In this document: one piece after another, positions 1 through 41,801 of the stretch
Position numbering within the stretch: position 1 is the stretch's first letter
How the letters are laid out: every line of letters begins with the position of its first letter
Sequence record: PZ179881.1
DNA length: 41,801 nucleotides
Origin: a phage
Strand: one strand, 5' to 3'
Program-made: the position numbers and the translations under genes
The notes under the pieces: generated by a model
Databases searched by the model: none
What the model was told of the DNA's origin: nothing
Seen by the model: the letters and a program-made list of their open reading frames with translations, nothing else

Positions 1-1926
1 ATGACTATTCCATATAACGTTTTGATGGAAACTGAGGAGGAAATGGCAGCACGTCTGGAGGAGGAGGGTAACGCCCTCCCCTACCTCTCGGACGAAGACT
101 TTGCCAATATGAGTGAGCTGGAGCAGGAACGCCGTGTGCGCCTGGAACAGCTCGCCGCTCTACAGATTCACTACAAAGACTTCAAGCGTTTCCTCACCGA
201 CGTTATGGTGGAGTTAGGCTTCTCAGTATCAAAGATTCAGGCCGACATTGCTGACTTCATGGTCAACGGCGGCAAGTACATCATGATTGAGGCACAGCGT
301 TCGCAGGCTAAGACGACCATCGCAGCCGCGTTCTGCGTGTGGCAGCTCATTCATGACCCGAAACACCGTGTGCTGATTATCTCAGCAGGCGGCTCGCAGG
401 CAACTGATATCTCCACCCTGGTCATTCGTATCATCATGAATATGGATGTGCTGGAGTGTATGCGCCCGGATAAAGCGAAGGGCGACCGTGTATCGGTAGA
501 GAAGTTCGACCTGCACTACTCTCTGCGCAAGCTGGATAAATCGGCTTCCGTAAGCTGCTGCGGTATCACCGCTAACTTGCAGGGCCGCCGTGCCGATACC
601 CTGCTGGCGGACGATATCGAGTCCCAGAAGAACTCCCTGACTGCCCTGATGCGTGAACAGCTCCTGGCTAAAACCCTCGACTTCACCTCCATCAACCAGT
701 CCGGTCGAATCATCTACCTGGGTACTCCGCAGTCCTCTGACTCAATCTACAACACCCTGCCGGGCCGTGGCTACAACGTCCGCATCTGGCCGGGGCGATT
801 CCCTACCAAAGAACAGCTCCCGTACTACGGTGAGCACCTGGCTCCGCTGCTGGCGTCCATTATGGAGCGCTACCCGGAAGTGCAGGGCGGTGGTGGTATC
901 AACGGCGACCAGGGAATCCCTATCGAGCCTTCTTTCCTGGGTGAGGAAATCCTCCAGGCTAAGGAGAAAGACCAGGGGCCAGCTTGGTTCCAACTCCAGC
1001 ACATGCTGAACACTAAACTGATGGACGCCGAACGGTATCCATTGAAGACTGACAACTGCCTCACTATGCCGATTCGCGTAGGAGACGAACTACCACTGGA
1101 GATTAAACGTGGCTACGACTACCGCGAAGTGCAAGTCGAAGGCAAGACCTACCGATTCGCTAAGCCTCACACATATTCCGCAGAACTGGCTAAGCCTACA
1201 GGCATCTGCTTCTACATCGACCCCGCAGGTGGGGGTAAAGGTAAAGGCACTCATGGGGGTGACGAAACTGGCTGGGCGTGTACTGCCTTCCTAAACGGTA
1301 ACATCTTCGTGCTGGGCTACGGCGGCATCAAAGGCGGCTATGGCCTGAACGGTTCCGGTGAAACGGATGGCTCTATGGTCAAGCTGGCCGAGCTGGTTAA
1401 ACGCTTCAAGCCCAACGTGGTTAAGATTGAGCAGAACTTCGGCTACGGTGCATTCCGTGCTGTCTTCCTGCCAATCCTGCGCGAGGTCTACCCGGATTGC
1501 TCCGTGGAAGACGACTTCGTTACCGGGCAGAAGGAAGTCCGTATCATCGACATTCTTGAGCCTATCATTGCTCGTGGTTCCCTCATCTTCGCAGAGGACG
1601 CCCTTCTGGGCGAGCGGCAGTCACTCCAGATTCACCCGGACGTGAACCGCATCACCTACTGCATGATGCAGCAGATGAACCACATCACCCGTGACCGTGA
1701 CTCCCTGATTCACGACGACCGACTGGATGCCCTGGCTGGCGCTTGCTACCATTGGGAACAGCAGCTCATCGTTGACCAGCACGAGATTCGGAAACGGATG
1801 CAGGAGGCCGAGGAGAAGAAGTTCTGGGCTGACCCGCTACAGCACAATCGCATTAAGCAGCAGGGCCAAGTGTTCAATCGTGGCACTGGCATGAACATGC
1901 TCGCACACCGTCGCGGTCGCCGTTAG
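1..1926 (+). CDS. terL: Terminase large subunit (T7 gp19-like packaging ATPase/nuclease)
   Basis: 641-aa ORF; its ATG at 1-3 overlaps the stop of the upstream small-terminase ORF across the window boundary (TA + A); size, position and remembered similarity to T7-group large terminases. Confidence 0.85.
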   Translation: MTIPYNVLMETEEEMAARLEEEGNALPYLSDEDFANMSELEQERRVRLEQLAALQIHYKDFKRFLTDVMVELGFSVSKIQADIADFMVNGGKYIMIEAQRSQAKTTIAAAFCVWQLIHDPKHRVLIISAGGSQATDISTLVIRIIMNMDVLECMRPDKAKGDRVSVEKFDLHYSLRKLDKSASVSCCGITANLQGRRADTLLADDIESQKNSLTALMREQLLAKTLDFTSINQSGRIIYLGTPQSSDSIYNTLPGRGYNVRIWPGRFPTKEQLPYYGEHLAPLLASIMERYPEVQGGGGINGDQGIPIEPSFLGEEILQAKEKDQGPAWFQLQHMLNTKLMDAERYPLKTDNCLTMPIRVGDELPLEIKRGYDYREVQVEGKTYRFAKPHTYSAELAKPTGICFYIDPAGGGKGKGTHGGDETGWACTAFLNGNIFVLGYGGIKGGYGLNGSGETDGSMVKLAELVKRFKPNVVKIEQNFGYGAFRAVFLPILREVYPDCSVEDDFVTGQKEVRIIDILEPIIARGSLIFAEDALLGERQSLQIHPDVNRITYCMMQQMNHITRDRDSLIHDDRLDALAGACYHWEQQLIVDQHEIRKRMQEAEEKKFWADPLQHNRIKQQGQVFNRGTGMNMLAHRRGRR

Positions 1927-1972
1927 GCCGCGCACCAAAATTCCTTTTTAAAAATTCTTTGGAGAAATCACT

Positions 1973-2878
1973 ATGTTCGTACATGAAGCCCCATTCCTCG
2001 GCGCAGTATCCGGTGCAGGTCAGCTCCGTCGTGACGCAGTTCGTCTGCAATGCTATGCGGAAGTCAACACTGGCGCTCAGCCGGACGTGCTGGCGTTCTG
2101 GGAATCTCAGAAAGCCCTGGCTGATGTTGACCACGGCCTGCCGTATGATGGCACCTATGTTCCCGGCGTAATCGACCTGCGCCCGGCTTGTTACAAGGTG
2201 CTGTCCCATTACCGTATGTTCAACCCGGAAGGTATCCAGGACTACAAAGACTTCTGCGACTTCTTCATTGAAGCCAACGGAGGCGTTACTGTACCTCTGG
2301 GTTTTAGTAAGAACCTGTCAGGCTCGAACGCATCGGATGCAGAAGGCACCTATGTCCCGGCAGGTTCTACCTACACTAACAGCGTCGAAGTAACAGGCGG
2401 CAAAGCTCCATATACCTACCAGTGGTTCAAGCGTTCTGGTGGTGTAGACCAGCCTGTAGGAACCGATGCACCGGAGTACAGCATCCCTAACTACGCAGCA
2501 GGTAACAACGGTGATTACTTCGTCCGGGTTACTGATGCCAAAGGTACAGTTATTGAGTCTACCCGTGACCGTACCCGTGTTGCAGTGAGCCTGACTACCA
2601 ACCTGCCAACCACGGCTACCTGGACTGAGGGTACTGCGGCAACCCTGCGGGTTTGGGCGGCTAATGGCTTCCATCCATACGCTTACCAGTGGTTCAAAGA
2701 CGGTGTAGCGACGGGCAACACTGGTGCTTCCCTGAACAAATCTTCACCTACTGCTGCTGATGCAGGCGTGTATCATTGTCTCGTTACCAGTGCAAACACC
2801 CGTGCACCTCGGACGGTTGAGTCCGTTAAGTGCACTGTGACTGTCAATCCGGCACCGCCAGTTGAACCAGTGGAATAA
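1973..2878 (+). CDS. Ig-like domain protein (two tandem immunoglobulin-like domains); possible virion decoration/adhesion protein
   Basis: 301-aa ORF with GGAG 8 nt upstream of ATG; two repeats of the Ig I-set-like pattern (YTYQWFKRSGG...GDYFVRVTDAKG and YAYQWFKDGVATGN...DAGVYHCLVTSAN); N-terminal ~110 aa unrecognised. Confidence 0.6.
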   Translation: MFVHEAPFLGAVSGAGQLRRDAVRLQCYAEVNTGAQPDVLAFWESQKALADVDHGLPYDGTYVPGVIDLRPACYKVLSHYRMFNPEGIQDYKDFCDFFIEANGGVTVPLGFSKNLSGSNASDAEGTYVPAGSTYTNSVEVTGGKAPYTYQWFKRSGGVDQPVGTDAPEYSIPNYAAGNNGDYFVRVTDAKGTVIESTRDRTRVAVSLTTNLPTTATWTEGTAATLRVWAANGFHPYAYQWFKDGVATGNTGASLNKSSPTAADAGVYHCLVTSANTRAPRTVESVKCTVTVNPAPPVEPVE

Positions 2879-2886
2879 CAAGGAGG

Positions 2887-2904
2887 GCCGGGTGAAAGCC
2901 CGGC
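2887..2904 (+). promoter_or_regulatory. Hairpin between SD and start codon of the endolysin gene
   Basis: GCCGGG-TGAAAG-CCCGGC (6-bp GC stem) sits between AGGAGG (2881-2886) and ATG 2912; folding would bring the SD to about 7 nt from the start. Confidence 0.4.
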
Positions 2905-2911
2905 ATTTACT

Positions 2912-3484
2912 ATGAGCATCAAACAGAAGGTGGCGCTTGGTTCTATCGCCAGCGTCCTATCAATCATCGCTACTGTATACCCGAATGAGCTGCACACCTC
3001 TGACCGGGGACTACAGCACATAGCCCAATGGGAACAGTATGCTACCCGGACTTACCTGGACAGCGTTGGAGTACCGACCATTGGCCTGGGTGCTACAATC
3101 TGGCTCGACGGGAAGCGCCCTAAAGCGGGCCAGGAGGCCTCGGACTTCCAGGCAGCCCAACTGTTCATCCGTGACATTAAAGTGGCTGAGAAGTGCGTTC
3201 TGGAGCGCCTGGATGGTGCTGCGATGCCTCAGTCGGTATTCGATGCGTCAGTATCCCTGATTCACAATACCGGGTGCGCTGGTGCAACCTACAACCCTAA
3301 GCGTAAGGCTAAGACCAACCTCCGATTACAGGCTGAGGCCCATAACTGGTCACAGGTCTGCTACCGCATGGGTGACTTCATCTACGCTGGTGGCCGGGTA
3401 TCCAAAGGTCTGGTTAACCGCCGCACCGCTGACCAAAGGCTATGCCTGGAGGACTTACCGAATGTTTCCCTCAACCGCCGTTAA
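2912..3484 (+). CDS. SAR-endolysin (T4-lysozyme-type muramidase with N-terminal signal-anchor-release domain)
   Basis: 190 aa; weakly hydrophobic Gly/Ala/Ser-rich N-terminus (VALGSIASVLSIIATVY) followed by E-x8-D-x5-T catalytic spacing (WEQYATRTYLDSVGVPT), as in phiKMV/P21-type SAR lysozymes. Confidence 0.8.
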   Translation: MSIKQKVALGSIASVLSIIATVYPNELHTSDRGLQHIAQWEQYATRTYLDSVGVPTIGLGATIWLDGKRPKAGQEASDFQAAQLFIRDIKVAEKCVLERLDGAAMPQSVFDASVSLIHNTGCAGATYNPKRKAKTNLRLQAEAHNWSQVCYRMGDFIYAGGRVSKGLVNRRTADQRLCLEDLPNVSLNRR

Positions 3485-3833
3485 GAAGGTAGCAGCAGTG
3501 GCCCTGGTTGCCGCTGTGCTGGCCTCTCTGCTGTTCCTGGTACACTTCTATAAGGATAAGGCTGATACGGCCACAGAGCGGCTCCAGGGCGTTACTACGG
3601 AGCTTACTGAGACTCGTGATGCCTATGACCGATACGTTAACGAGCAGAGCCTCATCCGGGATATCCTGGCTGCTGGTGCTGCGGCTAAGCAGGCCTCAAA
3701 GGAGAAGACTGATGATGCCATTACGAAACACAAGGCTTCCGGTACTCGTGTCACTGTTAGCGATGCTGACGCTGACCTCCTGTACCAGAGAAGTCGTGAA
3801 GTACGAGAGGGTGCCGCTGGTTCTATCCAGTGA
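3462..3833 (+). CDS. i-spanin (Rz-like)
   Basis: ATG at 3462 (in frame with track ORF 3282-3833), GGAGG ~10 nt upstream; N-terminal TM segment (VAAVALVAAVLASLLFLV) then charged helical periplasmic domain; start overlaps endolysin 3' end. Confidence 0.65.
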   Translation: MFPSTAVKKVAAVALVAAVLASLLFLVHFYKDKADTATERLQGVTTELTETRDAYDRYVNEQSLIRDILAAGAAAKQASKEKTDDAITKHKASGTRVTVSDADADLLYQRSREVREGAAGSIQ

Positions 3834-3999
3834 GGTTACTGACCCGGTTAAGCCTCCGCTGTTCCAGAAGGATACCGACCTGGTTGAGTACGCCTTGCAG
3901 CTCCTGGGTGATATTGAGCAGATGAACCAAGACCGCGCTACTGTGCGGAAAGCTGTGGATACCCACAACGGTGCCTCTGTGACTCACCCTGTGAAGTAA
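3712..3999 (+). CDS. o-spanin (Rz1-like outer-membrane lipoprotein)
   Basis: Internal ATG of track ORF 3508-3999 with GGAG 8 nt upstream; signal peptide ending in lipobox-like LTSC; short Pro-rich mature region; out of frame and overlapping the i-spanin gene. Confidence 0.6.
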   Translation: MMPLRNTRLPVLVSLLAMLTLTSCTREVVKYERVPLVLSSEVTDPVKPPLFQKDTDLVEYALQLLGDIEQMNQDRATVRKAVDTHNGASVTHPVK

Positions 4000-4043
4000 C
4001 CCTGTGCTGGGCCGTCGGTGAGTGTATACCTGCGGCCCAAATA

Positions 4044-4052
4044 TGGTATAAT
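4044..4052 (+). promoter_or_regulatory. Extended -10 element TGgTATAAT (possible host promoter)
   Basis: Perfect TATAAT with upstream TG; no convincing -35; located just after the lysis cassette at the start of the non-coding terminal region. Confidence 0.25.
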
Positions 4053-4149
4053 TATGCGAGACGGTAGCGACCCGGCGCGGAACCCGTACTTCCCCCATAG
4101 GGCACCCGGCGGAACCATCGGAGTGACCATCTGGCCATCTGGACGGCTA

Positions 4150-4190
4150 AACGGGGAGCCTGCCGGATAACCGGGGAGCGAACCGGGGAG
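4150..4190 (+). repeat. Three direct copies of AACsGGGGAG
   Basis: AACGGGGAG (4150-4158), AACCGGGGAG (4169-4178), AACCGGGGAG (4181-4190); flanked by further CCGGGT / GGGTTA-rich repeats to about 4460. Confidence 0.5.
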
Positions 4191-4503
4191 AACCTCGCTT
4201 TAACCTGTGGGTTAGCCGGGTTGCCCTGTGCTTTACTCTGTGCGGTATCCTGTGCGTTAACCGGGTTGTACTCACCACGTCCCGCAGGTTTATCAGAGTC
4301 GCCACGGGTTAGACTCAAGGGTTATCGGTTGGTGAGTTTAGCAGTTACATCACCGGGTAACGAGGGTATCGGGTTAACAGTGGCTATAGTAACAGGGTTA
4401 GCCGGGAGTGTCAACCGGGTTTATTCATTGGGTTACTCATTGGTTTAAATCCGGGTAGACAGGCGGCCTATCTGTATCTTCTGCCATTACCCAGAGAGTA
4501 AAT

Positions 4504-4527
4504 CTGAATTGGCACCCCTATAGTAAC
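4504..4527 (+). promoter_or_regulatory. Phage RNAP promoter (CTGAATTGGCACCCCTATAGTAAC) in terminal/leader region
   Basis: One of four near-identical + strand copies of yTGAwTTGGCACyCCTATAG; resembles the SP6/K11 class of single-subunit RNAP promoters (xxCACTATAG core); predicted +1 at the final G (4523). Confidence 0.65.
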
Positions 4528-4565
4528 AGAACGGTCGAATGCGGCTTGTGTATCTGTTACGGCGG

Positions 4566-4770
4566 TAACCCGGAGGGAAGGGAGGGAGGAGAGAGACACG
4601 GGAGAGAGTAACCCAGAGAGGAGACTACCCGGAGAGACTACCCAGAGCATAGCCCAGAGGTTAGCACCCAGAGAGTAACCCAGAGGAGAGCAACCCGGAT
4701 AAGCTAACCCGGTTAACAGACACGGAGAGCAAGCCAGAGAGTAACCCGGCATAGCATAACCCGGAGAGCT
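4566..4770 (+). repeat. Array of about 13 short purine-rich direct repeats (CCCrGAGAG-type units, period about 12-13 bp)
   Basis: Visible tandem units such as ACCCAGAGAG, CCCGGAGAG, CCCAGAGGAGAG, often followed by TAA or CTA; starts about 40 nt downstream of the phage promoter at 4504. Confidence 0.6.
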
Positions 4771-4805
4771 ACCGCCTATAGTAAACCCGGCTAACCCTGG
4801 TTAAC

Positions 4806-4817
4806 CTGCACTCGCAA
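4806..4817 (+). repeat. Recurring hairpin motif copy 1 (CTGCACTCGCAA)
   Basis: Core GCACTCGCA, potential TGC-ACTC-GCA stem-loop; intergenic, ~30 nt upstream of the sigma70-like promoter. Confidence 0.5.
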
Positions 4818-4848
4818 AGGGTATCTGTAAATAATTTCTAAAAGAGTG

Positions 4849-4878
4849 TTGACACGGGCTAATCAGTATTGCTATAGT
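4849..4878 (+). promoter_or_regulatory. Sigma70-type host promoter candidate (early)
   Basis: TTGACA (4849-4854), 18-bp spacer, TGcTATAGT extended -10 (4870-4878); AT-rich stretch upstream (4826-4846). Confidence 0.5.
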
Positions 4879-4988
4879 TCACATCGTCGAAGGGCAACAC
4901 GGAAACGGATAGCCCAGAGATACCCGGTCAAGCGGGTTAAGTAGACAGCCTGCTCAGTCATACGAACAACAGGCACTTGACAAGATGT

Positions 4989-5029
4989 GATGTAACGTAG
5001 TACCTTAGTAACCGATGTAACGCAGTACC
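4989..5029 (+). repeat. 16-bp direct repeat pair GATGTAACGyAGTACC
   Basis: Copies at 4989-5004 and 5014-5029 differ at one position; between a TTGACA box (4977-4982) and the first early ORF; candidate protein-binding site. Confidence 0.45.
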
Positions 5030-5088
5030 GCTCTTTAACAATCCGGGTAATCTATCAAGTGATGCCGTCTAACAATGAGGGTAACACG

Positions 5089-5400
5089 ATGGAATTAAAG
5101 AAACAGTTGACACGCTATAAACGCAGTGCTAACGTAGAAAAGCTCCACCAGACGCTAAGCGCTGAGGCGATGCAGAAGGATGGGCAAGCGGCACGACGCC
5201 GCAAGAAACAGCTAAGCGAGCGGCTTTACATTCCGCAAGTTATAAGCTCTAATGACTTCTCCGATAAGGGGAACATGCGCAAGACGGCAGCTAGGAGCAA
5301 TCAGGGCAACGTCCGCGCCATCGGCAATAAGACCGATGTTAAGATTAACAGCTATTGGTCAAGTAAACGCGGCGATAACATGCCGAAAGATAAAGGTTGA
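5089..5400 (+). CDS. Hypothetical early protein (very basic, low complexity)
   Basis: ATG at 5089 with GAGGG 7 nt upstream (track ORF 5059 begins at an upstream GTG); first ORF after the terminal promoter region; coding status less certain because composition looks atypical. Confidence 0.45.
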   Translation: MELKKQLTRYKRSANVEKLHQTLSAEAMQKDGQAARRRKKQLSERLYIPQVISSNDFSDKGNMRKTAARSNQGNVRAIGNKTDVKINSYWSSKRGDNMPKDKG

Positions 5401-5453
5401 CAGCTACGGCGTCACCTGATAGATTACCCGGACAGTTAGCCAGTGACCGCAAC

Positions 5454-5465
5454 CCGCACTCGCAA
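5454..5465 (+). repeat. Recurring hairpin motif copy 2 (CCGCACTCGCAA)
   Basis: Core GCACTCGCA flanked by AACCC ... GGGTT, which can extend the stem; in the ORF-free gap. Confidence 0.5.
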
Positions 5466-5936
5466 GGGTTCAAACGGTTGAGTCACTGAGTTAACAAATC
5501 GCTTGACACTAAGCGATAACATGATGTAAAGTGATTACCGAGTTGACACGATGTTGGTGTCCTCCACGGCAGGGCGAGTAAACAGCCAGCCGATGCGCAG
5601 TCCTCCGGCGCGATGAGTCCTACGGGACGGTAGATGGGGAGGCCGAGCTAGGATTTAGGTCACATAAAATAATCCGAAGGGTGTGTGGCGAGCATTACCG
5701 TCTTATAGTCGAAAGGCTCACGGTAGGAATCGCGGCAAAGGTTCTCTTATCCAGTCAGTACAGGGATAACGTCCGATGCCACCAACGAGATAACATCCAG
5801 AGACGCTGGACGGTTGGAACTGAGTACGCTTAACGGTGGAAATGGGAAGGCTTGCGTAGTGATGTTATCTGGTTGGTTAATGTAAGCGTCATTGATGTGA
5901 TGGCGCTGACTTTAACTAACAACTGAGGATATAATC

Positions 5937-6506
5937 ATGGCAACTGCAAAAATCAACTTCGCTAAACTGACCACCACTGAGCAGATGGACGCGGCAATCG
6001 CCAACGTAGCAGAACGCTCTAACCTGCTGCAAGCTGACATTCAGCACGTCGCTGTAGCTATCCTGTGCCACGCCTTCCGTACTGGCGACTACACTCGTGC
6101 TAACACGCTGCACGATGCGCTGGGTGCTGGTGTACGCCGCAAGGGTCTGGTAGCGTGGTTCAGCAAGGGTGGCCTCAAGGTGTCTGAGAAAGAGCAGGCA
6201 TTCGTGGGCTTTGAGCAAGACCTTGATGCCCTGCGTATCAAGGCTGAGAAGGGTGACGACAAGGCTAAGGCTAAGGTCGTGGCTCACCTCGACGCGATGA
6301 AGAAACAGAACTGGTGGGACATGAAGCCGGAGAATAGCTTCGCTGGCTTTGACTTTGAGGCTGAGGTTGCCCGCCTGATTAAACGTGCGCAGAAAGCCAT
6401 TGAGAAGGATGGCGCTACGCCTTCCGATGCTAAGGGTGAGGACTACAAAATGACTGTGACGCCTGAGAAGCTGGCCCAGCTCAAGGCTCTGGTAGGTGCA
6501 GCATGA
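5937..6506 (+). CDS. Hypothetical early protein
   Basis: 189-aa ORF, GAGGA 7-8 nt upstream of ATG; no recognisable motif. Confidence 0.7.
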   Translation: MATAKINFAKLTTTEQMDAAIANVAERSNLLQADIQHVAVAILCHAFRTGDYTRANTLHDALGAGVRRKGLVAWFSKGGLKVSEKEQAFVGFEQDLDALRIKAEKGDDKAKAKVVAHLDAMKKQNWWDMKPENSFAGFDFEAEVARLIKRAQKAIEKDGATPSDAKGEDYKMTVTPEKLAQLKALVGAA

Positions 6507-6781
6507 TTAAGTCTATCAGCGTGGCGGTGCCTGAGCACCGCGCTGTACCCTGCAAGTCAAAGGTGAGCTGGTCGTCACCATTCCATAGCCGCGTGAAGTA
6601 TGAGGAGTACCTCAAGCGCTATGACTATGTGGTGGGTGTCAATGGTGTGGCGTTTATCACCCGCACCTTGAAGCATAACGGCCTCGTGATGATTGCGACG
6701 GTCAAGGTGTACTTTGAGAATGCACCTGTGGTAGAGTTCAGCTATGCGCCAAGTCATGCGCTGCTGGAATCCCTTGCGTAA
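6503..6781 (+). CDS. Hypothetical early protein
   Basis: 92-aa ORF whose ATG overlaps the upstream stop (ATGA), suggesting translational coupling. Confidence 0.6.
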   Translation: MIKSISVAVPEHRAVPCKSKVSWSSPFHSRVKYEEYLKRYDYVVGVNGVAFITRTLKHNGLVMIATVKVYFENAPVVEFSYAPSHALLESLA

Positions 6782-6901
6782 TGTGTTTGGTGTGTGGTGC
6801 TGGTTAACTCCCGGCACCACTGACCACGACAACTACCTCCTGATGTATGGGTGGAATGTCAAGGTGACTCAATGGAGAAGGTGACAGGCCGATGGCTTGC
6901 T

Positions 6902-6912
6902 TGCACTCGCAG
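6902..6912 (+). repeat. Recurring hairpin motif copy 3 (TGCACTCGCAG)
   Basis: Intergenic, ~40 nt upstream of the ORF starting at 6951. Confidence 0.5.
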
Positions 6913-6950
6913 GCCATTATCATGTTCCCTAATGATGTGAGGATGTAACG

Positions 6951-7355
6951 ATGTTTACTGTATTCCTGAGCGCGTTCCGTGGTGAGCGCACGTTTGAGCA
7001 GAACGTACTGAAATCTGCTGAGCTGGCTTCCCTGCTGATTAATCAGGGCTATACGCCGGAAGTGGTGGCGGGATTCTACCCGGAGAACGGCGGCCAGACC
7101 GTGACGTTTGAGCAGTCCTACGCCGTGCGTGTTGAGACGTATGCTGAGTGCGTCAAGTTGGCACAACTGGCGGGCGATGCGTTCCAGCAGGAATGTGTCC
7201 TGGTGGTCGATGTGCTTGACCGCATGGCTGCATCGTACCTGTACCCGGCTGGTGACTCCACGACTGAGGGTTACCTGCGTCGCCAGACTGAGCAGCCAGA
7301 GGGTGCGCGTAGTCAGTGGCGCGGTGCGTGGTGGACTATTGAGGCGACTGCGTGA
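6951..7355 (+). CDS. Hypothetical early protein
   Basis: 134-aa ORF with GAGGA upstream of ATG. Confidence 0.65.
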   Translation: MFTVFLSAFRGERTFEQNVLKSAELASLLINQGYTPEVVAGFYPENGGQTVTFEQSYAVRVETYAECVKLAQLAGDAFQQECVLVVDVLDRMAASYLYPAGDSTTEGYLRRQTEQPEGARSQWRGAWWTIEATA

Positions 7356-7912
7356 TGTGGTGGGATTGTGGATTAGCGATATACGATACGCTCCGGTTTA
7401 TAGAGGATGTGAAGAAGATGGAGAAATTACATGGGGTTATGGCTACTCGCGGTCATTGTGTGGGTAATGGCGGTCTTCGCGGTCATTCGGTTGGTCGCTA
7501 TTTCCCGTGCGTGATTTACATGAAGGGTAACCCGTCACAGCTAACGTGGTGGGTGCGCCAGCCTAATGGCGTGGATGCTGGGCCGCATAAATCCTACGAG
7601 GAGGCGGCTATGACGGCGCACAGCTACAACACCGGGCAGTGTGAGGACACTATCCGGGAAGTGTACCTGATGAAGGTGCAAGTTAACGAGGACAAGGCTA
7701 CCGGGGAAACTGACTGCGTAGCCTACTGCATGGCGGAGGAGATACCCTTCGATGTGTACGGATTGTACGGCGTGACTCCCGAAGGGTTGAGCCTGCATCT
7801 GTGTGATTATGACCGCTACCCGGCAGCACGGAATGAGTTAGCCCGTGCGCAAGGTCTGGTAGCTGGTGGCCCTGTACTGTATCGTGACCTGCTGGAGGCA
7901 CTCAATGACTAA
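7355..7912 (+). CDS. Hypothetical early protein
   Basis: ATG at 7355 overlaps the upstream TGA; an alternative start at ATG 7418 has a better SD (GAGGATG... 7403-7407). Track ORF 7352 starts at GTG. Confidence 0.55.
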   Translation: MWWDCGLAIYDTLRFIEDVKKMEKLHGVMATRGHCVGNGGLRGHSVGRYFPCVIYMKGNPSQLTWWVRQPNGVDAGPHKSYEEAAMTAHSYNTGQCEDTIREVYLMKVQVNEDKATGETDCVAYCMAEEIPFDVYGLYGVTPEGLSLHLCDYDRYPAARNELARAQGLVAGGPVLYRDLLEALND

Positions 7913-8147
7913 GACACAACGCCGTATCAATAAGCGCAACCTGATTCGTAACAGCCGCCGCTACCGTGTGGTAACCGGGGAGGGTAACGGGCATTACTTT
8001 CCGGTCGGCACCATTGTACGCCATGCTGACGCTGAGCATTACGCTGATGTAGGCGGCTCTGAGTCAGAGAATAACTTCCTTGTCGTTGAGACAGGCAAGG
8101 TACGATTCCCACTCAAGCAGTGGGTAAGCCCGCGAGATATCGCATAG
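7905..8147 (+). CDS. Hypothetical early protein
   Basis: ATG 7905 preceded by GGAGG (7895-7899); in frame with track ORF 7866-8147, whose N-terminal extension is rejected. Confidence 0.55.
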   Translation: MTKTQRRINKRNLIRNSRRYRVVTGEGNGHYFPVGTIVRHADAEHYADVGGSESENNFLVVETGKVRFPLKQWVSPRDIA

Positions 8148-8164
8148 TAGGCTGGCCGAAGCGT

Positions 8165-8175
8165 TGCACTCGCAG
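8165..8175 (+). repeat. Recurring hairpin motif copy 4 (TGCACTCGCAG)
   Basis: Intergenic, flanked by AAGCG ... CGCTT, ~50 nt upstream of the ORF starting at 8223. Confidence 0.5.
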
Positions 8176-8222
8176 CGCTTTATCAAGCATACTAACTGAA
8201 TATGATGATGAGGATTTGATGT

Positions 8223-8450
8223 ATGAACCGCGTAGTTTACTCCACCGATGCCGCTCACCCTGCGTACCGCAACCCACTGGTCGAGCAACCTGCTGAATCC
8301 ATGCGGGAGTGGGAAGAACGCCCACGCCGCACAAAGCGCGAGTGCCGCGATGCACATAATGCGCTGAACATTGAGTACCGCCGCCGTGCCGCCGCGTGTG
8401 GCATGACCTTTGAGGGCTACCTTGCCCGCTTCAACATAACCCTGAAATGA
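8223..8450 (+). CDS. Hypothetical early protein
   Basis: 75-aa ORF, GAGGA 8 nt upstream. Confidence 0.6.
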   Translation: MNRVVYSTDAAHPAYRNPLVEQPAESMREWEERPRRTKRECRDAHNALNIEYRRRAAACGMTFEGYLARFNITLK

Positions 8451-8460
8451 GGATGTTAAT

Positions 8461-8988
8461 ATGACCCGCACTATCTACCCAGGCTTGAAAGTCCGCGTCC
8501 GTGATGATGCCGCTGGCGTTAATTCGTGGAACATCGGCAAGGTGGTTACCATCGCGCAGGTGTATGGTAATTGGGCGTTGTACTACTACGACGATAACCC
8601 GACCCGCTACCGCATGACGCTGTTTAACTTCTGGAATCGCTTCGAATCGCTCGAAGTGAAAGGCCCGTTCCCTGACGACGAGCCGCAGGTATTCAACGAT
8701 GTGCGCCAGGCACCGCTGGGTATGGTGCTGCGCTATGACCTCGACGGTGAAGCGCCTTCCCGTGGTGCTAAGTATCCGTATGTCGTCCGCCTGTACTCCG
8801 GGCTGCACGGCTGGTGTCGTAATCGTGGGGCATGGGTGCCGATTCCGGCAGACCACGAGGGCGCATGGCTGTTCAACCTGAAAGACGTGTGGCCTGTACC
8901 AGCGCAGTGGACTGAGGCATTCGAGTACCCGATGCCATCCAATGCAATCCTTTATGTTCAACGTGTAACGGGAGCTGACAATGCTTAA
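8461..8988 (+). CDS. Hypothetical early protein
   Basis: 175-aa ORF, GAGGA upstream; Trp/Tyr-rich, no recognised domain. Confidence 0.65.
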   Translation: MTRTIYPGLKVRVRDDAAGVNSWNIGKVVTIAQVYGNWALYYYDDNPTRYRMTLFNFWNRFESLEVKGPFPDDEPQVFNDVRQAPLGMVLRYDLDGEAPSRGAKYPYVVRLYSGLHGWCRNRGAWVPIPADHEGAWLFNLKDVWPVPAQWTEAFEYPMPSNAILYVQRVTGADNA

Positions 8989-9364
8989 CCGACTGACTTT
9001 AATCATCCGCCCGGCGTCCAGCTATCACGCCCAGATTAAGAAGATACTGACCGACGAACGCTTCGACCACCAGTTCGGCTCGTTGCAGGTAGAGAACGCT
9101 GATACCGGACACACGGAAGACGTGGTGCTGGTGACCTGCGTGGACTTCCACGATGTAGGCGTAGTGATTGAGAAGCTGCGCACCCGTATCAATCCGAGCT
9201 ACTATCTGGTTGATGCGAGCAAGGCGGTGTTCAGCTACCACCATGTTAACCGCAAGCTGACCGCGCTGGGTTATCTGTACCAGTCCGACGTGGTGCTTCA
9301 CACGTATAACCGCCACATCAAAGTAGGCGACACTAACTATTCATTCTGGGAGAGCAAAGCATGA
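8981..9364 (+). CDS. Hypothetical early protein
   Basis: 127-aa ORF, GGGAG upstream, overlaps neighbours by a few nt. Confidence 0.6.
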   Translation: MLNRLTLIIRPASSYHAQIKKILTDERFDHQFGSLQVENADTGHTEDVVLVTCVDFHDVGVVIEKLRTRINPSYYLVDASKAVFSYHHVNRKLTALGYLYQSDVVLHTYNRHIKVGDTNYSFWESKA

Positions 9365-9657
9365 GCAAGAAAGCAGACGCATTGAACGGGGCAAAGGCAC
9401 GTATCGTAACGCTGGAGCGAGCCTACGAAGGGCTTGAGGGTAAGTACGCCCAGCTTCAAGCGCGGGCTGTGGTGGCTGAGCGCCGCTTCGAGTCAGCGCT
9501 GAGTGAGCTGGAGAACAAACACGCAGAGCTGGCTAACTGCCGTGGCCTGAATACCAGCCTGATTAAGAAGCTGGAGACGGCTCGCATCTGGGCTGTGGTC
9601 TTCGGCCTGCTGCTGGTAACCACCATCGGAACAATCGCAGGAGGTGTGTTCGCATGA
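9361..9657 (+). CDS. Hypothetical small membrane protein (coiled-coil N-terminus, C-terminal TM anchor)
   Basis: 98 aa; heptad-like charged helix then C-terminal hydrophobic segment IWAVVFGLLLVTTIGTIAGGVFA; GGGAGAG upstream; ATGA overlap with upstream gene. Confidence 0.6.
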   Translation: MSKKADALNGAKARIVTLERAYEGLEGKYAQLQARAVVAERRFESALSELENKHAELANCRGLNTSLIKKLETARIWAVVFGLLLVTTIGTIAGGVFA

Positions 9658-10082
9658 GCACTGGCACCGCACTGGTTCACCCGGATACCGCCAAGCTAAC
9701 GCCTGATGAGCAGAAGAAGGGCATCTACCACTACACGCCGCCAGAGGTTCTGGCGTTTAACAATGGCGAGCGCCTGACGGAGGACGACCTTGAAATCGTC
9801 AAGAAATTCTACGGTGGAGTTATCCCCAACATTACGCCGCATGACGTACCGGATGCGATACCCGCAGCTCCAGCAAATCCCGCGCCGCGACGTGTCGAAG
9901 CAAGCCCTGCACTCGCAGCACCTTACGGCGGTGCAAAGCGATTAGTGCGGCGGCGCACGGTGCAACCGGGGGCGGTGCCGCTGGTTGATATCACGAAACA
10001 ACTGGCAGCTAACCTGTCAGAAGATGATGCGTGGGCCGTACTGGTCACGCTGGCTCAACGATTCGATTTAGAGGTAGAGTAA
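9654..10082 (+). CDS. Hypothetical early protein (Pro/Ala-rich linker)
   Basis: 142-aa ORF with AGGAGG 9 nt upstream. Confidence 0.6.
   Translation: MSTGTALVHPDTAKLTPDEQKKGIYHYTPPEVLAFNNGERLTEDDLEIVKKFYGGVIPNITPHDVPDAIPAAPANPAPRRVEASPALAAPYGGAKRLVRRRTVQPGAVPLVDITKQLAANLSEDDAWAVLVTLAQRFDLEVE
9907..9918 (+). repeat. Recurring hairpin motif copy 5 (CTGCACTCGCAG)
   Basis: Inside ORF 9654-10082. Confidence 0.45.
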
Positions 10083-10083
10083 C

Positions 10084-10410
10084 ATGGCCAAGACCTTCAA
10101 GATTAACGCAAACTTCACCGCAACCCTGAGCCTGCAAACTGCTGGCGTTGATGAGTATGTCCGCGCCATCCGTGAAGCCGATGAGGTCGGCGAAATGGGT
10201 GAGTTCAGCAAGCGTCTGGTGAGCCTGCTGGACGAAGGCAAGACCGACGAGGCGCTGGTGATGCTGTTCAAGCACGGCATCCGCGCTGGCCTGAAAGACC
10301 TGGGTGACCAGCTCAACAACGAACTGCTGGAAGACCACGGCAAGTTCAAACACGCCCCGGCTACGGTATCCGTAGTCCCTGCAACCCCTCTCAATGTTGA
10401 CGCGGAGTAA
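10084..10410 (+). CDS. Hypothetical early protein (acidic)
   Basis: 108-aa ORF, GAGG upstream. Confidence 0.6.
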   Translation: MAKTFKINANFTATLSLQTAGVDEYVRAIREADEVGEMGEFSKRLVSLLDEGKTDEALVMLFKHGIRAGLKDLGDQLNNELLEDHGKFKHAPATVSVVPATPLNVDAE

Positions 10411-10415
10411 TGACG

Positions 10416-10673
10416 ATGAATGCGATTAAATTCCTGACTAACCTGCTGGTCAAGGCGTACCAGAAAGAAGCTGCCCGCGTACAGGCCGAGGCCGACAAGC
10501 TGGCGCAGGCACAAGCCGCCGAAGCGCTGAATGCAGTAGAGCTGGCGAAGGCTGCCGAGGTAGCCCGCGAGCAATCCGTAGAGCTGGGCCGTCAGAAGAC
10601 CGCCGCAGCCGACCGCGCCGCAGGCATCGCTGCCCGTGGCAAACAAGTTGAAGCCTTCTTCCTGGGAGAGTAA
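10416..10673 (+). CDS. Hypothetical protein (Ala-rich coiled coil)
   Basis: Track ORF 10410-10673; second in-frame ATG at 10416 has better SD spacing (GGAG 10403-10406). Confidence 0.5.
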   Translation: MNAIKFLTNLLVKAYQKEAARVQAEADKLAQAQAAEALNAVELAKAAEVAREQSVELGRQKTAAADRAAGIAARGKQVEAFFLGE

Positions 10674-10677
10674 GCGA

Positions 10678-10902
10678 ATGGAAATCATCAAAGTAGAAAT
10701 CATCTTCAAGCACACGCTGGCTGATAAAGTCAAGAACCTGTTCCGCCCGAAGGCCAAGCGCTTCCCGGCAGTCGCAACCTTCACCGGGTTCGATGCGGCG
10801 AGCCATAGCACTCAGGGTGTGCGGGTACGCTGGGGCCAGAACGCCTACCACTACCCGTGGCATCAGGTGAAACGTCTCAAGCTGACGTACAAGCCGGAGT
10901 AA
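10678..10902 (+). CDS. Hypothetical protein
   Basis: ATG 10678 preceded by GGGAGAG; in frame with track ORF 10636-10902, whose N-terminus would overlap the upstream gene. Confidence 0.5.
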   Translation: MEIIKVEIIFKHTLADKVKNLFRPKAKRFPAVATFTGFDAASHSTQGVRVRWGQNAYHYPWHQVKRLKLTYKPE

Positions 10903-10910
10903 TACAGCTA

Positions 10911-10933
10911 CAGGGTGGCGCTGTGCTGCCCTG
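10911..10933 (+). terminator. Hairpin at the early/replication boundary (possible terminator or processing site)
   Basis: CAGGGTGGC-GCTGT-GCTGCCCTG (9-bp stem with two G-U pairs) followed by a T-containing run TGTCGGTGTT; between the last early ORF and primase. Confidence 0.3.
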
Positions 10934-10962
10934 TGTCGGTGTTAATCCGTGAGGTAATGGTA

Positions 10963-11631
10963 ATGGCTAGACAGATTGAGAAACGGCTCTGGTTGCCGCA
11001 GGCGCGGCTTCTTCCCGTTGGTCATGACGATAAGATAATCCACAAAGGGTGTGGTGATAGACCGTCGCTGTTCATCAAGAACGACGACGATAAGTATTGG
11101 TGCTTCTGCCACCGCTGCCACGGCGGTGACTTCATGCCGAAGACATTGCAGCGAGTCAAGCAGAAGCTGGCACCTAAAACCGGATGGGTGCCGGAGGATA
11201 TCATCCCGCTTATGGATGCGGTGGTGAGTGAGCCTTACAACTTCCGTGAAATCTTCGAACGATATAGGATTAGTCCTTATGTTTCAATTCTTCGGTTTGC
11301 GCGTGATACGAAACGCATATACCTTCCTGATTCATCTGGTTCGCTCATGGGCCTGGATGCTACGGGGCAGGCCATTGCCCGGTTCTATTCCCCGCACAAG
11401 CGAAACCTGGCGGTATTCTATGGTGACAATCCTGGTAGCCTTGTTGTTACTGGAGGCATTGAGGAGTATCTTACTCGTTGCAAGGCTAATGAGTCCGCAA
11501 TCCTGGTGATGAACCGGGCCGCTGAGAAGGCCGCACTTGCAGAGCTTTCGAAGGGTTCGTATACGAATCTGGTCGAAGGCAAGTTTCTTAAAGACGGGTT
11601 CAAGCGTGACCTGCGAATGTTCAAGGAGTAA
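10963..11631 (+). CDS. DNA primase (zinc-ribbon plus primase core)
   Basis: Cys4 zinc-binding motif CGDRPSLF...CFCHRCHGG near N-terminus; lies directly upstream of helicase; start chosen at ATG 10963 (GAGG 8 nt upstream) rather than track GTG 10915, which falls inside a hairpin. Confidence 0.6.
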   Translation: MARQIEKRLWLPQARLLPVGHDDKIIHKGCGDRPSLFIKNDDDKYWCFCHRCHGGDFMPKTLQRVKQKLAPKTGWVPEDIIPLMDAVVSEPYNFREIFERYRISPYVSILRFARDTKRIYLPDSSGSLMGLDATGQAIARFYSPHKRNLAVFYGDNPGSLVVTGGIEEYLTRCKANESAILVMNRAAEKAALAELSKGSYTNLVEGKFLKDGFKRDLRMFKE

Positions 11632-12878
11632 TGATGTTAGATAAACTGCTGGTAGCAACACTGGCTGACCGCACACGATACAAGGCGCTGGCTAAGCAGG
11701 TGCCTCTGGGTGAGCTGGGGACGTCAACCGAGTGGCTCATCAAGTCGTTCGGCACGTTCTTCGACCGTAACCCGGAGGCGAAGCAGGTCGATTATGATGT
11801 GCTCCGCACGATGGCGCGGCTCAAGCTGGAGAATCAGGAGTCTGCCCCGGTGCTGACGCTGATTGACAAGGCGGCGGAGATTAAGGTCACGCCGGAACAA
11901 ATCAACAACACGTCCCTGATGCTGATGGAGCAGGGCTACGCCGGGCGAGTCGCTACACTGGTTAACCGATACCAGGACGGCGAGGAGCTGGACATTAGCC
12001 ACGAGCTTTACAAAGAGACGATGGCGATGCGCAAGCAGATTGGCGCGTCGGCTGAAACCATGTTTGAGGAGCCGGATATCCATGAGATACTTGCTGAGCA
12101 AGCTCGTGACGAAGGCCTTAAATTCCGACAGACTTGTTTGCAGGAGTTCATCAAAGGTCTTATGCCCCCGCTGTCAGTTGCTTTCTGTGCTGGAGTGGAC
12201 TCTGGTAAGACCTCGTTCCTCTGCGACGCCCTCACCTACTTCGCGCCGCAGGCGGAGAAGCTCTGGCCAGGCCGCCCGATACTCTGGTTCAGCAACGAAG
12301 GCGTCGTCCGCGAAATCTGGCCTCGTCTCTACTCCGCTGCCCTCGGAATGGATGGGAAGAAGTTAGCCCACATGCCAGCGCGTGACCTGTATAAGAAGTA
12401 CGAGGATGCGCTGGGCGGCAACCGCCACAAGATTAAGCTGAAAGATGCACACGGCTGGTCACTGGCTCAGGTAGCCGGGGTGGTTGAGGAGATGAATCCA
12501 ATCATCGTCGTGTTCGACATGCTGGCTAACTTCAAGTTACCCGGCGTGGAGAAGCGCCACGAGAAGATGGAGGCGTTGTTCCAGGAGGTGCGTGAGATGG
12601 CAGCGCTGCATGACTTCATCGCTATCAGCACCGTCCAGTTGAGCGCCGAGGGTTACGACATGCTGTACCCGCCAGGCACCGCATTGAAGGATGCGAAGAT
12701 TGGTATTCAGGGTGCGCTGGATATCCAGATTAACATGGGCCGCTTGAACGACCAGGCTTACGAGGCGATTCGCGGGTTCAGCCTGCCGAAGAACAAGCGT
12801 AAGATGGTAGGCAAGTCCAGTAACATGAAGGCTGAGGTGTTGTTCCAGCCTGACTTAGCGAGGTTTATTGACAATTGA
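11631..12878 (+). CDS. Replicative DNA helicase (DnaB/T7 gp4 helicase-domain-like)
   Basis: 415 aa; Walker A-like AGVDSGKTSF; AAGGAG upstream; ATG overlaps primase stop. Confidence 0.75.
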   Translation: MMLDKLLVATLADRTRYKALAKQVPLGELGTSTEWLIKSFGTFFDRNPEAKQVDYDVLRTMARLKLENQESAPVLTLIDKAAEIKVTPEQINNTSLMLMEQGYAGRVATLVNRYQDGEELDISHELYKETMAMRKQIGASAETMFEEPDIHEILAEQARDEGLKFRQTCLQEFIKGLMPPLSVAFCAGVDSGKTSFLCDALTYFAPQAEKLWPGRPILWFSNEGVVREIWPRLYSAALGMDGKKLAHMPARDLYKKYEDALGGNRHKIKLKDAHGWSLAQVAGVVEEMNPIIVVFDMLANFKLPGVEKRHEKMEALFQEVREMAALHDFIAISTVQLSAEGYDMLYPPGTALKDAKIGIQGALDIQINMGRLNDQAYEAIRGFSLPKNKRKMVGKSSNMKAEVLFQPDLARFIDN

Positions 12879-13048
12879 ATCAGGACATAACTATCTGCCA
12901 GTGCAGCCGCATGTACGACGACCTGACAATGCAGGTGATTTATAGAACATGCAAGCGCTGCACAATGCGCAAAGAGGAGGCGGCTAAGGCCGCTGTCCGT
13001 AACGCACCGATTAAACGTCTGCAATTACTGGAGGACATTCATGGTTAA
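12875..13048 (+). CDS. Possible small zinc-ribbon protein (uncertain, non-ATG start)
   Basis: Not in ORF track (<60 aa). Frame open from 12872; TTG 12875 would give 57 aa containing C-x-C...C-x2-C (ICQCS...RTCKRC); an ATG at 12911 would give 45 aa lacking the first Cys pair; weak SD. Confidence 0.25.
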   Translation: MNQDITICQCSRMYDDLTMQVIYRTCKRCTMRKEEAAKAAVRNAPIKRLQLLEDIHG

Positions 13049-13232
13049 TATTCAGCAAGTAGTTGAGATTGCTAAAGAAACCCACGGTGGCAAGGATATG
13101 TTCTTGCATGAGCTGGCTGAGGGTATGTGTGGTGCATTCCGCTGTGAAGGGCTGCATTGTTCGAACTGTCCGTTTAACAACGGGGACGCTCTGAAAGAGC
13201 ACATCATTGAATTGGCGGGAGAACTGGCATGA
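13041..13232 (+). CDS. Small Cys-rich hypothetical protein
   Basis: 63 aa with GGAGGA 6 nt upstream; Cys cluster CGAFRCEGLHCSNCP. Confidence 0.55.
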   Translation: MVNIQQVVEIAKETHGGKDMFLHELAEGMCGAFRCEGLHCSNCPFNNGDALKEHIIELAGELA

Positions 13233-14134
13233 GCAGCTTAACCGTAATGAAGGGCGTGGCGTTCACGCAGAAGCGCCTGCTGCAATGGCTCAAGGAGGAC
13301 GGCAAGGTAGTCGTCCAGACTAAGCGCGACGAGATTCGTTGTGTGGCTAAGGTGGAAGACACTGGCGTAACCTACACCAGCGCCAGCGGCAAGCCCCTCT
13401 ACAACATACACCAGGCGTTCAGCAACCTGTTCACCATGCTGTTTGAAATGACAGGGCTGACGAAGTTCGACATGGGTGTGAGCGTGAACAACTCCTTCGA
13501 CTTGACGAAGCGTGTAGTTCGTGCTAGCAAGAAGCAGTACGACTGCCGTGGCCAGATTGAGTACGAGTTCTGGGACGGCACGAAGAAGAATCCGATTCAC
13601 GTCTACACCGGGCCGCTCACTATGGAGTTCTGGCTGTATGACCTGCCGGAGCTGGGGTGGAAGCCCTACGAAGAACGCCGGAAGATGATGGCTGAGCTGT
13701 GCCGCATGGCAGGTAACAGCCTGTTCTGCCCGGAGACAGAGGTGGTGACCAGCGAGAAGGATGTGTACCAGATACACGACATGCTCATCGGCCTGGGCCA
13801 CGAAGGTACAATGGTCAAGCGCTTCGACCACCGCTACACCGAAGGCCGGACAGTAGACTGGATGAAGTTGAAGCCAGAGGATGAAGTTGATGTGGAAATT
13901 ATCGGCTACACGCCAGGAGAGAACGGCTTCGAAGGAATGGTGGGGTCGCTTATCGGCAGAGCAGAGGACGGCAGCACTGTCAGTTTTAGCGGATTTACGC
14001 TTGAGCTTCGACGGGAACTCACTGATAATTTTGAAGCGTATCGTGGACGCTGGGCCGAGGTTCGCTATATGCAGCGCGATTCTCAAGGCGGCTACCGCCA
14101 CCCGCGCTTCTACCGCTGGCACCCCGATAAGTAA
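13229..14134 (+). CDS. ATP-dependent DNA ligase
   Basis: 301 aa; nucleotidyltransferase-like motifs (LKEDGK / KRDEIR region, EGTMVKR, DWMKLKP, C-terminal RHPRFYRWHPDK); position before DNAP as in phiKMV-type genomes. Motif I is atypical, so moderate confidence. Confidence 0.65.
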   Translation: MSSLTVMKGVAFTQKRLLQWLKEDGKVVVQTKRDEIRCVAKVEDTGVTYTSASGKPLYNIHQAFSNLFTMLFEMTGLTKFDMGVSVNNSFDLTKRVVRASKKQYDCRGQIEYEFWDGTKKNPIHVYTGPLTMEFWLYDLPELGWKPYEERRKMMAELCRMAGNSLFCPETEVVTSEKDVYQIHDMLIGLGHEGTMVKRFDHRYTEGRTVDWMKLKPEDEVDVEIIGYTPGENGFEGMVGSLIGRAEDGSTVSFSGFTLELRRELTDNFEAYRGRWAEVRYMQRDSQGGYRHPRFYRWHPDK

Positions 14135-14199
14135 TCCACGGGAAATACCAGAGGACGCGAAGTTCCCTAAAGACTGGCACTTGACAGGGTGGAATTGAC

Positions 14200-16668
14200 A
14201 TGGCTATGAAATGCCTGATTCACGACTGTGAAACAGAAACTAACCCGTGGTATGGACAGGTGGCATCGCCGTACTGCCCGGATAACTACGTGGTTGAGGA
14301 CGCCTGGGAGACGGTAACCCTGGGCGGTGAGGTGGAGATTAGCCCGCGTACCGACCGCCGCTACAACTCGCTTGAGGAGTGGAAGGGCAACTGGTCTGTG
14401 GACTTCTCCGGGATTGATATCTACGTGGCCCACAATGCTGCGTATGAAATGAGCTGGTTACTGGAGCACGACTATGATAACTTCATGGCGTTTCTCAAAC
14501 GTGGTGGTCGTGTTTATTGTACCGCTTACGCTCACTATCTACTCAGCAACATGCAGGACACTTACCCCGCGCTTAACGACGTTGCACCAATCTACGGCGG
14601 TACGCCAAAGGTGGATGCAGTCAAGGCACTATGGGAAGCTGGCGTTAAAACGTCGGATATTGACCCGGCGCTACTTCGGGAGTATCTGTTCGGGCCTAAC
14701 GGCGATATCGCCAACACCACCAAAGTTTTCCTGGGAACGTGGTCGGAGCTTGTTAGACGTAACATGTTGAAGATGGCGCTGGTGCGCATGGATGGCCTGC
14801 TGTTCTCTGCCATCTGTATGCACCACGGCTTGAAGGTTGACATGGAGGTAGCGGAGCGTGACCGCAGCCGTAACGAGCGGTTGCTGGAAGGCCTGCACTC
14901 GCAGGTGATTCAGTATCTGCCAGCGGATATGCCCGCCGAAGCCCGTGCGCAGTTCACCGGGACACGCTTCCAGTTGTCGGCGTTCATCTTCGGTGGCGCT
15001 ATGAAGTACACGGCGCGAGTACCGCGTGAGGATGCCGACGGCAATCCCATCTACGTGAAGAAGGAAGGGCCGTACTTCAAGAGCATCAAAGGAGCGCTGC
15101 CAGAGAGCGCCTGCATGTTCGACGAGGAGGCAGGTGGCCTTTGGTATTCCCCGGAGCTGAAAGAGCACCAGGCGCGTTACACGGCAGGTAAGAACAAAGG
15201 CCTGCCGAAGTTCGATAAGTATGTGACCGACGAGGTTGATACGAAGAACGGCGACCTGCTGTATCACTTCCCCGGCCTGCTGTCTGAGGAGGTGCAGGAG
15301 AAGCTGAGCCTGGCGATTGAGGGTGAGTGGTCTGGTAGCCAGAAGCTGCAAGACGGCAGCCCGGTAATCAGCACCAGTGGTGACGTGTTGGATGTGCTGG
15401 CGGCGCACGACGTGCCAGTAGCTAAGTTGTTGAAAGATATCGGGAAGATTGATAAAGACCTCGGTGCATTCTACATCAAGCGCACGTTCAACAAAGATGG
15501 CAGCTTGAAGAAAGAAGGCGGCATGTTGCAGTACGTGCAGCCGGACGGCTTCATTCACCACACGCTGAACCACACGAGCACCGTGACGGCGCGACTCAGC
15601 TCGAACAAGCCGAACCTCCAGCAGTTACCACGAGCGGAGGAAGCGCGGGACGAGAACGAGTTCAAGTCCACGGTTAAGGAAATGTTCGTGAGTCGCTTCG
15701 GTGACGACGGCGGCATCCTCCAGGAGGACTACAGCGCACTGGAGACGGTTGGTTTGCAGGTGTTGACCCGCGACGTTAACCTCAAGGCTGCGCTGCTCAA
15801 AGGCCTGGACATGCACTCTATGCGCCTCGCGGCGATGGAGAACCAGACCTATGAGTACGTGGTGGCGCGTACCAAAGACGACACGCACCCTGAACACGCT
15901 GAGTGGGACGTGAAGCGTACAGGCGTTAAGCCAGTTGCATTCCAGTATCAGTATGGTGCGACGGCTTACGGCATGGCGATGAGCACTGGTAAATCCCAGG
16001 ACTTCTGCCAGGCGTTCATTGACGCGGAGAAGAAGGCGTTCCCCGGCGTTGAGGACTGGTACGACAACACGGTGTACCCGACGGTGGAAGCGACGGCAGC
16101 GCAGAACAAGCCTATCCGTGTGCAGCTCGACGACGGGCGTTACGTTATGTTCGGCTGGGGTACGTTCACTACCCACGACGGCACGACGTATCAGTTCCGC
16201 CAGCAGAGCAAGCAGCGTTGGAATCCGGTGACTAAGAAGCGTGAGGAAGTCAAGGAGTTCACGGTGCCGCAGATGCGTAACTACCCGATTCAGGGCGCAT
16301 CCGGTTTCTTCGTGCAGCTCGCTTGCGGTATGCTGATTCGTCACTTCATCGCCAACGACTTCTACGGTGGCAAGTGCCTGCCGATTAACACGGTTCACGA
16401 TGCGTGTTACTTCGACACTCACAAAGACGTAGTGTACCAGGCAGCGTATGAGGTGGAGGCCATCATGGAATCCATCCCGGAAATGCTGAATGCACTGTGG
16501 CCTGCGTATCAGTGTGAGGTGCCGTTCCCGGTGGCAGGTGGCTTCGGTAAGAACATGGCCGAGGAGCACCACGTTTACGACAAGGATAGCAAAGACCTGT
16601 TCAAACAGCAGAAAGCGAACTTCAAGAAAGAGTTCCTTGCTAAGAAGGGTATCGCGGTTCAATTCTGA
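14200..16668 (+). CDS. DNA polymerase (family A, with 3'-5' exonuclease domain)
   Basis: 822 aa; exo-like HDCETETNPWYG near N-terminus; pol I-type motifs (SSNKPNLQQLPR, NYPIQGASG, VHDACYFD). Confidence 0.9.
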   Translation: MAMKCLIHDCETETNPWYGQVASPYCPDNYVVEDAWETVTLGGEVEISPRTDRRYNSLEEWKGNWSVDFSGIDIYVAHNAAYEMSWLLEHDYDNFMAFLKRGGRVYCTAYAHYLLSNMQDTYPALNDVAPIYGGTPKVDAVKALWEAGVKTSDIDPALLREYLFGPNGDIANTTKVFLGTWSELVRRNMLKMALVRMDGLLFSAICMHHGLKVDMEVAERDRSRNERLLEGLHSQVIQYLPADMPAEARAQFTGTRFQLSAFIFGGAMKYTARVPREDADGNPIYVKKEGPYFKSIKGALPESACMFDEEAGGLWYSPELKEHQARYTAGKNKGLPKFDKYVTDEVDTKNGDLLYHFPGLLSEEVQEKLSLAIEGEWSGSQKLQDGSPVISTSGDVLDVLAAHDVPVAKLLKDIGKIDKDLGAFYIKRTFNKDGSLKKEGGMLQYVQPDGFIHHTLNHTSTVTARLSSNKPNLQQLPRAEEARDENEFKSTVKEMFVSRFGDDGGILQEDYSALETVGLQVLTRDVNLKAALLKGLDMHSMRLAAMENQTYEYVVARTKDDTHPEHAEWDVKRTGVKPVAFQYQYGATAYGMAMSTGKSQDFCQAFIDAEKKAFPGVEDWYDNTVYPTVEATAAQNKPIRVQLDDGRYVMFGWGTFTTHDGTTYQFRQQSKQRWNPVTKKREEVKEFTVPQMRNYPIQGASGFFVQLACGMLIRHFIANDFYGGKCLPINTVHDACYFDTHKDVVYQAAYEVEAIMESIPEMLNALWPAYQCEVPFPVAGGFGKNMAEEHHVYDKDSKDLFKQQKANFKKEFLAKKGIAVQF
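14892..14905 (+). repeat. Recurring hairpin motif copy 6 (CCTGCACTCGCAGG)
   Basis: Perfect 5-bp stem CCTGC/GCAGG with ACTC loop, inside the DNA polymerase gene. Confidence 0.45.
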
Positions 16669-16684
16669 ATTGACACCCCTATAC
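16665..16684 (+). promoter_or_regulatory. Degenerate promoter-like element (CTGAATTGACACCCCTATAC)
   Basis: Two mismatches to consensus, including the predicted +1 (G to C); overlaps the DNAP stop; followed by CCCAGAGTAACC, which matches the terminal-region repeat unit. Confidence 0.25.
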
Positions 16685-16735
16685 CCAGAGTAACCAAATC
16701 AGTACACAAAGTAACCTAACTGGAGAGTAACCTAT

Positions 16736-17554
16736 ATGACTACTATGCAAGAACGTTTAGCAGCCCGCGCAGAAGCAGCCAAAGCCCGCCAGGGTTCCAT
16801 GAATGATGTTGAGAAGGGTGGCGACGGCAGCGGTAAGAAGTTCAAGACCGCGCCGGAAGGCAAGTTCAAAGCGCGTCTGGTTGGCTATGTCGAAATCGGT
16901 AGCCACGAGAACAAGTTCGACCCGTCGAAAGACCCGGCACCGATGTTCGTTCTGCGCTTCGCCCTGTTCGGTAAGGACTGCCAGGAAGAAGACGGTACGC
17001 CGATTACCATCGACAGCCGTGAAATCAAGATGAGCAAGTTTGAACGTGCGAATGCCGTCAAGCTGTTCCGTCAGATGTGTCCGAAGAAGGATGCCGATCA
17101 CTTCATGGAGCTGCTCGACCGTGTGTTCTGGGTTGAAATCTGGCACAACAAGCAGCAGAAGGGCGATAAAGAAGTCGTGTACGCTAACCTGAAACAGGAG
17201 TCAATCGTACCGGGTGTGCGTGAAGTGCTGGACGACGACGACAACATCATCGGCTACAAGGCGATTGCATGTGACCCGGCACCGGAGAGCATGTTCAACA
17301 TCTTCGAATGGGATAACCCGTCCGTCGAAGACTTCAAGACCTTGAAGCCGTGGGACAAGGACAAGATTCGCAAGGCTGTGAACTTCCCTGGCTCCCACGT
17401 TGAGCAGCTCGTCGGTAAGGGCGAAGATAAGCCTGCCAACACCAACAACGGTGCGGCGACCAACGAGCCGGACGGCGAAGACGACGAGCCGAAACAGACT
17501 GTGGATACTCCGAAGGATATCCCGGTTGAAGGCGCTGACCTGCCGATGCTGTAA
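16736..17554 (+). CDS. Hypothetical protein with strongly acidic C-terminal tail (possible DNA-binding accessory protein)
   Basis: 272 aa; basic N-terminal region, C-terminal ~40 aa rich in D/E (NEPDGEDDEPKQTVDTPKDIPVEGADLPML); GGAGAG upstream. Confidence 0.65.
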   Translation: MTTMQERLAARAEAAKARQGSMNDVEKGGDGSGKKFKTAPEGKFKARLVGYVEIGSHENKFDPSKDPAPMFVLRFALFGKDCQEEDGTPITIDSREIKMSKFERANAVKLFRQMCPKKDADHFMELLDRVFWVEIWHNKQQKGDKEVVYANLKQESIVPGVREVLDDDDNIIGYKAIACDPAPESMFNIFEWDNPSVEDFKTLKPWDKDKIRKAVNFPGSHVEQLVGKGEDKPANTNNGAATNEPDGEDDEPKQTVDTPKDIPVEGADLPML

Positions 17555-18516
17555 TGAGTATCCCGGCTAACTTGCGGGAGCGAATCGCCAAAGTCGCTCC
17601 GCAGTTCCACCGGACTGAGGAGGCGTCTACCCTGGAGGTGGACGCTGACTCCCTCATCTACAAGGTGGCGGCGACCACGAAGAACCTGGAGACAGCTAAG
17701 CGTCGCCTGGTTTCTGAGGCATTAACCCTACACTTCCTGGCTGATACGCAGATTAGCCGCCTGCACCTAACCCCGAAGCACTGCCGCAAAGCTGGACGGT
17801 TCAATGTAATAGCGACCAAGCCCTACCAGGGCAACCGCTCCAAAGGCAAGAAGCCTGAGCTGGTCGAGCCGCTGCGGTACGTTGTGGGGCGCGAACAGTT
17901 GAAGCTGCCACCTGAGTTGCAGATTATCTTCAACGACGTGTACGAGGCTGACGATTCGGTAGTGATGGCATGTACCGCCGACCCGAAGGCCATTTATTAC
18001 TCCGAGGATAAAGACCTCGACTGTTTAAGGAACCGGAAATTATGCCAACACGAGCTACGAGTGCTCCCCACGGTCAGTGGCCTGGGCTGGCTGGCAATGA
18101 AGGAGTTAGCCAGCGGCAAGAAAGTTATCGGACGCGGGCCAGTGTTCTTCTGGGCGCAGATGCTGATGGGCGATGGGGCGGACAACATCAAGGGGATAAC
18201 GAAGGCGAACGGGAAACTGTGTGGCCCGGCTGCGACGTTCGAGTTACTGCGCGGGTTTCTGATTCCGCAGTCGGATTCGCTGACGCCGCATCCCGTAATT
18301 CCGACGATTACTGAGCAGGACGTGGCGCGGTACGTGCTGCGCCTCTACATGGAGAACGGTCAGAATCCCTGGCCGGAAGCCTGGCTCCTGTGGCTGTACC
18401 CGGCTGATGGTTATAACTTCCATCGCCACCTGCATAACCTGGGCTTGCTGGACGACAGCGACCTGGGTGTGTGGCTGAAACAACAACTCTCTCTTAAATG
18501 GTTCAATAAGGATTGA
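17554..18516 (+). CDS. 5'-3' exonuclease (T7 gp6/FEN-like)
   Basis: 320 aa; helix-3-turn-helix motif GDGADNIKGI typical of 5' nucleases; TAATG overlap with upstream gene. Confidence 0.7.
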   Translation: MSIPANLRERIAKVAPQFHRTEEASTLEVDADSLIYKVAATTKNLETAKRRLVSEALTLHFLADTQISRLHLTPKHCRKAGRFNVIATKPYQGNRSKGKKPELVEPLRYVVGREQLKLPPELQIIFNDVYEADDSVVMACTADPKAIYYSEDKDLDCLRNRKLCQHELRVLPTVSGLGWLAMKELASGKKVIGRGPVFFWAQMLMGDGADNIKGITKANGKLCGPAATFELLRGFLIPQSDSLTPHPVIPTITEQDVARYVLRLYMENGQNPWPEAWLLWLYPADGYNFHRHLHNLGLLDDSDLGVWLKQQLSLKWFNKD

Positions 18517-18520
18517 CATT

Positions 18521-18934
18521 ATGAAAAACATCATCGACGTAAACGAGTTCACCCGCGCTTATCATGCAGCCGAGCTGGGTGACCTGGTGCAACGTGGCCT
18601 GTACAAGCAGGTTGGCCAGATTCGTACTGAATACTTCACCATGAATGGCGCGGCGCGTCAGGTGGTTCGTCGTGAGAGCCTGGCGGTTATCCACGACCTG
18701 CACTTGCAGAAGTTCTACGCTGTAGAGCAGTACAAGGGCATCGCCATCCGCGCAGAGATTCGTGATGAAGAAATGCTGGCGGCCATCATCGAAACCCTGC
18801 CGACCCTGGAGCCGGACGAAGGCTTCGTGTACGACCAGACCATTGAGCTGTCCGCTGAGGAAGTTCGCCGTGAGCTGGTAGTCGCGCCGGAAGGCGTAGA
18901 GGTCAACGACGGTACGGAAGGCCTGGATGCGTAA
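18521..18934 (+). CDS. Hypothetical protein
   Basis: 137-aa ORF, AAGGA upstream; acidic C-terminus. Confidence 0.6.
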   Translation: MKNIIDVNEFTRAYHAAELGDLVQRGLYKQVGQIRTEYFTMNGAARQVVRRESLAVIHDLHLQKFYAVEQYKGIAIRAEIRDEEMLAAIIETLPTLEPDEGFVYDQTIELSAEEVRRELVVAPEGVEVNDGTEGLDA

Positions 18935-19391
18935 ATTAACCCGTTCACAAGCCGCTGTACTGGCGGCTAAAATGGTTCGTGAGTCTGCTGGCTGCCCGCT
19001 GTGCCAGCGCTCATGGGCGGAGGTACAGAAGGATGCAGAGGACAAGGCTGCTGCTAAAGGCAAGAAGTTACGGCAGGCACCGTATGTGCTCGACCACGAC
19101 CATAACTCAGGGCGTTGCCGAGGCGTTCTCTGTCGCGGCTGCAACGGTGCTGAGGGAAAGGTTGCCAACGCTGTCTCGGCCTGGGGCAAGACGGGAAAGG
19201 AGTACGCCGCTATTCTTGGGTGGCTACAGCGCATGGTGGCGTATCTCCAGCAAGAACCTACGGAGTATATCTACCCGACACACGTAATGGCTGACGAGAA
19301 GAAAGCGAGCGCGGCTCAGCTACGTCGCCAGGCAGCACAAAAGAAGGTGCGCGAGCGCCGCAAACAGATTGCAGATAAACGAGGTAAGTAA
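18927..19391 (+). CDS. Endonuclease VII-like Holliday-junction resolvase
   Basis: 154 aa; CPLC ... DHDH ... GRCRGVLCRGCN arrangement characteristic of T4 endoVII-type nucleases. Confidence 0.7.
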   Translation: MRKLTRSQAAVLAAKMVRESAGCPLCQRSWAEVQKDAEDKAAAKGKKLRQAPYVLDHDHNSGRCRGVLCRGCNGAEGKVANAVSAWGKTGKEYAAILGWLQRMVAYLQQEPTEYIYPTHVMADEKKASAAQLRRQAAQKKVRERRKQIADKRGK

Positions 19392-20434
19392 TGGCAAAGG
19401 TATCCCTAATCAATCTCTTTACCAAAGAGCAGCACATCGCGGTACTGAGCAAGTTCAAGTCGAATGCCGACGCAGCTCTGGCCTATAACATCGCCCTGGC
19501 CTACGGCGAGTCTGCCGACAAGATTGGCGAGGGTGACCTCAAAGAGTTCGGCCCGGCGCTGAGCGTCGGCGAGCACGAAGTAATCAGCCGTCAGTTGGTT
19601 CGCTACTGGCGTAACATCTTCATCGACCACGAAGGCAAGAAAGGAGCCACCAATGCAGGACTCAAAGAAGCGCGTAAACTCATCTCTCCATCGCCTACTG
19701 ACGATATCGGTAACACTCAAGTGCCTAGCATGTGTCGCCGTATTCTTGTCGTTGGTGACCTACACGCTCCTTACACACACCCCGACGCGTTAGACTTCCT
19801 GCGCCACGTTCGTGACAGCTACGGCCCGGACATGGTGATTCAGGTGGGCGACGAGACGGACGGACACGCAATCAGCTTCCACGACAGCGACCCTAACCTG
19901 GACAGCGCTGGTGTTGAGCTGGAGAAGGCTAAACTGGTACTGGAGAAGCTGCATGAACTGTTCCCGAACCTGCTTGTGTGTGACTCGAATCACGGCAGTC
20001 TGGTGTATCGCCGCGCTAAGGCTCACGGTTTACCAGTACAGTTCATCAAGAAGTATCGAGACATTCTGTTCCCGGAACATGGTGCGCCAGCGTGGTCGTG
20101 GGCAGATGCCTGGGTGCTTAACACCCCTCTCGGCCCTGTACGTTTCCAGCACCAGGTTAGTGGTGACTTCATGCTCAACGCTTCCCACGAACGCACAAGC
20201 CTCGTCCTCGGTCATGAGCATGGGCGCTTCGAGGTTCAATATGCGGCATCCAGCACCGCTCTTTACTTTGGCGCATACGCCGGGTGCCTGATTGACCGCA
20301 AGAGCATGGCATTCGCCTACGGCAAGCTGACCCGTAAGAAGCCTATCCTGGGCTGCATGGTAATCACCGATGGTTGCCCGCAGCTTATCCCAATGCTGAT
20401 GAACGAGGAGGGCCGCTGGGTTGGCGCGGAATAA
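19391..20434 (+). CDS. Calcineurin-like metallophosphoesterase with extra N-terminal domain
   Basis: 347 aa; MPP signature blocks VVGDLHAPYTHPD, GDETDGH, NHGS and GHEHG; ~110-aa N-terminal extension unrecognised. Confidence 0.65.
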   Translation: MAKVSLINLFTKEQHIAVLSKFKSNADAALAYNIALAYGESADKIGEGDLKEFGPALSVGEHEVISRQLVRYWRNIFIDHEGKKGATNAGLKEARKLISPSPTDDIGNTQVPSMCRRILVVGDLHAPYTHPDALDFLRHVRDSYGPDMVIQVGDETDGHAISFHDSDPNLDSAGVELEKAKLVLEKLHELFPNLLVCDSNHGSLVYRRAKAHGLPVQFIKKYRDILFPEHGAPAWSWADAWVLNTPLGPVRFQHQVSGDFMLNASHERTSLVLGHEHGRFEVQYAASSTALYFGAYAGCLIDRKSMAFAYGKLTRKKPILGCMVITDGCPQLIPMLMNEEGRWVGAE

Positions 20435-20762
20435 GCGTAAGTGGCGGCAGTTCTTCTATGAAGACGGGACACCCAGGCGGTGTCCTCACTGCATATCGCC
20501 TGACCTGAAAGAGATTGTACGCGACTCGATTGACGTGGGTGTCGGCGGTGGCGGCATCCCATGCGAGATAGAGACTCGCTGCAATAAGTGCAACTCCATG
20601 CTGGGCTATTGGGCCTACGGGAGTTATGACCCTTGTTTCCTCATGGAGTTCGTAGGTTATGACGATGAAGCTAGTGATTGTGGAAAGCCCGTATGCGGGT
20701 GCGGTACAGCAGAATGTCCACTATGCCCGGCTGTGCCTGGCGGACTGTCTGAAACGTGGTGA
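20421..20762 (+). CDS. Possible Cys-rich zinc-ribbon protein (TTG start)
   Basis: Track ORF begins at TTG 20421, 8 nt after GAGGAGGG; protein contains CPHC...CNKC and CGKPVCGCGTAECPLC clusters; 3' third overlaps the next gene by ~100 nt. Confidence 0.35.
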   Translation: MARNKRKWRQFFYEDGTPRRCPHCISPDLKEIVRDSIDVGVGGGGIPCEIETRCNKCNSMLGYWAYGSYDPCFLMEFVGYDDEASDCGKPVCGCGTAECPLCPAVPGGLSETW

Positions 20763-20988
20763 GGCACCGATTGCCAGCCATCTGTTATACACGCAGCCCA
20801 ACGTGCTCAACGACGATATCCCGGAAGAACGTGCTCTGGGTATTGCCGCAGGGTTAGCGTGGCGCAGCGTGGCGGAGAAGGCCATATTCTACGTTGACCG
20901 TGGCTGGTCTTCCGGCATGACGGCGGCACTTGAGCTGTACGACCGTGAAGGCTTCCCATATGAATTTCGTAAACTGGAGGGTTACTAA
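20659..20988 (+). CDS. Hypothetical protein (possible Rossmann-like nucleoside deoxyribosyltransferase-like fold)
   Basis: 109 aa; N-terminal MKLVIVESPYAG resembles the beta-strand/P-loop start of NDT-like phage proteins; weak, from memory only. Confidence 0.5.
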   Translation: MTMKLVIVESPYAGAVQQNVHYARLCLADCLKRGEAPIASHLLYTQPNVLNDDIPEERALGIAAGLAWRSVAEKAIFYVDRGWSSGMTAALELYDREGFPYEFRKLEGY

Positions 20989-21296
20989 TGAGCGCAGTTG
21001 GTACTGGATTGAAGTTTGACGGCGATAAGCCACGTATGGATTTACTGCTGGACGGTTGCCCGCTGGCGCTGCTGCGTATCAGCGACGTGCTAACCTTCGG
21101 CGCGAAGAAGTATGAAGCGCATAGCTGGCACACGGTAGCCGAGGGCAAGACGCGCTACAAGGCGGCGCTGCTGCGGCACCTGACGGCTCACGCCCAGGGC
21201 GAAGTGAATGACCCGGAGAGTGGCCTGCCGCACCTGGCACATGCCGCTTGTTGCTCACTGTTTATCCTGGAGCTGGAACAACGTGACTCCGAGTAG
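20988..21296 (+). CDS. DUF5664-like protein (putative dATP/dGTP pyrophosphohydrolase-type domain)
   Basis: 102 aa; N-terminal KFDGDKPRMDLLL...LLRISDVLTFGAKKYEAHSWH matches my recollection of the K-x-D-x-x-K-P-R-x-D-L-L / VLxFGAxKY signature; GGAGGG upstream. Confidence 0.5.
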   Translation: MSAVGTGLKFDGDKPRMDLLLDGCPLALLRISDVLTFGAKKYEAHSWHTVAEGKTRYKAALLRHLTAHAQGEVNDPESGLPHLAHAACCSLFILELEQRDSE

Positions 21297-21377
21297 CTGG
21301 TGCTTTAGACAATGGGTGTCCACGGGTAACGTGGACTACCTGCAATTATATCATGAGTGGAAGGGCAGAGGATACTG

Positions 21378-23828
21378 ATGGCAACACTGGAACAACAGTT
21401 GGAGTGGGAGCGTAAGCACCGTGAGCTAGGCCAGGCTAAGATGGCTGCGCAGCTACAGGCTGCAAAGGAAGACGGACGCATAACCGATACTCCCCTGGGT
21501 TCCGTTGTGCTTCGCCGTTACCTGCTCTGGCTGTCTCGTAAGATAGCGAAGGACGTAACCACTGACCTGGACGAGCCGGGGCGCAGCAAGGCGTATAGCC
21601 CTCTGCTGTTCTCCCTGGACATGGACGCGGTGGCACTGCTGGCAATCTCTGAGGCGTTGAAGCTGTGTGTGGCTGGCCCGGTGCAGGCGACTACCCTGGG
21701 CTTCGCCATCGGCAAGGTGCTGTATGGTGAGCTTGCTCTCGCAGCATTCCGCGACATGAACGCGAATCTGTATGAGGTGCTGACCGAAGACCTCCAGCGC
21801 AAGATGAGTAAAGACCTGCGCCACCGCATGACTATCTTCCGTATGCAGGCCCAGAAGAACGGCATTGAGCTGCCGGAGTGGACGCCGACGCAGAAGCTCC
21901 AGGTGGGTATGTACGTCATGGGCCTCATGAGTACGCCGAACGAAGACGGTGAGGTACTGCTGGAGAACACGCTCAAGAGCTACGGCAAGAAGACCAAGTA
22001 CATGGTTGACCTCGCGCCGGAAATCCACAAGCTCATGCAGGGTATTGAGGGCAGCATCATCGGTCGTTCCGGGTTCGCGGCACCGTGTCTGATTCCTCCG
22101 CAGGACTGGACGGGTGAAGAAGGTGTCGGCGGGTTCCACGGCGACCTCAAGATTCGCGCTGTACGTTTCTTCAAAGGTTCTACCTATCAATGGGAGGTTA
22201 TGAATAGCGAGGGCCATAATCCAGAGGTCACCCTGGCTATGCTCAACGCTCACCAGAAGGTAGCTTGGAAGGTAAATCCTTTCATTCTCGACTTATTGAA
22301 AGGTATGCGCTATCACGGATACGGTATCCGTAAGAAGGTCGAGTTCAGCAGCGCACACGAGAAGATTAAACCTGAGCGCCTGGAGTGGCTCGACACGGTT
22401 AAGGAAGGAGACTTCACAGATGTGCAGCAGTACAACTTCGAGACGTGGAAGCGGAAGATGCGCGACTGGCACACTGAGGCCAAACGCATTGGTCGTGTTG
22501 AACTGCGGTGCAACATGGCGATTAGTGCGGCTCAGGAAGTCAGCACGTTAGACCGATTTTACTATGTATATCAAGTAGATAACCGTGGTCGCATGTATCC
22601 GGTATCCGGGCTGCTTAACCCGCAGGGCAGTGACGTGCAGAAGGCGTTGCTCCACGCAGCGGACGGCGAGCCGATTGATACGCCGGAGGCACTCTGGTGG
22701 TTCAAGATGGGTATCGCCAGCAAGTTCGGCATAGATAAACTGGCCCCGGAAGACTGCGTTAAATGGGTGGACGACAACCATGCAAACATCATCCGGGCCG
22801 CTGACGACCCACTTGACCGAGACGCTTTTAACTGGTGGACTGGCGCTGATAAACCCTTGCAATTCATCGCCTTGTGTGATGAGTATCGCAGATATCACGA
22901 GTCACCAACCACCTTCGTCTCCCGCATCGCCGTCGCAATGGACGGAACCTGTAACGGCCTCCAGAACTATTCCGCCATGCTGCGAGATAGCGTGGGTGGA
23001 CGAGCTACAAACCTCATTAGCGCAGATAATGGCATACCTAACGATATCTATGGAGACGTCGCCAAAGCGTCATTTAAGCGACTTGGCAGAATGGAGGCGT
23101 CAAATCTGCGAACCGATTGGGTCAACTACGGCTTCGACCGTAGCCTTACTAAGAAGTCTGTAATGACCCAGGTGTACGGCTCCACCTTCGGTACTTGCCG
23201 AAAGTCAATCATTGAATACTGCTACGATAAACAAATCTTCGAAGGCTCGGAGTATGACCACGCTGATTATGCAGCGCGTCTGGTCTGGGACGGCATCGGG
23301 GATGTGGTTGTCAAGGCGAAGGAAGCGATGGACTGGCTGCGCAAGAGCGCCGGGGCGGTGATGAAGGAGGGTGCTGAGTACATTACCTGGCTGGCACCGA
23401 CCGGGTTCCGAGTCGTGCAGGTTTACAACAAGCACAAGACCATGCAGGTTCGTGCGCATATCGGCAAGAACGTGCGGCTGCGCGTACCTGACCCGGAGAA
23501 CATCGACGGGCCGGACAAGATGCGCCACCGTAACGCACTGCCGCCGAACTTCATTCACAGCATCGACAGTAGCCACATGGCGTTCGTATCGGTGCGCCTG
23601 GCGGCAGAGCTAGACGGGATGTTCATGCACTTCATCCACGACGACTTCGGGGTGCTGCCGAAACATGCGGCGCTGCTCTCGCGGGTAATTCGTGAGGAGT
23701 TCGTGAAGATGCACGAGAACTACAGCCTGGAGGACTTCAAGGCCGGGTATGAGTTCCTTGATGAGCCACCTGCAAAGGGTGACTTAGATATTAACTGTGT
23801 ATTAACCAGTGTTAACTTCTTTAGGTAA
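21378..23828 (+). CDS. Single-subunit DNA-dependent RNA polymerase (T7-like)
   Basis: 816 aa from ATG 21378 (AGAGGA upstream; track ORF starts at GTG 21357); conserved blocks MDGTCNGLQNYSAMLRDSVGGRATNL, PPNFIHSIDSSHM and FMHFIHDDFG align with T7 RNAP motifs. Confidence 0.9.
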   Translation: MATLEQQLEWERKHRELGQAKMAAQLQAAKEDGRITDTPLGSVVLRRYLLWLSRKIAKDVTTDLDEPGRSKAYSPLLFSLDMDAVALLAISEALKLCVAGPVQATTLGFAIGKVLYGELALAAFRDMNANLYEVLTEDLQRKMSKDLRHRMTIFRMQAQKNGIELPEWTPTQKLQVGMYVMGLMSTPNEDGEVLLENTLKSYGKKTKYMVDLAPEIHKLMQGIEGSIIGRSGFAAPCLIPPQDWTGEEGVGGFHGDLKIRAVRFFKGSTYQWEVMNSEGHNPEVTLAMLNAHQKVAWKVNPFILDLLKGMRYHGYGIRKKVEFSSAHEKIKPERLEWLDTVKEGDFTDVQQYNFETWKRKMRDWHTEAKRIGRVELRCNMAISAAQEVSTLDRFYYVYQVDNRGRMYPVSGLLNPQGSDVQKALLHAADGEPIDTPEALWWFKMGIASKFGIDKLAPEDCVKWVDDNHANIIRAADDPLDRDAFNWWTGADKPLQFIALCDEYRRYHESPTTFVSRIAVAMDGTCNGLQNYSAMLRDSVGGRATNLISADNGIPNDIYGDVAKASFKRLGRMEASNLRTDWVNYGFDRSLTKKSVMTQVYGSTFGTCRKSIIEYCYDKQIFEGSEYDHADYAARLVWDGIGDVVVKAKEAMDWLRKSAGAVMKEGAEYITWLAPTGFRVVQVYNKHKTMQVRAHIGKNVRLRVPDPENIDGPDKMRHRNALPPNFIHSIDSSHMAFVSVRLAAELDGMFMHFIHDDFGVLPKHAALLSRVIREEFVKMHENYSLEDFKAGYEFLDEPPAKGDLDINCVLTSVNFFR

Positions 23829-23854
23829 TAACAGTAAGATAACCTGGGTTAACC

Positions 23855-23874
23855 CTATAGCGGTGCCAATTCAG
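23855..23874 (-). promoter_or_regulatory. Inverted promoter-like copy (minus strand reads CTGAATTGGCACCGCTATAG then GGTTAACC)
   Basis: Reverse complement of + strand 23855-23874 matches the promoter consensus with one mismatch; points leftwards into the 3' end of the RNAP gene; back-to-back with the + strand promoter at 23911. Confidence 0.45.
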
Positions 23875-23910
23875 CGAAAGCTATCAGTTAACAGTGATTG
23901 ATAGGTGAAC

Positions 23911-23934
23911 CTGATTTGGCACTCCTATAGCAAC
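23911..23934 (+). promoter_or_regulatory. Phage RNAP promoter upstream of the structural module
   Basis: CTGATTTGGCACTCCTATAGCAAC, two mismatches to the other copies; followed by AACTAAACGG and a small ORF with a good SD. Confidence 0.65.
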
Positions 23935-23949
23935 TAAACGGAGATAAAC

Positions 23950-24129
23950 ATGGCTGAACAGAAGCAAGAAGTCCAAGTAATCGCCCGGCTGTCACCTGCT
24001 GCCTACTTGCAGTTGGAGAAAGCGTTGCCATCCGCAGCCGTACCCAAAGACGGTACAGCAGCGGCTTACCACCTCGGCATCCAGTACGTGCTAAGCGTCC
24101 TGCGTAATGGGTTTGTTAGCAATGCGTGA
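23950..24129 (+). CDS. Small hypothetical protein (59 aa)
   Basis: Not in ORF track; ATG 23950 with GGAG 7 nt upstream, ~20 nt downstream of a phage promoter start; strand-helix-helix-like pattern is only a guess. Confidence 0.4.
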   Translation: MAEQKQEVQVIARLSPAAYLQLEKALPSAAVPKDGTAAAYHLGIQYVLSVLRNGFVSNA

Positions 24130-24550
24130 GTTCGTTATCCGGCGACGGAAGGACGAGCCACCGTTCAACAAGCAAGCGGCAGAGGAACTAATCGAAGATA
24201 ACTGGTGGGCTGACCACGACCGACTGCAACCCGCGTTCGGTACGTCATTCCACTACGAGTGCGCTGTGTACAGCTTCCTGGCTGCGCAGCGGGTAGAAGG
24301 TTATCTTTGGGACGACGCAGGCCATATCATCGGCTGCGCTGTCTACGTTCGCCTGTACGATATCCATCACGGCTTGATAGCTTCCCCCATCACGGTGATA
24401 GTTAAGACTGAACACCGTGGAGACTTGAAAGTGACACGGAGGATGCAGAGGTTGATACGGCGGGTGGCTTCGGAAACCGGGGCTTCCCGGTTCTACCAGG
24501 TCACCCATGTGAACGATAAGGTTCAAATCCACAAACTGAGGAAAGTATAA
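24107..24550 (+). CDS. Hypothetical protein
   Basis: 147-aa ORF; start uncertain (ATG 24107 or 24122), overlaps the preceding small ORF. Confidence 0.55.
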   Translation: MGLLAMREFVIRRRKDEPPFNKQAAEELIEDNWWADHDRLQPAFGTSFHYECAVYSFLAAQRVEGYLWDDAGHIIGCAVYVRLYDIHHGLIASPITVIVKTEHRGDLKVTRRMQRLIRRVASETGASRFYQVTHVNDKVQIHKLRKV

Positions 24551-24969
24551 TGGGTGCAGTCAAGAAGGTATTCAAAGGCGCAGCTAAGGTAGTCAGTAAG
24601 GGTATCGGTGCAATCACTGGTTCCAATGCGGCTAAGAAGGCTGCTGAGCAGCAGGCTCAACAGATGAAGAACCAGACCAAGCAGATGCAGGAGCAGGCTA
24701 AGCAGGAGAGCATGACGGCGCTGCGCAATATCCAGGACACTGGTGCTCAGGTGTCGGCACAGCAGTCAATGCAGGAGTCGGCCCTGGAGCGTGACAAGGC
24801 GCGAGACGCGGCTGAGGAGAAACGTCGTAAAGCCCAGGAGGGCAGCGGTGAGTCTCTGGATGTTGCTATCGGCGGCACGGGCCAGGAGAGCGACGAGGAG
24901 AACATCCGACGCAACAACGTCCGTAACAGCTTCTTCTCTGGTGGCGGTTCAAGCGGCCTGCGTCTGTAA
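24550..24969 (+). CDS. Hypothetical protein, probably virion-associated
   Basis: 139 aa, Gln/Ala/Lys-rich, GAGGA upstream; sits immediately before the portal gene, a slot that holds small virion proteins in T7-group genomes. Confidence 0.5.
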   Translation: MGAVKKVFKGAAKVVSKGIGAITGSNAAKKAAEQQAQQMKNQTKQMQEQAKQESMTALRNIQDTGAQVSAQQSMQESALERDKARDAAEEKRRKAQEGSGESLDVAIGGTGQESDEENIRRNNVRNSFFSGGGSSGLRL

Positions 24970-24984
24970 TCAACGGGAGGTAAG

Positions 24985-26505
24985 ATGCGCACTAACGAAA
25001 CGGCTCAAAGCCGCTGGCAGAAACTGGACGCTAAGCGCCAGGGTATGCTGACGCGGTGTGAGCGGTACGCCGCTCTTACCTTACCCAGCGTGTGTCCCGA
25101 AGACAGTTACGACGAGGGTACTGACGAGTTAAGTCAGTCCCTCAACTCTATCGGCGCACAGGCGGTCAACAGCTTGACGAACAAGATGATGCTGGCAATG
25201 TTCGCACCATCCCGACCGTTCATGAAGTTTGACCTCCCGGTGGGTGAGAAGAATAAAATCCTCAAGGCGCTGGGCCTGGACGACGCGGCGTTCCGTGAGG
25301 AAATGGCAGTAGCCGAGAAGGAGGCAATTCGCTTCCTGGACAGCACGGGCAGTCGGCCTAAGCTGTATGACCTGTTCAACCACTTAATCATCACGGGTAA
25401 CGCTCTCAAGCTCAACGAGAACGACACCATGCGAATCATCGGCATCAAGGACTTCGTTAGCCGCCGAAACGTGCAGGGTCGTGTGATTGAGATTATCTTC
25501 CGCGAATGCGTGGACGTGGACGAGCTGCCGGAAGACCTCCAGCAATTCGCCTACACGTTGAAGCACACGGACGATAAGCAGGTGCATTACTACCGCTGGT
25601 GGGTGTGGGACGGCAAGAAGTACATTGAGCGTCAGTATCTGGACGATACGCACATCACCCTGCCGAAGTACAACGGGCAGTACAAGCCGGAGGACATGCC
25701 TGCACAGCACCATGTGTGGCGCATCGCTGACAAGCGTAATTACGGCATTGGCCACGTTGAGGACTACATCGGTGACTTCGAAGGGCTTGACCAGCTCACT
25801 GAGGCTGAGGTCAACGGCGCTATCCTGGCGTCTGAGTTCCGCTGGCTGGCCAACCCCGGCGGCATGACCCGACCGGAAGACATTCAGCGCTCCCGCAACG
25901 GTGACGTTGTGCCTGGCCAGGATGGTGACCTGTCACTGATTAACGCCGGGCAGGTAGCTGGTGCATTGCAGGTTGTGTCGGCATCCGCTGACAAGTACAT
26001 CCGCCGCATCGGGCAGGGCTTCCTGCTAACCTCCGCAGTACAGCGCGACGCTGAGCGTGTCACCGCTGAGGAGATTCGACTGCTGGCGAATGAGCTGGAG
26101 ACTGGCCTGGGTGGTATCTACTCCCGCCTGGCGATTGACCTCCAGCTACCGATTGCGCACTGGCTGATGAAGAACGTCGATAACGGCATCTTCAAGGGCA
26201 GCGACTTCCAGCCTGTTATCGTGACTGGCCTGGATGCGCTATCCCGTAACGGCGACCTGGAGAACATGCAGTTGTTCCTGGGTGACGTGGCGCAAATCAC
26301 CTCAATGCCGCCAGAGGTACAGCAGTATCTCAAACTGGACACCATCTTCTCTGCACTTGCAGCAGGTCGCGGACTTCGTTCCTCCGACTTCATCAACAAA
26401 CAGAGTGAGGTTGACCAGCGAAACGCTGAGGCGCAAGCCCAGATGCAACAGCAACAACTCGAAGCAGCAGGTGTTGACGCTGCGCTCAAGAAACAAGCTA
26501 AGTAA
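24985..26505 (+). CDS. Portal (head-tail connector) protein
   Basis: 506 aa; GGGAGG upstream; first large gene of the structural module, followed by scaffold and capsid. Confidence 0.8.
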   Translation: MRTNETAQSRWQKLDAKRQGMLTRCERYAALTLPSVCPEDSYDEGTDELSQSLNSIGAQAVNSLTNKMMLAMFAPSRPFMKFDLPVGEKNKILKALGLDDAAFREEMAVAEKEAIRFLDSTGSRPKLYDLFNHLIITGNALKLNENDTMRIIGIKDFVSRRNVQGRVIEIIFRECVDVDELPEDLQQFAYTLKHTDDKQVHYYRWWVWDGKKYIERQYLDDTHITLPKYNGQYKPEDMPAQHHVWRIADKRNYGIGHVEDYIGDFEGLDQLTEAEVNGAILASEFRWLANPGGMTRPEDIQRSRNGDVVPGQDGDLSLINAGQVAGALQVVSASADKYIRRIGQGFLLTSAVQRDAERVTAEEIRLLANELETGLGGIYSRLAIDLQLPIAHWLMKNVDNGIFKGSDFQPVIVTGLDALSRNGDLENMQLFLGDVAQITSMPPEVQQYLKLDTIFSALAAGRGLRSSDFINKQSEVDQRNAEAQAQMQQQQLEAAGVDAALKKQAK

Positions 26506-26516
26506 GAGGACATAAC

Positions 26517-27353
26517 ATGCTTTTCATGAACATTGCACGTAAATTCGGCTCCGTATTCATGGACGTTGAAACTGGTGGTGAGGGCGCTGCCGCTGGCGGT
26601 GCCGAGGCTGGTGCCGAAGCGGGTGCGGAGGTTGAGAAGGCTGGCAAGGTAACGCTGGGCGACCCTGCTAAGCCGGAAGTCAAGCCGGAGGTTACTCCTG
26701 AGAAGGTGACCGAGGAGCCTGGCGCGGTTGAAGACAACGGGATGCAGCAGTACATTGACCAGTACCAGGAGGAGAATCCTGCTCTGGGCCTGGCGCTGGG
26801 CTTCCTGCGCGACGCTGGCATTAGCCCGACCGACCCGGCATTCCAACTGGCAGAGGTCGAGGGCGACTTCGAGCTGCTGAAAGCTACCCTGGCGGCTAAG
26901 GCGCTGCCCGGCACCGACGCAATGGTTGCCATCCTGGAGAAGGCGGTCGCAAGCCACTTCGAAGCGGTGGAGAAGGCTGAGGCTGAAACCACGGCACTGG
27001 TGACGGAAATCCTGGGCGAGCAGAAGGACGAGGTGCTGGAATGGGCGCGTTCTACTGCGAGCGACGAGGAGAAGACGGCATTCAACGATATGCTGGAAGC
27101 GGGCGGTGTATATGCTCGTGCGGCGGCTGTGCTGCTGCGTGAGGCGTTCCAGGGTTCTGGCAACACCATCCCGGCGAAACATGCGGTTGAGACGGCGACA
27201 CCTGGCGCAGTAGCCAACGGCCCGCTGACCGCCCGTGAGTTCGCGGCTGAGACTGAGAAGCTGGCGCGTAAGCTGGGCGGTGACCCGCGTGGTTCCGCAG
27301 AGTATGCGCAGATTCAGCGCCGTCGTGAAGCAGGCCGTAAGCGCGGCATCTAA
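26517..27353 (+). CDS. Scaffolding protein
   Basis: 278 aa, highly acidic, Ala/Glu-rich helical; between portal and capsid. Confidence 0.65.
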   Translation: MLFMNIARKFGSVFMDVETGGEGAAAGGAEAGAEAGAEVEKAGKVTLGDPAKPEVKPEVTPEKVTEEPGAVEDNGMQQYIDQYQEENPALGLALGFLRDAGISPTDPAFQLAEVEGDFELLKATLAAKALPGTDAMVAILEKAVASHFEAVEKAEAETTALVTEILGEQKDEVLEWARSTASDEEKTAFNDMLEAGGVYARAAAVLLREAFQGSGNTIPAKHAVETATPGAVANGPLTAREFAAETEKLARKLGGDPRGSAEYAQIQRRREAGRKRGI

Positions 27354-27361
27354 GCCAAAAG

Positions 27362-27385
27362 TTGAATTGGCACCCCTATAGCAAC
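27362..27385 (+). promoter_or_regulatory. Phage RNAP promoter upstream of major capsid gene
   Basis: TTGAATTGGCACCCCTATAGCAAC followed by the conserved AACTAAACGA and a hairpin; ~60 nt before the capsid start. Confidence 0.7.
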
Positions 27386-27396
27386 TAAACGATTCG

Positions 27397-27414
27397 ACGG
27401 GCTTCGCGGCCCGT
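27397..27414 (+). promoter_or_regulatory. 5' UTR hairpin of the capsid transcript
   Basis: ACGGGC-TTCGCG-GCCCGT about 16 nt downstream of the predicted +1 of the capsid promoter; comparable to the 5' stem-loop of T7 late transcripts. Confidence 0.4.
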
Positions 27415-27440
27415 TCTACTTCTCATGAGGAAAGTGAAAT

Positions 27441-28460
27441 ATGTCTATTTTTGACGGTCAGACCCCATCCTACGACGTAACCCGCCCGAACCAGCGCCAC
27501 GGCGCAGGCGACCCGCTGGCTGACGTAACCGAGCAGTTCACTGGTACTGTGGAAGGCACCATCAAGCGCCGCTCCATCATGGCTGGTTTCGTTCCGGTAC
27601 GTTCCGTTCGCGGTACTTCCACGATTTCTAACCGTGGTATCTCCAAAGCCAAGCTCCAGAAGATTGCGCCGGGTACTACCCCACCGCCGTCTACTGAGCC
27701 GCACACCTCCAAAATCTTCCTGAAAATCGACACGGTAATCATCGCTCGAAACGCTGAGCCGATGCTGGATGAGTTCCAGACCGACTTCGATTACCAGGGC
27801 GAAGTGGCGCGTGAGCAGGGCCAGGAAATCGCCAACATGTACGATGAAACCTTCTTCATCATGGCGGCTAAAGCAGCTCTGGCGACCGACTCCGTGTACG
27901 GCACCGCAGCTCAGATGCCTGGTCACTCCGGTGGTAACATCGTGACCCTGGCAGGCGCTAACGACTACAAAGACCCGGCTAAGCTGTACGCAGCTATCGC
28001 GTCTCTGGTCGAGAAGTTCCTGGAGAAGGACGTTCGCCCGAACGAAGAAGACATGATTCTGGTTCTGCCTCCGGCTGCGTTCACCGCGCTGATGCAGGCT
28101 GAGCACATCACTAACGGTGAGTACGTTACCTCCGCTGGTGAGACTCTGAACACCAAATACATGTTCGCTGCTTTCGGCGTTCCGGTAATCACCTCCAACA
28201 ACGCAGTATTCGGTAAGACCATTACCGACCACCTGCTGTCCAACGCCAACAACGAGAAAGCCTACGACGGTGACTTCAAAGATATCGTCGCTCAGATGTT
28301 CTCTCCGAAGGCGCTGCTGGCTGGTTCTACCATCCCGGTAACCTCCAAAATCTTCTTCGACGACCTCTCTAAACTGTGGTTCATCGACTCCTGGCTGGCA
28401 TTCGGCGTGACCATCAACCGTACTGAGTACGCTGGTGTTATCAAGCTGCCTGCTGCCTAA
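27441..28460 (+). CDS. Major capsid protein
   Basis: 339 aa; preceded by a phage promoter and 5' hairpin, followed by a strong terminator; size and position as T7 gp10A. Confidence 0.8.
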   Translation: MSIFDGQTPSYDVTRPNQRHGAGDPLADVTEQFTGTVEGTIKRRSIMAGFVPVRSVRGTSTISNRGISKAKLQKIAPGTTPPPSTEPHTSKIFLKIDTVIIARNAEPMLDEFQTDFDYQGEVAREQGQEIANMYDETFFIMAAKAALATDSVYGTAAQMPGHSGGNIVTLAGANDYKDPAKLYAAIASLVEKFLEKDVRPNEEDMILVLPPAAFTALMQAEHITNGEYVTSAGETLNTKYMFAAFGVPVITSNNAVFGKTITDHLLSNANNEKAYDGDFKDIVAQMFSPKALLAGSTIPVTSKIFFDDLSKLWFIDSWLAFGVTINRTEYAGVIKLPAA

Positions 28461-28465
28461 TTAGT

Positions 28466-28499
28466 AGTGGCCCTTCGGGGCCGCTTCTTCTTTCTCCTG
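28466..28499 (+). terminator. Stem-loop terminator after major capsid gene (T7 Tphi-like position)
   Basis: GTGGCCC-TTCG-GGGCCGC hairpin (7-bp stem with one G-U pair, tetraloop) followed by a pyrimidine-rich run CTTCTTCTTTCTCC, 6 nt after the capsid stop. Confidence 0.6.
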
Positions 28500-28534
28500 T
28501 ATCCGCTTTGGGTGCAGAATAAAGAGGAGGCTTA

Positions 28535-29140
28535 ATGTTTACTGAACTTGACGTGGTTAACGCCTGTCTCGCCACCCTGGGTGAGCTGCCGCTGGTCGAA
28601 CTGACCGACGAGCATCCTATGGTCGCAGCAGCGCGAGTCAACCTCACGGAAGCAATCGTATCAGAAATGCACCGCCAATGGTGGTTCAATACTGATTACG
28701 TTCATTTAGCAGCAACGGAAGAAGGGTACATTTACGCACCCGCAGATGCCGTAGCTGTGAAAGTTGCCAATTGCTCAAATCTTACCCTACGTGGACGCAG
28801 ACTGTACGACCGCTACAACAGCACGTATGTTCTGGGCTACGACGTGGACGCCGTGGTTATCCGCAACATCCCATTCGAAGACCTGCCCGGTATGGCGCAG
28901 ATTCTGGTGAAGGATGCGGCGGTGCTGCAATTCCAGATTAACTACGACGCCGACAGCACGAAGACGCAGCAGCTACAGTCCAAGTACGCCAACTCGTACC
29001 GACTGCTTAACGCTGAACACACCCGCCAGATTGCAGCTAACCAGCTTGAGAATCCGGGCGTGGCGGTGGCACGTATGAACGCTGGTGTTCGTCCTCGCCG
29101 CAATCGTCCGTATGGCGCTAACACAATTCGCACGAGGTAA
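28535..29140 (+). CDS. Tail tubular protein A
   Basis: 201 aa, AGGAGG upstream; position and size as T7 gp11. Confidence 0.7.
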   Translation: MFTELDVVNACLATLGELPLVELTDEHPMVAAARVNLTEAIVSEMHRQWWFNTDYVHLAATEEGYIYAPADAVAVKVANCSNLTLRGRRLYDRYNSTYVLGYDVDAVVIRNIPFEDLPGMAQILVKDAAVLQFQINYDADSTKTQQLQSKYANSYRLLNAEHTRQIAANQLENPGVAVARMNAGVRPRRNRPYGANTIRTR

Positions 29141-29142
29141 CA

Positions 29143-31776
29143 ATGGCTAAAGTTGGCGGAAGCTACGACTCAGTTGTGCTCGGCGTGAGCCAGCAGACCC
29201 CGCAAGACCGCCGCTCTGGTCAGATGTGGGAGCAAGTTAACATGGTGTCTGACCCGGTACAGGGATTGACTCGCCGACACGGTTCCGTGTTTGAAGCGAA
29301 GCAAGACCTCAAGGCAGGCACCGTCAACACTAACTGGCTGCGGGAAGCGGCGGTTAAATTCAAGGTGCGCCCGTTCTCTATCGGCGGCATCGACTACGAC
29401 TTGATTTACTCAAACGAGTACGTCCGTGGCAACATCACCGAGGTTCTCCCGGTGTACTGCTATGACAAGACGAACAAGAAGTTCCTGCCTGTCAGAGGCT
29501 CTGGCGACGTGTGGGGTGCTCTGGTGGCGAACGGCGCTTCGGCAGTGGTCAACATCGGCTCGTACCTGTTCCTGTCTGCGAAGGGCTACGTCCCGCAGTA
29601 CACGACCACCACGAAGTATACGCCGGACAATGAGCGCAAGGCGATTGCCATCTGGGTGCGTAACGGCGACTACAGCCGCGACTACAACTTCCGATTCACC
29701 ACTACGGCAGGCACCACCTTCCTGGCAGCGGTTCGCACACCAGCGAGCACCTACCCTGGCAAGCTGGACACCTCCGGCATCCCTGTTCCGGTCATTAACA
29801 TGGCAGGCATCGGCGACAGTGGCAGCGCGGAAGACACCATGAAGTTGAACAAAGCTATCGCAGACTTCAACTCCAAGATGGCGCAGTACAACAAACAGAT
29901 TGCCGACTCAACCAACGGGTACAACTCGGCGGTGACGCAGTGGCTCGGAACGGCATCGGCGGCTATCCAGCCTGAGCAGATTGCCATCCAGCTCACTGAC
30001 CAGATTCGCTCGAAGGCGGGCCTGACGGCGCAGCAGGTTCAGCGAGACGGCTCATACATCTTCATCACGGATGCAGCCAACGTTAAAACGGGTGAGTGTG
30101 TTGCCGTGTCGGACTCCTACCTGAAAGCAGTGGTTAACGACGTGGCTAAGCCCGACGACCTCATCCCTAAGCACTTCTTCGGGAAGACGGTCAAGGTGCG
30201 CTCGCAGAAGGCCACTGGTAAGGATGCTTATTACCTGGTGGCGGAAGCGAAGGATGGGCAGAGCGGGCTGTACGGTGACGTTATCTGGCGTGAGACGGCA
30301 GGTATCCAGACGACTCCCACGAAGGTGTTCTGCGTAGGCACCATAGCCAACGGCACGTTATACATCGCATCTGACCCGGCATCGCTGGAGTCGGCGGCGG
30401 GCATCACTGGTGTACCGCGATTCGTGGGTAGTCAGGTCGGTGACCAGATTTCCATCCCGGTGCCGAACTTCCTCAAGAAAGGCATCAGCTACATGGGCGT
30501 GTTCCAGGACAGGCTCCTGATTGGCACAGGCTCCACGGTGTTCGCCAGCCGACCCGGTGACTACTTCAACTGGTTCCGCCAGTCGGTGCTGAGCGTATCC
30601 GACAACGACCCGGTGGAAATGTACGCCCTCGGCTCCGAAGACGATACGATTTATTGGGACACCACGTTTGACCGTAACCACGTTATGTTCGGACGAAAGT
30701 ACCAGTACATCATCAGTGGCCGCTCGCTGCTTACTCCTAACAACCCCAACATCCAGATTATGTCTGCGGTGGAGGATGCTGTTCAGGCAGAGCCGCAGGC
30801 CTCTGGTAACCTCGTCTTCTATGGCAAGGACATTATCAGCAAAGGCTCTCTGCACCAGATGCAGGTGGGCGCTACGACGGACTCTGCGGAATCGTATGAG
30901 TGCTCGCAGCAGCTCGACCGCTACATCAAGGGCAAGCCGTGCCAAATCCTGTGTAACCAGTCACCTTACGTCGTGCTACTCCGCACCACGGAGAAGTATA
31001 ACGGGTTCTACGTCTACACCTACCTGGACTCAATGCAGGGCGGTCAGCGTATGTTCGATAGCTGGTCAACGTGGGAGTGGGACGAGAAGCTGGGCTACTG
31101 TGCTGGCATTTCCAAGTACCAGGGTGAGATTCTCTGCTACACGCTGCGTACTCACAATAGCTGGATGGGTATGGTCTGCGACCGCTTTACCTTCGACACT
31201 GAACTGAGCGATTATCCTTATCTGGATTCGTGGCGACCCATGAAAGACTGGCGAGCCAACAATCAAGACCTGGTGCCTTCGCAGTTCCCGAAACGGTTGA
31301 GCGTGGCGTACACTGCGTCGCATACCTATTACTTCATGGGTTCGCCATACGAGAATCTGGACAACAATATGCCGGGCTGGGAAGCGGATATCAACAGCCT
31401 CATCATCGGGGTTAACTATCCGGCATACTTCACGCCAACGTCGCCTTACCTCCGGGATAAGAACGACAAGGCAATCCTGAATGGACGTCTGACGATTAGC
31501 CGCCTCAACGTCGCCGTGAGTGACACCGGGGCGCTGGATGGTCAGCTCGACCTGGGCGACCGACAGGTTGACCTGCCTGGGTTCAGTGGACGTATCCTGA
31601 CCCGTCTGGGTAACTTCGTAGGCCGTCAGCCGATTGTGGAAACGTCGGTAATCATGCCGATTTACAAGGAGATTCGGGAATACAAACTTAAACTAATGGC
31701 GCGAGATTGGCTACCGCTGACCGTAACAGGTCTGGAATGGGTAGGCCAATGGTTCAGCCGTGTACGGAGGGTTTAA
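29143..31776 (+). CDS. Tail tubular protein B
   Basis: 877 aa; position and size as T7 gp12. Confidence 0.75.
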   Translation: MAKVGGSYDSVVLGVSQQTPQDRRSGQMWEQVNMVSDPVQGLTRRHGSVFEAKQDLKAGTVNTNWLREAAVKFKVRPFSIGGIDYDLIYSNEYVRGNITEVLPVYCYDKTNKKFLPVRGSGDVWGALVANGASAVVNIGSYLFLSAKGYVPQYTTTTKYTPDNERKAIAIWVRNGDYSRDYNFRFTTTAGTTFLAAVRTPASTYPGKLDTSGIPVPVINMAGIGDSGSAEDTMKLNKAIADFNSKMAQYNKQIADSTNGYNSAVTQWLGTASAAIQPEQIAIQLTDQIRSKAGLTAQQVQRDGSYIFITDAANVKTGECVAVSDSYLKAVVNDVAKPDDLIPKHFFGKTVKVRSQKATGKDAYYLVAEAKDGQSGLYGDVIWRETAGIQTTPTKVFCVGTIANGTLYIASDPASLESAAGITGVPRFVGSQVGDQISIPVPNFLKKGISYMGVFQDRLLIGTGSTVFASRPGDYFNWFRQSVLSVSDNDPVEMYALGSEDDTIYWDTTFDRNHVMFGRKYQYIISGRSLLTPNNPNIQIMSAVEDAVQAEPQASGNLVFYGKDIISKGSLHQMQVGATTDSAESYECSQQLDRYIKGKPCQILCNQSPYVVLLRTTEKYNGFYVYTYLDSMQGGQRMFDSWSTWEWDEKLGYCAGISKYQGEILCYTLRTHNSWMGMVCDRFTFDTELSDYPYLDSWRPMKDWRANNQDLVPSQFPKRLSVAYTASHTYYFMGSPYENLDNNMPGWEADINSLIIGVNYPAYFTPTSPYLRDKNDKAILNGRLTISRLNVAVSDTGALDGQLDLGDRQVDLPGFSGRILTRLGNFVGRQPIVETSVIMPIYKEIREYKLKLMARDWLPLTVTGLEWVGQWFSRVRRV

Positions 31777-31779
31777 CCT

Positions 31780-32574
31780 ATGTGGGCGCAAATCGCTATG
31801 GCGGCGGTTAACGTTATCGAAGGCTACAGCATGTCTGGAGTCAAGCGTAAGGTTGCCAAAGCGCAGTATGGCCTTGAGAAGGCTCAGGACGAGCTGAACA
31901 AAGTACGCGGTCGCAATGCGGATTTGGCTGTAGTCGGCAATAACATGCTGGCTATGGCCAACGCCTCCGAGCAGGACTTCCAACGTCGCCGGGCAAATAA
32001 GCAAGCGCTTAAAGCCTATGGCGAGGCAGTCAGCCAGGAGGCATGGAACTCCGCGAAGCAGGCCGACGCCATGAACTCTCAGAAGTTCGAGCAGCAGCTA
32101 TCCAATGCAGGACGCCTCGGCAGTATCGCGGCGTCGGCAGCGGCGGCAGGTGTAGGTGGCTCAAGTGTTGACGCGGTGTACAATACCGAGTTGATGCGCC
32201 AAGACCGCCAGGAGCAGGCCGCAAGTCAGCAGATGGACGACTGGCAGTACGCCCGTAACCTGAACCAGATTTCAATGATGGACAACATCTACAACAATCT
32301 GGACTTCGGTGTTAGCTTCGCAGACCTTACCTATAAGGCTAACGAGCTGGTACTTGACCAGGCACAGGATAATAGCTGGCAGCATAAGTACAGCATCGGC
32401 AAGGCTGCTATGGACGGCATGAATGGGTTCATGGGTAACATGAACAACATCGGAATTAACCTGCAAGACTTTGGCTATAAAGGCAAGAACATCTTCGGCG
32501 GTGGTGGCGGCTCTGGCAGCGCTACTGGCGGGATGAACAAAGGCTTAGGCAAAGGTGGCGCAGTACGTCTATAA
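31780..32574 (+). CDS. Internal virion protein A
   Basis: 264 aa, Gly-rich C-terminus; position between tail tube B and the large internal core proteins. Confidence 0.55.
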   Translation: MWAQIAMAAVNVIEGYSMSGVKRKVAKAQYGLEKAQDELNKVRGRNADLAVVGNNMLAMANASEQDFQRRRANKQALKAYGEAVSQEAWNSAKQADAMNSQKFEQQLSNAGRLGSIAASAAAAGVGGSSVDAVYNTELMRQDRQEQAASQQMDDWQYARNLNQISMMDNIYNNLDFGVSFADLTYKANELVLDQAQDNSWQHKYSIGKAAMDGMNGFMGNMNNIGINLQDFGYKGKNIFGGGGGSGSATGGMNKGLGKGGAVRL

Positions 32575-32583
32575 GGAGACAAC

Positions 32584-34836
32584 ATGGCAGAGGGCAGCAT
32601 CCTCCCAACGGTGCCTAATGCTGCAATTGAGCGCGGGCAGCCTATCCAGGTCAACGCGCCAATGGCTCAGCAGCAGGCTCGACAGGCATTCGTCCCGTCA
32701 CGCACTCAGTACGTTCAGGCGTCCGGGCAGGCGCGGGTACAGGAATCATTACTCGGTGAAGTCAACAACCGTAACATTGAGGCGCTGTCCCGCCTGTCCG
32801 CAAGTCTGGGCCAGAAGTTCCAGGAGGCCCAGGAAGACAAGTTCGCTGAGGGTTACCTGCGGCACATGCAGGGTGAGGCCGTAGCGGATATCGCAGAGGA
32901 GAATCCCTTCTGGGGTATCTTCGGCGACGGCGCAGCGGTTCGCGGTGCTCGTGCAGCCCAGGTGCAGAACGCAGGCACCAGTGTACTCTCGTGGGTGCAG
33001 GCCAACCAGGGTAGCCTGATTGGTATGCCTGCGGACGCCCAGCGTAAGGCTGTGGCTGACTATGTGCAGACACTCAACACAGGTGACCCGCAAGCGGATA
33101 TGCTCATTGCGCAAAGTGCGATGAAGATTATCCCTGCGGTTATGGACAACCTCACCCGCGCCAGTGAAAGCGAGAATCAGCGCCAGGCAGCTCTGGCTCA
33201 GGCAGATGTGCTGGAACAACATGCACAGGGCTTGAACTATGCGGCTGACCAGGTGGCTAAAGGCCAGATGGCACCGGAGCATTACGATGCTCTCAAGGCT
33301 CAATTCCTACAGGCAGCAATGCCGATGCCGGGACAATCACCGGAATCATATCGGGCATCAATGCAAGGCAACGTGCTCTCGCTCGTGCGGAACGGTCAGT
33401 TCGAACTGGCTAACTCCGTGCGCAGCCAAGTGCTCGACCCCATGCTGACGCCGGATGAAAGATTCCAGCTTGACCAGCAGATGAAGCAGGCTAACGCTAC
33501 CTGGCTCAAAGATAACCCGGTATCTCGTGACTACACCGAGTTCACCGGAACACTGCCATCCCAGATTAACGCTGGTCGTTACTCTACGGAAGAACAGCTC
33601 CTCGCTGACATTGACCGCACCAACGCGGACTTCAAGGCTCAGACAGGCGCTCTCAATCCGATGATTAACAACGAGGAGCGAGCGCAGTATCTCGCCCGTT
33701 GGCAGGCGTGGAAACAGCAGCAGGACGAGGCAAACGCAAAGGCAGAAGCCAAGCAGAATGATGAGGAAGTTAAACGCACCATCTTCATGCAGGGTTTCGC
33801 CCACGGCTCGCCGTCCATCATGACCGCATCTGGTCTGGATGCACGGCAGAAGGCGGCGTTTGAGCAGACTGAGGCGGCGAAGTTCCTGACGGAGCCTGGC
33901 CTGCAATCAGCAAGCAACCTCGGCAAACTGGCAGTGAATGGCTACACCTTAGCACCCCTTAAAGAGAAGCTCTCTGGTACGTTGGGCGTTCTCAAGGGCG
34001 GCGGTATTCCCCGTGAGGAAGATATGCAGGCATTGCAGGCATCCTTCCAGAAGTTCCAGAACACCCCTTATGGGCTGGGAGCAGCGGAGGCGTACTTCGG
34101 TGAAGACCTTCCGCTGGTTATGGAAATGGCAGGACTCGACATGAGCGATAAGGCCAACCAGCAGTATTTCCGTGAACGTGCTCAAGCTCAGCGCAATGTG
34201 TTGAAGCCGGGGCCGGACACAATCAAGAAGGCTAACGACCTGGTTGATTCGGAAATGACCAACAAGGGCATCGGCTCCTGGTGGGCGCGTACCTTCAACG
34301 ACGCCCAGGCTATCGGGATTGGTTATGAGTCGGCACTCAAGGAAGATATGAAGCGCCACACGGCAGAGGTCATGGCGCAGTACCCGAACCTCGACGAGGA
34401 GCAGGTATTGAAGATTGCAGGGCAGCGAAGCATGAAGGGCAAACAAGTCCTGGGGAATATGCTGGTCGCAGGGCCGGGAGCTGACAAGCTCTTTCGGAAC
34501 CTTAATAGCCACCTGGATATTCCAATGCAGACGCCGGGCGATACCCGGTTCAACGTTGCAATCAATGACCAGATTCGTACCAAAGTAGATAAACGCTACG
34601 ACTTTACTGTGGGTTCAATCAACGCGTTCCAGAACGGCCAGATGTATGTTACTGTCACCCGTGACGACGGGGTACAGCAGAACATCGTCATGAGCGCCGA
34701 ACAGGTTGCGCAGTCGATTAACGCCAGCAAAGCCAAAGCAACCGCTGACAACAAGGAACGACGTAAGACCTACCAGCTCGAAACGGGCATGAGAGAGGCT
34801 TACCGCGTATCCGAAGCAAATAGAGGTAAGATGTAA
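32584..34836 (+). CDS. Internal virion (core) protein B
   Basis: 750 aa, Gln/Ala-rich helical; position and size as T7 gp15. Confidence 0.65.
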   Translation: MAEGSILPTVPNAAIERGQPIQVNAPMAQQQARQAFVPSRTQYVQASGQARVQESLLGEVNNRNIEALSRLSASLGQKFQEAQEDKFAEGYLRHMQGEAVADIAEENPFWGIFGDGAAVRGARAAQVQNAGTSVLSWVQANQGSLIGMPADAQRKAVADYVQTLNTGDPQADMLIAQSAMKIIPAVMDNLTRASESENQRQAALAQADVLEQHAQGLNYAADQVAKGQMAPEHYDALKAQFLQAAMPMPGQSPESYRASMQGNVLSLVRNGQFELANSVRSQVLDPMLTPDERFQLDQQMKQANATWLKDNPVSRDYTEFTGTLPSQINAGRYSTEEQLLADIDRTNADFKAQTGALNPMINNEERAQYLARWQAWKQQQDEANAKAEAKQNDEEVKRTIFMQGFAHGSPSIMTASGLDARQKAAFEQTEAAKFLTEPGLQSASNLGKLAVNGYTLAPLKEKLSGTLGVLKGGGIPREEDMQALQASFQKFQNTPYGLGAAEAYFGEDLPLVMEMAGLDMSDKANQQYFRERAQAQRNVLKPGPDTIKKANDLVDSEMTNKGIGSWWARTFNDAQAIGIGYESALKEDMKRHTAEVMAQYPNLDEEQVLKIAGQRSMKGKQVLGNMLVAGPGADKLFRNLNSHLDIPMQTPGDTRFNVAINDQIRTKVDKRYDFTVGSINAFQNGQMYVTVTRDDGVQQNIVMSAEQVAQSINASKAKATADNKERRKTYQLETGMREAYRVSEANRGKM

Positions 34837-34838
34837 CA

Positions 34839-37800
34839 ATGGCTAAATTCCGCGTAGACATAAACAAACCAACCGAGTATGACGGCCTGGCTAAGAAGAC
34901 AGAGGAGGCTTATGGTCTACCGGAAGGCCTGACTAAACTGGTACTGATGATTGAGAACCGCAACAACCCGCGCCGGGATGCAGTATCTCCGGCAGGGGCG
35001 GAAGGCCCAATGCAAATCATGCCAGCCAACAAGAAAGCCCTCGGAATCACCGATAGCTTCGACCCGGAGCAGGCATTCATGGGAGCAGGTAAGCTGCTCT
35101 CTGACGCCTTGAAACGCTACGACGGTAACATCGGAGCTGCCCTGGCGGACTATAATGGTGGCCCGAAGGCCGCAGAACGTTACCTGGCAGGTGAAGCGCT
35201 GCATCCAGAGACGAAGCAGTACCTGGATTTCGCGCAGGAGTATCTCCAGTCTGCCAACCCTACAACCAGTTATGGCGATACGGTCATTAACGCAGGTATC
35301 AACCAGGTGGAAGCGCAGGCTCCATCTGACCTGTACCAGGACGAAGAACAGCCGCTGTCCGCGTTTGTCACCGGGCTGGACGAGGAAGCAGAGCGCCGCT
35401 TGCAGGACGAAGCGAAGTTCTACGACCTCAGCCTGAATGACGCTGTGAAGTTCGGCTTTAAAGACACACTGACCTCCGCCATTTCCCATGCGTTTGAACG
35501 CGAGGAGGATGAAAATTATGTGCTTGGCGATGAGCAGTTTAATCAGATTAAGCAACAGTTTCCGCAAGGACTCAGTGAAGCCCAAGAAGCCCGAATCAGA
35601 AACAGCCGCAGTCAAGCGGACTTCGAATACAACGTTGAGCGCGTTCGTCAAGAGAATGACTTCGGGCAGCGCATGGCGACACAAATGGGCTGGAATGCTG
35701 CTGGTGCCTATGCTGGCGTCATGGCAGGTGGCCTATTCGACCCCGTTGCATTACCGCTTGGAACCTTTGGTGCTGCTGGACGCCTCATCAAGGGAAGCAG
35801 CGCTCTCGCTTCTGCTGGGCGTATGGCTGCTGAGGGTGCTGCTGCTACAGCTATCATCAGTCCCGTCGTTCAACAGATTGATAAAGGCAGCGTAGACGCA
35901 GGCCTGGTGTTGCAGCACATGGGTACGGCAGCGGTATTCGGCGGCGGACTCGGCCTGGTGTTCCGCTCTCCTGCGGTTCGCCCATTCGACGAGGTGACCC
36001 GTGAATCTGCACAGGGACGTGTGGACGGTAACCCGGTGTATCAGGATGTGTTGCCGCAGACTGGCGACGACGGTATCGTTGTTAACTTCAATGACGCTCA
36101 CGATACGTCAGTTGGCCCGGCTGGTGAAATCATCGGTGTAGGCCCGACTGCTGTGCTGCGCCACGCTGAGCGCTTCGACGAGAGCTACGGCTCCAAAGCT
36201 GCGGACGACGTGCGCAACCTCCGCGTCAAGTGGTACAATTGGGAAACCCGTAACAAGCTGTTCGGCTGGGCGGACTCTGAGGGCGTACAGCTCGCTAAGT
36301 CAAAGAGCAAGGTAGCCCGCTGGGTTGGCGCTATGTGGTCTGGTGACCAGGCTGGCCTCGGTCGTCAGCAGACGCGCACCGCCGCTGTCCTCAAGGAGCA
36401 GATGAAAGACCAGATGCTGTTCGATTACGTGCCGCAGATGAAGTCTGCCCTGGAATCGTACATGACCCCAGGTGAGAAGATGAACTACATGGCAGGCGGC
36501 GCTGCTGACATACAGGCGCGATTCTCCCGTGAAGTTCAGCTTGAGCGCTACCGCCACCGCGAGTACCGCGCTGCCAACGGCGGAGAGTCCACTGGCTATG
36601 TGTCTGAGGCTCCGGCCTCGGTGCAGCAGGCAGCTAAGGCGCTTGACGACCTGATGGCGAAGACGAAGAAGATGCACCTGGACGCTGATACCGAACACGC
36701 CAGCATCCTCAAGGATATGGACAGTGTGGGTTACATCGAGCAGCGCCCAGACTTCATCCGAATCAACCGCGCAACGCCGGAGGAGCGCAAGGCGTTCCTG
36801 GACATGGTTAAGGACGACTACCACGCTGAGGCGACCGCCAAGATTAACAAGATGCGCAAGGAGCGCACCGAGTGGATTGAGGCGACGTACAAACGTGCGG
36901 AGCAGGCGCTGGATGGCGAGGGTAAGAAGGAGTGGGTTGACGACTTCCTGAAAGACCCGGAGCGCTACTTCGACAAGCACATTGAGTTGCTGTCCAAGAA
37001 GATTCACAGCGAAATGGATAAACGCGCAAGTCACTGGTGGGAGAACGCCCTGCGTAACCCGGAGGAACGCTACCAGAACAGCGAGGCGTCCCTGCTGACC
37101 CTGGCCCGCGAAATGAGTGATGAGTGGTTTACTGGCCGTGAAGTAGACGCCGACATGGTGAAGGACTTCCAGAAAGCCCTGACCTCCAAGTGGGCAGACA
37201 CCTCCCGCCGTGAGCTGCAAATGACCAACAAGCGCGTAGTCAACGGTCAAGACCTGTACCTTCTGGATATGTTCCAGCACGACGTGTTCGCATCGACTGT
37301 CTCCACTGTCAACAACACAGCAGGCCGTGTCGCAATGGCTAAGCTGGGCTGGAAGACGGAACAGGACATTCAGGACACACTGACCGCCATGTACCACGGT
37401 GGTGCGACGACTCGTGAAGTTGAAGCGGCTAAGCACATCAGCGACATTATCCTCAACCGTGCTCGCGGCCTGGATGATGCTCCTCTGGTGCAGTCCCTCA
37501 GCAACATGACTCACGCTACCATGATGGGTAAGCTGGGCCAGGCTATTCTGGCTGACCTGCCTATGGCTATCGGTAACATCGGCATCGGCGGCATGTTCGA
37601 CGCGCTGGGTAAGATGGCTGAGAAGGTGATGGACGGCTCCATGTTCGTCCGCAACGGTCGCCTGACTGATGTGGGTTCTGACCTGGATTCGCTGTCTAAA
37701 GGGATGCTGGGCCACGACAACGAGCTGTGGATTCCTCAGCAGACCAACGCTGACGGGTTCGCAATGGAGGTAGGCGGCTCACTTCTCCGCCGTACTGCCG

Positions 37801-38636
37801 CAGGCGCTCGTATTACCAACACACTGTCCGGCGCTAACGCAATGGCTAAGCTGGTAGGCACTGGTGTTACCCGTGCGAGCAACAAGAAGATGCACACCTT
37901 CTTCCGTACCGGGAAGGGTATCTCCGAAGCTCGCCTGGCGGACGTTGGCTTAACCAAGAAGGAAATCACCCGCATAAAGAAACAGTTCGGCCAGTTCTCC
38001 GACAAGGATAACTTCGGCCTGGACAAGTGGACTGACCCGCTGGCTAAAGAAGACCTGATTGCCGCAGCTAACCGCTTCTCGCAGCAGGGCATGATGAGCA
38101 AGTCCTATGCAGGTGACCTGCCGCAGTGGACGCGCAACACCGTCCTGGGTTACATCTACTCACGCTTCCGTGCTATCGGCATCAAGGCGCAGGAGAAGGT
38201 GCTGGTTCGTAACCTGACACTCGCAGACAGCAACACCGTAGCCATGCTGACCTCGGCGGTAGCCTTCGCTACCTTCCTGAGCTATGCCCGTATCTACGCA
38301 GATGCAGCAACCAGCAAAGACGGTAAGAAGGTGCTGAAAGACCGACTCACTCCGGTTGGCATTGCTGACCAGGTGATGAGGTTCACTTCGGTAATGGGCC
38401 TGGGTTCTGAGTTCACCAACATCCTGAACCTGCTGATTGGCGGTGGCGTACAGGGCGGTAGCGATACCCCGCTGACTGCTTACCCGTCAAACGTAGGTAA
38501 GGCGATTGGTGCCGCAGGCAAGGCTGTTACTGGCGACGGCTCTGTGGGTAATGCTGTGGCTGCTGGTACTAAGCTGCTCCCTGGTGCGAACACCTACCAG
38601 ATGCTGCTGCTGCGCCAGGCGCTGCAAGACGACTAA
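34839..38636 (+). CDS. Internal virion protein C with N-terminal lytic transglycosylase domain
   Basis: 1265 aa; N-terminal LVLMIENRNNPRRDAVSPAGAEGPMQIMPAN matches the SLT catalytic motif; size and position as T7 gp16. Confidence 0.8.
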   Translation: MAKFRVDINKPTEYDGLAKKTEEAYGLPEGLTKLVLMIENRNNPRRDAVSPAGAEGPMQIMPANKKALGITDSFDPEQAFMGAGKLLSDALKRYDGNIGAALADYNGGPKAAERYLAGEALHPETKQYLDFAQEYLQSANPTTSYGDTVINAGINQVEAQAPSDLYQDEEQPLSAFVTGLDEEAERRLQDEAKFYDLSLNDAVKFGFKDTLTSAISHAFEREEDENYVLGDEQFNQIKQQFPQGLSEAQEARIRNSRSQADFEYNVERVRQENDFGQRMATQMGWNAAGAYAGVMAGGLFDPVALPLGTFGAAGRLIKGSSALASAGRMAAEGAAATAIISPVVQQIDKGSVDAGLVLQHMGTAAVFGGGLGLVFRSPAVRPFDEVTRESAQGRVDGNPVYQDVLPQTGDDGIVVNFNDAHDTSVGPAGEIIGVGPTAVLRHAERFDESYGSKAADDVRNLRVKWYNWETRNKLFGWADSEGVQLAKSKSKVARWVGAMWSGDQAGLGRQQTRTAAVLKEQMKDQMLFDYVPQMKSALESYMTPGEKMNYMAGGAADIQARFSREVQLERYRHREYRAANGGESTGYVSEAPASVQQAAKALDDLMAKTKKMHLDADTEHASILKDMDSVGYIEQRPDFIRINRATPEERKAFLDMVKDDYHAEATAKINKMRKERTEWIEATYKRAEQALDGEGKKEWVDDFLKDPERYFDKHIELLSKKIHSEMDKRASHWWENALRNPEERYQNSEASLLTLAREMSDEWFTGREVDADMVKDFQKALTSKWADTSRRELQMTNKRVVNGQDLYLLDMFQHDVFASTVSTVNNTAGRVAMAKLGWKTEQDIQDTLTAMYHGGATTREVEAAKHISDIILNRARGLDDAPLVQSLSNMTHATMMGKLGQAILADLPMAIGNIGIGGMFDALGKMAEKVMDGSMFVRNGRLTDVGSDLDSLSKGMLGHDNELWIPQQTNADGFAMEVGGSLLRRTAAGARITNTLSGANAMAKLVGTGVTRASNKKMHTFFRTGKGISEARLADVGLTKKEITRIKKQFGQFSDKDNFGLDKWTDPLAKEDLIAAANRFSQQGMMSKSYAGDLPQWTRNTVLGYIYSRFRAIGIKAQEKVLVRNLTLADSNTVAMLTSAVAFATFLSYARIYADAATSKDGKKVLKDRLTPVGIADQVMRFTSVMGLGSEFTNILNLLIGGGVQGGSDTPLTAYPSNVGKAIGAAGKAVTGDGSVGNAVAAGTKLLPGANTYQMLLLRQALQDD

Positions 38637-38663
38637 CCGAACGGGGTGTACAATTCGTGTACG

Positions 38664-38687
38664 TTGAATTGGCACCCCTATAGTAAC
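38664..38687 (+). promoter_or_regulatory. Phage RNAP promoter upstream of tail fibre gene
   Basis: TTGAATTGGCACCCCTATAGTAAC followed by TAAACGAGGG; ~25 nt before the tail fibre ATG. Confidence 0.7.
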
Positions 38688-38707
38688 TAAACGAGGGAAT
38701 AGGCTTT

Positions 38708-41284
38708 ATGACCACTTCAACCTGGCAACCATTTGCTATAGGTGATGGCGACTATAACACCATGCACACCTGGGCTGGTGATGGTAATGCTGCTCGTGCA
38801 TTTGAGCTTAACTTCAAGGGCGGGTACATTAGCCAGGCTGACGTTAAGGCGTTTATGATTAAGCGCGGTACGAACCAGCAAGTTGACCTCACTGTTAAAT
38901 TTACCAATACGAACACCGTCACTCTGAGCCAGGCCGTACCGGAAGGCTGGGACGTGACTATCTACCGTGACACGCCAAAGGATAAGCCGACGGCATCCTT
39001 CGTGGACGGTGCGCTGATTACCGCAGCTAACCTTGACCGTAACGCACGGCAGGCTATCTTCGGTGTGGCTGAGCTGGCTGACCGGATGGATATCTCACAA
39101 GATACCTCCAACAATGCCCTGGCGACTGCACAGGCTGCTGTGGCGGGTGTGGCTGCTACCCAGGACACCGCCGACCACGCGGTAGGTATCGCCAATGACG
39201 CGGTAACCACTGCCAGAGGCGCAATGACCAAATCCAACCAGGCGCTTGCCCGTGTTGACCAGGCATCCAGCCGCTCGCTGGACGCACTCAACGTGGCTAA
39301 CGAAGCCCTGGACGTCGCTAACTCCCATGTTGACGACAGCAAGAACATTAGCCGCGTTGTCCGTGCTCCGGCAGGTGAAACCCTGGCAGAACTCCCGGCG
39401 CGTGAGCTGCGTAAAGGCAAAGGCCTCTCCTTCGACGTTAACGGCGATATTGTCGCTGTTACCCCGGTTGAAGGTTCTGCCGAAGCCGTGCTACAATCAC
39501 TCCGCCAGCCTAACGGACTGTCCCACATCGGTAACGCCTATGGCACCGCTGGACTGGACACCGCCATCAAGTACCTGACTTTTGAAATGTTCGGTGCTAA
39601 AGCTGGAACCACTACTGACCAGACTGCTGCTATTCAGGCAACGGTCGAAGCAGCCGCCAATACTGGCCTGCCTATCTGGTCTACTGGTGCCTACTTCATG
39701 AACGGTATAGTAACCCTTGATAAAGACGTCAAGATTACTGGTGCTAAGTTCATTGGCCCAGCATCGTCCACTTCTCAGAAGTTCGCGGTGCAGGCTGACG
39801 TTACCTTTGAGTGGTGCTCCTTTGACAAGGTGTACATTCACCACACTGACGGTAACCTGAAAGTTATCAACTTCAACATTGAGAACACCCGCTCCACCGC
39901 TGCAATCTTCTCTGAGAAGGTTGAGTCGAGAGTGACTGTAGAGCTGCGCTATGGCACGTTCCGTAACTGCTACTTCGGTTATCTCCGTCAGGGCGGCTCT
40001 GGCATGGGCCTTCGTGCGAACGTTATGCGCGGACTCCAGTTCTTTGACATGCAGGGTGACTGCATTGAAATGAACCTGTGCATCAACGATGAGTACACTC
40101 TGGTTGAAGACGTAGTAATCGACGTGGTTGACCACCTCGGCACCCAGCCCAATTGGGGCATCGCTATGGGCTTTGCTGGTAAGGGTGACTACGGACTGAC
40201 CGAGGACTACACCAACTACTTCAAGAACCTGACGCTGCGCAACTGCCGTGTGTATGCCGCTCGCCAATGTATCCACATTGAGAAGGGCTACAACTGCCTG
40301 ATTGAGAACGTCGAGCTGTACCCGGATAACAACCGCTCTACCAATGCTGGTATCGAAGCCGCAGGCCTCGTCCTGTATGGCTGCTCCAGCATTTCTGTTG
40401 ACGGTGTTACTGGTTCGCCGATTACTGGTCAGCGTATGCTCTGGGTTACCTGGGGTATCACTGGTGGTCAGTACAAGTCAGCAGGCCGGGATATCTCCTT
40501 CCGCAACGTCAACATCGGCGGTACGGTTGAGATTCACATGGCGGCTACCGACACCTACCCAGCGTTCCTGGAAATCGACCACCTGAATGCAGACAGGCTG
40601 ACCATCATCGGCCACGCCTCTGAGTACAATGTGGCTAACGTCCGGGCTAAGGCTATCGAAATGGAGTTCCACCGCGTTAACAACGACGGTCGTGACTCTG
40701 TACGTCGCCCTTCCCGCTGTGTGGCTAACTTCCGTAACGTCCGCGCCAATCTCATTGCGAACACTGGCGTAACCCTGGGCCGTATGGCCGTGGATGAAAT
40801 GTCCGTATCTGATACGAACTTCCCTCTGCGCAAAACAGCCAGCTCGGTTACCAACCGTGGTACGCCACTGACCAAGATTGACGGCACCTTCTTCCACGAA
40901 GGTAACGGGTTCCCGTGGGGCTACTGGTTCCTGCCAGGCGACCGCATCGTGAACGCACAGGGTACTACCTACACCATCCTGACGGAAGGTTGTCAGTTCA
41001 AGTCCTCTGGCGACACTGTGGTGCGGGCAGCATCCGCTGGAGCTACCCTGCTCCAGGGTAACACCACTGAGAACTGGACTACGGTTTACTGGAAGACGGC
41101 TGGTTGTAAGGTTGTCATTCCGAAAGGTGGTGCAGGCGGCTCTGACCTCCACACTACTATCATCCGCTCTGCCTACATCGGCGGCGGCATCTACACCATC
41201 GGCATCGCTGACCCGCTTGGCGCGGATATCCCTGCGGGGACTGTTATCACGCCGGAAGCGATTTGCACCTATGTAACTAAATAA
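38708..41284 (+). CDS. Tail fibre/tailspike protein with probable beta-helical polysaccharide depolymerase domain
   Basis: 858 aa; preceded by a phage promoter; central/C-terminal region has repetitive Gly/Asn/Thr-rich segments typical of beta-helix tailspikes (domain call from composition, not a search). Confidence 0.7.
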   Translation: MTTSTWQPFAIGDGDYNTMHTWAGDGNAARAFELNFKGGYISQADVKAFMIKRGTNQQVDLTVKFTNTNTVTLSQAVPEGWDVTIYRDTPKDKPTASFVDGALITAANLDRNARQAIFGVAELADRMDISQDTSNNALATAQAAVAGVAATQDTADHAVGIANDAVTTARGAMTKSNQALARVDQASSRSLDALNVANEALDVANSHVDDSKNISRVVRAPAGETLAELPARELRKGKGLSFDVNGDIVAVTPVEGSAEAVLQSLRQPNGLSHIGNAYGTAGLDTAIKYLTFEMFGAKAGTTTDQTAAIQATVEAAANTGLPIWSTGAYFMNGIVTLDKDVKITGAKFIGPASSTSQKFAVQADVTFEWCSFDKVYIHHTDGNLKVINFNIENTRSTAAIFSEKVESRVTVELRYGTFRNCYFGYLRQGGSGMGLRANVMRGLQFFDMQGDCIEMNLCINDEYTLVEDVVIDVVDHLGTQPNWGIAMGFAGKGDYGLTEDYTNYFKNLTLRNCRVYAARQCIHIEKGYNCLIENVELYPDNNRSTNAGIEAAGLVLYGCSSISVDGVTGSPITGQRMLWVTWGITGGQYKSAGRDISFRNVNIGGTVEIHMAATDTYPAFLEIDHLNADRLTIIGHASEYNVANVRAKAIEMEFHRVNNDGRDSVRRPSRCVANFRNVRANLIANTGVTLGRMAVDEMSVSDTNFPLRKTASSVTNRGTPLTKIDGTFFHEGNGFPWGYWFLPGDRIVNAQGTTYTILTEGCQFKSSGDTVVRAASAGATLLQGNTTENWTTVYWKTAGCKVVIPKGGAGGSDLHTTIIRSAYIGGGIYTIGIADPLGADIPAGTVITPEAICTYVTK

Positions 41285-41294
41285 GGAGAATATC

Positions 41295-41483
41295 ATGTGG
41301 CTAGTGGACACCGTAGAGAAGGCGGCTCCCGGTGTCCCGCCCGTCGTAGTGACGGGCCTCACCTTCGCTGGAGTCAGTCTACAGGATTGGGTATACCTAC
41401 TCACCATTGTGTACCTAATCGTGATGATTGGGAAAGGAATTAAGCAACTGTTCTGGGGAGATAAAGATGGCAGAACTAACTGA
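41295..41483 (+). CDS. Holin-like small membrane protein (possible pinholin)
   Basis: 62 aa; two hydrophobic segments (PPVVVTGLTFAGVSL, WVYLLTIVYLIVMIG) and charged C-terminus; AGGAG upstream; sits at the T7 gp17.5 position between tail fibre and terS. Confidence 0.5.
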   Translation: MWLVDTVEKAAPGVPPVVVTGLTFAGVSLQDWVYLLTIVYLIVMIGKGIKQLFWGDKDGRTN

Positions 41484-41801
41484 CGACGAGAAACTCGAAG
41501 TATTCAAGCAGATGCTCGCCGAAATGGACAACGAGAAGCTGGCTAAGCTGCTGCTCAATAAGTCCCTGCAAAAGCTGGCTCTGCTGCTGGAAGAAGACAT
41601 GGCTACCGCTGCCGACTTCAACGTTATCCGGGCAATCCTGAAAGACAACAACATCGGTATCGTGCCGACCCGTGAGAACGCTATGGGTAAACTCCAGGAG
41701 AAGCTCAAAGAGCGCTCCCAGGAAGCGGACAAAGGCAACAACATTATCCCTGTGGACGAACTCACGCAGGTTGATATTGGCGACTTTATTATGAGGCACT
41801 A
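41467..41801 (+). CDS. terS: Terminase small subunit (3' end completed by base 1 of the window)
   Basis: ORF from ATG 41467 (GGGGAG upstream) runs to the last base without a stop; final TA plus window base 1 (A) gives TAA overlapping the terL ATG; helical, charged 111-aa product; called by position. Confidence 0.55.
   Translation, partial: MAELTDDEKLEVFKQMLAEMDNEKLAKLLLNKSLQKLALLLEEDMATAADFNVIRAILKDNNIGIVPTRENAMGKLQEKLKERSQEADKGNNIIPVDELTQVDIGDFIMRH

Follow-up and report, generated by a model that had tools for sequence, protein, structure and literature searches.

A one-strand motif in a Cronosvirus genome

What kind of signal is repeated along one strand of the early region of a T7-like Cronobacter phage? 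The window, i.e., the whole stretch analysed here (PZ179881.1, 41,801 nucleotides), is the complete genome of a GAP227-like Cronosvirus (Autographiviridae, Melnykvirinae). A sequence-only reading had placed GCACTCGCA at 4808, 5456, 6903, 8166, 9909 and 14895, always in the same orientation, and proposed that it acts at the RNA level. An exhaustive count of the window found exactly these six copies, all on the + strand, while the − strand has no copy; 100 dinucleotide-preserving shuffles gave a mean of 0.71 copies over both strands (maximum 4), and none of the 100 reached six. The 11-mer said to be common to four copies, TGCACTCGCAG, was also found (6902, 8165, 9908 and 14894), and the 12-mer CTGCACTYGCAG occurs four times versus 0.02 expected. 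Three one-base variants on the + strand, CCGCACTTGCAG near the 3′ end of the primase gene (11531-11542) and CTGCACTTGCAG within gp23 (18698-18709) and within the portal gene (26351-26362), bring the total to nine copies with the consensus (C)YGCACTYGCA(G/A). Non-coding DNA makes up 5.8% of the genome, yet it holds four of the nine copies (p ~6e-4, computed for four of eight before the ninth was added). The copies crowd the left end, become sparser rightwards and are missing from the right third. The motif is asymmetric and strictly strand-specific and, as previously stated, is not a DNA palindrome. In summary, a recurrent one-strand motif of 10-12 bases is confirmed as real in the window.

The distribution of the six exact copies over four intergenic sites and two genes was also as claimed. 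Copy 1 (CTGCACTCGCAA, 4806-4817, followed by TATCTGTAAAT) is intergenic, downstream of the phage promoter at 4509-4527; the first sigma70-like promoter (4849-4878) has its -35 box 33 nt further downstream. Copy 2 (CCGCACTCGCAA, 5454-5465) is intergenic after gp01; relative to the start site of the 5397-5425 promoter it lies at about +25, and it precedes the 5503-5532 promoter by 39 nt. It is surrounded by a larger stem-loop (5435-5495) with the outer stem CAGTGAC (5441-5447)/GTCACTG (5482-5488). Copies 3 and 4 share the motif TTGCACTCGCAG (6901-6912 and 8164-8175). The hairpin of copy 3 (6891-6918, outer stem ATGGC/GCCAT; CM score 36.1 bits, E 1.4e-8) begins 16 nt past the preceding gene's stop codon and ends 38 nt ahead of the start of gp04 (methyltransferase), and that of copy 4 (8158-8181, 10-bp stem, ACTC loop; CM score 41.9 bits, E 2.4e-10) begins 16 nt past the gp06 stop codon and ends 47 nt ahead of the gp07 start. 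Downstream of both come UUAUCA and a ribosome-binding module, ACUAAC-GAGG, that is conserved. The two genic copies share CTGCACTCGCAG: copy 5 (9907-9918) lies within gp11 in the frame GCA CTC GCA (Ala-Leu-Ala), with pairing limited to a 4-bp core stem, and copy 6 (14893-14904) lies at codon 232 of the DNA polymerase gene, as CTG CAC TCG CAG (Leu-His-Ser-Gln).

Hairpins at the intergenic copies

The stem-loop potential noted earlier for each copy is real but differs between copies. The copies at 6903 and 8166 have 10-bp stems (-21.5 and -18.8 kcal/mol, z -2.9 and -2.5), that at 5456 lies within a 60-nt structure (-25.4 kcal/mol, z -4.69, 0 of 200 shuffles) and the DNA polymerase copy folds well (z -3.2), but the copies at 4808 and 9909 do not exceed shuffles. 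Folding is clearly poorer on the complementary strand. Among 24 distinct intergenic copies from about ten genera, 83.8% of cells are paired compared to 73.1% in shuffles (0 of 500 shuffles reach the observed values), and seven of the ten stem pairs vary on both sides. The long stems contain seven G.T wobbles and no A.C pairs and so fit the + strand only, and the outer stem around copy 2 shows compensatory changes in relatives (AAGTGAC/GTCACTT and AGGTGAC/GTCACCT). The intergenic copies form the tip of 9-10 bp hairpins backed by compensatory changes, which supports their being true single-strand hairpins.

The genic copies behave differently, with pairing outside the core at the control level (mean 1.71 pairs versus 1.67). 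In the DNA polymerase copy of K59PH2 and in all Spp16 copies, the 10-mer is kept with at most 2-4 bp of pairing, and A8 and G9 of the motif are retained even where their pairing partners are lost. Since the genic copies keep the sequence in differing reading frames and without extra pairing, the sequence is the invariant feature.

Conservation across Melnykvirinae

The search of related phages that had been suggested as a check found the motif in every Melnykvirinae genome examined, including phages otherwise without nucleotide similarity. GCACTYGCAG is on the gene-sense strand only in all 35 loci with a match, and in 12 genomes GCACTCGCA occurs 62 times in sense versus twice in antisense and GCACT[CT]GCAG 73 times versus none; the Salmonella phage Spp16 has five sense and no antisense copies, with pairing of 2-3 bp. 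The copies lie at similar positions across genera (~2, 5, 8-9, 12-13, 25-27 and 52-53% of the genome), and a T(T) is kept 11 bp, one helical turn, from the motif centre. The primase site is kept in GAP227, Dev-CD-23823, PP2, Arno160, Spp16, phi80-18 and fHe-Yen3-01, and the gp23 site in GAP227, Kc318 and Dev-CD-23823, while the portal copies of PP2 and Ahp1 lie at different codon positions but at a similar genome position (~52-53%). The DNA polymerase site has orthologues in PP2, phiAS7, K59PH2 and Ahp1, in two reading frames: it encodes LHSQ in Cronosvirus and PP2, and in the other frame AALAE in Ahp1 and AALAD in K59PH2.

Nick sites of other phages and a DNA end within the motif

A comparable motif is known from phiKMV-like phages, whose nick consensus, as quoted by later papers, is 5′-CGACxxxxxCCTA/CTCCGG-3′ (Kulakov et al. 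2009, cited in PMC3517423, PMC3604761 and 10.1101/619015). We found this consensus on the sense strand of phiKMV exactly at three features annotated "putative bacteriophage specific promoter", all of them intergenic, and the real promoters of LUZ19 are a motif other than the nick consensus (PMC10914365; PMC3604761). In both cases, a short asymmetric motif is present on the sense strand only, in a few copies per 42-kb genome, with sites directly after stop codons and 40-50 nt ahead of the next gene, and the genome layout has the RNAP gene closing the DNA-metabolism block. Both motifs were first called phage-specific promoters in silico, the true RNAP promoters being a different motif after the RNAP gene, and both have an ACTC core with a break, mapped or inferred, between A and C. 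In contrast, the sequences are unrelated outside this core, phiKMV has three or four copies where the window has nine that are strongly left-skewed, over half of the window copies are inside genes, and the phiKMV sites lack the covarying hairpins of the intergenic copies.

The second precedent, from another phage family and with another sequence, is the nick-associated motif TACT/RTGMC (WACTRTGAC) of tf, Rembedalsseter and their relatives (PMC3517423; PMC11780129). This 9-mer is likewise confined to one strand, with 9-14 copies versus ~0.7 expected, is kept in sequence and position among phages of little nucleotide similarity, clusters towards one genome end and occurs within coding sequences (PMC3517423, PMC11780129). 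In tf, 11 of 14 nicks lie within the genome's left half (PMC3517423), and the nick motifs of tf-like phages behave likewise (PMC11780129). Unlike the window motif, those of the tf type show no enrichment in non-coding DNA, and their descriptions mention no hairpins. The nicks of phiKMV have been mapped and those of tf-type phages shown by ligase-sensitive denaturing gels, primer extension and nanopore coverage, whereas we infer those of Melnykvirinae from one contig end.

This end belongs to Aeromonas phage ZPAH7, whose GenBank record (30,791 bp) is truncated within the DNA polymerase gene. In sense orientation, the record opens with CTCGCAGGTGTTTGAC, which corresponds exactly to GCA|CTCGCAG of the DNA polymerase copy, and its other end falls at the experimentally annotated terminal-repeat boundary of phiR8-01 and phi80-18. 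The ZPAH7 library was prepared by mechanical shearing (PMC6406118), which is reported to break DNA at nicks (PMC7291057). The complete break in the assembly is not fully explained in this way, since reads from the intact strand should bridge a mere nick. None of the other Logan, ENA and JGI contigs examined ends at a motif. The physical support for nicks in Melnykvirinae is a single contig end from one laboratory.

Alternative explanations for the motif

The main rival to a nick site, which we consider possible but on balance doubtful, is an RNA-level hairpin on the early and middle transcripts, in which a YUGC/GCAG stem carries an ACUC loop and which a conserved protein or RNase would recognise; it might serve in intercistronic processing, in 3′-end protection of the upstream mRNA or in regulator binding, and the genic copies would be weaker versions stabilised by protein. 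The compensatory changes, the long stems with G.U-type wobbles on the better-folding strand, the placement between stop codon and next start, the downstream ribosome-binding module, the enrichment in non-coding DNA and the place of copy 2, on top of a larger covarying stem close to the start of a sigma70 transcript, all point this way. The long stems, compensatory changes, + strand-only wobbles and nested copy 2 are more natural for RNA and count against a nick site, as do the non-coding bias, which tf-type motifs do not have, the restriction of the likeness with phiKMV to the ACTC core and the fact that phiKMV and tf nick sites need no hairpin. T7 early RNase III sites and T4 C(UUCG)G intercistronic hairpins are similar in that they are sense-strand stem-loops between early genes of a lytic phage, sitting just past a stop codon and ahead of the next ribosome-binding site, with several per genome. 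However, the window stems, at 9-10 bp, fall short of the length for RNase III, the loop, ACUC, is not known as a stable tetraloop, the sequence also recurs within ORFs without a stem, and the loop and stem top are conserved across genera while the lower stem is not. The hairpins have no U-tract and hence are not intrinsic terminators, and a search of Rfam gave no matching family. The RNA reading is also weakened by genic copies without pairing beyond 4 bp, by single copies deep in portal and tail genes at non-orthologous codons, by the conservation of A8 and G9 where pairing is lost and by the mere 2-3 bp formed by the K59PH2 DNA polymerase site and all Spp16 copies, which are still strictly sense-strand and enriched; nor does it explain the ZPAH7 DNA end. 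Of the RNA-level element originally proposed, the strand specificity and the intergenic hairpins stand, but strand bias does not imply RNA, because the genic, Spp16 and K59PH2 DNA polymerase copies keep the 10-mer with only 2-4 bp, the nucleotides of the DNA polymerase site are conserved although it is read in two frames, the nearest, phiKMV-type, precedent is a mapped DNA nick site and one public assembly ends exactly within the motif.

Readings based on transcription are weaker. It is improbable that the motif is a recruitment or pause signal for host RNAP, acting in exposed non-template DNA (like ops/RfaH) or in nascent RNA (like lambda nut boxB with N). Lambda nut (boxA plus boxB, with N) and ops/RfaH are sense-strand antitermination signals acting on host RNAP over long operons, and are similarly small (12-15 nt) with a short hairpin. 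The window copies are sense-strand only and mostly precede the phage RNAP gene, in a region where the search gave no phage promoter between that at 4509-4527 and the RNAP gene, and the 12-nt core mini-hairpin is about the size of the transcription bubble, although the long stems exceed it. A perfect, rrn-type boxA, GCTCTTTAACAA (5030-5041), is present in the gp01 leader and kept in all relatives infecting Enterobacterales; in phi80-18 and fHe-Yen3-01 it is followed 20 nt later by the motif hairpin and then by g01, which is the lambda pL-nutL-N order. The window boxA, however, is not beside any copy, and lambda-type systems need one nut site per operon, not nine dispersed ones; copies are also found in late genes transcribed by the phage RNAP, and there is no sequence similarity to boxB or ops. 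Homologues of gp01 are present in every motif-bearing phage and absent from phiKMV and LIMElight, but this could be mere shared clade ancestry, and gp01 has no match to N, Q or the NusG/RfaH family, which leaves it outside the known antiterminator families. Very unlikely is a signal of the T7 class II type, at which the phage RNAP would pause or terminate in a sequence-specific manner; a hairpin (class I type) would reinforce the intergenic copies, and late read-through into early and middle genes would be limited. In T7, the class II signal is ATCTGTT with a downstream U run, which the conserved block, 4 nt and T(T) resemble, the copies share one direction and cluster in the early region, and true ATCTGT elements lie at the terminal-repeat boundary and beside copy 1. 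These elements, however, already fill the role, the T/U stretch is merely 2-3 nt, copies lie within late-transcribed genes (portal, and tail genes in relatives), and the ZPAH7 end is again left unexplained. We give almost no credence to a promoter for the phage-encoded RNAP, as annotated from a PHIRE prediction in Aeromonas phage Ahp1, where TCCCTGCACTCGCAGAGGGT and four similar sites are given as "phage promotors" (PMC5014404, Table 3). The motif is repeated, directional and often ahead of genes, as T7-like single-subunit RNAP promoters are, and is picked up by the same motif-search programs. This candidate was rejected, as TTGGCACCCCTATAGYAAC, present four times in the window, is orthologous to an experimentally validated Cronosvirus RNAP promoter. 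Of the four copies of the separate T7-like motif TTGGCACYCCTATAGYAAC, one is just to the right of the terminal repeat, one follows the RNAP gene, and one each precedes the capsid and the tail-fibre gene. In the congeneric Dev-CD-23823, the orthologue AATGTATACCCCTATATACAC has been validated by experiment as the minimal promoter of the RNAP (PMC12272871), and phi80-18 carries an equivalent (PMC7316996). The hairpin motif, of only 10-12 nt, is not upstream of late genes and sits inside ORFs, and the analogous phiKMV "promoters" turned out to be nick sites. The hairpin motif is not the phage promoter.

A candidate strand-specific nick site

The best of the explanations, in which we have roughly even confidence, is that the motif marks strand-specific nicks, with GCA|CT(C/T)GCAG as the site, comparable to those mapped in phiKMV. 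This reading is favoured by the strand exclusivity and excess of the motif, by the invariance of its sequence rather than its pairing, by the DNA polymerase site kept as nucleotides in two frames, by the T(T) one helical turn from the centre, by the similar, left-dense positions across genera, as in phage tf, by the phiKMV nick consensus at features annotated as promoters, and by the physical DNA end of ZPAH7 between A and C of the motif. The motif would then be an asymmetric site at which DNA is recognised and nicked in a site- and strand-specific way, a counterpart of the phiKMV-like CGACxxxxxCCTA/CTCCGG and tf TACT/RTGMC consensus, with the sense (non-transcribed) strand cut as 5′-(C)YGCA|CT(C/T)GCAG-3′ to give "localized single-strand interruptions". 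The predicted breaks are between 4810 and 4811 (copy 1), 5458 and 5459 (copy 2), 6905 and 6906 (copy 3), 8168 and 8169 (copy 4) and 14897 and 14898 (copy 6).

At the intergenic copies, the cut site would lie in the 4-nt loop of the + strand-folding inverted repeat, as an accessory layer that may expose the scissile ApC when the DNA is single-stranded or extruded. As RNA, the hairpin may instead stop the transcript from invading the nicked duplex and may protect the 3′ end of the upstream mRNA. A search for a nickase candidate found none; a putative phage-encoded nickase would cut the sites late in infection, and the nicks would be packaged. Transcription could pass them, since only the non-template strand would be cut, and the phage ligase (13229-14134) could reseal them. 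By analogy with T7, the left end, rich in copies, would enter the cell first.

Distribution and conservation of the motif

The DNA of the window is 94-95% identical to that of the Cronobacter phages EspYZU05 and GAP227 and encodes a T7-type terminase (1-1926), a family A DNA polymerase (14200-16668), an endonuclease VII (18927-19391) and a single-subunit RNA polymerase (RNAP, 21357-23828). Together, the DNA identity and the encoded polymerases and terminase therefore identify it as a complete Cronosvirus genome, with the taxonomy (Autographiviridae, Melnykvirinae) taken from the GAP227 record. All long ORFs are on the + strand.

The sequence-only reading had singled out a 9-mer, GCACTCGCA, that recurs in one orientation, and all six occurrences were recovered where it had placed them (+ 6, - 0): in four intergenic copies of the motif (C)YGCACTYGCA(G/A) (4806, 5454, 6901 and 8164) and in copies within gp11 and the DNA polymerase gene (14893, GCACTCGCAG). 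The excess that it had expected was also found, since six copies were reached in 0 of 100 shuffles (mean 0.71, both strands), and four copies do have TGCACTCGCAG in common; CTGCACTYGCAG is present four times in the window against 0.02 expected. Three one-base variants, likewise on the + strand, lie in the primase (11531-11542), gp23 (18698-18709) and portal (26351-26362) genes, and a covariance model built from relatives detected no hidden further copies in the window. Non-coding DNA makes up 5.8% of the genome, yet it holds four of the nine copies.

A search in related phages, which the same reading had proposed, found the motif on the gene-sense strand of every Melnykvirinae genome fetched. 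These were GAP227, Kc318, EspYZU05, EspYZU13 and Dev-CD-23823, the Pectobacterium phages PP2 and Arno160, the Yersinia phages phiR8-01, ISAO8, phi80-18 and fHe-Yen3-01, the Aeromonas phages Ahp1, CF7-like, phiAS7, ZPAH7 and LAh1, Serratia phage Kaonashi, Klebsiella phage K59PH2, Salmonella phage Spp16 and several metagenomic contigs. The motif was seen in Cronosvirus, Wanjuvirus, Ahphunavirus, Aerosvirus, Pienvirus, Aghbyvirus, Panjvirus and K59PH2. Twelve complete genomes contain GCACTCGCA 62 times in sense versus twice in antisense orientation, and GCACT[CT]GCAG 73 times versus none; every match to GCACTYGCAG in 35 loci is on the sense strand. The motif is the commonest 9-mer of the whole genome in PP2 and in phiR8-01; it is absent from LIMElight, and phiKMV has one copy, which is the chance level.

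In a logo, 97 distinct instances give (g)(c)C-T-GCACT-C/t-GC-A-G-NNNN-T-T, with higher conservation in the 3' half than in the 5' half and the T(T) located 11 bp from the motif centre. The position pattern along the genome is alike across genera, and the portal-gene copies, which fall at differing codons in three genera, all lie at ~52-53% of the genome. An artefact of codon usage or of a conserved peptide was rejected because the copies are in differing frames (ALA, LHSQ) and because the DNA polymerase site keeps its nucleotides while peptide and reading frame differ (LHSQ, AALAE, AALAD). By the counts in the window, the 12 genomes and the 35 loci, the motif is confined to one strand and far above chance, and both it and its rough positions are kept despite little nucleotide identity and whatever the coding context, as would be expected of a nick site.

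Folding of the intergenic copies

The sequence-only reading had also held that each copy can form a short stem-loop. The intergenic copies bear this out and covary as hairpins; the copies inside genes show no pairing beyond the conserved CT/AG. Among 24 distinct intergenic copies, 83.8% of cells are paired, versus 73.1% in shuffles and 31-51% with slid partners, both sides have changed in 7 of 10 pairs and the covariation score is 0.372 versus 0.188, values that were reached in 0 of 500 shuffles. Compensatory substitutions, as in an RNA element, thus uphold the pairing of the intergenic copies only. In orthologous copies, the arms co-change upstream of gp07 (AAGCGTTGC/GCAGCGCTT versus TTAGCCCTGC/GCAGGGCTAA) and upstream of gp04 (ATGGC/GCCAT, AAGCG/CGCTT, ATGGG/CCCAT), and copy 2 (5454) sits at the tip of a larger stem, the two arms of which covary as well. 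Seven G.T wobbles occur in the long stems and A.C pairs in none, and folding is weaker for the complementary strand than for the + strand; therefore, the + strand or its transcript is what folds.

The 24 distinct in-gene copies show 1.71 pairs versus 1.67 in the control, and just 2-3 bp can form in the copies of Spp16 and in the DNA polymerase copy of K59PH2, which are still sense-only and enriched. The common denominator of the copies is the sequence, not the hairpin. None of the Rfam 15 covariance models matched anywhere in the window at E values up to 1, and the literature searched yielded neither transcriptomes nor mapped RNA ends for Melnykvirinae phages.

The two intergenic hairpins within 6880-6950 and 8150-8222 are part of a longer module, GGCCGAAGC..hairpin..GCTTTATCA(T/A)G..ACTAAC(TGA)..GAGG-ATG, which has stop codons in all three frames and, in an alignment of relatives, is repeated ahead of different early genes and in more than one genus. 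Repeated boundaries of this kind could mediate shuffling of early genes.

Terminal repeat and promoters

The window is rotated, beginning at the large terminase gene, and GAP227 coordinate 1 corresponds to window ~4612. The direct terminal repeat should, by analogy with the annotated repeats of phiR8-01 and phi80-18, have its right boundary at GGCCTAT^CTGTATC (4472/4473); its left end may lie near 4177 (region ~4177-4473), and the window probably contains one collapsed repeat copy. ATCTGT is found at 4470, 4552 and 4823, that is, at the repeat boundary, 25 nt downstream of the phage promoter at 4509-4527 and directly after motif copy 1, and these elements resemble the T7 class II pause/concatemer-junction element, ATCTGTT. 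An array of short imperfect repeats (ACCC(A/G)GAGAG, AACCCGG...; ~4570-4790) separates the leftmost phage promoter from motif copy 1 and recalls the short repeat arrays adjoining the T7 terminal repeats; the minus-strand ORF that overlaps it (4468-4752) is probably spurious.

The phage RNAP promoter, TTGGCACYCCTATAGYAAC, is found on the + strand just right of the terminal repeat (4509-4527), after the RNAP gene (23916-23934), before the capsid gene (27367-27385) and before the tail-fibre gene (38669-38687). Its orthologue, AATGTATACCCCTATATACAC, is the minimal promoter of the congeneric Dev-CD-23823 RNAP in vitro (PMC12272871), an enzyme to which the window RNAP is 81% identical, and phi80-18 has an equivalent motif at equivalent places (PMC7316996). 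Weaker look-alikes are CCGCCTATAGTAAAC near 4771-4786 (~25 nt upstream of copy 1) and AACCCTATAGCGG near 23848. In the Ahp1 genome paper, sequences of the present motif are given as five 'phage promotors' that a PHIRE scan had predicted (PMC5014404). The motif does not show the cognate consensus ahead of late gene blocks that an RNAP promoter would have, and we rejected this reading because a separate promoter motif, TTGGCACYCCTATAGYAAC, fills the role and has an experimentally validated orthologue; it is essentially excluded.

An intrinsic terminator was rejected as well, as there is no U-tract (the RNA tails after the hairpins are UUUAUCA, AUUAUCA and similar) and no copy appeared in a terminator scan. 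Several candidates were dropped by eye, either for a misfit of spacing or sequence or because they left the covarying stems or the orientation unexplained: a sigma54 or sigma70 promoter within the motif, a TTATCA tail read as IHF or DnaA boxes, a mimic of the type I-F CRISPR repeat (CTGCC..GGCAG), a Chi-like site and a primase recognition site.

Separately, ~400 nt (5533-5936) are without an ORF between a sigma70-like promoter (5503-5532) and gp02 (5937); another promoter-like site lies just before gp02 (5906-5935). All relatives have a gap of 350-570 nt at this place. The stretch 5533-5936, which had no Rfam match, could be a non-coding RNA or a long structured leader.

A DNA end at the motif and likeness to known nick sites

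The GenBank 'complete genome' of the Aeromonas phage ZPAH7 (30,791 bp; NC_048133.1 / MH992513) breaks off inside the DNA polymerase gene and is an incomplete assembly: the left-hand ~11 kb are missing, and with them all early genes, the genes for primase, helicase and ligase and ~232 codons at the start of the DNA polymerase gene. MK330684 (ZPAH7B) is the same sequence, circularly permuted. In the sense direction the record starts with CTCGCAGGTGTTTGACTTGC, which puts its end precisely on the A^C bond of the motif copy in the DNA polymerase gene (GCA^CTCGCAG), a copy that is intact in phiAS7. The other end (...GGGCTA) coincides with the annotated terminal-repeat boundary of phiR8-01 (GGGCTAT^CTGTATC) and phi80-18. 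As one end is at the motif and the other at a terminal-repeat boundary, both contig ends look like physical DNA ends. By an estimate that was not computed, an arbitrary contig end would fall on the exact bond of one of ~8 copies with a probability of roughly 2/10,000. The ZPAH7 library was mechanically sheared (PMC6406118), a treatment that reportedly breaks phage DNA where it is nicked (PMC7291057).

This evidence is indirect: it comes from the assembly of one phage, at one site, and it shows a DNA end rather than a ligatable nick in one strand. No other assembly ending at the motif was found among partial DNA polymerase proteins, in five Logan/ENA contig checks and in one metagenome scan, and LAh1 and several other records begin at author-chosen gene starts. 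A 579-aa polymerase (P0025) was rejected as such a contig end, being the product of a split gene. In the Logan contig ERR1950669 (42,617 bp), from a relative, the DNA polymerase is split into ORFs of 187, 579 and 233 aa with a 145-aa ORF between the last two, an arrangement which suggests that the insert may be an intron or a homing-endonuclease insertion.

Localized single-strand nicks are a feature of phiKMV-type phages, in which a sense-strand sequence that behaves like the present motif, CGACxxxxxCCTA/CTCCGG, is the mapped nick site (PMC3517423; PMC3604761). In the phiKMV record, this consensus falls precisely on the three features labelled 'putative bacteriophage specific promoter', and the true promoters of LUZ19, as mapped with ONT-cappable-seq, have another motif, which lies downstream of the RNAP gene (PMC10914365). 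In KP34-like phages, the published 'phage promoter consensus' is AGCCTATAGCGTCCTACGGGGCGCTATGTGAA, for which the authors also raised a nick-site reading (PMC4411677). We observed that AGCCTATAGCGTCCTACGGGGCGCTATGTGAA is itself a hairpin, the two copies of which differ by compensatory changes (GCG/CGC versus GCA/TGC), with a + strand wobble pair. The nick motifs of tf-like phages (9-14 copies) resemble the Melnykvirinae motif in being on one strand, at conserved positions and clustered at one end. The break point that we infer, A^CTC, is at the position of the break in the phiKMV site; the latter is mapped, whereas the Melnykvirinae break is deduced here from a single contig end. A search of the early and middle proteins against PHROGs and Pfam found no nickase domain and no RNA-binding domain. 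We know of no nicking enzyme for phiKMV and tf, nor of a role for endonuclease VII in such nicking.

An rrn-type boxA and the basic protein gp01

A boxA on the + strand (GCTCTTTAACAA, 5030-5041), located in the 5' leader of gp01, the first of the early genes, matches the E. coli rrn boxA (TGCTCTTTAACAA) that binds NusB/NusE. A single sense boxA is kept at this place in GAP227, Kc318, EspYZU05, EspYZU13, Dev-CD-23823, PP2, Arno160, phi80-18, fHe-Yen3-01, phiR8-01 and Vibrio phage G1, with one-base variants in ISAO8, Kaonashi, K59PH2 and Spp16; none was found in Ahp1. These findings suggest that early transcription uses host Nus-factor antitermination. The window boxA has no motif hairpin after it, as a lambda-type nut site would, and boxA followed by the hairpin is seen only in phi80-18 and fHe-Yen3-01.

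The gp01 product (5089-5400, + strand; 103 aa; phrog_9286) is very basic and of low complexity, with an invariant C-terminal KTDxxINSYxxxKRGDN(M/L)P. Homologues are present in every motif-bearing phage examined, including Vibrio phage G1 and Spp16, and in neither phiKMV nor LIMElight. In Ahp1, phiAS7 and phi80-18, the motif hairpin lies immediately upstream of the gp01 start codon.

Function of the motif

We rank first the reading of the motif as a strand-specific nick site, cut on one strand at GCA^CT(C/T)GCAG, and consider it evenly poised between right and wrong. It accounts for the sequence invariance and the independence of reading frame, as well as for the graded left-heavy distribution, the history of promoter mis-annotation and the ZPAH7 end. 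Its weaknesses are that there is one physical observation, with neither a nickase nor a second contig end found, and that the intergenic hairpins are superfluous for a duplex nick site. Those hairpins are what an RNA signal would explain, and this is a serious rival, compatible with nicking, though we regard it as rather doubtful; the covariation of the intergenic stems speaks for it, and the unpaired in-gene copies against it. A further, improbable reading is that hairpin-tipped nicks of the non-template strand act as swivels for transcription-driven genome entry.

It is improbable, in our judgement, that the motif serves a T7-like phage as the utilisation site of a processive system for antitermination or elongation control. 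In that case gp01 would bind the hairpin RNA, or the motif sequence in the exposed non-template strand, and with boxA-loaded host Nus factors would keep the host RNAP going over the ~17 kb to the phage RNAP gene, by an N/nut-like or RfaH/ops-like mechanism. The perfect rrn-type boxA in the gp01 leader and the clade-specific basic protein argue for such a system, the boxA of the window without its hairpin against it, and to our knowledge no such mechanism has been described for Autographiviridae.

Implications

Apart from its listing as a putative promoter in Ahp1, our partial coverage of the literature brought up no phage-related mention of the motif, and none of its subfamily-wide conservation, the hairpin covariation, the link to a physical DNA end or the present reinterpretation. 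We would group it with the nick-associated motifs of phiKMV-type phages, among which its hairpin context is unusual. Regardless of nicks, the true RNAP promoters are now separated from the motif, and the rrn-type boxA bears on how the host RNAP reaches the distal phage RNAP gene. If the copies are nick sites, published 'phage promoter' annotations such as that of Ahp1 would be corrected, truncated or mis-terminated assemblies such as ZPAH7 would be explained and PhageTerm peaks could not safely be read as genome termini. A subfamily considered for therapy and biocontrol, with hosts in Cronobacter, Klebsiella, Yersinia, Aeromonas, Pectobacterium, Serratia and Salmonella, would then carry site-specifically nicked DNA. 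The motif would be a third, sequence-unrelated nick consensus in phiKMV-type phages and the first inside covarying hairpins, and it would offer a handle on the 50-year-old question of the purpose of phage nicks and of the enzyme that makes them.

Follow-up and report, generated by a model that had tools for sequence, protein, structure and literature searches.

Does the run of 14 small genes that stands ahead of the replication module in this phage hold an undescribed anti-defense or host-takeover function, as the original prediction proposed? The window (i.e., the whole stretch of 41,801 nucleotides analyzed, record PZ179881.1) is a Cronosvirus genome (Autographiviridae, Melnykvirinae) in circularly permuted form, with ~95% identity to the Cronobacter phages EspYZU05 and GAP227; nucleotide identity to these two phages is 92–96%, except in a replaced 1.1-kb segment. 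Within the block itself (5089–10902), GAP227, EspYZU05, and Kosakonia virus Kc318 (Cronosvirus, Melnykvirinae) have the same gene order, with 88–96% nucleotide identity across ~80% of the block, and the products of O1 and O4–O14 are 90–100% identical to those of at least one of these three phages, which differ from the window in carrying their own segment in place of O2-O3 (about 5790–6878, 1.1 kb). The description of the genes as ORFans is therefore untenable for most of them, since 13 of the 14 have homologues in published phages (PHROG or Pfam families take in ten) and the block is ~95% identical to deposited Cronosvirus genomes. Nor are they free of recognizable motifs, given that profile searches place O4 in Pfam family PF23780 and O7 in PF23929. 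For the 11 genes outside O4, O12, and O13, and for O13 as well, the family and structure searches yielded no assignable function. The block is the ordinary early gene region of a known type of Cronobacter phage, with nothing new in kind.

The architecture of the block was described correctly. Its 14 consecutive ORFs, all on the plus strand and 74–189 aa in size, are preceded in 13 cases by a GAGG/GGAG-type Shine-Dalgarno sequence 5–11 nt upstream (the exception being O3), and stop-start overlaps occur at 7 of the 13 junctions. The replication module follows directly after O14, with primase at 10915–11631 and helicase at 11631–12878. Comparison with relatives gave dN/dS values of 0.00–0.54 across all 14 ORFs, and because the ratio is below 0.55 for each of them, we regard them as real genes and not chance frames. 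The analogy with the early position of T7-group phages stands only in part: the block does appear to be the accessory region that a T7-supergroup podophage carries at its left end and has transcribed by the host, but the genome has a phiKMV-type layout, in which the genes downstream of the block encode primase, helicase, ligase, polymerase, and, after these, the phage RNA polymerase. Since the RNA polymerase gene comes after the replication genes, the positional analogy is loose; in addition, the T7 counterparts of O12 and O13 are class II genes (5.5 and 4.3, respectively), not class I.

The genes are mostly translationally coupled, and ahead of them the left genome end carries a cluster of sigma-70-like promoters (4849..5935, plus strand), located upstream of O1 and within the 537 bp that separate O1 from O2. 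TTGACA boxes occur at 4849, 4977, 5397, 5503, and 5543, and a further promoter-like site spans 5906–5935; four promoter-like sites on the plus strand match 10–11 of 12 positions each. The site at 5503 corresponds in position to an annotated GAP227 promoter. The total of 6 promoter-like sites represents no excess over the 4.7 obtained by shuffling, and it is the clustering alone that stands out, with 6 of the window's 15 plus-strand TTGACA copies falling within 4849–5548. We infer that these sites may function as promoters.

Homology searches related O4, O12, and O13 to known proteins. The confident AlphaFold models of O2 and O5 had no informative neighbor among solved structures. The anti-defense or takeover reading is accordingly supported for O4 and plausible for O12 and O13. 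O4 (6951..7355, plus strand) encodes a 134-aa protein that, by sequence criteria, is a member of the S-adenosylmethionine (SAM) lyase family (SAMase, T3 gene 0.3 type) with an intact active-site signature. It matches the Pfam family S-AdoMet_lyase (PF23780), to which the T3 enzyme also belongs, with an E value of 4e-31 and 108 bits (cut-off 28), and the T3 SAMase structures (7OCK, 8BB1) with an E value of 1e-3 when searched as one sequence and of 3.5e-9 when searched as a profile. In the alignment, the catalytic E68 and Q94 of T3 SAMase correspond to E54 and Q80 of O4, and the G-x-Y motif to G41-F-Y43; none of these residues varies among six family members, and dN/dS for O4 is 0.00–0.30. The same residues matter in Svi3-3 and T3 (PMC7877911; bioRxiv 10.1101/2023.02.27.530186).

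O4 also resembles T3 gene 0.3 in being an early, left-end gene of an Autographiviridae phage, albeit the fourth and not the first. Its identity to T3 SAMase is only ~25–30%; it has no equivalent of the nine-residue N-terminal tail, and the MetK-binding loop Q103-T104-H105-T106 is replaced by L-D-R-(M)-A. As the MetK-binding tail and loop of T3 are missing, O4 probably acts through SAM cleavage alone. Membership in the family is no guarantee of an anti-defense effect, since the divergent SAM lyases Svi3-3 and ORF1 gave no relief from BREX upon expression (bioRxiv 10.1101/2023.02.27.530186). Svi3-3 was not matched to O4 by sequence in a profile search.

RefSeq product names of O4 homologues (GAP227, Dev-CD-23823, phiR8-01, LIMElight), together with the description of phrog_2226, read "SAM-dependent methyltransferase", which would make O4 an enzyme that uses SAM as a methyl donor; we find this scarcely credible. 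A protein of 134 aa is too small for a Rossmann methyltransferase fold. T3 gene 0.3, the founding SAMase, carries the identical label, which therefore appears to be a family-wide mislabel, and the sole Pfam match of O4 is S-AdoMet_lyase, with no methyltransferase family found in Pfam at E≤1. Given this match and the SAM-lyase signature (G-x-Y, E, and Q-E), we rejected the RefSeq label for the O4 family as wrong. It is likewise very improbable that O4 mainly cleaves SAM-AMP, the signal of type III CRISPR systems, and not SAM, making it an anti-CRISPR lyase. SAM-AMP lyases do have the fold and key residues of SAM lyases, and a phage-encoded example exists (PMC12255297). Against this reading, sequence searches of solved structures recovered T3 SAMase as the sole relative of O4 and not a single SAM-AMP lyase chain at E≤10. 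Distant O4 homologues, annotated as S-adenosyl-L-methionine hydrolase in T3/T7-like phages, are located where T3-like enterobacterial phages carry gene 0.3. SAM cleavage remains our preferred reading of O4.

The product of O12 (10084..10410, plus strand, 108 aa) is acidic, as predicted (pI 5.0), and is probably a relative of the T7 H-NS antagonist gp5.5. It matches phrog_1452 ("Gp5.5-like host HNS inhibition") with an E value of 2e-19, and BLASTP against 30 T7 proteins gave 29% identity to gp5.5 over the full length (E 7e-6). The likeness to T7 gp5.5, an acidic protein of 99 aa, includes a common C-terminal K-x-(S/A)-P-A-T-V motif, and the hhalign alignment (78% probability) covers the C-terminal 36 columns only. 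None of five O12 family members scanned matched PF11247 (Phage_T7_55) at E≤1, and a weak match to this family is on record for an O12 relative with 62% identity. The gene positions differ, with that of gp5.5 following the polymerase gene and O12 preceding primase, and no 5.7-like gene adjoining O12 was found by BLASTP against T7 proteins.

O13 (10410..10673, plus strand) encodes an 87-aa helical protein that BLASTP and hhalign relate remotely to T7 gp4.3 (DUF5471), a protein 17 aa shorter. The two are 33% identical over 79 aa (BLASTP E 7e-7, phmmer 4e-6), with an hhalign probability of 92%, and have in common an N-terminal helix, L-(L/V)-x-x-Y-x-x-E-A-x-(R/K), and a gene next to that of the primase or helicase. 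All four O13 family members matched PF17565 below its cut-off, with a best E value of 4e-4; O13 itself scores 19.7 against a cut-off of 25 bits.

O12 and O13 are flanked by O11 (9654..10082, plus strand, 142 aa; phrog_9577, E 1e-49) and O14 (10678..10902, plus strand, 74 aa, basic; phrog_11140, E 8e-36). O11 comprises an N-terminal peptide of 31 aa, invariant across Cronosvirus and phiR8-01, a linker rich in Pro and Ala, and a small, acidic domain at the C-terminus, and has no match in the PDB. O14 is shared at 100% identity by GAP227, EspYZU05, and Kc318, always abuts the primase gene, and has 35% identity to g016 of phiR8-01 in the same position. Since O11–O14 adjoin the replication genes, are all retained from Cronosvirus to Pienvirus, and include counterparts of T7 genes that lie beside polymerase and primase-helicase, they could conceivably be replication accessory factors and not takeover or anti-defense genes, and T7 gp5.5, with H-NS and tRNA, has been tied to DNA replication (PMC8501957). 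We consider this possible but rather unlikely: gp5.5 and gp4.3 are both non-essential according to the T7 record notes; the sole lead on the role of gp4.3 is as a weak counter to RADAR in a knockout screen (PMC11482910); and O14 is missing in EspYZU13 and scaffold_133, and is therefore not core.

Among the remaining genes, O1 (5089..5400, plus strand, 103 aa; phrog_9286, E 2e-29) is the first past the genome end and indeed very basic (pI 10.5). Its identity is 91–95% in GAP227, EspYZU05, and Kc318, conservation in DevCD and EspYZU13 is limited to the C-terminal 24 aa, dN/dS is 0.14–0.23, and Pfam, NCBIfam, PADLOC, and PDB gave no match. O5 (7418..7912, plus strand) encodes 164 aa, or 186 aa if started at 7352, with a near-invariant N-terminal segment, rich in Gly and His, that precedes two alpha/beta domains. 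O7 (8223..8450, plus strand) encodes a 75-aa DUF7267 protein (PF23929, E 4e-25, 88.6 bits with the cut-off at 27; phrog_5136). Two genes are limited to Cronosvirus: O8 (8461..8988, plus strand, 175 aa), with a conserved Trp-rich C-terminal domain, a variable N-terminus, dN/dS of 0.04–0.54, and no match in PHROG, Pfam, NCBIfam, PADLOC, or PDB; and O9 (8981..9364, plus strand, 127 aa), with 37–100% identity in all Cronosvirus relatives and no match to protein families or the PDB. O10 (9361..9657, plus strand, 98 aa) is, as predicted, a tail-anchored membrane protein, with a single C-terminal transmembrane segment (residues 71–98, mean Kyte-Doolittle 2.15) after a helical/coiled-coil region; this architecture is kept in Kc318, EspYZU13, DevCD gp11, and scaffold_133 at 38–65% identity or less, and its Pfam matches are weak coiled-coil ones only.

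As judged from genome comparisons, O2 and O3 form a swapped cassette (about 5790–6878), whose closest copies are on unannotated metagenomic contigs. O2 (5937..6506, plus strand, 189 aa) is a divergent allele of the phiKMV gp3 family (phrog_1448), a widespread group of fast-evolving podophage early proteins, with ~30% identity to phiKMV gp3 itself and only 37–45% to its counterparts in GAP227, EspYZU05, and Kc318. In phiKMV-like phages, gp3 is reportedly located in highly variable regions (PMC5638911). O3 (6503..6781, plus strand, 92 aa) is a true orphan in a hypervariable slot that holds unrelated ORFs or is empty in relatives. In phiKMV, a lineage-specific 122-aa gene similarly follows gp3; its LUZ19 counterpart, Qst (LUZ19 Gp4), hijacks host metabolism (bioRxiv 10.1101/577908). 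The likeness is positional only, with no sequence similarity between O3 and Qst or other proteins of this slot.

O3 would be the foremost candidate for a chance open frame within the block, as it lacks a clear Shine-Dalgarno sequence, belongs to no family in PHROG or Pfam, and is without homologues in deposited phages (zero tblastn matches at E≤1 among 50,697 phage records, and nothing in IMG/VR). This explanation has little to recommend it for any of the 14 ORFs. A 98% identical copy of O3 on metagenomic contigs (L015, L016) has diverged from it by 12 synonymous changes against 2 non-synonymous ones (dN/dS 0.04), the start of O3 overlaps the O2 stop in an ATGA that couples its translation to that of O2, and an HMMER search run exhaustively over 1.84 billion representatives revealed one real homologue cluster (P0004) of the same length with 66% identity, along with one further weak match that is probably due to chance. 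For the remaining ORFs, the low dN/dS holds against several relatives.

A second variable slot is occupied by O6 (7905..8147, plus strand), which encodes a basic 80-aa protein (phrog_28513, E 1e-47) found in GAP227, EspYZU05, EspYZU13, and phiR8-01, missing in Kc318, and replaced in DevCD. Exchange of the O2-O3 and O6 slots between close relatives fits strain-specific host-interaction or counter-defense genes, without proving it. Collectively, the block is quite probably a host-RNA-polymerase-transcribed early/middle accessory region of a phiKMV-type Cronosvirus podophage. After DNA entry, host RNA polymerase would transcribe it rightwards; O12 would probably bind the host nucleoid protein H-NS, and O4 would convert SAM to methylthioadenosine and homoserine lactone, which may starve SAM-requiring defenses (type I/III restriction-modification, BREX), as T3 SAMase does.

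The block of 14 consecutive + strand genes at window 5089-10902 (designated O1 to O14) represents an ordinary early region that had already been sequenced in a known phage genus. Across window 5000-11000, the Cronobacter phages EspYZU05 and vB_CskP_GAP227 share 94-96% nucleotide identity with our genome over ~80% of the length, and Kosakonia virus Kc318 shares 88%. Based on these comparisons, we assign the genome to the genus Cronosvirus (Autographiviridae, Melnykvirinae). The window represents a circular permutation of a Cronosvirus genome, with position 1 of GAP227 aligning to window 4612. In GAP227, the block is followed by genes for primase, helicase, ligase, DNA polymerase, exonuclease, endonuclease VII, the phage RNA polymerase, and the structural proteins, which is a phiKMV-type layout. 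We infer from this layout that transcription of the block, as well as of the replication genes, must depend on the host RNA polymerase.

The window contains 15 TTGACA hexamers on the + strand, of which six fall within ~700 bp at the left end (4849-5548). Four of the sites in this interval score 10-11 out of 12 as sigma-70 promoters, and one matches an annotated promoter of GAP227. Two more TTGACA hexamers (14181-14200) directly precede the DNA polymerase gene, which starts at 14200. The placement of these hexamers at 4849-5548 and 14181-14200 fits transcription of the middle genes by the host polymerase. On the - strand, a leftward sigma-70-like promoter (4386-4414; TTGACA, 17-nt spacer, TACTAT, and an extended -10 TG) is directed away from the early genes and is reminiscent of the annotated A0 promoter of T7 and T3, which is likewise leftward. 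We also observed eight copies of ACCCRGAGA in the window, where 0.57 would be expected, with five of them at 4489-4767. Window 4612, which corresponds to the physical left end of the GAP227 genome, falls within this stretch, and the stretch is therefore probably the terminal-repeat region. No terminator-like sites were found on the + strand within the block, and no Rfam family matched within 4300-11000 at E ≤ 0.1.

All 14 ORFs of the original prediction were found, with coordinates and sizes as predicted. The good Shine-Dalgarno sequences and frequent stop-start overlaps ascribed to them were also borne out: 13 genes are preceded by a GAGG/GGAG-type ribosome-binding site, the exception being O3 (6503-6781), whose start codon overlaps the O2 stop codon as ATGA, and overlaps occur at 7 of the 13 junctions. 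The dN/dS values relative to related phages range from 0.00 to 0.54 for every ORF, which marks all 14 as genes subject to purifying selection. The predicted properties of individual products held as well, in that O1 (5089-5400) is very basic (pI 10.5), the product of 10084-10410 (O12) is acidic (pI 5.0), and O10 (9361-9657), described as a tail-anchored coiled-coil membrane protein, is the sole product with a transmembrane segment (residues 71-98). This design of O10, i.e., a coiled coil with a C-terminal anchor, is present in every Cronosvirus relative, even at low sequence similarity.

The view that these genes are ORFans devoid of recognizable motifs was mostly untrue. We scanned Pfam and PHROGs with all 14 products, NCBIfam with O1-O10, and PADLOC with O1-O3 and O5-O11. 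Ten products belong to PHROG families, and two exceed the curated Pfam thresholds, namely O4 (6951-7355) and O7 (8223-8450; DUF7267). Profile matches were also obtained for O12 (PHROG 1452) and, below threshold, for O13 (10410-10673; DUF5471), and the only matches beyond these four products are to PHROG families without an assigned function. The NCBIfam and PADLOC scans of the above subsets returned only sub-threshold noise (best E 0.004), and PDB sequence and profile searches with O1, O2, O5, O8, O9, O11, O12, and O14 gave no significant match. Thus, NCBIfam (O1, O6, O8, and O9), PADLOC (the same four), and the PDB (O1, O8, O9, and O14) provided nothing for O1, O6 (7905-8147), O8 (8461-8988), O9 (8981-9364), or O14 (10678-10902). 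Within the library searched, we found no paper giving functions to Cronosvirus early genes.

We assessed the distribution of the 14 products by comparing them, using tblastn, with the early regions of eight related phages or contigs. This analysis uncovered O4, O5, O7, O8, O9, O11, O12, and O13 in all Cronosvirus genomes examined, whereas O3 is the only product lacking a counterpart in the eight regions. Yersinia phage phiR8-01 (Pienvirus) also has O5, O11, O12, O13, and O14, and Pantoea phage LIMElight also has O4 and O5.

The proposal that the block serves anti-defense or host takeover is partly supported: O4 falls within a proven counter-defense enzyme family, O12 is probably an H-NS antagonist, and O13 resembles a T7 protein with a weak counter-defense lead. 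The remaining 11 of the 14 genes have no assigned role.

O4 matches the Pfam family PF23780 (S-AdoMet_lyase) with an E value of 4e-31 and 108.2 bits (cut-off 28), over profile positions 1-132 of 133. Its only solved relative is the T3 SAMase (7OCK/8BB1), which was matched at E 1e-3 with the single sequence and at 3.5e-9 with a six-sequence profile. In Svi3-3, the conserved substrate-binding residues are Gly56, Tyr58, Glu69, Gln104, and Glu105, and the E69Q substitution nearly abolishes activity (Guo et al., PMC7877911); likewise, the T3 SAMase E68Q/Q94A has been used as an inactive mutant (Andriianov et al., bioRxiv 10.1101/2023.02.27.530186). Residues E54 and Q80 of O4 align with T3 E68 and Q94, respectively, and G41-F-Y43 and E81 are also present, with G41, Y43, E54, and Q80 being invariant across six members of the O4 family. 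More distant tblastn matches (27-35% identity) are to genes annotated as S-adenosyl-L-methionine hydrolase, which lie toward the left end in T3/T7-like phages that infect Klebsiella, Pectobacterium, Salmonella, and Erwinia. Collectively, O4 is a predicted enzyme of the SAMase family, i.e., a SAM lyase.

The SAMase of T3 acts against type I restriction and against BREX, in part via binding of MetK, which it contacts through its M1-N9 tail and a Q103/T104/H105/T106 loop (bioRxiv 10.1101/2023.02.27.530186). In contrast to the T3 enzyme, O4 lacks the N-terminal tail, beginning at the position of T3 V10, and the T3 loop residues align to L89, D90, R91, and A93 of O4, whose loop reads L-D-R-(M)-A. 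In this alignment, O4 thus lacks the features of the T3-type SAMase subgroup that also inhibits MetK. Given that both the tail and the loop contacts are missing, we predict that O4 is simply a SAM lyase. The MetK contacts are likewise lacking in Svi3-3 and ORF1, and these two gave no relief of BREX (bioRxiv 10.1101/2023.02.27.530186), and therefore an anti-BREX effect of O4 cannot be assumed.

RefSeq names the O4 homologues of GAP227, Dev-CD-23823, phiR8-01, and LIMElight "SAM-dependent methyltransferase", and the same name is applied to T3 gene 0.3. The genes so labeled are located at 901-1359 of the T3 record (gene 0.3), at 2306-2710 of GAP227, and at 2416-2820, 3840-4217, and 2966-3361 of three other phage records (L005, L007, and L008, respectively). 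This name is a systematic mislabel propagated from PHROG 2226.

Two other products, O12 and O13, are probable distant relatives of class II proteins of T7. O12 matches PHROG 1452 ("Gp5.5-like host HNS inhibition") at E 2e-19, and BLASTP against a 30-protein database aligned it with T7 gp5.5 over the full length (29% identity, E 7e-6); by hhalign, the probability is 78% and the alignment covers the C-terminal 36 columns only. None of five O12-family members matches Pfam PF11247 (Phage_T7_55) at E ≤ 1; a weak PF11247 hit is on record for a metagenomic relative 62% identical to O12. We regard O12 as a probable distant homologue of T7 gp5.5, a protein that binds the oligomerization domain of H-NS (PMC8501957), and antagonism of H-NS is its probable role. 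Between O13 and T7 gp4.3, BLASTP found 33% identity over 79 residues (E 7e-7), and hhalign gave a probability of 92%. Its match to PF17565 (DUF5471; E 1e-3, 19.7 bits) lies under the 25-bit cut-off, and all four O13-family members match this family just under threshold. As the neighbor of a gp5.5-like gene, O13 was also considered as a gp5.7-like protein, an assignment that was rejected since O13 matches gp4.3. In a knockout screen (PMC11482910), gp4.3 was scored as weakly countering one RADAR system. When 30 small T7 proteins were compared with all 14 products, no resemblance beyond gp5.5 and gp4.3 was found.

O2 (5937-6506) and O3 lie in a swapped cassette. The 537-bp gap between O1 and O2 (5401-5936) contains no convincing ORF. 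GAP227 and EspYZU05 share the first two-thirds of this gap; nucleotide similarity to these phages ends near 5742-5790, where the swapped cassette starts, and restarts at 6778-6879. O2 shares only 37-45% identity with the corresponding protein of close relatives. Its homologues occur in at least 137 phage records, with <46% identity in every one of the 137 and all of them annotated as hypothetical, and the family includes phiKMV gp3, which is reported to lie within highly variable regions of phiKMV-like phages (PMC5638911). The AlphaFold model of O2, built on a 67-sequence alignment (pLDDT 90.4, pTM 0.71), is mostly helical with one beta-hairpin.

O3 had no match among 50,697 phage records or in a pattern-seeded scan of IMG/VR, and an exhaustive HMMER search of 1.84 billion representatives revealed a single genuine homologue, which is likewise 92 aa long and shares 66% identity. 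We attributed a weak hit to P0005, a repeat protein of 558 aa (E 2.5e-4), to chance. Relative to its metagenomic copy, O3 carries 12 synonymous and 2 non-synonymous changes. The O3 slot is occupied by an unrelated 95-96-aa ORF in Kc318 and Dev-CD-23823 and by an unrelated 85-aa ORF in the metagenomic scaffold_133, and it holds nothing comparable in GAP227 and EspYZU05; the position of O6 is similarly variable among relatives. Between the O3 slot and the SAM lyase gene, tiny unrelated ORFs are found in scaffold_133 (1122-1235, a 37-aa hydrophobic peptide) and GAP227 (2119-2235, 38 aa), whereas our genome has only a 170-bp gap there (6782-6950). In phiKMV and LUZ19, the lineage-specific gene after gp3 is Qst, a host-metabolism hijacker, which O3 resembles in position only. 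In a Logan metagenomic contig (377-2130), O2 and O3 are present at 98% identity, whereas the first gene shares only 32% identity with O1, and therefore the left end is mosaic. This contig shows that co-circulating Cronosvirus phages recombine their left-end genes.

Two N-terminal segments within the block are strongly conserved. Residues 1-30 of O5 (7418-7912, or from 7352), encoded at 7418-7510, are Gly/His-rich and nearly invariant in 85 aligned proteins. This most conserved part of O5 is also the part modeled worst by AlphaFold (pLDDT ~50), and these residues may serve in binding and adopt a fold only once a partner is bound. In O11 (9654-10082), residues 1-31 (9654-9746; MSTGTaLVHPxTAKLtPxxQxKGxYxYtPPE) are invariant from Cronosvirus to phiR8-01, unlike the variable Pro/Ala-rich middle, and this peptide looks like a short docking motif. 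We speculate, while considering it unlikely, that the O2-O3 cassette, perhaps together with the O6 slot, is a counter-defense hot spot in which O3 neutralizes a host-strain-specific defense, and that O2 and the O5 module are widespread host-takeover proteins with folds unlike solved structures.

Our data leave the current understanding of this early region unchanged. What is new is the revised function predicted for O4, the finding that this protein has no MetK-binding elements, and the divergent O2-O3 cassette, in which O3 is a true orphan. A candidate for functional screens is the O2 (phiKMV gp3) family, which spans at least 137 phage records, evolves rapidly, and has a confidently modeled fold for which no solved relative was found; further candidates are the O5 N-terminal module and the orphan O3 in its swap-prone slot. 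As O4 has no MetK-binding elements, it lends itself to testing whether counter-defense can be achieved by SAM cleavage alone. The annotation of the "SAM-dependent methyltransferase" genes in Cronosvirus, Pienvirus, and Limelightvirus is corrected to SAM lyases, an assignment predicting that these phages of Cronobacter, Kosakonia, and Pantoea can blunt SAM-dependent restriction and BREX. Such predicted blunting bears on host-range prediction for the phages proposed for biocontrol of Cronobacter sakazakii.

Follow-up and report, generated by a model that had tools for sequence, protein, structure and literature searches.

Interval 5401–5936 of phage PZ179881.1 is a real, non-coding gap, and on balance we regard it as the main control region for early transcription in this T7-like phage, together with the leader. 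Comparison with relatives strongly supports two predicted host RNA polymerase (sigma-70) promoters at its start, P1 and P2, and a ~390-nt untranslated leader, without a conserved open reading frame (ORF), that would be transcribed from P2 ahead of gp2 and the remaining early and middle genes. The putative leader core, an H-type pseudoknot (5641–5675) followed by two helices (5688–5780), is strongly supported too, and the covariation of the leader fold is strong. We describe the gap as early promoters joined to a conserved leader RNA, and lean somewhat towards a core that acts in cis and keeps host RNA polymerase elongating.

Genomic setting and coding content of the gap

The window, by which we mean the whole 41,801-nt stretch analysed, comes from a Cronosvirus (Autographiviridae, Melnykvirinae) with ~96% identity to GAP227 and Kc318. 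Its gp1 gene stops at 5400 and the gp2 ATG lies at 5937, leaving 5401–5936 as the interval between both; a gp1–gp2 gap of 0.5–0.6 kb is retained in all Melnykvirinae relatives compared. A preliminary description, made from the letters of the window, had reported no + strand ORF longer than ~20 codons here. The noncoding gap is real, but longer frames do exist, namely a GTG ORF of 50 codons (5681–5833) and a TTG ORF of 30 codons (5397–5489), the longest ATG ORF having 21 codons. The 50-codon frame is not conserved: the homologous GTG in relatives opens 14–54 codons of unrelated sequence with frame shifts, and no ORF in the gap keeps both length and frame among relatives.

The flanking genes were searched against Pfam, NCBIfam and PDB sequences, with nothing informative for either gp1 or gp2, and PHROGs assigns both to families of unknown function only. 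The gp1 product is a small basic protein with no recognisable RNA-binding family among the families searched. No tRNA or tmRNA was found in the window. The phage RNA polymerase gene lies at 21357–23828, ~16 kb from P2, and the leader itself lies in the region expected, by analogy with T7, to enter the cell first.

Promoters at the start of the gap

P1 (5397–5425, + strand) is predicted from a −35 hexamer TTGACA (5397–5402), a 17-nt spacer and a TG-extended −10 TAGATT (5420–5425), and overlaps the gp1 stop codon. P2 (5503–5532, + strand) is predicted from TTGACA, an 18-nt spacer and TAAAGT, with an expected start at ~5539–5540. Both score 10/12 in a consensus scan, P1 with the TG included (TGaTAGATT), and its 17-nt spacer and TGaTAGATT make P1 appear the better promoter candidate. 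The P1 −35 is invariant across 10 relatives of three genera, with a −10-like hexamer (A2/T6) at the same spacing, while TTGACA, a 17–18-nt spacer and TAnnnT recur at the P2 position in 15 of 16 relatives; Arno160 has no TTGACA there. P2 is annotated as a promoter in the GAP227 record.

Two TTGACA hexamers (5503 and 5543) and a possible −10, TAAAGT, had been pointed out earlier. All three are present, at 5503–5508, 5543–5548 and 5527–5532, the last 18 nt past the first hexamer. The promoter reading holds for 5503 with TAAAGT, which form a conserved pair, but not for 5543, which was rejected as it has no −10 partner in the scan, sits inside a leader hairpin and is absent beyond the closest relatives. 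A third TTGACA, the one of P1 at 5397–5402, had been overlooked. The hexamer is not enriched genome-wide (21 observed versus 19 expected); six + strand copies cluster within 4849–5548. The best + strand promoter matches in 4300–24200 lie at 4849, 5397 and 5503, with 5906 and 18944 also scoring 10/12, and no additional strong sigma-70 promoter was found over the ~16 kb between P2 and the RNA polymerase gene.

Elements upstream of the leader

A 33-nt inverted repeat brackets gp1, its 5' arm at 5036–5068 and its 3' arm at 5406–5438 (+ strand) being 88% complementary. These arms would pair in transcripts from upstream promoters as a long-range duplex around the whole gp1 ORF. A search of eight relatives belonging to several genera found such a repeat in seven, with arms of 26–34 nt and 83–92% complementarity whose sequences are mutually unrelated; among the eight, Ahp1 is without it.

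Between P1 and P2 lies hairpin 1 (5435–5495, + strand), with a stem AGTGAC/GTCACT and an apical AACCC-GCACTCGCA-A-GGGTT, which appears in both minimum free energy (MFE) and centroid folds. Its stem and loop sequences hardly vary from genus to genus; phi80-18 has the one compensatory variant, AGTAAC/GTTACT. The preliminary description had noted a hairpin motif at 5454–5465; the motif GCACTCGCA is indeed present, at the corrected position 5456–5464. It occurs in six exact copies, on the + strand only, where our own arithmetic for any 9-mer, over 2 x 41.8 kb, gives an expectation of ~0.3. A pattern search of IMG/VR with hairpin 1 was set aside, almost all of its 106 matching stretches being due to chance.

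Further upstream, a near-exact rrn boxA (CGCTCTTTAACAA) is found at 5029–5041, 360 nt 5' of the gap in the gp1 leader, and is kept in most relatives. Within 5401–5936 the boxA test (GCUCUUUAACAA) returned only a partial CUUUAAC at 5910–5916, limited to some D4 types. Because boxA lies outside the gap, 5' of P1 and P2, transcripts from P2 would be without it.

Predicted fold of the leader RNA

The + strand folds at −172.6 kcal/mol with z = −3.2, as against z = −0.6 for the − strand, and all domains described here are on the + strand. Fold predictions place several hairpins, of variable sequence between genera, in a first domain, D1 (5540–5637); the TTGACA at 5543–5548 lies within one of them, GACAC/GTGTC (5545–5549/5557–5561). 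The pseudoknot core (5632–5675), found by pattern scan and supported by a swap test and pair counts, starts with the conserved AGAUGGGG (5632–5639). Its 5' strand GGCC (5641–5644) pairs with GGUC (5658–5661), and a linker GAGCUA (5645–5650) leads to helix H, in which GGAUU (5651–5655) pairs with AAUCC (5671–5675). The 15-nt loop of helix H supplies the GGUC in its 5' part and is A-rich in its 3' part.

Two further helices complete the leader core, which spans 5632–5780. Helix H2' (5688–5733) is closed by GCGA/UCGC (5688–5691/5730–5733) and continues in an inner stem UUACCG/CGGUAG (5695–5700/5721–5726) and a predicted apical hairpin AGUC-GAAA-GGCU (5707–5718); GAGCAU in its internal loop is invariant in 10 type-1 sequences. 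Helix H3' (5734–5780) is closed by GGCA/UGCC (5734–5737/5777–5780), with inner stems GG/CC (5740–5741/5773–5774) and UUAUCC/GGAUAA (5747–5752/5764–5769), and equivalent helices of other sequence were read by eye in Kaonashi, ISAO8, phiR8-01 and EspYZU13. A closing helix GCUG/CAGC around the junction shows wobble-only variation and is missing in several subtypes, and was left unproven. Hammerhead, tRNA-like and k-turn readings of GCUGA...GA, made by eye, were abandoned, since the elements come in the wrong order.

The 3' portion of the leader is made up of D3 and D4. D3 (5781–5877), either one long hairpin or a branched domain, is closed by ACCAACGAGAUAACAUC/GAUGUUAUCUGGUUGGU, arms of a 17-nt inverted repeat with 94% complementarity. 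It is a mosaic module whose sequence type co-segregates with the gp2 allele, and similarity to GAP227/Kc318 is lost from roughly 5750–5790 until ~6850. D4 (5873–5920) is a predicted hairpin of ~20 bp with two small symmetric mismatches and a core at 5882–5892/5900–5910, and stops 5 nt 5' of the gp2 Shine-Dalgarno GAGGA (5925–5929). By our reading of the folds, most of 16 relatives have a 17–24 bp hairpin at this position, in differing sequences. By analogy with T7 R0.3, D4 is probably an RNase III site. Such a site in an intergenic leader takes at least ~20 bp of near-continuous double-stranded RNA, a length reached in prediction by both D4 (~20 bp) and the duplex around gp1 (33 bp).

Covariation of the leader fold

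Covariation across related phages, proposed at the outset as a check on this region, proved strong. In alignment A7, comprising 17 divergent phage sequences of type 2, 93.1% of cells are paired, compared with 33–46% when partners are slid, a figure reached in 0 of 500 shuffles; 14 of 17 pairs are altered on both sides, and both-side changes affect 7/7 pairs of the pseudoknot and 6/6 pairs of helix H. Such changes were seen at 16 of 26 pairs in A6, and at five of six helix H pairs in A4, the type-1 alignment that includes the window. The swap test showed that cognate pseudoknot strands outpair non-cognate ones (p <= 5e-5). Close relatives contribute as well: A1, with four phages ~96% identical overall, has nine compensatory pairs in H2' and H3' with 99% of cells paired. 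Four of these lie in H2' between this phage and Kc318 (100% of cells paired), and five in H3' against GAP227.

G-U and U-G pairs are common in the leader helices, which fits a + strand RNA, since the opposite strand would have A-C mismatches. Within the helices, substitutions are compensatory rather than synonymous for the GTG ORF. Conserved unpaired core nucleotides include AGAUGGG, GCUGA, GARCG and the H3 loop GGUnnUGCA. The near-invariance of 5432–5700 among the four phages of A1 had raised the idea of a leader more conserved than its neighbouring genes. This was rejected, because the four phages are ~96% identical genome-wide and the contrast stems from mosaic replacement between ~5790 and ~6850.

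Distribution of the motif

Compensatory substitutions maintain the fold across several genera, in phages with hosts in Cronobacter, Kosakonia, Serratia, Yersinia, Pectobacterium, Klebsiella, Escherichia, Aeromonas and Vibrio, and motif loci include unclassified Vibrio phages and uncultured 40–50 kb contigs. Among 20 pattern matches in IMG/VR, 14 hold the whole motif. At every locus examined, a consensus sigma-70 promoter lies 100–350 nt 5' of the motif, whatever gene comes next, and such a promoter precedes it in 10/10 uncultured contigs examined. Contigs L250 and L255 carry a gp1-like gene downstream of the motif; the basic gp1 family adjoins it on either side, and no gp2-like gene was found in the examined stretches of L249, L253, L255 and L256. 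Downstream of the pseudoknot the types differ, with two long helices in one and a 3- or 4-way junction in the other.

A covariance model, R1, was built from type-2 members. It matched the Vibrio phages IME271 (78.8 bits) and 526E57-1 (31.2 bits) as well as the type-1 phage Kaonashi (26.6 bits), and missed the copy in the window at E <= 1. The latter has GAGCUA in place of the GCUGA carried by most members, and is counted as a putative member from alignments A4 and A5, from the flanking motifs it shares and from its position.

Other searches were negative within their scope. Rfam 15 gave no gathering-score match for the window and the loci of 12 relatives, with chance-level matches only at E <= 10 or E <= 5, and E. 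coli genomes searched by BLAST with the leader showed neither a match nor complementarity. The type-2 H3 pattern had 93 matches in 185,579 bacterial and archaeal genomes, which is about the chance number, and none lay in motif context; by this pattern the motif is therefore not found in cellular genomes. The type-1 pattern GTGTKTRRCGAGCATYNCC was discarded, as nearly all of its 77 matches in IMG/VR fall in an unrelated prophage coding gene. A single gp2 protein found nothing in IMG/VR, where a gp2 protein profile did work as a search. A literature search found nothing on a leader RNA in GAP227 or Melnykvirinae.

Comparison with known systems

Folded leaders behind early phage promoters have precedents in the T7 leader, lambda nut and HK022 put. 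In T7, strong host promoters (A1–A3) at the left end precede a few hundred nt of untranslated leader, and a long hairpin, the RNase III site R0.3, comes directly before the first major early gene. The present phage shares the left-end promoter cluster, the untranslated leader and the hairpin before an early gene, all as predicted features. It differs in that its leader fold is conserved across genera by covariation, and its RNA polymerase gene lies ~16 kb downstream compared to ~3 kb in T7; no conserved pseudoknotted fold is known to us from the T7 leader. The T7-type scheme has been confirmed for the phiKMV-like phage LUZ19, for which ONT-cappable-seq also gave two ncRNA candidates derived from 5' UTRs (PMC10914365). 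Those Pseudomonas phage candidates are likewise short structured RNAs from phage gene 5' UTRs, although they are defined by transcript ends and reportedly arise by premature termination, whereas here the structure is conserved and RNase III is proposed. With lambda nut and rrn leaders the region has in common a boxA-type signal followed by hairpins and processing stems (the latter predicted here), yet boxA lies outside the gap and P2 transcripts would be without it.

EAR (eps-associated RNA) of Bacillales, a pseudoknotted RNA located within an operon, makes host polymerase antiterminate processively. Its setting is bacterial rather than phage and its fold is another one, and the Rfam scan at E <= 10, which covers EAR if it is in release 15, gave no match to it. 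HK022 putL/putR, which are cis-acting antiterminator RNAs, also lie downstream of early phage promoters read by host polymerase and precede a long operon. The putRNA is located just past these promoters and exerts its effect over at least 10 kb; it consists of ~70 nt in two stem-loops arranged in a V shape, with no pseudoknot (PMC9378689). Both RNAs have a compact fold with a possible triplex, in stem I of put and in the A-rich pseudoknot loop here. The leader core is different in being ~150 nt long, with an H-type pseudoknot and two or three helices, in showing no sequence similarity to put, and in belonging to a lytic phage with its own RNA polymerase. In HK022, suppression of pausing and termination goes with binding of put to the beta' zinc-binding domain, and the leader is likened to it by position and architecture only.

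Proposed function and alternative explanations

On the strongly supported reading, host RNA polymerase starting at P2 produces the ~390-nt leader, which folds into a conserved multi-domain RNA. RNase III might then cut the D4 hairpin, as at T7 R0.3, releasing a discrete early RNA of ~350 nt and also trimming the gp2 mRNA; in longer transcripts, 5406–5438 paired with 5036–5068 might offer a second RNase III-type duplex around gp1. As we postulate, the pseudoknot core would act in cis on its own host elongation complex, by processive anti-pausing or anti-Rho of the put/EAR kind, and polymerase modified in this way would travel the ~16 kb from P2 to the phage RNA polymerase gene. With its many G and few C residues (GC skew between +0.12 and +0.24), the leader would be a poor Rho-loading substrate, though most of the + strand has a positive skew as well. 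Several observations weigh against cis-antitermination, whose function is read from position and architecture. There are few intrinsic-terminator-like sites on the + strand of the early region, which leaves Rho as the only obvious target, and the upstream boxA already gives transcripts from upstream promoters a Nus-factor route. The architecture 3' of the pseudoknot varies by type, which is unusual for an RNA that docks on a single fixed surface; D3 and D4 follow the gp2 allele, so that a UTR role specific to this gene would suit that portion; and the type-2 model R1 misses the window copy. More tentatively, the core may represent a new phage RNA class that either binds the host elongation complex, as a put-like antiterminator or anti-Rho element of unrelated structure, or neutralises a host factor or defence. 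Under this proposal T7-like phages with a distant polymerase gene would secure early transcription and transcription-driven genome entry. An action on host RNA polymerase or Rho would make it only the second phage RNA shown to do so, and would help to explain how phiKMV-like phages have the host enzyme transcribe ~16 kb before their own polymerase; a trans-acting RNA would be a candidate RNA-based host-takeover or anti-defence factor. Either way, the leader would be a compact testable element, relevant to engineering therapeutic phages of Melnykvirinae.

The preliminary description had offered an early non-coding RNA, a long structured 5' UTR for the gene at 5937, or a replication origin. The first two are supported, by a covariation-backed RNA running from a conserved sigma-70 promoter to the D4 hairpin and ending just before the gp2 ribosome-binding site, and they are probably one object. 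Were the ~350-nt leader released by RNase III to act in trans, it would titrate a host factor or defence component, candidates being RNase E, Hfq or ProQ, Rho, a toxin endoribonuclease or a nucleotide messenger, maybe together with gp1. The consensus-like promoter in the first-expressed region of the genome, the probable processing hairpin at the boundary, the independence of the core from the downstream gene, the adjoining basic gp1 family and the AAAU-like runs in the A-rich pseudoknot loops all speak for this. We nevertheless consider it rather unlikely: A-rich third loops are generic in H-type pseudoknots, the E. coli genomes searched hold no similar or complementary sequence, and gp1 has no recognisable RNA-binding family. 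The same RNA could be an ordinary, if long, 5' UTR governing how gp2 and the early mRNA downstream are translated or stabilised, either as a 5' stabiliser or as an alternative-pairing switch hiding and exposing the gp2 ribosome-binding site. In E. coli, structured 5' ends shield mRNAs against RNase E, the D3 and D4 types sort with the gp2 allele, and GGUUGGU (5871–5877) can pair with either ACCAAC (5781–5786) or UUUAACUAAC (5911–5920) by the Shine-Dalgarno. This explanation is unlikely, as the core lies 150–250 nt from the ribosome-binding site and is tied to the promoter rather than gp2, stability alone needs no conserved pseudoknot with invariant loop and junction nucleotides, and a cut by RNase III at D4 would remove the core from the mRNA.

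A riboswitch-like sensor, in which the core binds a host metabolite or ion and tunes early transcription to host state, would suit the compact pseudoknotted core, its conserved unpaired nucleotides and its location within a leader. It appears very unlikely, given that no Rfam riboswitch class matches, no terminator or ribosome-site-sequestering helix is seen beside the core, downstream genes give no ligand clue and the architecture differs between types. The third early suggestion, a replication origin, found no support, and we judge a DNA-level element of this kind, or a small-protein gene, to be most improbable despite the non-coding stretch close to the genome left end and the 50-codon GTG ORF. 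G+C content is 47–54%, with no iterons or AT-rich block; the repeats in the gap are helix arms only, stable folding is specific to the + strand and G-U pairs are used. The GTG ORF is truncated or frame-shifted in relatives, and the helix substitutions are compensatory.

The leader fold is unannotated in all phage records examined, and the records of several relatives carry spurious reverse-strand ORFs annotated across the leader RNA.

Genome context of the gp1-gp2 gap

The window is the complete genome of a T7-like phage of the GAP227 group (Autographiviridae, Melnykvirinae, Cronosvirus), with ~96% genome-wide identity to GAP227 and Kc318 (median 0.97 in 250-nt windows). It is circularly permuted with respect to the GenBank records, position 867 of GAP227 corresponding to 5300 here. 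All genes lie on the + strand, among them that of the phage RNA polymerase (21357-23828). The gap (5401-5936) runs from the stop codon of gp1 (5089-5400; PHROG 9286, a small basic protein) to the ATG of gp2 (5937-6506; PHROG 1448), neither gene having an assigned function. A gp1-gp2 gap of ~0.5-0.6 kb occurs in all the Melnykvirinae relatives compared (Cronosvirus, Aghbyvirus, Wanjuvirus, Pienvirus, Pokrovskaiavirus, Ahphunavirus and unassigned members) and in Vibrio phage G1. The preliminary description of the gap was essentially right, with its TTGACA hexamers and GCACTCGCA motif placed correctly to within 2 nt, and in kind the gap is nothing unusual, namely an early promoter and leader region. 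The description's claim that the + strand has no ORF beyond ~20 codons must be amended, as there is a 50-codon GTG ORF at 5681-5833; this ORF is, however, not conserved, the homologous GTG in relatives opening 14-54 codons of unrelated sequence, and a small protein encoded in the gap is thus unsupported. The proposed replication origin found no support either. Hypothetical proteins are annotated on the reverse strand over the leader RNA in GY3 (L005 991-1539), phiR8-01 (L116 886-1128) and Vibrio phage 526E57-1 (L343 1041-1338); reverse-strand ORFs across the gap in GenBank records are probably spurious gene calls.

Promoters at the start of the gap

In a sigma-70-type scan of the + strand (4300-24200), the top matches all fell at the left end: at 4849 (TTGACA, 18 nt, TATAGT), at 5397 (P1; TTGACA, 17 nt, TG-extended TAGATT) and at 5503 (P2; TTGACA, 18 nt, TAAAGT). 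P1 and P2 are conserved consensus matches, the P1 -35 being invariant across ten aligned sequences and P2 having near-consensus hexamers in 15 of 16 relatives; the exception is Arno160, where TTGACA was not found at the P2 position. Two TTGACA boxes had been reported at the start of the gap, which overlooked the third copy at 5397, overlapping the end of gp1. Of the promoters proposed from those two boxes, P2 is kept in relatives but the hexamer at 5543 is ruled out, because it has no -10, sits in a leader hairpin (GACAC 5545-5549 / GTGTC 5557-5561) and is missing beyond the closest relatives. The other matches at 10 of 12 positions (5906 and 18944) have weaker first hexamers, and that at 5906, abutting the gp2 ATG, is probably a chance match. 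A good sigma-70-like match on the - strand (4414-4386; TTGACA, 17 nt, TACTAT, with TG) points leftwards and opposes all genes; an antisense promoter is present at the left end of LUZ19 (PMC10914365).

A conserved pseudoknot in the leader RNA

The leader, the RNA from P2 to gp2, forms a conserved, strand-specific, pseudoknotted structure. Relative to shuffled controls, 5432-5940 folded as RNA gave z = -3.2 for the + strand vs -0.6 for the - strand. Comparison across genera revealed a conserved core in the form of an H-type pseudoknot, made up of a conserved AGAUGGG sequence, a short upstream strand (GGCC, 5641-5644), a linker (GAGCUA in the window, GCUGA in most members), and helix H of 5-6 bp (5651-5655 / 5671-5675), with a 13-17 nt loop that opens with a sequence complementary to the upstream strand (GGUC, 5658-5661) and has an A-rich 3' end. 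The pseudoknot strands covary as GGCC/GGUC, GCGCC/GGUGC, CUGCCC/GGGUAG, AGGC/GCCU, GGCAA/UUGCC, AUGGUUG/CGACUAU and CCCGC/GCGGG, cognate strands scoring 12.8 vs 8.4 for non-cognate ones (permutation p <= 5e-5). In A7, a gap-poor alignment of 17 divergent members, 93.1% of cells are paired vs 33-46% after shifting the partners by 1-3 columns, and both sides have changed in 14 of 17 pairs (pseudoknot 7/7, H 6/6), values equalled by 0 of 500 shuffles. A second alignment, A6, agrees, and in A4, restricted to the window's own subtype, five of the six H pairs have changed on both sides. Helices H2' (5688-5733) and H3' (5734-5780) follow, with nine compensatory pairs among four phages otherwise ~96% identical and 99% of cells paired vs 33-42% when slid. 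G-U pairs are frequent in the leader helices, which fits + strand RNA rather than its complement or duplex DNA. The strand-specific fold and its covariation support the earlier readings of the gap as an early non-coding RNA or a long structured 5' UTR.

Searches of Rfam 15 at gathering and permissive thresholds returned no match to the leader, and assignment to any Rfam family was rejected; no tRNA or tmRNA was detected. No description of the leader RNA was found among the papers searched; PMC10690425 catalogues over ten thousand phage RNA candidates, which may include this one. The gap holds an apparently undescribed, well-supported RNA fold that is worth experimental follow-up.

Subtypes, distribution and linkage

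After H, leader architecture varies between subtypes. Type 1 (window, DevCD, EspYZU13, Kaonashi, ISAO8, phiR8-01, 25AhydR2PP, Ptacy1537) has GA..GUGUGU, a long hairpin with an invariant internal loop GAGCAU and then a second helix. Type 2 (PP2, Arno160, MA13, phi80-18, Vibrio G1, phiAS7, Ahp1, Atoyac13) has GARCG, an optional short hairpin and the strongly conserved hairpin CCAC-GGUnnUGCA-GUGG; GY3 and K59PH2 look intermediate. The type-2 hairpin pattern retrieved 20 stretches from IMG/VR; the complete motif, with further compensatory variants, is present in 14 of them, mostly on 40-50 kb contigs. Run against 185,579 genomes of bacteria and archaea, the pattern gave matches at chance level, none with motif context. 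R1, a covariance model built from type-2 members, scored 78.8 bits in Vibrio phage IME271 (50 kb, unclassified), 31.2 in Vibrio phage 526E57-1, 26.6 in the type-1 phage Kaonashi and 11-16 in other type-1 members. It did not find the window's own copy at E <= 1, so the window's membership rests on alignments A4 and A5, position and the flanking motifs it has in common with members (AGAUGGGG, GGCC, GGUC, AAGGGUGUGUG, CGAGCAUU).

A TTGACA-N16-18-TAnnnT promoter lies 100-350 nt upstream of the motif in all ten uncultured contigs examined. The gene on the 3' side is usually a gp2 homologue; in contigs L250 and L255 it is a gp1-like gene, elsewhere found upstream, and no gp2-like ORF occurs within the stretch examined of L249, L253, L255 and L256. 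With the promoter constant and the following gene variable, the core goes with the early promoter and leader rather than with gp2.

The 3' end of the leader

The leader ends in two further domains: D3, an extended hairpin with a 17-nt inverted repeat at its base (5781-5797 / 5861-5877), and D4 (5873-5920), a ~20-bp hairpin that contains small symmetric mismatches and stops 5 nt short of the gp2 Shine-Dalgarno sequence. At the D4 position, the folds (read by eye) show a hairpin of 17-24 bp, with differing sequence, in most of the 16 relatives. The T7 R0.3-type RNase III site is of similar size and position, from which we infer that D4 is probably an RNase III-type site. Cleavage there would release a free RNA of ~350 nt, with a short leader remaining on gp2; a discrete early RNA would therefore follow from such processing. 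In contrast to the core, D3/D4 sequence type co-segregates with the gp2 allele across genera, and gp2 shares at most 49% protein identity with 15 aligned relatives.

Sequence similarity to GAP227 and Kc318 breaks off at ~5750-5790 and resumes only at ~6850; ~5790-6850 is a mosaic replacement in which the 3' part of the leader, gp2 and the gene after it have little or no detectable DNA similarity to those phages, against ~96% identity in the rest of the genome. The early gene at 6951-7355 matches the S-adenosylmethionine lyase family PF23780 (E = 4e-31), its homologue being labelled 'SAM-dependent methyltransferase' in several relatives.

Elements flanking gp1

A 33-nt inverted repeat (88% complementary) brackets gp1, its 5' arm (5036-5068) just 5' of the gene and its 3' arm (5406-5438) including the P1 spacer and -10. 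The arrangement (26-34 nt arms, 83-92% complementary) recurs across several genera, in seven of the eight relatives searched, Ahp1 being the one without it; arm sequences are unrelated but complementarity is kept. We read the repeat as a conserved long-range RNA duplex around the gp1 ORF in transcripts from upstream promoters, where it would be another substrate of the RNase III type. The 5' arm starts inside CGCTCTTTAACAA (5029-5041, gp1 leader), which differs at one position from the boxA 13-mer of E. coli rrn. An exact copy of its 12-mer core GCTCTTTAACAA sits at the equivalent position in most Melnykvirinae loci and in Vibrio phage G1; Kaonashi, ISAO8, K59PH2 and 25AhydR2PP have it with one change. 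The boxA likeness suggests Nus-factor recruitment to early transcripts, and together with the repeat it recalls the way in which rrn operons arrange leader and processing stem. A 16-nt direct repeat, GATGTAACG(T/C)AGTACC, is present twice (4989-5004 and 5014-5029) between a TTGACA at 4977 and boxA, which directly follows the second copy.

Between P1 and P2, hairpin 1 (5435-5495) presents GCACTCGCA in its apical part. This motif has six exact copies on the + strand (4808, 5456, 6903, 8166, 9909, 14895) and zero on the - strand, most forming a hairpin loop (YU-GCACUCGCA-G) on covarying stems. Relatives of all genera have 2-4 copies per 3 kb of early region, often intergenic and followed by UUUA. 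The hairpin may be a processing or protein-binding element; a boxB-like site for the basic gp1 is pure speculation. The gp1 family has an arginine/lysine-rich middle and a conserved C-terminal motif, KTDxxINSY(W/F)xxKxGDN(L/M)P, and family and structure searches gave no match.

Possible roles of the leader

Our hypothesis is that the core acts in cis, on the host elongation complex that has transcribed it. The leader RNA would be made first, heading a co-directional block of ~16 kb that host polymerase would have to read before the phage enzyme exists, and downstream the only other full-scoring + strand sigma-70 matches (5906, 18944) have weak first hexamers. Host transcription in T7 has the further effect of drawing the genome into the cell. 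A precedent is HK022 put, a small folded nascent RNA just 3' of early promoters that makes polymerase resist pausing and termination for 10 kb or more (PMC9378689); since the fold differs, the leader is not a put-family member. Against action in cis, few intrinsic terminators are predicted on the + strand, the upstream boxA already offers some transcripts a Nus-dependent antitermination route, and the fold varies between subtypes. Alternatively, the leader may work in trans as a decoy or host-takeover RNA, serve as a UTR or stabiliser specific to its gene, or be a riboswitch.

The layout resembles the T7 A1-A3/R0.3 leader and the mapped left-end promoter cluster of the phiKMV-like phage LUZ19, for which 5' UTR-derived ncRNA candidates are also listed (PMC10914365). 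Further to the left is a non-coding, purine-rich stretch (4489-4770) in which direct repeats recur in degenerate form (ACCCAGAGAGTAA and relatives). The stretch maps close to where the GenBank relatives have their left end and may be related to the terminal repeat or to packaging.

Follow-up and report, generated by a model that had tools for sequence, protein, structure and literature searches.

Two small cysteine-rich genes between the helicase and ligase genes of a GAP227-type Cronosvirus: a probable free-standing relative of the T7 gp1.7 N-terminal domain and its lineage-specific neighbor

The window analyzed here, a stretch of phage DNA of 41,801 nucleotides (PZ179881.1), was that of a T7-like, GAP227-type Cronosvirus (Autographiviridae, Melnykvirinae) and was 98.4% identical to Cronobacter phage vB_CskP_GAP227 (NC_020078) in the region compared. 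Two small open reading frames on its plus strand, termed ORF A and ORF B, fell where a preliminary description had placed them, between genes for a DnaB-like replicative helicase and an ATP-dependent DNA ligase. The helicase (11631..12878, plus strand; 415 aa) matched Pfam AAA_25 (5e-10) and PHROG 19 (3e-58) and was the same gene as GAP227_16, annotated as DNA helicase; the ligase (13229..14134, plus strand; 301 aa) matched PF01068, PF14743, and PHROG 114 (2e-68) and was the same gene as GAP227_19. ORF A (12875..13048; 57 aa) ran from a TTG at 12875 to a TAA at 13046-13048, and ORF B (13041..13232; 63 aa), identical to GAP227_18, from an ATG at 13041 to a TGA at 13230-13232. Although the upstream frame had been described as unlisted, the open reading frame list contained it at 12875..13048 with its TTG start and all 57 aa. 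Nor was the pair unrecorded: both are annotated in NC_020078 as hypothetical proteins, GAP227_17 (in a 45-aa form) and GAP227_18.

Every gene in this series overlapped the next. The helicase TGA (12876-12878) shared nucleotides with the TTG of ORF A (as TTGA), the stop of ORF A and the start of ORF B overlapped by 8 nt, and the stop of ORF B overlapped the ligase start as ATGA. These overlapping stops and starts link helicase, ORF A, ORF B, and ligase in that order, such that translational coupling is probable. The strong Shine-Dalgarno sequence and the cysteine cluster attributed earlier to ORF B were both found: the former, read from the sequence, was GGAGGA (13030..13035, plus strand), 5 nt before the ATG, and the latter, CGAFRCEGLHCSNCP (aa 30-44; 13128..13172, plus strand), had the spacing C-x4-C-x4-C-x2-C-P. 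Considering their conservation and gene context, both ORFs appear to be genuine protein-coding genes of the replication operon.

ORF B was placed by profile comparison in a widespread phage family to which no function is assigned, PHROG 14146 (E 1.7e-7 over residues 29-58; 3.5e-24 to 3.5e-6 for ORF B relatives from sister phages). This family, without a structure or a Pfam model, includes Yersinia phage phi80-18 g23, E. coli phage ECBP5_0014, and a 57-aa protein of Providencia phage PSTRCR_120. Like ORF B, its members are 53-73 aa long, carry an invariant Cys4-Pro, and usually lie just downstream of a helicase or primase-helicase, whereas in their N-terminal halves they are only 20-45% identical to ORF B. 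A profile search of 1.84 billion representatives yielded 33 matches at E <= 1e-3, mostly of 53-73 aa. Conservation of the cysteines in relatives, the check that had been proposed for both ORFs, was borne out for ORF B by 34 free-standing relatives with a mean column identity of 26%, in all of which C30, C35, C40, C43, and P44 were invariant. In two repeat proteins (P0038 and P0033), the first Cys was gone and a downstream Cys was gained, giving C-x4-C-x2-C-P-x6-8-C; by this swap, four ligands would still be kept. ORF B was acidic (10 D/E, 4 K/R), and neither it nor its family alignments found a meaningful relative in Pfam, NCBIfam, or the PDB.

Relatives of ORF B were encoded by every Cronosvirus and Pokrovskaiavirus genome examined, with at least three divergent types inside one genus. 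The family is not universal in the Melnykvirinae, as the Aeromonas and Erwinia relatives searched gave no matches. Across several Autographiviridae lineages, its members usually adjoined the replicative helicase on the downstream side: ORF B-like genes directly followed a helicase or primase-helicase in L013, L015-17, ECBP5, and MR4, and one preceded the ligase in L014. An apparent fusion of an ORF B-like domain to the primase of Pseudomonas phage MR4 was rejected as an annotation artefact, the match lying in a frame other than that of the annotated gene.

The closest functional context for this family came from T7 gp1.7, a dTMP/dGMP kinase (PHROG 2585). Sequence comparisons indicate that ORF B is a free-standing copy, by homology, of the N-terminal Cys4 domain of gp1.7-type nucleotide kinases. 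Alignment of the ORF B family with the kinases by hhalign gave a probability of 96.6% (E 5.3e-10, 53 columns). PHROG 14146 was matched by residues 8-54 of a Klebsiella phage kinase (2.7e-9) and by residues 49-86 of T7 gp1.7 (3.5e-3); in the reciprocal direction, phi80-18 g23 matched the kinase family PHROG 2585 (9e-3), and tblastn with the kinase N-terminal part matched 13128-13187 of the window (E 6e-5). The two share a layout of about 55 residues: an N-terminal helix (I/L-x-K/I-L-I/V), then C-x3-4-C-x-G/N-V-x-C-x2-C-P, N/D-rich residues, and a C-terminal helix. Both are also found in early/middle DNA-metabolism regions of Autographiviridae. They differ in the first loop (C-x3-C in T7 gp1.7, C-x4-C in ORF B), in position (ORF B after the helicase, gp1.7 after the ligase), and in extent, as ORF B ends after the Cys4 domain whereas gp1.7 continues into DUF3310 (PF11753; residues 122-184 of T7 gp1.7, outside the ORF B-homologous region). 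Pfam found no DUF3310 kinase domain in ORF B, and tblastn and a local HMM of the domain, run against all six frames of the window, were equally negative; a split gp1.7 with its kinase domain elsewhere in the window was rejected on these grounds. Because the kinase domain is absent, dTMP/dGMP kinase activity would not be expected of ORF B. The homology to the gp1.7 N-domain transfers no mechanism to it.

ORF A was of much narrower range. Searches of Pfam, NCBIfam, and the PDB returned nothing meaningful, GAP227 itself was the sole match in a scan of IMG/VR, the gene was restricted to a narrow lineage, and several sister phages had no ORF A, which appears from their genomes to be dispensable in them. 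The earlier view of the pair as unusual was therefore overstated, ORF B being a member of a widespread family and ORF A a lineage-specific add-on missing from sister phages. Read from the TTG, the 57-aa ORF A carries C8-x-C10 and C26-x2-C29, a four-Cys knuckle (12896..12961, plus strand) inside a variable cassette at roughly 12879-12967. Five ORF A alleles were compared, in which all four Cys as well as D15 and L17 were invariant. In the cassette segment, pS was 0.43-1.0 and pN 0.14-0.49, with dN/dS of 0.16-0.55 where computable; since dN/dS was <1 wherever it could be computed, there was no sign of positive selection in the variable part. The 24 codons of the cassette, with saturated synonymous divergence, adjoined 22 codons in which the five alleles differed by 0-1 synonymous changes. 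Two explanations for the cassette were rejected: (i) a target of positive selection, given dN/dS <1 and saturated dS, and (ii) a target of a diversity-generating retroelement, with no reverse-transcriptase gene annotated in the GAP227 stretch examined.

Toward its 3' end, ORF A was nearly invariant (RKEEAAKAAVRNAPIKRLQLLEDIHG; 12968..13048, plus strand), and this part overlapped both the start of ORF B and its ribosome-binding site. The motif RLQLLEDIH within it (13016-13042) recurred, with 4 synonymous codon changes, in Yersinia phage phi80-18 g21 (42 aa; PHROG 28767), which like ORF A is the first of the small frames to follow the helicase; there, too, the C-terminal RLQLLEDIH lies over the ATG of the following gene and its ribosome-binding site. 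Unlike ORF A, g21 has no four-Cys knuckle. The match of ORF A to the PHROG 28767 profile covered only positions 18-39 of 42 (E 3.2e-4), and pairwise BLASTP aligned 15 residues (E 2e-6) with unrelated N-terminal halves; a likeness of about 15 residues may partly reflect the embedded translation-initiation signal. As an RNA element or promoter, the invariant 75-nt island of ORF A was rejected (fold z-score of -0.5, no sigma-70-like site), and Rfam had zero matches over the whole window. The sole terminator-like hairpin was weak and on the minus strand. Correspondence of ORF A to the N-terminal extension of T7 gp1.7 (residues 1-41, C-x2-C...H-x-C) was likewise discarded (BLASTP E 1.3).

The best explanation of these observations as a whole, to which we assign a probability of roughly 0.55, is that of a coding pair in which ORF B would be a gp1.7-type Cys4 accessory and not an enzyme, and ORF A a TTG-started, lineage-specific protein. 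Small, acidic, and helical, ORF B would hold a structural metal, most likely zinc, by its four invariant Cys and would bind other proteins as an accessory to the machinery of replication and nucleotide supply. ORF A would be a lineage-specific small protein made from TTG 12875, its N-terminal four-Cys knuckle existing as several old, recombining alleles and its conserved C-terminal tail doubling as the ribosome-binding site and start codon of ORF B. The sequence data would allow for a small adaptor of the replication module that binds metal, since ORF B relatives adjoin the helicase in several lineages and ORF B itself is homologous to an accessory domain of a nucleotide kinase. Coding status, conservation, homology, and gene neighborhood form the established part of this picture, beyond which we infer metal binding, adaptor function, and translational coupling.

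Alternatively, ORF A, ORF B, or both might be host-takeover or anti-defense proteins, or targets of host immune sensors, i.e., small, fast-evolving early/middle proteins that bind a host factor and not replication accessories. The mosaic character of the locus speaks for this: helicase and ligase flank a hot spot in which the presence of ORF A, even among close relatives, the ORF A alleles (at least three deep ones at the N terminus), and the types of ORF B all vary, and ORF B is both small and acidic. Moreover, its homologous domain resides in gp1.7, which has been reported as an activator of the defense protein Avs5 (PMC11897194) and was mutated in T7 phages escaping retron Ec48 (bioRxiv 10.1101/2020.06.21.156273). 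Yet the Avs5 link is one to gp1.7 and not to this domain in particular, the dN/dS values in the variable part of ORF A, where computable, give no sign of positive selection, and different genera keep the helicase-adjacent position, as would be expected of a replication-module gene. We consider a host-directed role for either protein unlikely.

The start site of ORF A bears directly on its cysteines, as initiation at the internal ATG 12911 would keep the C-x2-C alone. It could be argued that ORF A is made only from that ATG (45 aa, single C-x2-C) or is silent in this allele, with the upstream C-x-C a relic: GAP227_17 was annotated from ATG 12911, the TTG is the sole canonical start covering the C-x-C with its nearest GAGG 11 nt upstream, and sister phages manage without the gene. 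Gene callers also tended to skip it. Among seven public contigs with the TTG allele, ORF A was uncalled in five, truncated in one, and called at full length in one; the expectation that the pair would be easily missed by gene callers thus held for this allele of ORF A only, as the exact ORF B sequence was called at 10 of the 10 places shown. Against such a relic, no stop interrupts the frame that begins at the TTG, and TTG 12875 was conserved in 7/7 contigs with the same allele, whereas ATG 12911 is preceded by no Shine-Dalgarno sequence. Relatives of ORF A start at an ATG overlapping the helicase stop (TGATG) and keep C-x-C-x15-C-x2-C; the TTGA overlap mirrors this arrangement and fits termination-reinitiation, and four alleles that initiate at ATG have the same 15-residue distance between the two Cys pairs, even though synonymous divergence is saturated. 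The C-x-C...C-x2-C that had been proposed for a TTG-started frame (C8/C10/C26/C29, with the Cys kept in five alleles) is consequently the version best supported by relatives. The start of ORF A is most likely TTG 12875, judging from these comparisons, and not the annotated ATG 12911; exclusive use of the latter, or silence of the gene, seems quite improbable.

For the presumed metal site, both ORFs share with zinc knuckles and ribbons four Cys at short spacing (C-x-C...C-x2-C in ORF A), and ORF B reverses the spacing of the retroviral knuckle, C-x2-C-x4-H-x4-C, a lead and not a test. The zinc ribbons suggested earlier are putative at most: neither ORF matched a Pfam zinc-finger model. AlphaFold models of ORF B from 16- and 34-sequence alignments were of low confidence (pLDDT 64 and 63.5), the former with the Cys loop between helices; Foldseek with the ORF B model retrieved nothing from the PDB and only family members from BFVD. 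The cluster might instead be an iron-sulfur or redox-active site and not part of a zinc-stabilized adaptor, as its four Cys span 14 residues, the last of them in an invariant C-P resembling that of the ferredoxin motif C-x2-C-x2-C-x3-C-P, and NCBIfam gave a very weak match to a domain of the redox-disulfide type (TIGR03980, E 0.088, well short of the cut-off). In Pfam and NCBIfam, however, no motif family of Fe-S or redox type fits this spacing, the window carries no Fe-S assembly or redox partner genes, and most phage Cys4 mini-domains of this size bind zinc. We consider an Fe-S or redox function improbable. A check for a RiPP precursor found nothing like a maturase (such as a radical SAM enzyme or cyclase), either among the neighbors (helicase, ligase, and DNA polymerase) or within the part of the GAP227 annotation that was examined. 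Finally, that both ORFs are chance open frames without a product, short ORFs being common in this G+C-rich window (310 of >= 40 aa were listed), is exceedingly improbable and already contradicted by the conservation data, namely an ORF B family conserved across genera with invariant Cys and Pro and purifying selection on ORF A, besides the overlaps of stops and starts with those of the essential genes on either side and a strong Shine-Dalgarno sequence.

Already on record as hypothetical proteins in a phage whose genome is sequenced, the two ORFs matter little as they stand. What the analysis adds is a link between the orphan family PHROG 14146 and the hitherto unexplained N-terminal domain of T7 gp1.7, which was not found in the literature searched and which offers a testable handle for both: metal content, binding partners, and Avs5 sensing. 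It also suggests an annotation correction, in that GAP227_17 probably starts 36 nt upstream, at the TTG, by which the complete four-Cys site is restored. ORF A further provides a clean example of phage mosaicism in its saturated 24-codon cassette next to 22 near-invariant codons. More tentatively, and in our estimation rather doubtfully, the pair could be read jointly, the Cys4 module of PHROG 14146 being a mobile metal-binding docking domain of Autographiviridae that acts as a replisome or host tether, with ORF A as its modular partner. If so, the module would occur in many lineages as a free protein beside the helicase and in T7-like phages as a fusion to a dNMP kinase. It would tether factors, of nucleotide supply or otherwise, either to the replisome or to a host partner in common, and could then be the part of gp1.7 that is recognized by host sensors such as Avs5, and ORF A would be the partner whose swappable zinc knuckle sets specificity.

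The region at 12600-13500 shared 98.4% identity, along its entire extent, with Cronobacter phage vB_CskP_GAP227 (NC_020078; Autographiviridae, Melnykvirinae, Cronosvirus); identity to Kosakonia virus Kc318 was 93%. Window coordinates equal those of GAP227 plus 4641, which makes the window a GAP227-type genome in circularly permuted form. Two hypothetical proteins, GAP227_17 (138 nt) and GAP227_18 (192 nt), are annotated in the GAP227 record between DNA helicase GAP227_16 (window 11631-12878, plus strand; matches to AAA_25, DnaB_C, and PHROG 19) and DNA ligase GAP227_19 (window 13229-14134, plus strand; matches to DNA_ligase_A_M, OB_2, and PHROG 114). Their counterparts here, ORF A (12875-13048, plus strand) and ORF B (13041-13232, plus strand), are real, conserved genes that had been annotated before. 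All four genes are linked in a chain through overlaps: the TTG of ORF A overlaps the helicase TGA (TTGA), the ORF A TAA lies 8 nt within ORF B, and the ligase ATG overlaps the TGA of ORF B (ATGA). Such gene order and overlaps would suggest translational coupling. The preliminary description of this gap was borne out for both frames: ORF B encodes 63 aa behind a strong Shine-Dalgarno sequence (GGAGGA, 5 nt upstream of the ATG) and carries the CGAFRCEGLHCSNCP cluster (aa 30-44), and the frame upstream, said to encode C-x-C...C-x2-C if started at TTG, is open from the TTG at 12875 to the TAA at 13048 (57 aa). Some Cronosvirus-like contigs have an HNH endonuclease gene between ligase and DNA polymerase (L028, 2667-3092), and in EspYZU13 and the Yersinia phages this place is taken by a nucleotidyltransferase gene; neither of the two is present in the window.

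ORF B matched PHROG 14146 (E 1.7e-7), with divergent homologues in the same slot of EspYZU05, EspYZU13, Dev-CD-23823, phi80-18 (g23), and fHe-Yen3-01 (gp22). When 1.84 billion representative proteins were searched with a profile, 33 matched at E <= 1e-3, nearly all of them 53-73 aa long. Conservation of the cysteines in relatives, proposed at the outset as a check on both ORFs, was found for ORF B across 34 aligned free-standing members (mean column identity, 26%), in which C30, C35, C40, C43, and P44 were invariant. In multi-repeat proteins P0038 (three repeats) and P0033 (two repeats), the first Cys is missing from every repeat and an additional Cys lies 6-8 residues past the C-P, so that four potential ligands are kept per repeat, the pattern that a tetrahedral metal site would predict. 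The four Cys of ORF B may coordinate a structural metal ion, Zn being the likeliest and an Fe-S site a possible alternative. Both AlphaFold2 models of ORF B were of low confidence (pLDDT 64.2 and 63.5) and placed helices at 4-15, 18-32/33, and 48-62, with a Cys-rich loop before the last. Given these scores, the lack of any match in a Foldseek search of the PDB (a search of BFVD returned family members only), and the finding of no solved relative of T7 gp1.7, zinc-ribbon membership is unproven. A weak match to the Cys-cluster query, DHDHNSGRCRGVLCRGC (19092-19142) in an ORF at 18927-19391 (plus strand), has no bearing on the two ORFs and resembles an endonuclease VII/HNH-type motif.

The ORF B Cys cluster gave weak, repeated tblastn matches to "nucleotide kinase" genes of T7-like phages. 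These kinases, including T7 gp1.7, consist of two parts, an N-terminal segment of ~55 residues, whose alignment with the ORF B family spans its full length, and a C-terminal DUF3310 (residues 122-184 in gp1.7). PHROG cross-matches were reciprocal: a Klebsiella phage kinase (residues 8-54; E 2.7e-9) and T7 gp1.7 (residues 49-86; E 3.5e-3) matched PHROG 14146, and phi80-18 g23 matched the kinase PHROG 2585 (E 9e-3). Alignment of the 34-member family with five kinases by hhalign (probability 96.6%, E 5.3e-10, 53 columns) likewise shows ORF B to be a free-standing homologue of the gp1.7 N-terminal domain. T7 gp1.7 is a dTMP/dGMP kinase, is reported to activate Avs5 (PMC11897194), and was mutated in T7 phages that escaped retron Ec48 (bioRxiv 10.1101/2020.06.21.156273). 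That ORF B is itself a kinase can be rejected, since DUF3310 was found neither in ORF B nor in any frame of the window.

In Escherichia coli phage ECBP5, Pseudomonas phage MR4, and the metagenomic contigs L013 and L015-L017, the helicase or primase-helicase is directly followed by a free-standing gene of the ORF B type; in L014, such a gene lies just 5' of a ligase. Weaker matches came from N4-like phages of Vibrio and Salmonella. In the T7-like Providencia phage PSTRCR_120 (Studiervirinae; MW358928, L020, 1444-2125), the ORF B-like domain has a 57-aa gene of its own at the gp1.7 locus, overlapped by the next gene, whose 173-aa product has a sub-threshold DUF6378 match (PHROG 474, labelled "phosphofructokinase"). 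The downstream partner of the gp1.7-type N-terminal domain thus appears to vary. MR4 gp13 (MT104467; L025, ~2400-2840), annotated as "putative DNA primase," is apparently a PHROG 37472-type ORF called with too long an N terminus, whose extension overlaps, in another frame, the unannotated ORF B-like gene (…CIGISCHDCPFYNH…) directly after the primase/helicase.

The 57-aa ORF A carries C8-x-C10 and C26-x2-C29, of which only the second pair remains in RefSeq GAP227_17, annotated from an internal ATG at 12911 (45 aa). Relatives P0004-P0007 (53-56 aa, Kc318 included) start at an ATG overlapping the helicase stop, and all encode C-x-C-x15-C-x2-C with the spacing seen in the window. In the window allele, the TTG at 12875 is the sole canonical start that takes in C-x-C and is kept in 7/7 public contigs that carry this allele, and no Shine-Dalgarno sequence could be read upstream of the ATG at 12911. 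GAP227_17 is therefore probably annotated 12 codons too short, with its true start 36 nt upstream at the TTG (window 12875-12913, GAP227 8234-8272). Gene calls for this allele were absent from five of the seven contigs, with the 45-aa and 57-aa forms called once each; the expectation that the pair is easily missed by gene callers held for ORF A and failed for ORF B.

ORF A was absent from sister phages EspYZU05, GY3, EspYZU13, and Dev-CD-23823, whose helicase-ligase gap holds one ORF B-type gene, and from contigs carrying protein P0012; an IMG/VR search for relatives returned only GAP227 itself. Its C-terminal RLQLLEDIH is common to the 42-aa g21 (PHROG 28767) of Yersinia phages phi80-18 and fHe-Yen3-01, which is likewise the first ORF downstream of the helicase but lacks the Cys knuckle. 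Different codons at 4/10 identical residues indicate some protein-level constraint on the tail. In both genera, the LEDIH codons (CTGGAGGAYATYCATG) double as the Shine-Dalgarno sequence and ATG of the next gene, so that dual coding accounts for at least some of the tail conservation. In Pokrovskaiavirus (phi80-18; L006, 2097-2798), four small ORFs, g21-g24, occupy the slot between helicase and ligase. Only two of them have window counterparts: g21, akin to the tail of ORF A, and g23, a member of the ORF B family. The remaining two fall into further orphan PHROGs, g22 into 6570 and g24 into 27256.

DNA alignment of five ORF A alleles, with Nei-Gojobori counts per segment, revealed a sharp mosaic boundary within the 57 codons (~12879-12967 versus 12968-13048). 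The helicase gene end and the last 22 codons of ORF A were near-identical among the alleles, as was ORF B in 4/5, whereas the ~24 knuckle-encoding codons were extremely divergent. Synonymous differences numbered 0-1 in the conserved part; in the variable part, pS was 0.43-1.0 (saturated), pN 0.14-0.49, and dN/dS 0.16-0.55 where computable. Only the four Cys, D15, and L17 were invariant there, so that the cysteine check was borne out for ORF A as well. On these data, the alleles are old, under purifying selection, and exchanged through recombination. ORF B is likewise swapped over its N-terminal two thirds in contig L012, leaving a ~75-nt invariant island flanked by two variable cassettes; neither RNA structure, a promoter, nor an Rfam family accounts for the island.

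Because the helicase-ligase slot is mosaically variable, an anti-defence or host-interaction role is a live alternative to ORF B being a protein-binding accessory within the replication and nucleotide module, the role that we infer for it. To the genes already annotated, our analyses add the homology between PHROG 14146 and the gp1.7 N-terminal domain, a probable corrected start for ORF A, and a description of the mosaic cassette.

Follow-up and report, generated by a model that had tools for sequence, protein, structure and literature searches.

The DNA analysed here (PZ179881.1, 41,801 nucleotides, the whole of which we call the window) comes from a podovirus of Cronobacter that resembles GAP227 (Autographiviridae, Melnykvirinae, Cronosvirus). 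It is the genome in circularly permuted form, with all its genes on the + strand. Its DNA polymerase gene (14200-16668), which has a Pfam DNA_pol_A match, is separated by a 67-base spacer from the next ATG, at 16736. The intergenic site considered here, CTGAATTGACACCCCTATA at 16665-16683 on the + (coding) strand, is a predicted promoter recognition region (-19 to -1) that starts just inside the polymerase gene: the TGA stop codon (16666-16668) lies at -18 to -16. The same overlap of stop codon and promoter (TTCTGA) is found in Yersinia phage ISAO8. The site is followed by a 52-base leader (16684-16735) of 40% G+C and low structure, in which TAACC/AGTAACC cores (16689-16695, 16710-16716 and 16726-16732) lie between A/G-rich stretches, and in which a Shine-Dalgarno sequence, GGAGAG (16722-16727), can be read 8 bases 5' of the ATG. 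By homology, the first downstream gene (16736-17554) is the counterpart of GAP227 gp21 (PHROG 862, function unknown). The genes 3' of it encode an exonuclease, endonuclease VII, a phosphoesterase and, at 21357-23828, the phage RNA polymerase. No terminator is found in the interval between the site and the RNA polymerase gene.

The site belongs to a family of phage RNA-polymerase promoters. With up to three mismatches allowed, the 19-base motif occurs six times in the window against 0.01 expected by chance, the consensus (-19 to -1) being CTGAATTGGCACCCCTATA. The left-end copy, P1 (4504-4522, +), is followed by ATCTGTT (4551-4557) and then by a degenerate purine-rich array (4566-4770, +). Three further + strand copies, found by motif match, lie 5' of the first late gene (23911-23929), the major capsid gene (27362-27380) and the tail fibre gene (38664-38682). 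In these four copies TATA is followed by G and a start of the G(T/C)AAC(T/A)(A/G)AACG type, as in the family's initial transcribed sequence. The remaining copy, of the same family but outside the present finding, is antisense and just 3' of the RNA polymerase gene (23856-23874, - strand). It faces the genome's most A+T-rich 60 bases, a layout (23780-23875) more origin-like than that of the site after the DNA polymerase gene.

That site agrees with the consensus at 18 of 19 bases, which confirms the earlier note's view that the promoter recognition region is reproduced there. The one difference, not stressed in that note, is an A for G at -11 (16673). It is specific to the window genome, the four closest relatives (GAP227, GY3, EspYZU05 and Kc318) all having G in the alignment, and it is the only core substitution when the six promoter copies of the window are compared with those of GAP227. 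Position -11 is one of those by which the promoter types of related phages are told apart, so that the specificity bases (-14 to -9) read TTGACA instead of the type sequence TTGGCA. We also considered that the change to TTGACA might have given rise to a host sigma-70 promoter, and rejected this because no acceptable -10 element was found. The second deviation is at the expected +1 (16684), where, as had also been noticed, C replaces the initiating G that directly follows TATA in the five other copies. The C is followed by CCAGAGTAACC; the start region thus matches the consensus at 2 of 11 positions, with nine mismatches and a pyrimidine at +1, and CTP is the nucleotide required at each of the first three template positions. 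In both the GAP227 and EspYZU13 lineages, CCCAGAG stands in place of the normal initiation sequence, G(T/C)AAC... The idea of a terminator or pause site was also discarded: there is no hairpin, and the nearest look-alike of ATCTGTT (ATCAGTA) is not conserved in EspYZU13.

The position of the site is conserved. In GAP227, GY3, EspYZU05, Kc318, EspYZU13 and Dev-CD-23823, the interval from the DNA polymerase gene to the gp21 homologue contains a promoter copy, and the same position is occupied in two IMG/VR contigs (L014 and L019), a metagenome contig (L020) and ISAO8. The site is therefore syntenic in every Cronosvirus examined and in the Yersinia phage. The metagenome scan widened the sample by one EspYZU13-like contig, and another IMG/VR contig (L015) was set aside as a chance match to the 19-mer. 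The alignment with relatives proposed in the earlier note, for which a lack of conservation would have spoken against function, thus finds the site at the same place. Pokrovskaiavirus (phi80-18 and fHe-Yen3-01) and Wanjuvirus (PP2 and Arno160) have neither the spacer nor a promoter after the DNA polymerase gene. The position is confined to Cronosvirus and Aghbyvirus, and the site is dispensable in the relatives that do without it.

The sequence of the site follows the promoter specificity of each phage. At -14 to -9, every site has no mismatch to the consensus of its own phage (one in the window) and two to four mismatches to the other classes, the promoter types being TTGGCA in GAP227, TGTGCA in EspYZU13, TGTATA in Dev-CD-23823 and L019, and TGTCTA in ISAO8. 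The polymerase residues that align with the T7 specificity loop vary with them: VRLR goes with GCA, VFL(K/R) with ATA, and IALK with CTA. The presumed loop is identical in the window and GAP227 polymerases. In the GAP227-like and EspYZU13-like phages, with the exception of the window, -17 to -1 equals the phage's own consensus exactly. The +1 base of the homologous sites is C in these two groups, T in Dev-CD-23823 and ISAO8, and G in L019. The GAP227-like and EspYZU13-like phages have the C start and CCCAGAGTAACC in common but differ in the specificity bases, suggesting that the recognition half is kept matched to the polymerase despite a non-canonical start. The gp21 proteins of the two groups are only 73% identical. 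In Dev-CD-23823, the site is one base off the validated minimal promoter and carries that phage's own start sequence, TACAC. Synteny and co-variation together point to a site that is recognised by the polymerase, not to a scar or a decayed copy. Co-variation could in principle also come about by recombination at the conserved CCCCTATA core instead of by selection.

Among the three origins put forward in the earlier note, this comparative evidence favours the first, a promoter, weak or regulated, that serves the downstream gene. The element is most likely an extra copy of the phage's own promoter with an unusual start, acting as a weak middle-gene promoter. In its specific form, which we hold to be somewhat better than an even bet, 16665-16683 is predicted to be an attenuated promoter, like those of class II in T7, for the block from 16736 to the RNA polymerase gene. 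We infer the following course. Once made, the phage's T7-type single-subunit polymerase would bind 16665-16683 behind the DNA polymerase gene and start transcription with the C, or at the adjacent A of TATA. The added transcripts would cover the 16736 gene and the genes for the exonuclease, endonuclease VII, the phosphoesterase and the RNA polymerase, and would supplement read-through from the left-end promoters. The site is expected to be weak because CCCAGAG replaces the normal start and, in the window, A replaces G at -11; its strength may be comparable to that of the off-consensus T7 class II (middle) promoters. The setting is consistent with a promoter: the orientation is right, the gene 52 bases away has a good ribosome-binding site, and the leader is unstructured (fold z = +2.07, less structured than 199 of 200 shuffles). 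The same fold score, together with the lack of a meaningful Rfam match to the leader at E <= 1, led us to reject a structured RNA leader, riboswitch or known RNA family.

The subfamily does not require a G at +1. PP2 has A, ISAO8 has A or T, and Dev-CD-23823 has T then A, the mapped start being A. The Dev-CD-23823 polymerase transcribes in vitro from CTGAATGTATACCCCTATATACACTAAACG with A as +1, and its minimal promoter is AATGTATACCCCTATATACAC (PMC12272871). It is 81% identical to the polymerase of the window, and on this evidence the family of promoters is genuine. The promoter of Dev-CD-23823 can be trimmed only down to ...TATATACAC, indicating that the first transcribed bases matter for the polymerase of that phage (PMC12272871). 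Among other enzymes, Syn5 polymerase retains 52% of its yield with C at +1, and CTP is very poorly used at the start by T7 polymerase (PMC3950665).

A recognition half that is conserved and co-varies, next to a start that is non-canonical in two lineages, is also what one would expect of a docking site, which the polymerase recognises without making productive transcripts, for example to prime replication or open the DNA for it, as at the primary origin of T7, or to hold the polymerase near its own gene. The base composition is in keeping with such a role, since G+C is 40% in the leader but 56% in the genome, and the leader ranks within the top twelve 60-base stretches for A+T content. However, the A+T-rich stretch is short (about 50 bases) and is simply the translation-initiation region too. 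The cumulative GC skew rises monotonically, which is uninformative, and gives no origin signal at the site, and a better origin-like layout exists elsewhere (23780-23875). At the homologous site in Dev-CD-23823 and L019, moreover, the start sequence is normal. We regard docking as improbable.

Equally improbable, in our judgement, is a promoter that is dying in the window genome and its close relatives, having lost its start and acquired a mutated recognition base here, with too little time to erode further. The two deviations are indeed at functionally critical positions (-11 and +1), the one at -11 is the sole core substitution among the six copies relative to GAP227, and phi80-18, fHe-Yen3-01 and PP2 manage without the site. 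Nevertheless, the C start is common to GAP227-like and EspYZU13-like phages in spite of 73% gp21 identity and different promoter specificities, and an unconstrained 19-mer would not track a change of specificity. A decayed duplication, another of the origins suggested earlier, is disfavoured on similar grounds, as the specificity bases follow the promoter type of each phage.

The leader bears on a third possibility, that promoter and leader were joined by recombination or duplication. The array at 4566-4770 is made of units such as (C)CCAGAG(AG)TAACC, and its segment 4639-4695 is the best match to the leader. Positions 16682-16732 are collinear with that segment with a score of 39, versus 17.7 +/- 3.4 for shuffled sequences, of which 0 of 2000 reach 39, and the leader is the top-scoring match to the array in the genome outside the left-end region. 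The 8-mer AGAGTAAC is likewise concentrated in array and leader: of its six + strand occurrences, three are in the array, two in the leader and one at a ribosome-binding site. The claim that the site continues into a unit of the array is therefore right as to alignment but not as to identity. CCCAGAGTAACC occurs exactly at 16684 only, and the nearest forms in the array, CCCAGAGAGTAACC and GCCAGAGAGTAACC, both have a 2-base insertion. Nor is the similarity general among the relatives. It is not significant in EspYZU13 (27 versus a genome maximum of 29) or Dev-CD-23823 (21 versus 26), and in ISAO8 the shared 8-mer GTGATAAC has the opposite orientation in the array. A decayed second promoter within the leader (AAATCAG..ACAC..AAAGTAAC, aligned to the P1 region) was rejected, with a score of 23 that about 4% of shuffles reach and that is far below the score of the leader-array match.

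The earlier note had taken the array for a terminal repeat and had offered, as one possible origin of the site, a recombination scar that links it to the terminal region. The motif GGCGGnnTATCTnT, which is invariant in five phages, holds the experimentally mapped right edge (base 325) of the left terminal repeat of phi80-18. The homologous base in the window is at about 4470, some 30 bases 5' of the left-end promoter (4504), which would put the array about 95-300 bases inside unique sequence. By homology with phi80-18, then, the array is predicted to be inside the genome, 3' of the left-end promoter, and the label of terminal-repeat unit falls away. In addition, the segment that follows the promoter, (C)C(A/T)GA(G)TAA(C/A), is found in diverged form in all lineages, ISAO8 included, suggesting that it is old and not a recent junction. 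Any recombination event would thus be ancient and compatible with promoter function. With the segment in every lineage and the array outside the terminal repeat, a recombination product, in which the promoter was joined to a piece of the left-end array, is doubtful and less likely than the two preceding alternatives. A possible route to it, a 6-base CCCAGA insertion that split TATA from a GTAAC start, is weakly supported: GTAACCAAATC, which follows CCCAGA, agrees with the start consensus GTAACTAAACG in 8 of 11 bases, but matches of this quality are no commoner in the genome than chance predicts (71 found, 72 expected).

AGTAACC/CCAGAG-type units also follow other promoters. In Pectobacterium phage PP2 they come after the antisense promoter, and in the window after the left-end promoter (the array of about 200 bases) and the promoter at 16665 (the three units of the leader). 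It is conceivable, though we give it little credence, that such units work as a module that accompanies the subfamily's non-late promoters. A factor of the phage or the host might then bind the repeated units, as DNA or as nascent RNA, and so tune or redirect the phage polymerase. Initiation at the site with the C start would in that case be regulated or non-canonical and not just weak.

If the attenuated promoter is active, Cronosvirus would have a promoter for its own polymerase inside the DNA-metabolism block. The promoter maps published for the subfamily do not show such a promoter: four promoters were predicted in phi80-18, none of them here, and the GAP227 record has no annotated promoter at all. 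A positive feedback loop could arise, since the site is 5' of the RNA polymerase gene and no terminator separates the two. The site also offers a natural test case for the tolerance of the CD23823 polymerase clade, newly characterised and of biotechnological interest, to a +1 pyrimidine and a change at -11. Apart from these two aspects, it is an ordinary regulatory element.

The class II (middle) promoters of T7, including phi1.1A/B, 2.5 and 4.7, are off-consensus and lie among DNA-metabolism genes. They deviate mainly around the start, fall short of the late promoters in strength, and add to the transcripts from read-through. The window site resembles them as an off-consensus promoter amid DNA-metabolism genes. 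However, transcripts from the T7 promoters start with G or, at phi2.5, with A, both purines, where the window site has C, and T7 has about ten class II promoters while the window phage has one. The polymerase of T7 is not known to transcribe its own gene, whereas the window site is 5' of the RNA polymerase gene. The lysozyme-based class switch of T7 has no evident counterpart here, as the endolysin of the window is a different type of enzyme. In the primary replication origin of T7, promoters phi1.1A/B are followed by an A+T-rich region, and the window site is similar in that a phage promoter precedes a locally A+T-rich stretch in the DNA-metabolism region. Unlike the T7 origin, this stretch spans no more than about 50 bases, serves for ribosome binding as well, and has no skew or origin signal.

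Closer relatives share more of the plan. Yersinia phage phi80-18, of the same subfamily, has four predicted promoters with the motif plan TGAT(T/a)(c/g)TCTACCCATATAG(c/t)AA (PMC7316996). The left-end, post-RNA-polymerase, capsid and tail-fibre positions are common to it and the window, but with neither a spacer nor a promoter after the DNA polymerase gene in phi80-18, the window site is an additional position. The promoters of the Dev-CD-23823 polymerase ('CD23823', PMC12272871), from a phage of the same genus, have the same succession of TGAAT, specificity bases, CCCCTATA and start. They differ in having TGTATA and a TACAC start where the window has TTGGCA (TTGACA at the site) and a CCCAGAG start. 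The published test was of one Dev-CD-23823 consensus promoter, a site and a polymerase different from those of the window, and that promoter is active in vitro (PMC12272871). Dev-CD-23823 carries its own promoter copy at the homologous position after the DNA polymerase gene.

The window is a complete, circularly permuted podovirus genome of 41,801 bases that carries every gene on the + strand; its DNA polymerase region shares 98-99% identity with Cronobacter phages GY3, EspYZU05, and GAP227 (Autographiviridae, Melnykvirinae, Cronosvirus). The DNA polymerase gene (14200-16668, +; Pfam DNA_pol_A) is followed by the homologue of GAP227 gp21 (16736-17554, +; PHROG 862, function unknown), by exonuclease, endonuclease VII, and phosphoesterase genes, all +, and by the single-subunit RNA polymerase gene (21357-23828, +). 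The longest reading frame of the latter opens with a GTG and is seven codons longer at its 5' end (21357-21377) than the GAP227 annotation, which starts at MATLEQ... At the end of the DNA polymerase gene lies the site under study, CTGAATTGACACCCCTATA (16665-16683, +), whose motif occurs six times in the window with three or fewer mismatches, against 0.01 expected by chance. The other copies are at 4504, 23911, 27362, and 38664 on the + strand and at 23874..23856 on the minus strand. The base after TATA is G in all five of these, and from that G on the four + strand copies read G(T/C)AAC(T/A)(A/G)AACG. At 16684, TATA is followed instead by C, and then by CCAGAGTAACC. The earlier note had described a reproduced promoter recognition region with the initiating G changed to C, and both points hold. 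With 16683 as -1, the TGA stop of DNA polymerase (16666-16668) falls within the motif, at -18 to -16. A second deviation, only implicit in the earlier note, is at position -11 (16673): A, as opposed to G in all other window copies and in the homologous site of GAP227, GY3, EspYZU05, and Kc318. This G-to-A change, unique to the window's genome, also converts TTGGCA at 16670-16675 to TTGACA, which matches the sigma-70 -35 hexamer exactly; 16-18 bases downstream of it there is no acceptable -10 element.

The motif is laid out like the T7, SP6, and K11 promoters. The promoter family is already known, and is validated by experiment in one congener, Dev-CD-23823, whose RNA polymerase is 81% identical to that of the window. 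The purified Dev-CD-23823 enzyme transcribes in vitro from CTGAATGTATACCCCTATATACACTAAACG; the start was mapped to A, and the minimal promoter is AATGTATACCCCTATATACAC (PMC12272871). In Yersinia phage phi80-18, four promoters of the same plan have been predicted (PMC7316996). When whole genomes of relatives were scanned for their own promoter copies, the promoter type was TTGGCA-CCCCTATA-G in GAP227 (and the window), TGTGCA-CCCCTATA-G in EspYZU13, TGTATA-CCCCTATA-T(ACAC) in Dev-CD-23823, TGTATA-CCCCTATA-G in an IMG/VR contig (L019), TTGGCA-CCCCTATA-A in PP2, TGTCTA-CCCATATA-G in phi80-18, and TGTCTA-CCCTATT-A in ISAO8. Within the subfamily the +1 base is G, A, or T depending upon the phage. 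Residues aligned to the T7 specificity loop in the polymerase alignment track the promoter type: VRLR with GCA, VFL(K/R) with ATA, and IALK with CTA.

Alignment with relatives, proposed in the earlier note as a check, finds that in all Cronosvirus genomes and contigs examined, and likewise in ISAO8 (genus Aghbyvirus), a promoter copy separates the DNA polymerase gene from the gp21 homologue. In phi80-18, fHe-Yen3-01, PP2, and Arno160, neither spacer nor promoter site follows the DNA polymerase gene. Over the specificity bases (-14 to -9), every site agrees fully with the consensus of its own phage, save for one mismatch in the window, and departs from the other specificity classes at two to four positions. 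The start region is C plus CCAGAGTAACC in five GAP227-like and three EspYZU13-like sequences, TACAC (its own consensus start) in Dev-CD-23823, GTAC in L019, and TAG in ISAO8, versus AAA in the four canonical promoters of that phage, the left-end copy included. Since the C-start form is common to GAP227-like and EspYZU13-like phages while their specificity bases differ, the recognition half has stayed matched to the polymerase with a non-canonical start region. It is chiefly this match that speaks for continued use of the site, and against a scar or a decaying copy, both raised in the earlier note. A dying promoter is unlikely. Equally doubtful is a docking site that serves a role other than transcription, an origin for example; cumulative GC skew gave no origin signal, the curve being monotonic. 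The position and the C-start form are without annotation in GAP227, and no description was found in the literature searched; they are a new addition to the known family. In ISAO8 (4361-4390 and 11732-11760), TATT is followed by TAG in both non-canonical promoters, the post-DNA-polymerase one and the first post-RNA-polymerase one, and by AAA in the four canonical ones; a partial copy of the post-DNA-polymerase promoter and leader, CGTATGTCTACCCTAGTTAGTGATAAC, lies within gene gp08.

The leader (16684-16735) has 40% G+C, compared with 56% for the genome, and GGAGAG eight bases upstream of the ATG at 16736. Its RNA has less structure than 199 of 200 shuffles and no Rfam match. In local alignment of the leader to the whole genome, the top score is with the purine-rich array at 4566-4770: 16682-16732 aligns collinearly with 4639-4695 at a score of 39 (shuffles 17.7 +/- 3.4, 0 of 2000 reaching 39). 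In 6- and 7-mers common with the array, the leader tops all 52-base windows outside the left-end region, and of the six + strand occurrences of AGAGTAAC, three are in the array, two in the leader, and one at a ribosome-binding site. The proposed continuation into an array unit is thus supported as a collinear likeness but not as an exact unit: CCCAGAGTAACC matches exactly at 16684 only, and its array counterpart, CCCAGAGAGTAACC, is two bases longer. The likeness is strong in the GAP227 lineage only; in EspYZU13 and Dev-CD-23823 it does not reach significance. A homologous segment, (C)C(A/T)GA(G)TAA(C/A), opens the leader in every lineage, among them ISAO8, and is therefore an old part of the spacer, not a recent junction. 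That the element arose as an ancient recombination or insertion product seems quite improbable.

The array itself probably lies outside the terminal repeat, judging from homology. In phi80-18 the mapped right edge of the left repeat, base 325, is within the invariant motif GGCGGnnTATCTnT. This places the edge at about 4470 in the window, ahead of the left-end promoter (4504), and the array begins only at 4566; the label "terminal-repeat unit" probably does not apply. ATCTGT(T/A) heptamers are present at 4470-4476, 4551-4557, and 4823-4829. One falls inside GGCGGnnTATCTnT, invariant in five phages, where the repeat is predicted to have its right edge; another follows the start of the left-end promoter by about 30 bases and is kept in Dev-CD-23823, EspYZU13, and phi80-18. 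As T7 has ATCTGTT as its class II pause/termination signal at the concatemer junction, the heptamers could, by analogy, mark a polymerase pause tied to end processing. The left-end arrays of related phages have units specific to the lineage: GAGAGTAACCCAGAG in GAP227 and EspYZU13, CATAGAGTAAGC in Dev-CD-23823, CAGAGTAACT and CTATAGAG in PP2 (1-170), and ACTAAGGG and GATAGAGAG in phi80-18. Many units look like a promoter core joined to a start sequence (CCC..A.AGTAAC). In PP2 an antisense promoter after the polymerase gene (19820-19853, minus) is followed by ACAGAGTAACTACAGAGTA, the PP2 array unit. Directly after the window's array is a strong host-type promoter, TTGACAcgggctaatcagtattgcTATAGT (4848-4878), which is probably the first of the early promoters; GAP227 has an annotated sigma-70-type promoter in the equivalent region.

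The sixth copy, CTGAATTGGCACCGCTATA followed by GGGTTAACCCAGG (23856-23874, minus), faces back toward the RNA polymerase gene, into its 3' end and into the genome's most A+T-rich 60-base stretch (27% G+C at 23782; region 23780-23875). It could act as an origin or as an antisense regulator of the polymerase gene. An antisense copy is also found here in GAP227, Dev-CD-23823, fHe-Yen3-01, PP2, and phi80-18, in the last outside the four published promoters; that of EspYZU13 is degenerate. The L019 counterpart lies on the + strand, scoring 40 in reverse-complement alignment versus 22 for the same strand, and ISAO8 has a + strand copy directly after the RNA polymerase gene.

For the site after the DNA polymerase gene, we lean toward a weak promoter serving the block from 16736 to the RNA polymerase gene, with binding and initiation inferred. 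The phage polymerase would bind 16665-16683 and begin the transcript at or beside 16684; once polymerase exists, the site would add to expression of the block. The non-consensus start region, together with A at -11 in the window's genome, would make the promoter weak. T7 polymerase has a strong preference for GTP as the first nucleotide. Syn5 polymerase with C at +1 kept 52% of its yield (PMC3950665), and trimming of the Dev-CD-23823 promoter showed the importance of the first few bases transcribed (PMC12272871). There is no terminator-like site between the leader and the RNA polymerase gene. The sole strong intrinsic-terminator-like hairpin in 12-28.6 kb has eight pairs, six of them G-C, with a T-rich tail, and lies after the major capsid gene (28466-28485), where a stem-loop is annotated in GAP227 as well. 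The closest functional analogy for the site is a T7 class II promoter.

Follow-up and report, generated by a model that had tools for sequence, protein, structure and literature searches.

The 41.8-kb stretch of DNA analysed here (the window) is the genome, complete or nearly so, of a Cronosvirus phage (Autographiviridae, Melnykvirinae), and is ~97% identical to that of Cronobacter phage GAP227, with 97% nucleotide identity also across the region of the gene for its single-subunit RNA polymerase (RNAP). The product of this gene matches the Pfam family RNA_pol (E = 1.7e-89). The gene stands at the end of a DNA-metabolism block and is followed on its 3′ side by three small genes and then the portal gene, a layout typical for phiKMV-like phages. 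Between the RNAP stop codon and the first of the small genes lies a short spacer in which two copies of a phage promoter, here called P_A and P_B, are set back to back, the one pointing leftwards into the RNAP gene and the other rightwards into the small genes (Table 1). The region around the pair is 97% identical to that of the Cronobacter phages GAP227, GY3 and EspYZU05 and the Kosakonia phage Kc318, and the P_A sequence itself is invariant in these four.

Table 1. Genes, promoter copies and sequence elements at and around the 3′ end of the RNAP gene, with all matches to the promoter consensus (positions are those of the window).
Feature	Position	Strand	Details
Single-subunit phage RNA polymerase gene	21357–23828	+	823 aa; GTG start; TAA stop 23826–23828; from the ORF list
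AT-rich element	23780–23852		73% AT against a mean of 44%; across RNAP C-terminal codons and stop
Dyad TAACCAGTGTTAAC	23803–23816		Inside RNAP C-terminal codons
Dyad TAACCTGGGTTAAC	23840–23853		Within the first 16 transcribed nt of P_A
P_A, leftward copy of the phage-RNAP promoter	23853–23874	-	CTGAATTGGCACCGCTATA followed by GGG; minus strand reads CTGAATTGGCACCGCTATAGGG; presumed +1 G 23855
Apical part of the palindrome, between the promoters	23881–23904		CTATCAGTTA / TGATTGATAG; 10-bp stem, 4-nt loop
P_B, putative rightward late promoter	23911–23934	+	CTGATTTGGCACTCCTATAGCAAC, i.e. CTGATTTGGCACTCCTATA followed by GCAAC; presumed +1 G 23930; two mismatches
First gene 3′ of the RNAP gene	23950–24129	+	59 aa; homologue of GAP227_30; GGAG at 23940–23943, ATG at 23950
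Consensus 19-mer match	4505	+	
Consensus 19-mer match	16666	+	Two mismatches, weak
Consensus 19-mer match (P_A)	23855–23873	-	One mismatch
Consensus 19-mer match (P_B)	23912	+	Two mismatches
Consensus 19-mer match	27363	+	
Consensus 19-mer match	38665	+	

A sequence-only reading of this DNA had described such a pair, with a leftward copy one mismatch from the consensus, a GGG start and a distance of 27 nt from the RNAP stop; the sequence bears this out: P_A agrees with the consensus at 18 of 19 positions, the exception being -6, and its presumed +1 G lies 27 nt past the last base of the stop codon. When the window was searched with the consensus 19-mer TGAATTGGCACCCCTATAG, allowing up to three mismatches, six matches were returned where shuffled sequences give an expectation of 0.01, and chance was therefore rejected as the source of P_A. 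P_A is the sole match on the minus strand and lies nearer to the consensus than its rightward neighbour P_B, while the remaining copies sit before late-gene blocks. That motifs of this class are real promoters is supported by work on Cronobacter phage Dev-CD-23823, the RNAP of which initiates in vitro from AATGTATACCCCTATATACAC (PMC12272871); this enzyme, from a phage of the same genus, shares 81% amino acid identity with the RNAP of the window, and the inverted copy in Dev-CD-23823 itself matches that minimal promoter at 19 of 21 positions. On this sequence evidence we judge P_A to be a real promoter, served by the single-subunit RNAP that the phage itself encodes. P_B, the presumed start of which lies 75 nt beyond that of P_A, has a conserved leader (AACTAAACGGAG) with the GGAG and start codon of the next gene downstream, and is taken to be an ordinary first late promoter. 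A gene on the minus strand that P_A might serve was also considered: a hidden one was rejected, since the ORF list shows antisense ORFs inside the RNAP gene only, and a conserved one is excluded by relatives in which the promoter has the direct orientation.

The spacer 3′ of the RNAP gene was compared across 20 relatives, of which 17 are isolate phages and three (L010, L012 and L037) are contigs of uncultivated origin; they span Cronosvirus, Pokrovskaiavirus, Wanjuvirus, Aerosvirus, Ahphunavirus, Pienvirus, Aghbyvirus and unclassified lineages. The extra copy, the conservation of which had been proposed as a check, is neither absent nor degenerate in all relatives: 20 out of 20 have a second promoter in the spacer, past the RNAP stop and ahead of the first late promoter. 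Whether inverted or direct, it covaries with the other promoters of the phage that carries it, as could be followed in about 12 lineages by their promoter cores (GGCACC.CTATA, GTGCACCCCTA, TATACCCCTATA, TCTACCCATATA, GTACGCCT.A, GTACACCATGA, CGACCCTATTA and TTACACTCT; also GTACGCCTAA). In phi80-18, for example, the inverted copy (21185–21203) matches in full (19/19) and has the same sequence as promoters P1 and P3 of that phage. P_A is inverted in the GAP227 group, EspYZU13 and L010, Dev-CD-23823, phi80-18 and fHe-Yen3-01, PP2, MA13, the Aerosvirus phages and Ahp1; it is direct, touching or overlapping the RNAP stop, in L012, L037, phiR8-01, ISAO8, Kaonashi, Atoyac23 and Klebsiella Y10. Positions -17 to -5 are retained in the inverted copy of EspYZU13 and L010, but its TATA is altered (CCCCTAAGTAC). 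A survey of metagenomes added only two further close relatives, L037 and L038, and 19 distant marine RNAP loci (25–36% identity) held no convincing repeated promoter pair after the RNAP stop, so that, judged by sequence, that survey added no case from outside Melnykvirinae.

The orientation of P_A appears to have changed more than once. An unbootstrapped neighbour-joining tree of the RNAPs places the direct L012 among inverted Cronosvirus phages and has a separate clade that is direct, from which at least two flips follow. We judged it unlikely that the direct orientation of L012 is an artefact of assembly; its cassette differs in sequence and in length from the inverted homologues, the same orientation occurs in a second contig and in five isolates, and the C-terminal codon usage of its RNAP (see below) differs in the direction expected of a genuine direct type. 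What flips seems to be more than the promoter. When the 69 nt downstream of the direct P_A of L012 are set against the 42 nt that follow the inverted P_A of GAP227, taken as their reverse complement, the alignment has a score of 45.5 (aligned stretch GGG.TTA.CCCAGG...CTTACTGTT...TTAATATAGGT), against 24.5 for the same-strand comparison and 17.2 ± 3.6 for shuffled sequences, none of 2000 of which reached 45.5. By this comparison the flip takes in the whole cassette, the promoter together with its AT-rich leader.

That leader is the most AT-rich DNA of the genome. In the window it lies directly downstream of P_A in the direction in which P_A would transcribe, and the 60-, 80- and 100-nt AT maxima of the entire genome all begin at 23780–23783 (99.99th percentile). 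The genome-wide AT maximum of phi80-18 (83% AT) is likewise downstream of P_A, and in each of the remaining 11 relatives tested the top AT window within the fetched locus adjoins P_A on its downstream side. The AT-rich side switches with the promoter, being on the left when P_A is inverted and between P_A and P_B when it is direct. Where an inverted P_A lies 24–44 nt from the stop, the AT-rich element enters the C-terminal codons of the RNAP gene; in the window it overlaps the TAA stop and the last ~16 codons. This intrusion is visible in codon usage: GC3 of the last 16 RNAP codons is 0.38 in the window, against 0.69 for the whole gene, and 0.19–0.38 in the close-inverted phages, against 0.50–0.69 gene-wide. 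The shift is smaller or nil in inverted phages with a long spacer (phiAS7, 0.69 against 0.69 gene-wide; Ahp1, 0.56 against 0.76), and L012, direct and with the same CVLTSVNFFR peptide, has a GC3 of 0.56 over its last 16 codons. Judging from these values, the AT-richness over the RNAP codons is maintained through synonymous choice.

The AT-rich element is also repetitive. The pentamer TTAAC occurs eight times within 130 nt at the element (0.33 expected), and the element holds two copies of a dyad of the form TAACC-N3-GTTAAC (Table 1); a search with TAACCNNNGTTAAC, allowing up to one mismatch, gave six matches at four sites, against 0.33 expected. In L037 a 26-nt iteron-like unit, built on the dyad that in the window stands at the P_A transcript start, is repeated 4.7 times between P_A and P_B. 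GC skew has no inflection at 23.8 kb, a measure that is uninformative in unidirectionally transcribed phages.

Several explanations can be offered for a promoter in this place, one of which is that the selected feature is not the promoter but a hairpin. P_A and P_B fall inside a 76-nt imperfect palindrome (23855–23930) with two 32-nt arms that are 75% complementary, a necessary result of an inverted promoter pair; the palindrome continues past the promoters into the apical stem. The RNA of the 121-nt spacer (23829–23949) is predicted to fold into an irregular stem of ~30 bp at -38.6 kcal/mol (z = -5.0; 0 of 200 shuffles as stable). Such a structure could act as a terminator or roadblock, as an RNase III processing site or as a 3′ stabiliser of the RNAP mRNA. 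There is a parallel in T7, where the RNase III site R1.1 sits between phi1.1A and phi1.1B, and EspYZU13 and L010 retain the stem-forming part of the inverted copy with its TATA lost. An intrinsic or T7 T-phi class I terminator was rejected: there is no U-tract 3′ of the stem, where the sequence is CAACUAAACGG, a terminator scan makes no call at the stem site, and the stem is absent from direct-type relatives. As to whether P_A complements the idiosyncrasies of P_B, we looked at five lineages with independent distant promoter copies. The two promoter arms differ at 2–5 of 18 positions, each following the consensus of its genome independently; P_A is as near or nearer to the distant copies than P_B in four of the five lineages, the differences between P_A and P_B are mostly the sum of their separate deviations (3 against 1+2, 2 against 0+2, 5 against 3+2 and 4 against 1+3), and in none of the five lineages was a change seen that the arms share or that one makes good in the other. 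Compared with the capsid promoter of Ahp1, the P_A of that phage agrees at 17 of 18 positions and its P_B differs at four. Since compensation is lacking and P_A tracks the distant copies, selection would seem to keep P_A recognisable to the polymerase rather than complementary to P_B. The hairpin as a selected feature is thus rejected for want of compensation between its arms and of any hairpin in the direct-type relatives, and the terminator or processing site that the sequence-only reading had entertained becomes improbable on the same grounds. We regard a hairpin as the least probable of the explanations weighed here; if it does act as a terminator, RNase III site or 3′ stabiliser, that role must be a secondary one, confined to particular lineages.

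A second possibility takes the direction of P_A at face value: RNAP would fire P_A into its own gene, and antisense RNA or head-on transcription would lower late RNAP expression. A near-consensus promoter with a GGG start does face the RNAP 3′ end, and the inverted orientation has been retained in at least six genera or lineages. The minus strand from 20500 to 25000 contains no terminator-like site above shuffle expectation, so that leftward transcripts would span the gene, although the scan may miss the signals of this particular RNAP; the first 156 nt of the leftward RNA have no unusual structure (z = -1.3). (The closest minus-strand T7 class II-like ATCTGTT lies 4.5 kb off.) There is also a precedent in the mapped antisense phage promoter of LUZ19, though this is at the left genome end. 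Against this, seven relatives, including L012 and L037 inside or next to the Cronosvirus clade, carry the homologous promoter in the sense orientation, from which no antisense RNA can arise, and the antisense arrangement is thus not conserved wherever the extra promoter is. The negative autoregulation suggested by the sequence-only reading therefore does not hold as the conserved function. An antisense regulator would, moreover, leave the co-oriented AT-rich element and the synonymous AT codons unexplained, and the TATA is damaged in EspYZU13 and L010; we consider it unlikely. About equally improbable is that P_A is an RNAP-binding site or the relic of a local promoter duplication and inversion, serving at most as an insulator or polymerase sink where the replication genes border on the structural genes, and having no replication role. 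Clustered promoters at the RNAP 3′ end are common in relatives (a weak and a strong one in KP34, P007 and P008 in LUZ19), the KP34 authors read the weak copy as a relic, EspYZU13 and L010 keep only the binding half, and Klebsiella Y10 has an additional partial inverted copy. A relic is nonetheless difficult to reconcile with near-perfect conservation across phages whose RNAPs are only 58–65% identical, or with a P_A that is often nearer the consensus than P_B, and the tight coupling to the genome AT maximum, held by synonymous codons, argues for selection beyond binding.

The explanation that we favour, with a probability of about 0.5, is that P_A and its AT-rich, dyad-bearing leader form an orientation-independent cassette equivalent to a transcription-primed origin of the T7 type. 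An origin primed by divergent transcription was among the suggestions of the sequence-only reading; the origin part of it fits best, because the AT maximum is found immediately past the extra promoter and changes sides when that promoter turns, with T7 origins showing a like arrangement, whereas the divergence is not required, the unit being one promoter and its AT-rich leader. We suggest that RNAP, once accumulated, would initiate leftwards at 23855 with GGG, and that the transcript would enter the easily melted AT-rich DNA and form a persistent RNA:DNA hybrid. This hybrid could prime replication, either by serving as the primer itself or by letting a primer load for the phage DNA polymerase and helicase-primase, or it could open the duplex for replication. 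In lineages with an inverted cassette, the antisense RNA over the RNAP 3′ end and the hairpin of the read-through RNA would then be by-products, which the phage may or may not put to use.

T7 provides the standard for such an origin. Its primary origin takes in an AT-rich stretch after phi1.1B, and phiOL and phiOR are classically named its replication promoters. The AT scan that we applied to the window places the top 60-nt windows of the T7 genome just downstream of phiOL (414), phi1.1B (5932), phi6.5 (18573) and phiOR (39245), so that a promoter with an adjacent AT-rich region, as a T7-type origin requires and as is found in the window, is a criterion that recovers the T7 origins. The passage of PMC8373140 that cites Rabkin & Richardson (1988) gives phi1.1A and phi1.1B as the primary origins and phiOR and phi6.5 as secondary ones. 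In both phages two phage-RNAP promoters occupy the spacer after the RNAP gene, which is the location of the primary origin in the T7 group; phi1.1A is 26 nt past the RNAP stop (27 nt for P_A in the window), with phi1.1B another 75 nt on, the same distance as separates P_A from P_B, an agreement that may be coincidence. In both, moreover, the DNA that follows a promoter ranks among the most AT-rich of the genome and abounds in TTAA-type motifs. We therefore put it at roughly even odds that the cassette is the Melnykvirinae counterpart of the T7 primary origin, that is, of phi1.1A/phi1.1B and the AT-rich region directly after gene 1, an assignment made by analogy. The differences are also clear. 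Both T7 promoters point rightwards and the AT-rich DNA comes after the second, whereas in the window it follows the first, a promoter that in most lineages is directed leftwards into the RNAP gene; the RNAP gene of the window is in mid-genome with structural genes next; T7 is without the dyad or iteron-like repeats present here (L037); and origin function is proven in T7, whereas the cassette is a candidate from sequence.

Other systems share parts of this arrangement. Phage-specific promoters directly 3′ of, or overlapping, the end of a mid-genome RNAP gene have been mapped in LUZ19 (P007 and P008, by ONT-cappable-seq) and in KP34 (a strong and a weak promoter, by 5′-RACE and in vitro), and the direct-type phiR8-01, ISAO8 and L037 resemble these two phages. 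In LUZ19 and KP34, however, both copies are co-directional, their promoter sequences are unrelated to those studied here, and no inverted version has been described. The P001 promoter of LUZ19, like P_A, is a phage-RNAP promoter on the non-coding strand of an otherwise one-strand genome and is conserved in relatives (across Phikmvvirus); P_A is a predicted promoter, and P001 has been mapped experimentally and is active. P001 reads towards the genome terminus and is not beside the RNAP gene, no flipping among relatives has been reported, and the role proposed for it is to stop read-around transcription. A more distant analogy, and only an analogy, is offered by mitochondrial LSP/OriH, where a single-subunit RNAP of the T7 family (POLRMT) starts at a dedicated promoter and DNA synthesis is primed by a stable hybrid of its transcript, which is G-rich near the start; that system belongs to a eukaryotic organelle, has accessory factors, and uses a G-quadruplex (CSBII) in place of an AT-rich leader.

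Some observations fit an origin less well. Initiation may be weak in EspYZU13 and L010, given their altered TATA, and this would suit a part in RNAP binding or in structure more than one in priming. Nor is the cassette universal among phages with a mid-genome RNAP gene, since LUZ19 (Krylovirinae) lacks an AT-rich element beside the promoter pair that follows the gene. Intergenic DNA may also be AT-rich for other reasons, and in Ahp1 a sigma70 promoter has been predicted at the same spot. A direct-type P_A could simply be an additional late promoter.

The individual parts of this arrangement are in good measure known: an origin made of a promoter and AT-rich DNA after the RNAP gene from T7, and promoter pairs at the RNAP 3′ end from LUZ19 and KP34. 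The cassette is accordingly not a categorically new mechanism. What appear to be new are its backward-pointing version, the flipping of the unit as a whole, the spread of the element into RNAP codons and the iteron-like dyads, none of which is mentioned in the genome papers of the relatives examined in this respect (phi80-18 and Ahp1). A search of the literature gave neither a replication origin mapped in a phiKMV-like phage or in Melnykvirinae nor a description of the inverted copy in Melnykvirinae. The genome papers of the relatives report co-directional promoters only; that of phi80-18 gives four phage promoters (PMC7316996), while a fifth, perfect copy exists.

For the phages themselves, a more far-reaching version can be imagined, in which the cassette would be the principal origin of Melnykvirinae in either orientation, firing of the inverted form would have been co-opted for antisense transcription through the RNAP gene, and the dyads would bind a phage protein. 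We consider this combination doubtful; if true, the co-option would couple the onset of replication to the shut-off of polymerase synthesis, and dyads that are binding sites of a phage protein would be a trait without equivalent in T7-type origins. The synonymous AT bias in the last ~16 RNAP codons shows clearly, in its own right, how a coding sequence can be constrained by a signal that is not itself coding. There is practical interest as well: RNAPs such as CD23823 are under development for in vitro transcription, and Cronobacter, Yersinia and Aeromonas phages of this group serve in biocontrol, where an origin and a backward-firing promoter matter for engineering. For Melnykvirinae as a whole, an element of ~100 bp comprising a promoter, the AT maximum and dyad repeats provides a concrete and readily testable candidate origin, and one that has been naturally flipped at least twice.

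Repeats and further promoter-like copies accompany the two promoters beyond the RNAP gene, P_A, the extra phage-polymerase promoter after the RNAP stop, and P_B, the rightward late promoter. In a relative known from metagenome contig UZAT01155769.1 (L037), where P_A is co-directional with the genes and overlaps the RNAP stop, a 26-nt unit, ATAGATAACCCGGTTAACTAATATAT, is repeated 4.7 times in tandem between the two promoters, forming an iteron-like array. The repeat contains a GATAACC..GTTAAC dyad, and the same dyad starts the P_A transcript of the window. There, the palindrome continues beyond both promoters as an apical 10-bp stem (CTATCAGTTA/TGATTGATAG). The TGATAG in this stem is similar to the EspYZU13-type promoter in its upstream half (CTGATAGTGCACC), and the stem may thus be what is left of an earlier promoter copy.

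The inverted P_A of the EspYZU13 lineage itself keeps the RNAP-binding half (AATGTGCACCCC), while its TATA box has a 1-nt deletion (CCCCTAAGTAC); since this is seen in two independent genomes, the site may bind polymerase without efficient initiation. In Klebsiella phage vB-Kvc-Y10 (L026) a single spacer accommodates three promoter-like copies, with a stretch of 85% AT between copies.

The motif GGGAGTGAGC / GCGAACGG..AGTGAGC is repeatedly found just past the RNAP stop in Pienvirus-like phages; Aerosvirus has it on the other strand, and it is present even in an outgroup of 37% identity. For Aeromonas phage Ahp1 (L027), the published ‘phage promoters’, derived with PHIRE, are of the TGCACTCGCAGAG type. 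These differ from GAATCGGTACACCATGAG, the motif in fact repeated upstream of the late genes and downstream of the RNAP gene. The published promoter map is probably wrong. Yersinia phage phi80-18 (L022) has a perfect fifth promoter copy on the minus strand; the GenBank record leaves it unannotated, and the four promoters given in the genome paper (PMC7316996) do not include it.

Promoter-associated features in the window and its relatives (L-numbers denote relatives' sequences)
Feature	Sequence	Position	Strand	Remark
Tandem repeats between P_A and P_B	L037	2251-2477
Apical stem	window	23881-23904
Inverted P_A, EspYZU13 lineage	L002	2070-2090
Inverted P_A, EspYZU13 lineage	L010	5513-5533
Three-copy spacer	L026	5148-5290
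Copy 1, direct P_A	L026			overlaps RNAP stop
Copy 2, partial inverted copy	L026	near 5229	-
Copy 3, P_B	L026
GGGAGTGAGC-type motif	L025	5126-5150
GGGAGTGAGC-type motif	L024	5118-5145
GGGAGTGAGC-type motif	L014/L031
GGGAGTGAGC-type motif	L023		other strand
GGGAGTGAGC-type motif	L015	5484-5500
Fifth promoter copy	L022	21185-21203	-
Repeat-filled region	window	4100-5050		~950 nt
Dyad TAACCNNNGTTAAC, further copies	window	4373, 4792
Phage promoter P1	window	4505-4523		within repeat-filled region
Sigma70-like TTGACA...TATAGT	window	near 4840-4870		within repeat-filled region
Weaker promoter copy TGAATTGACACCCCTATAC	window	16666-16684	+	2 mismatches, +1 not G

Elsewhere in the window, the non-coding, repeat-filled region holds numerous TAACCC(A/G)GAG and GGTTA(A/G)CC units. 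It is probably a collapsed terminal-repeat plus left-end region, and the window would therefore be circularly permuted relative to Cronobacter phage GAP227. Within it, P1 with AT-rich DNA nearby (~4790-4880) resembles T7 phiOL. Three GTAACC repeats and an AT-rich leader lie downstream of the weaker copy, which itself precedes an ATG at ~16736. The leader ranks fourth among 80-nt windows genome-wide; the promoter copy might act either as a middle promoter or as a secondary origin.
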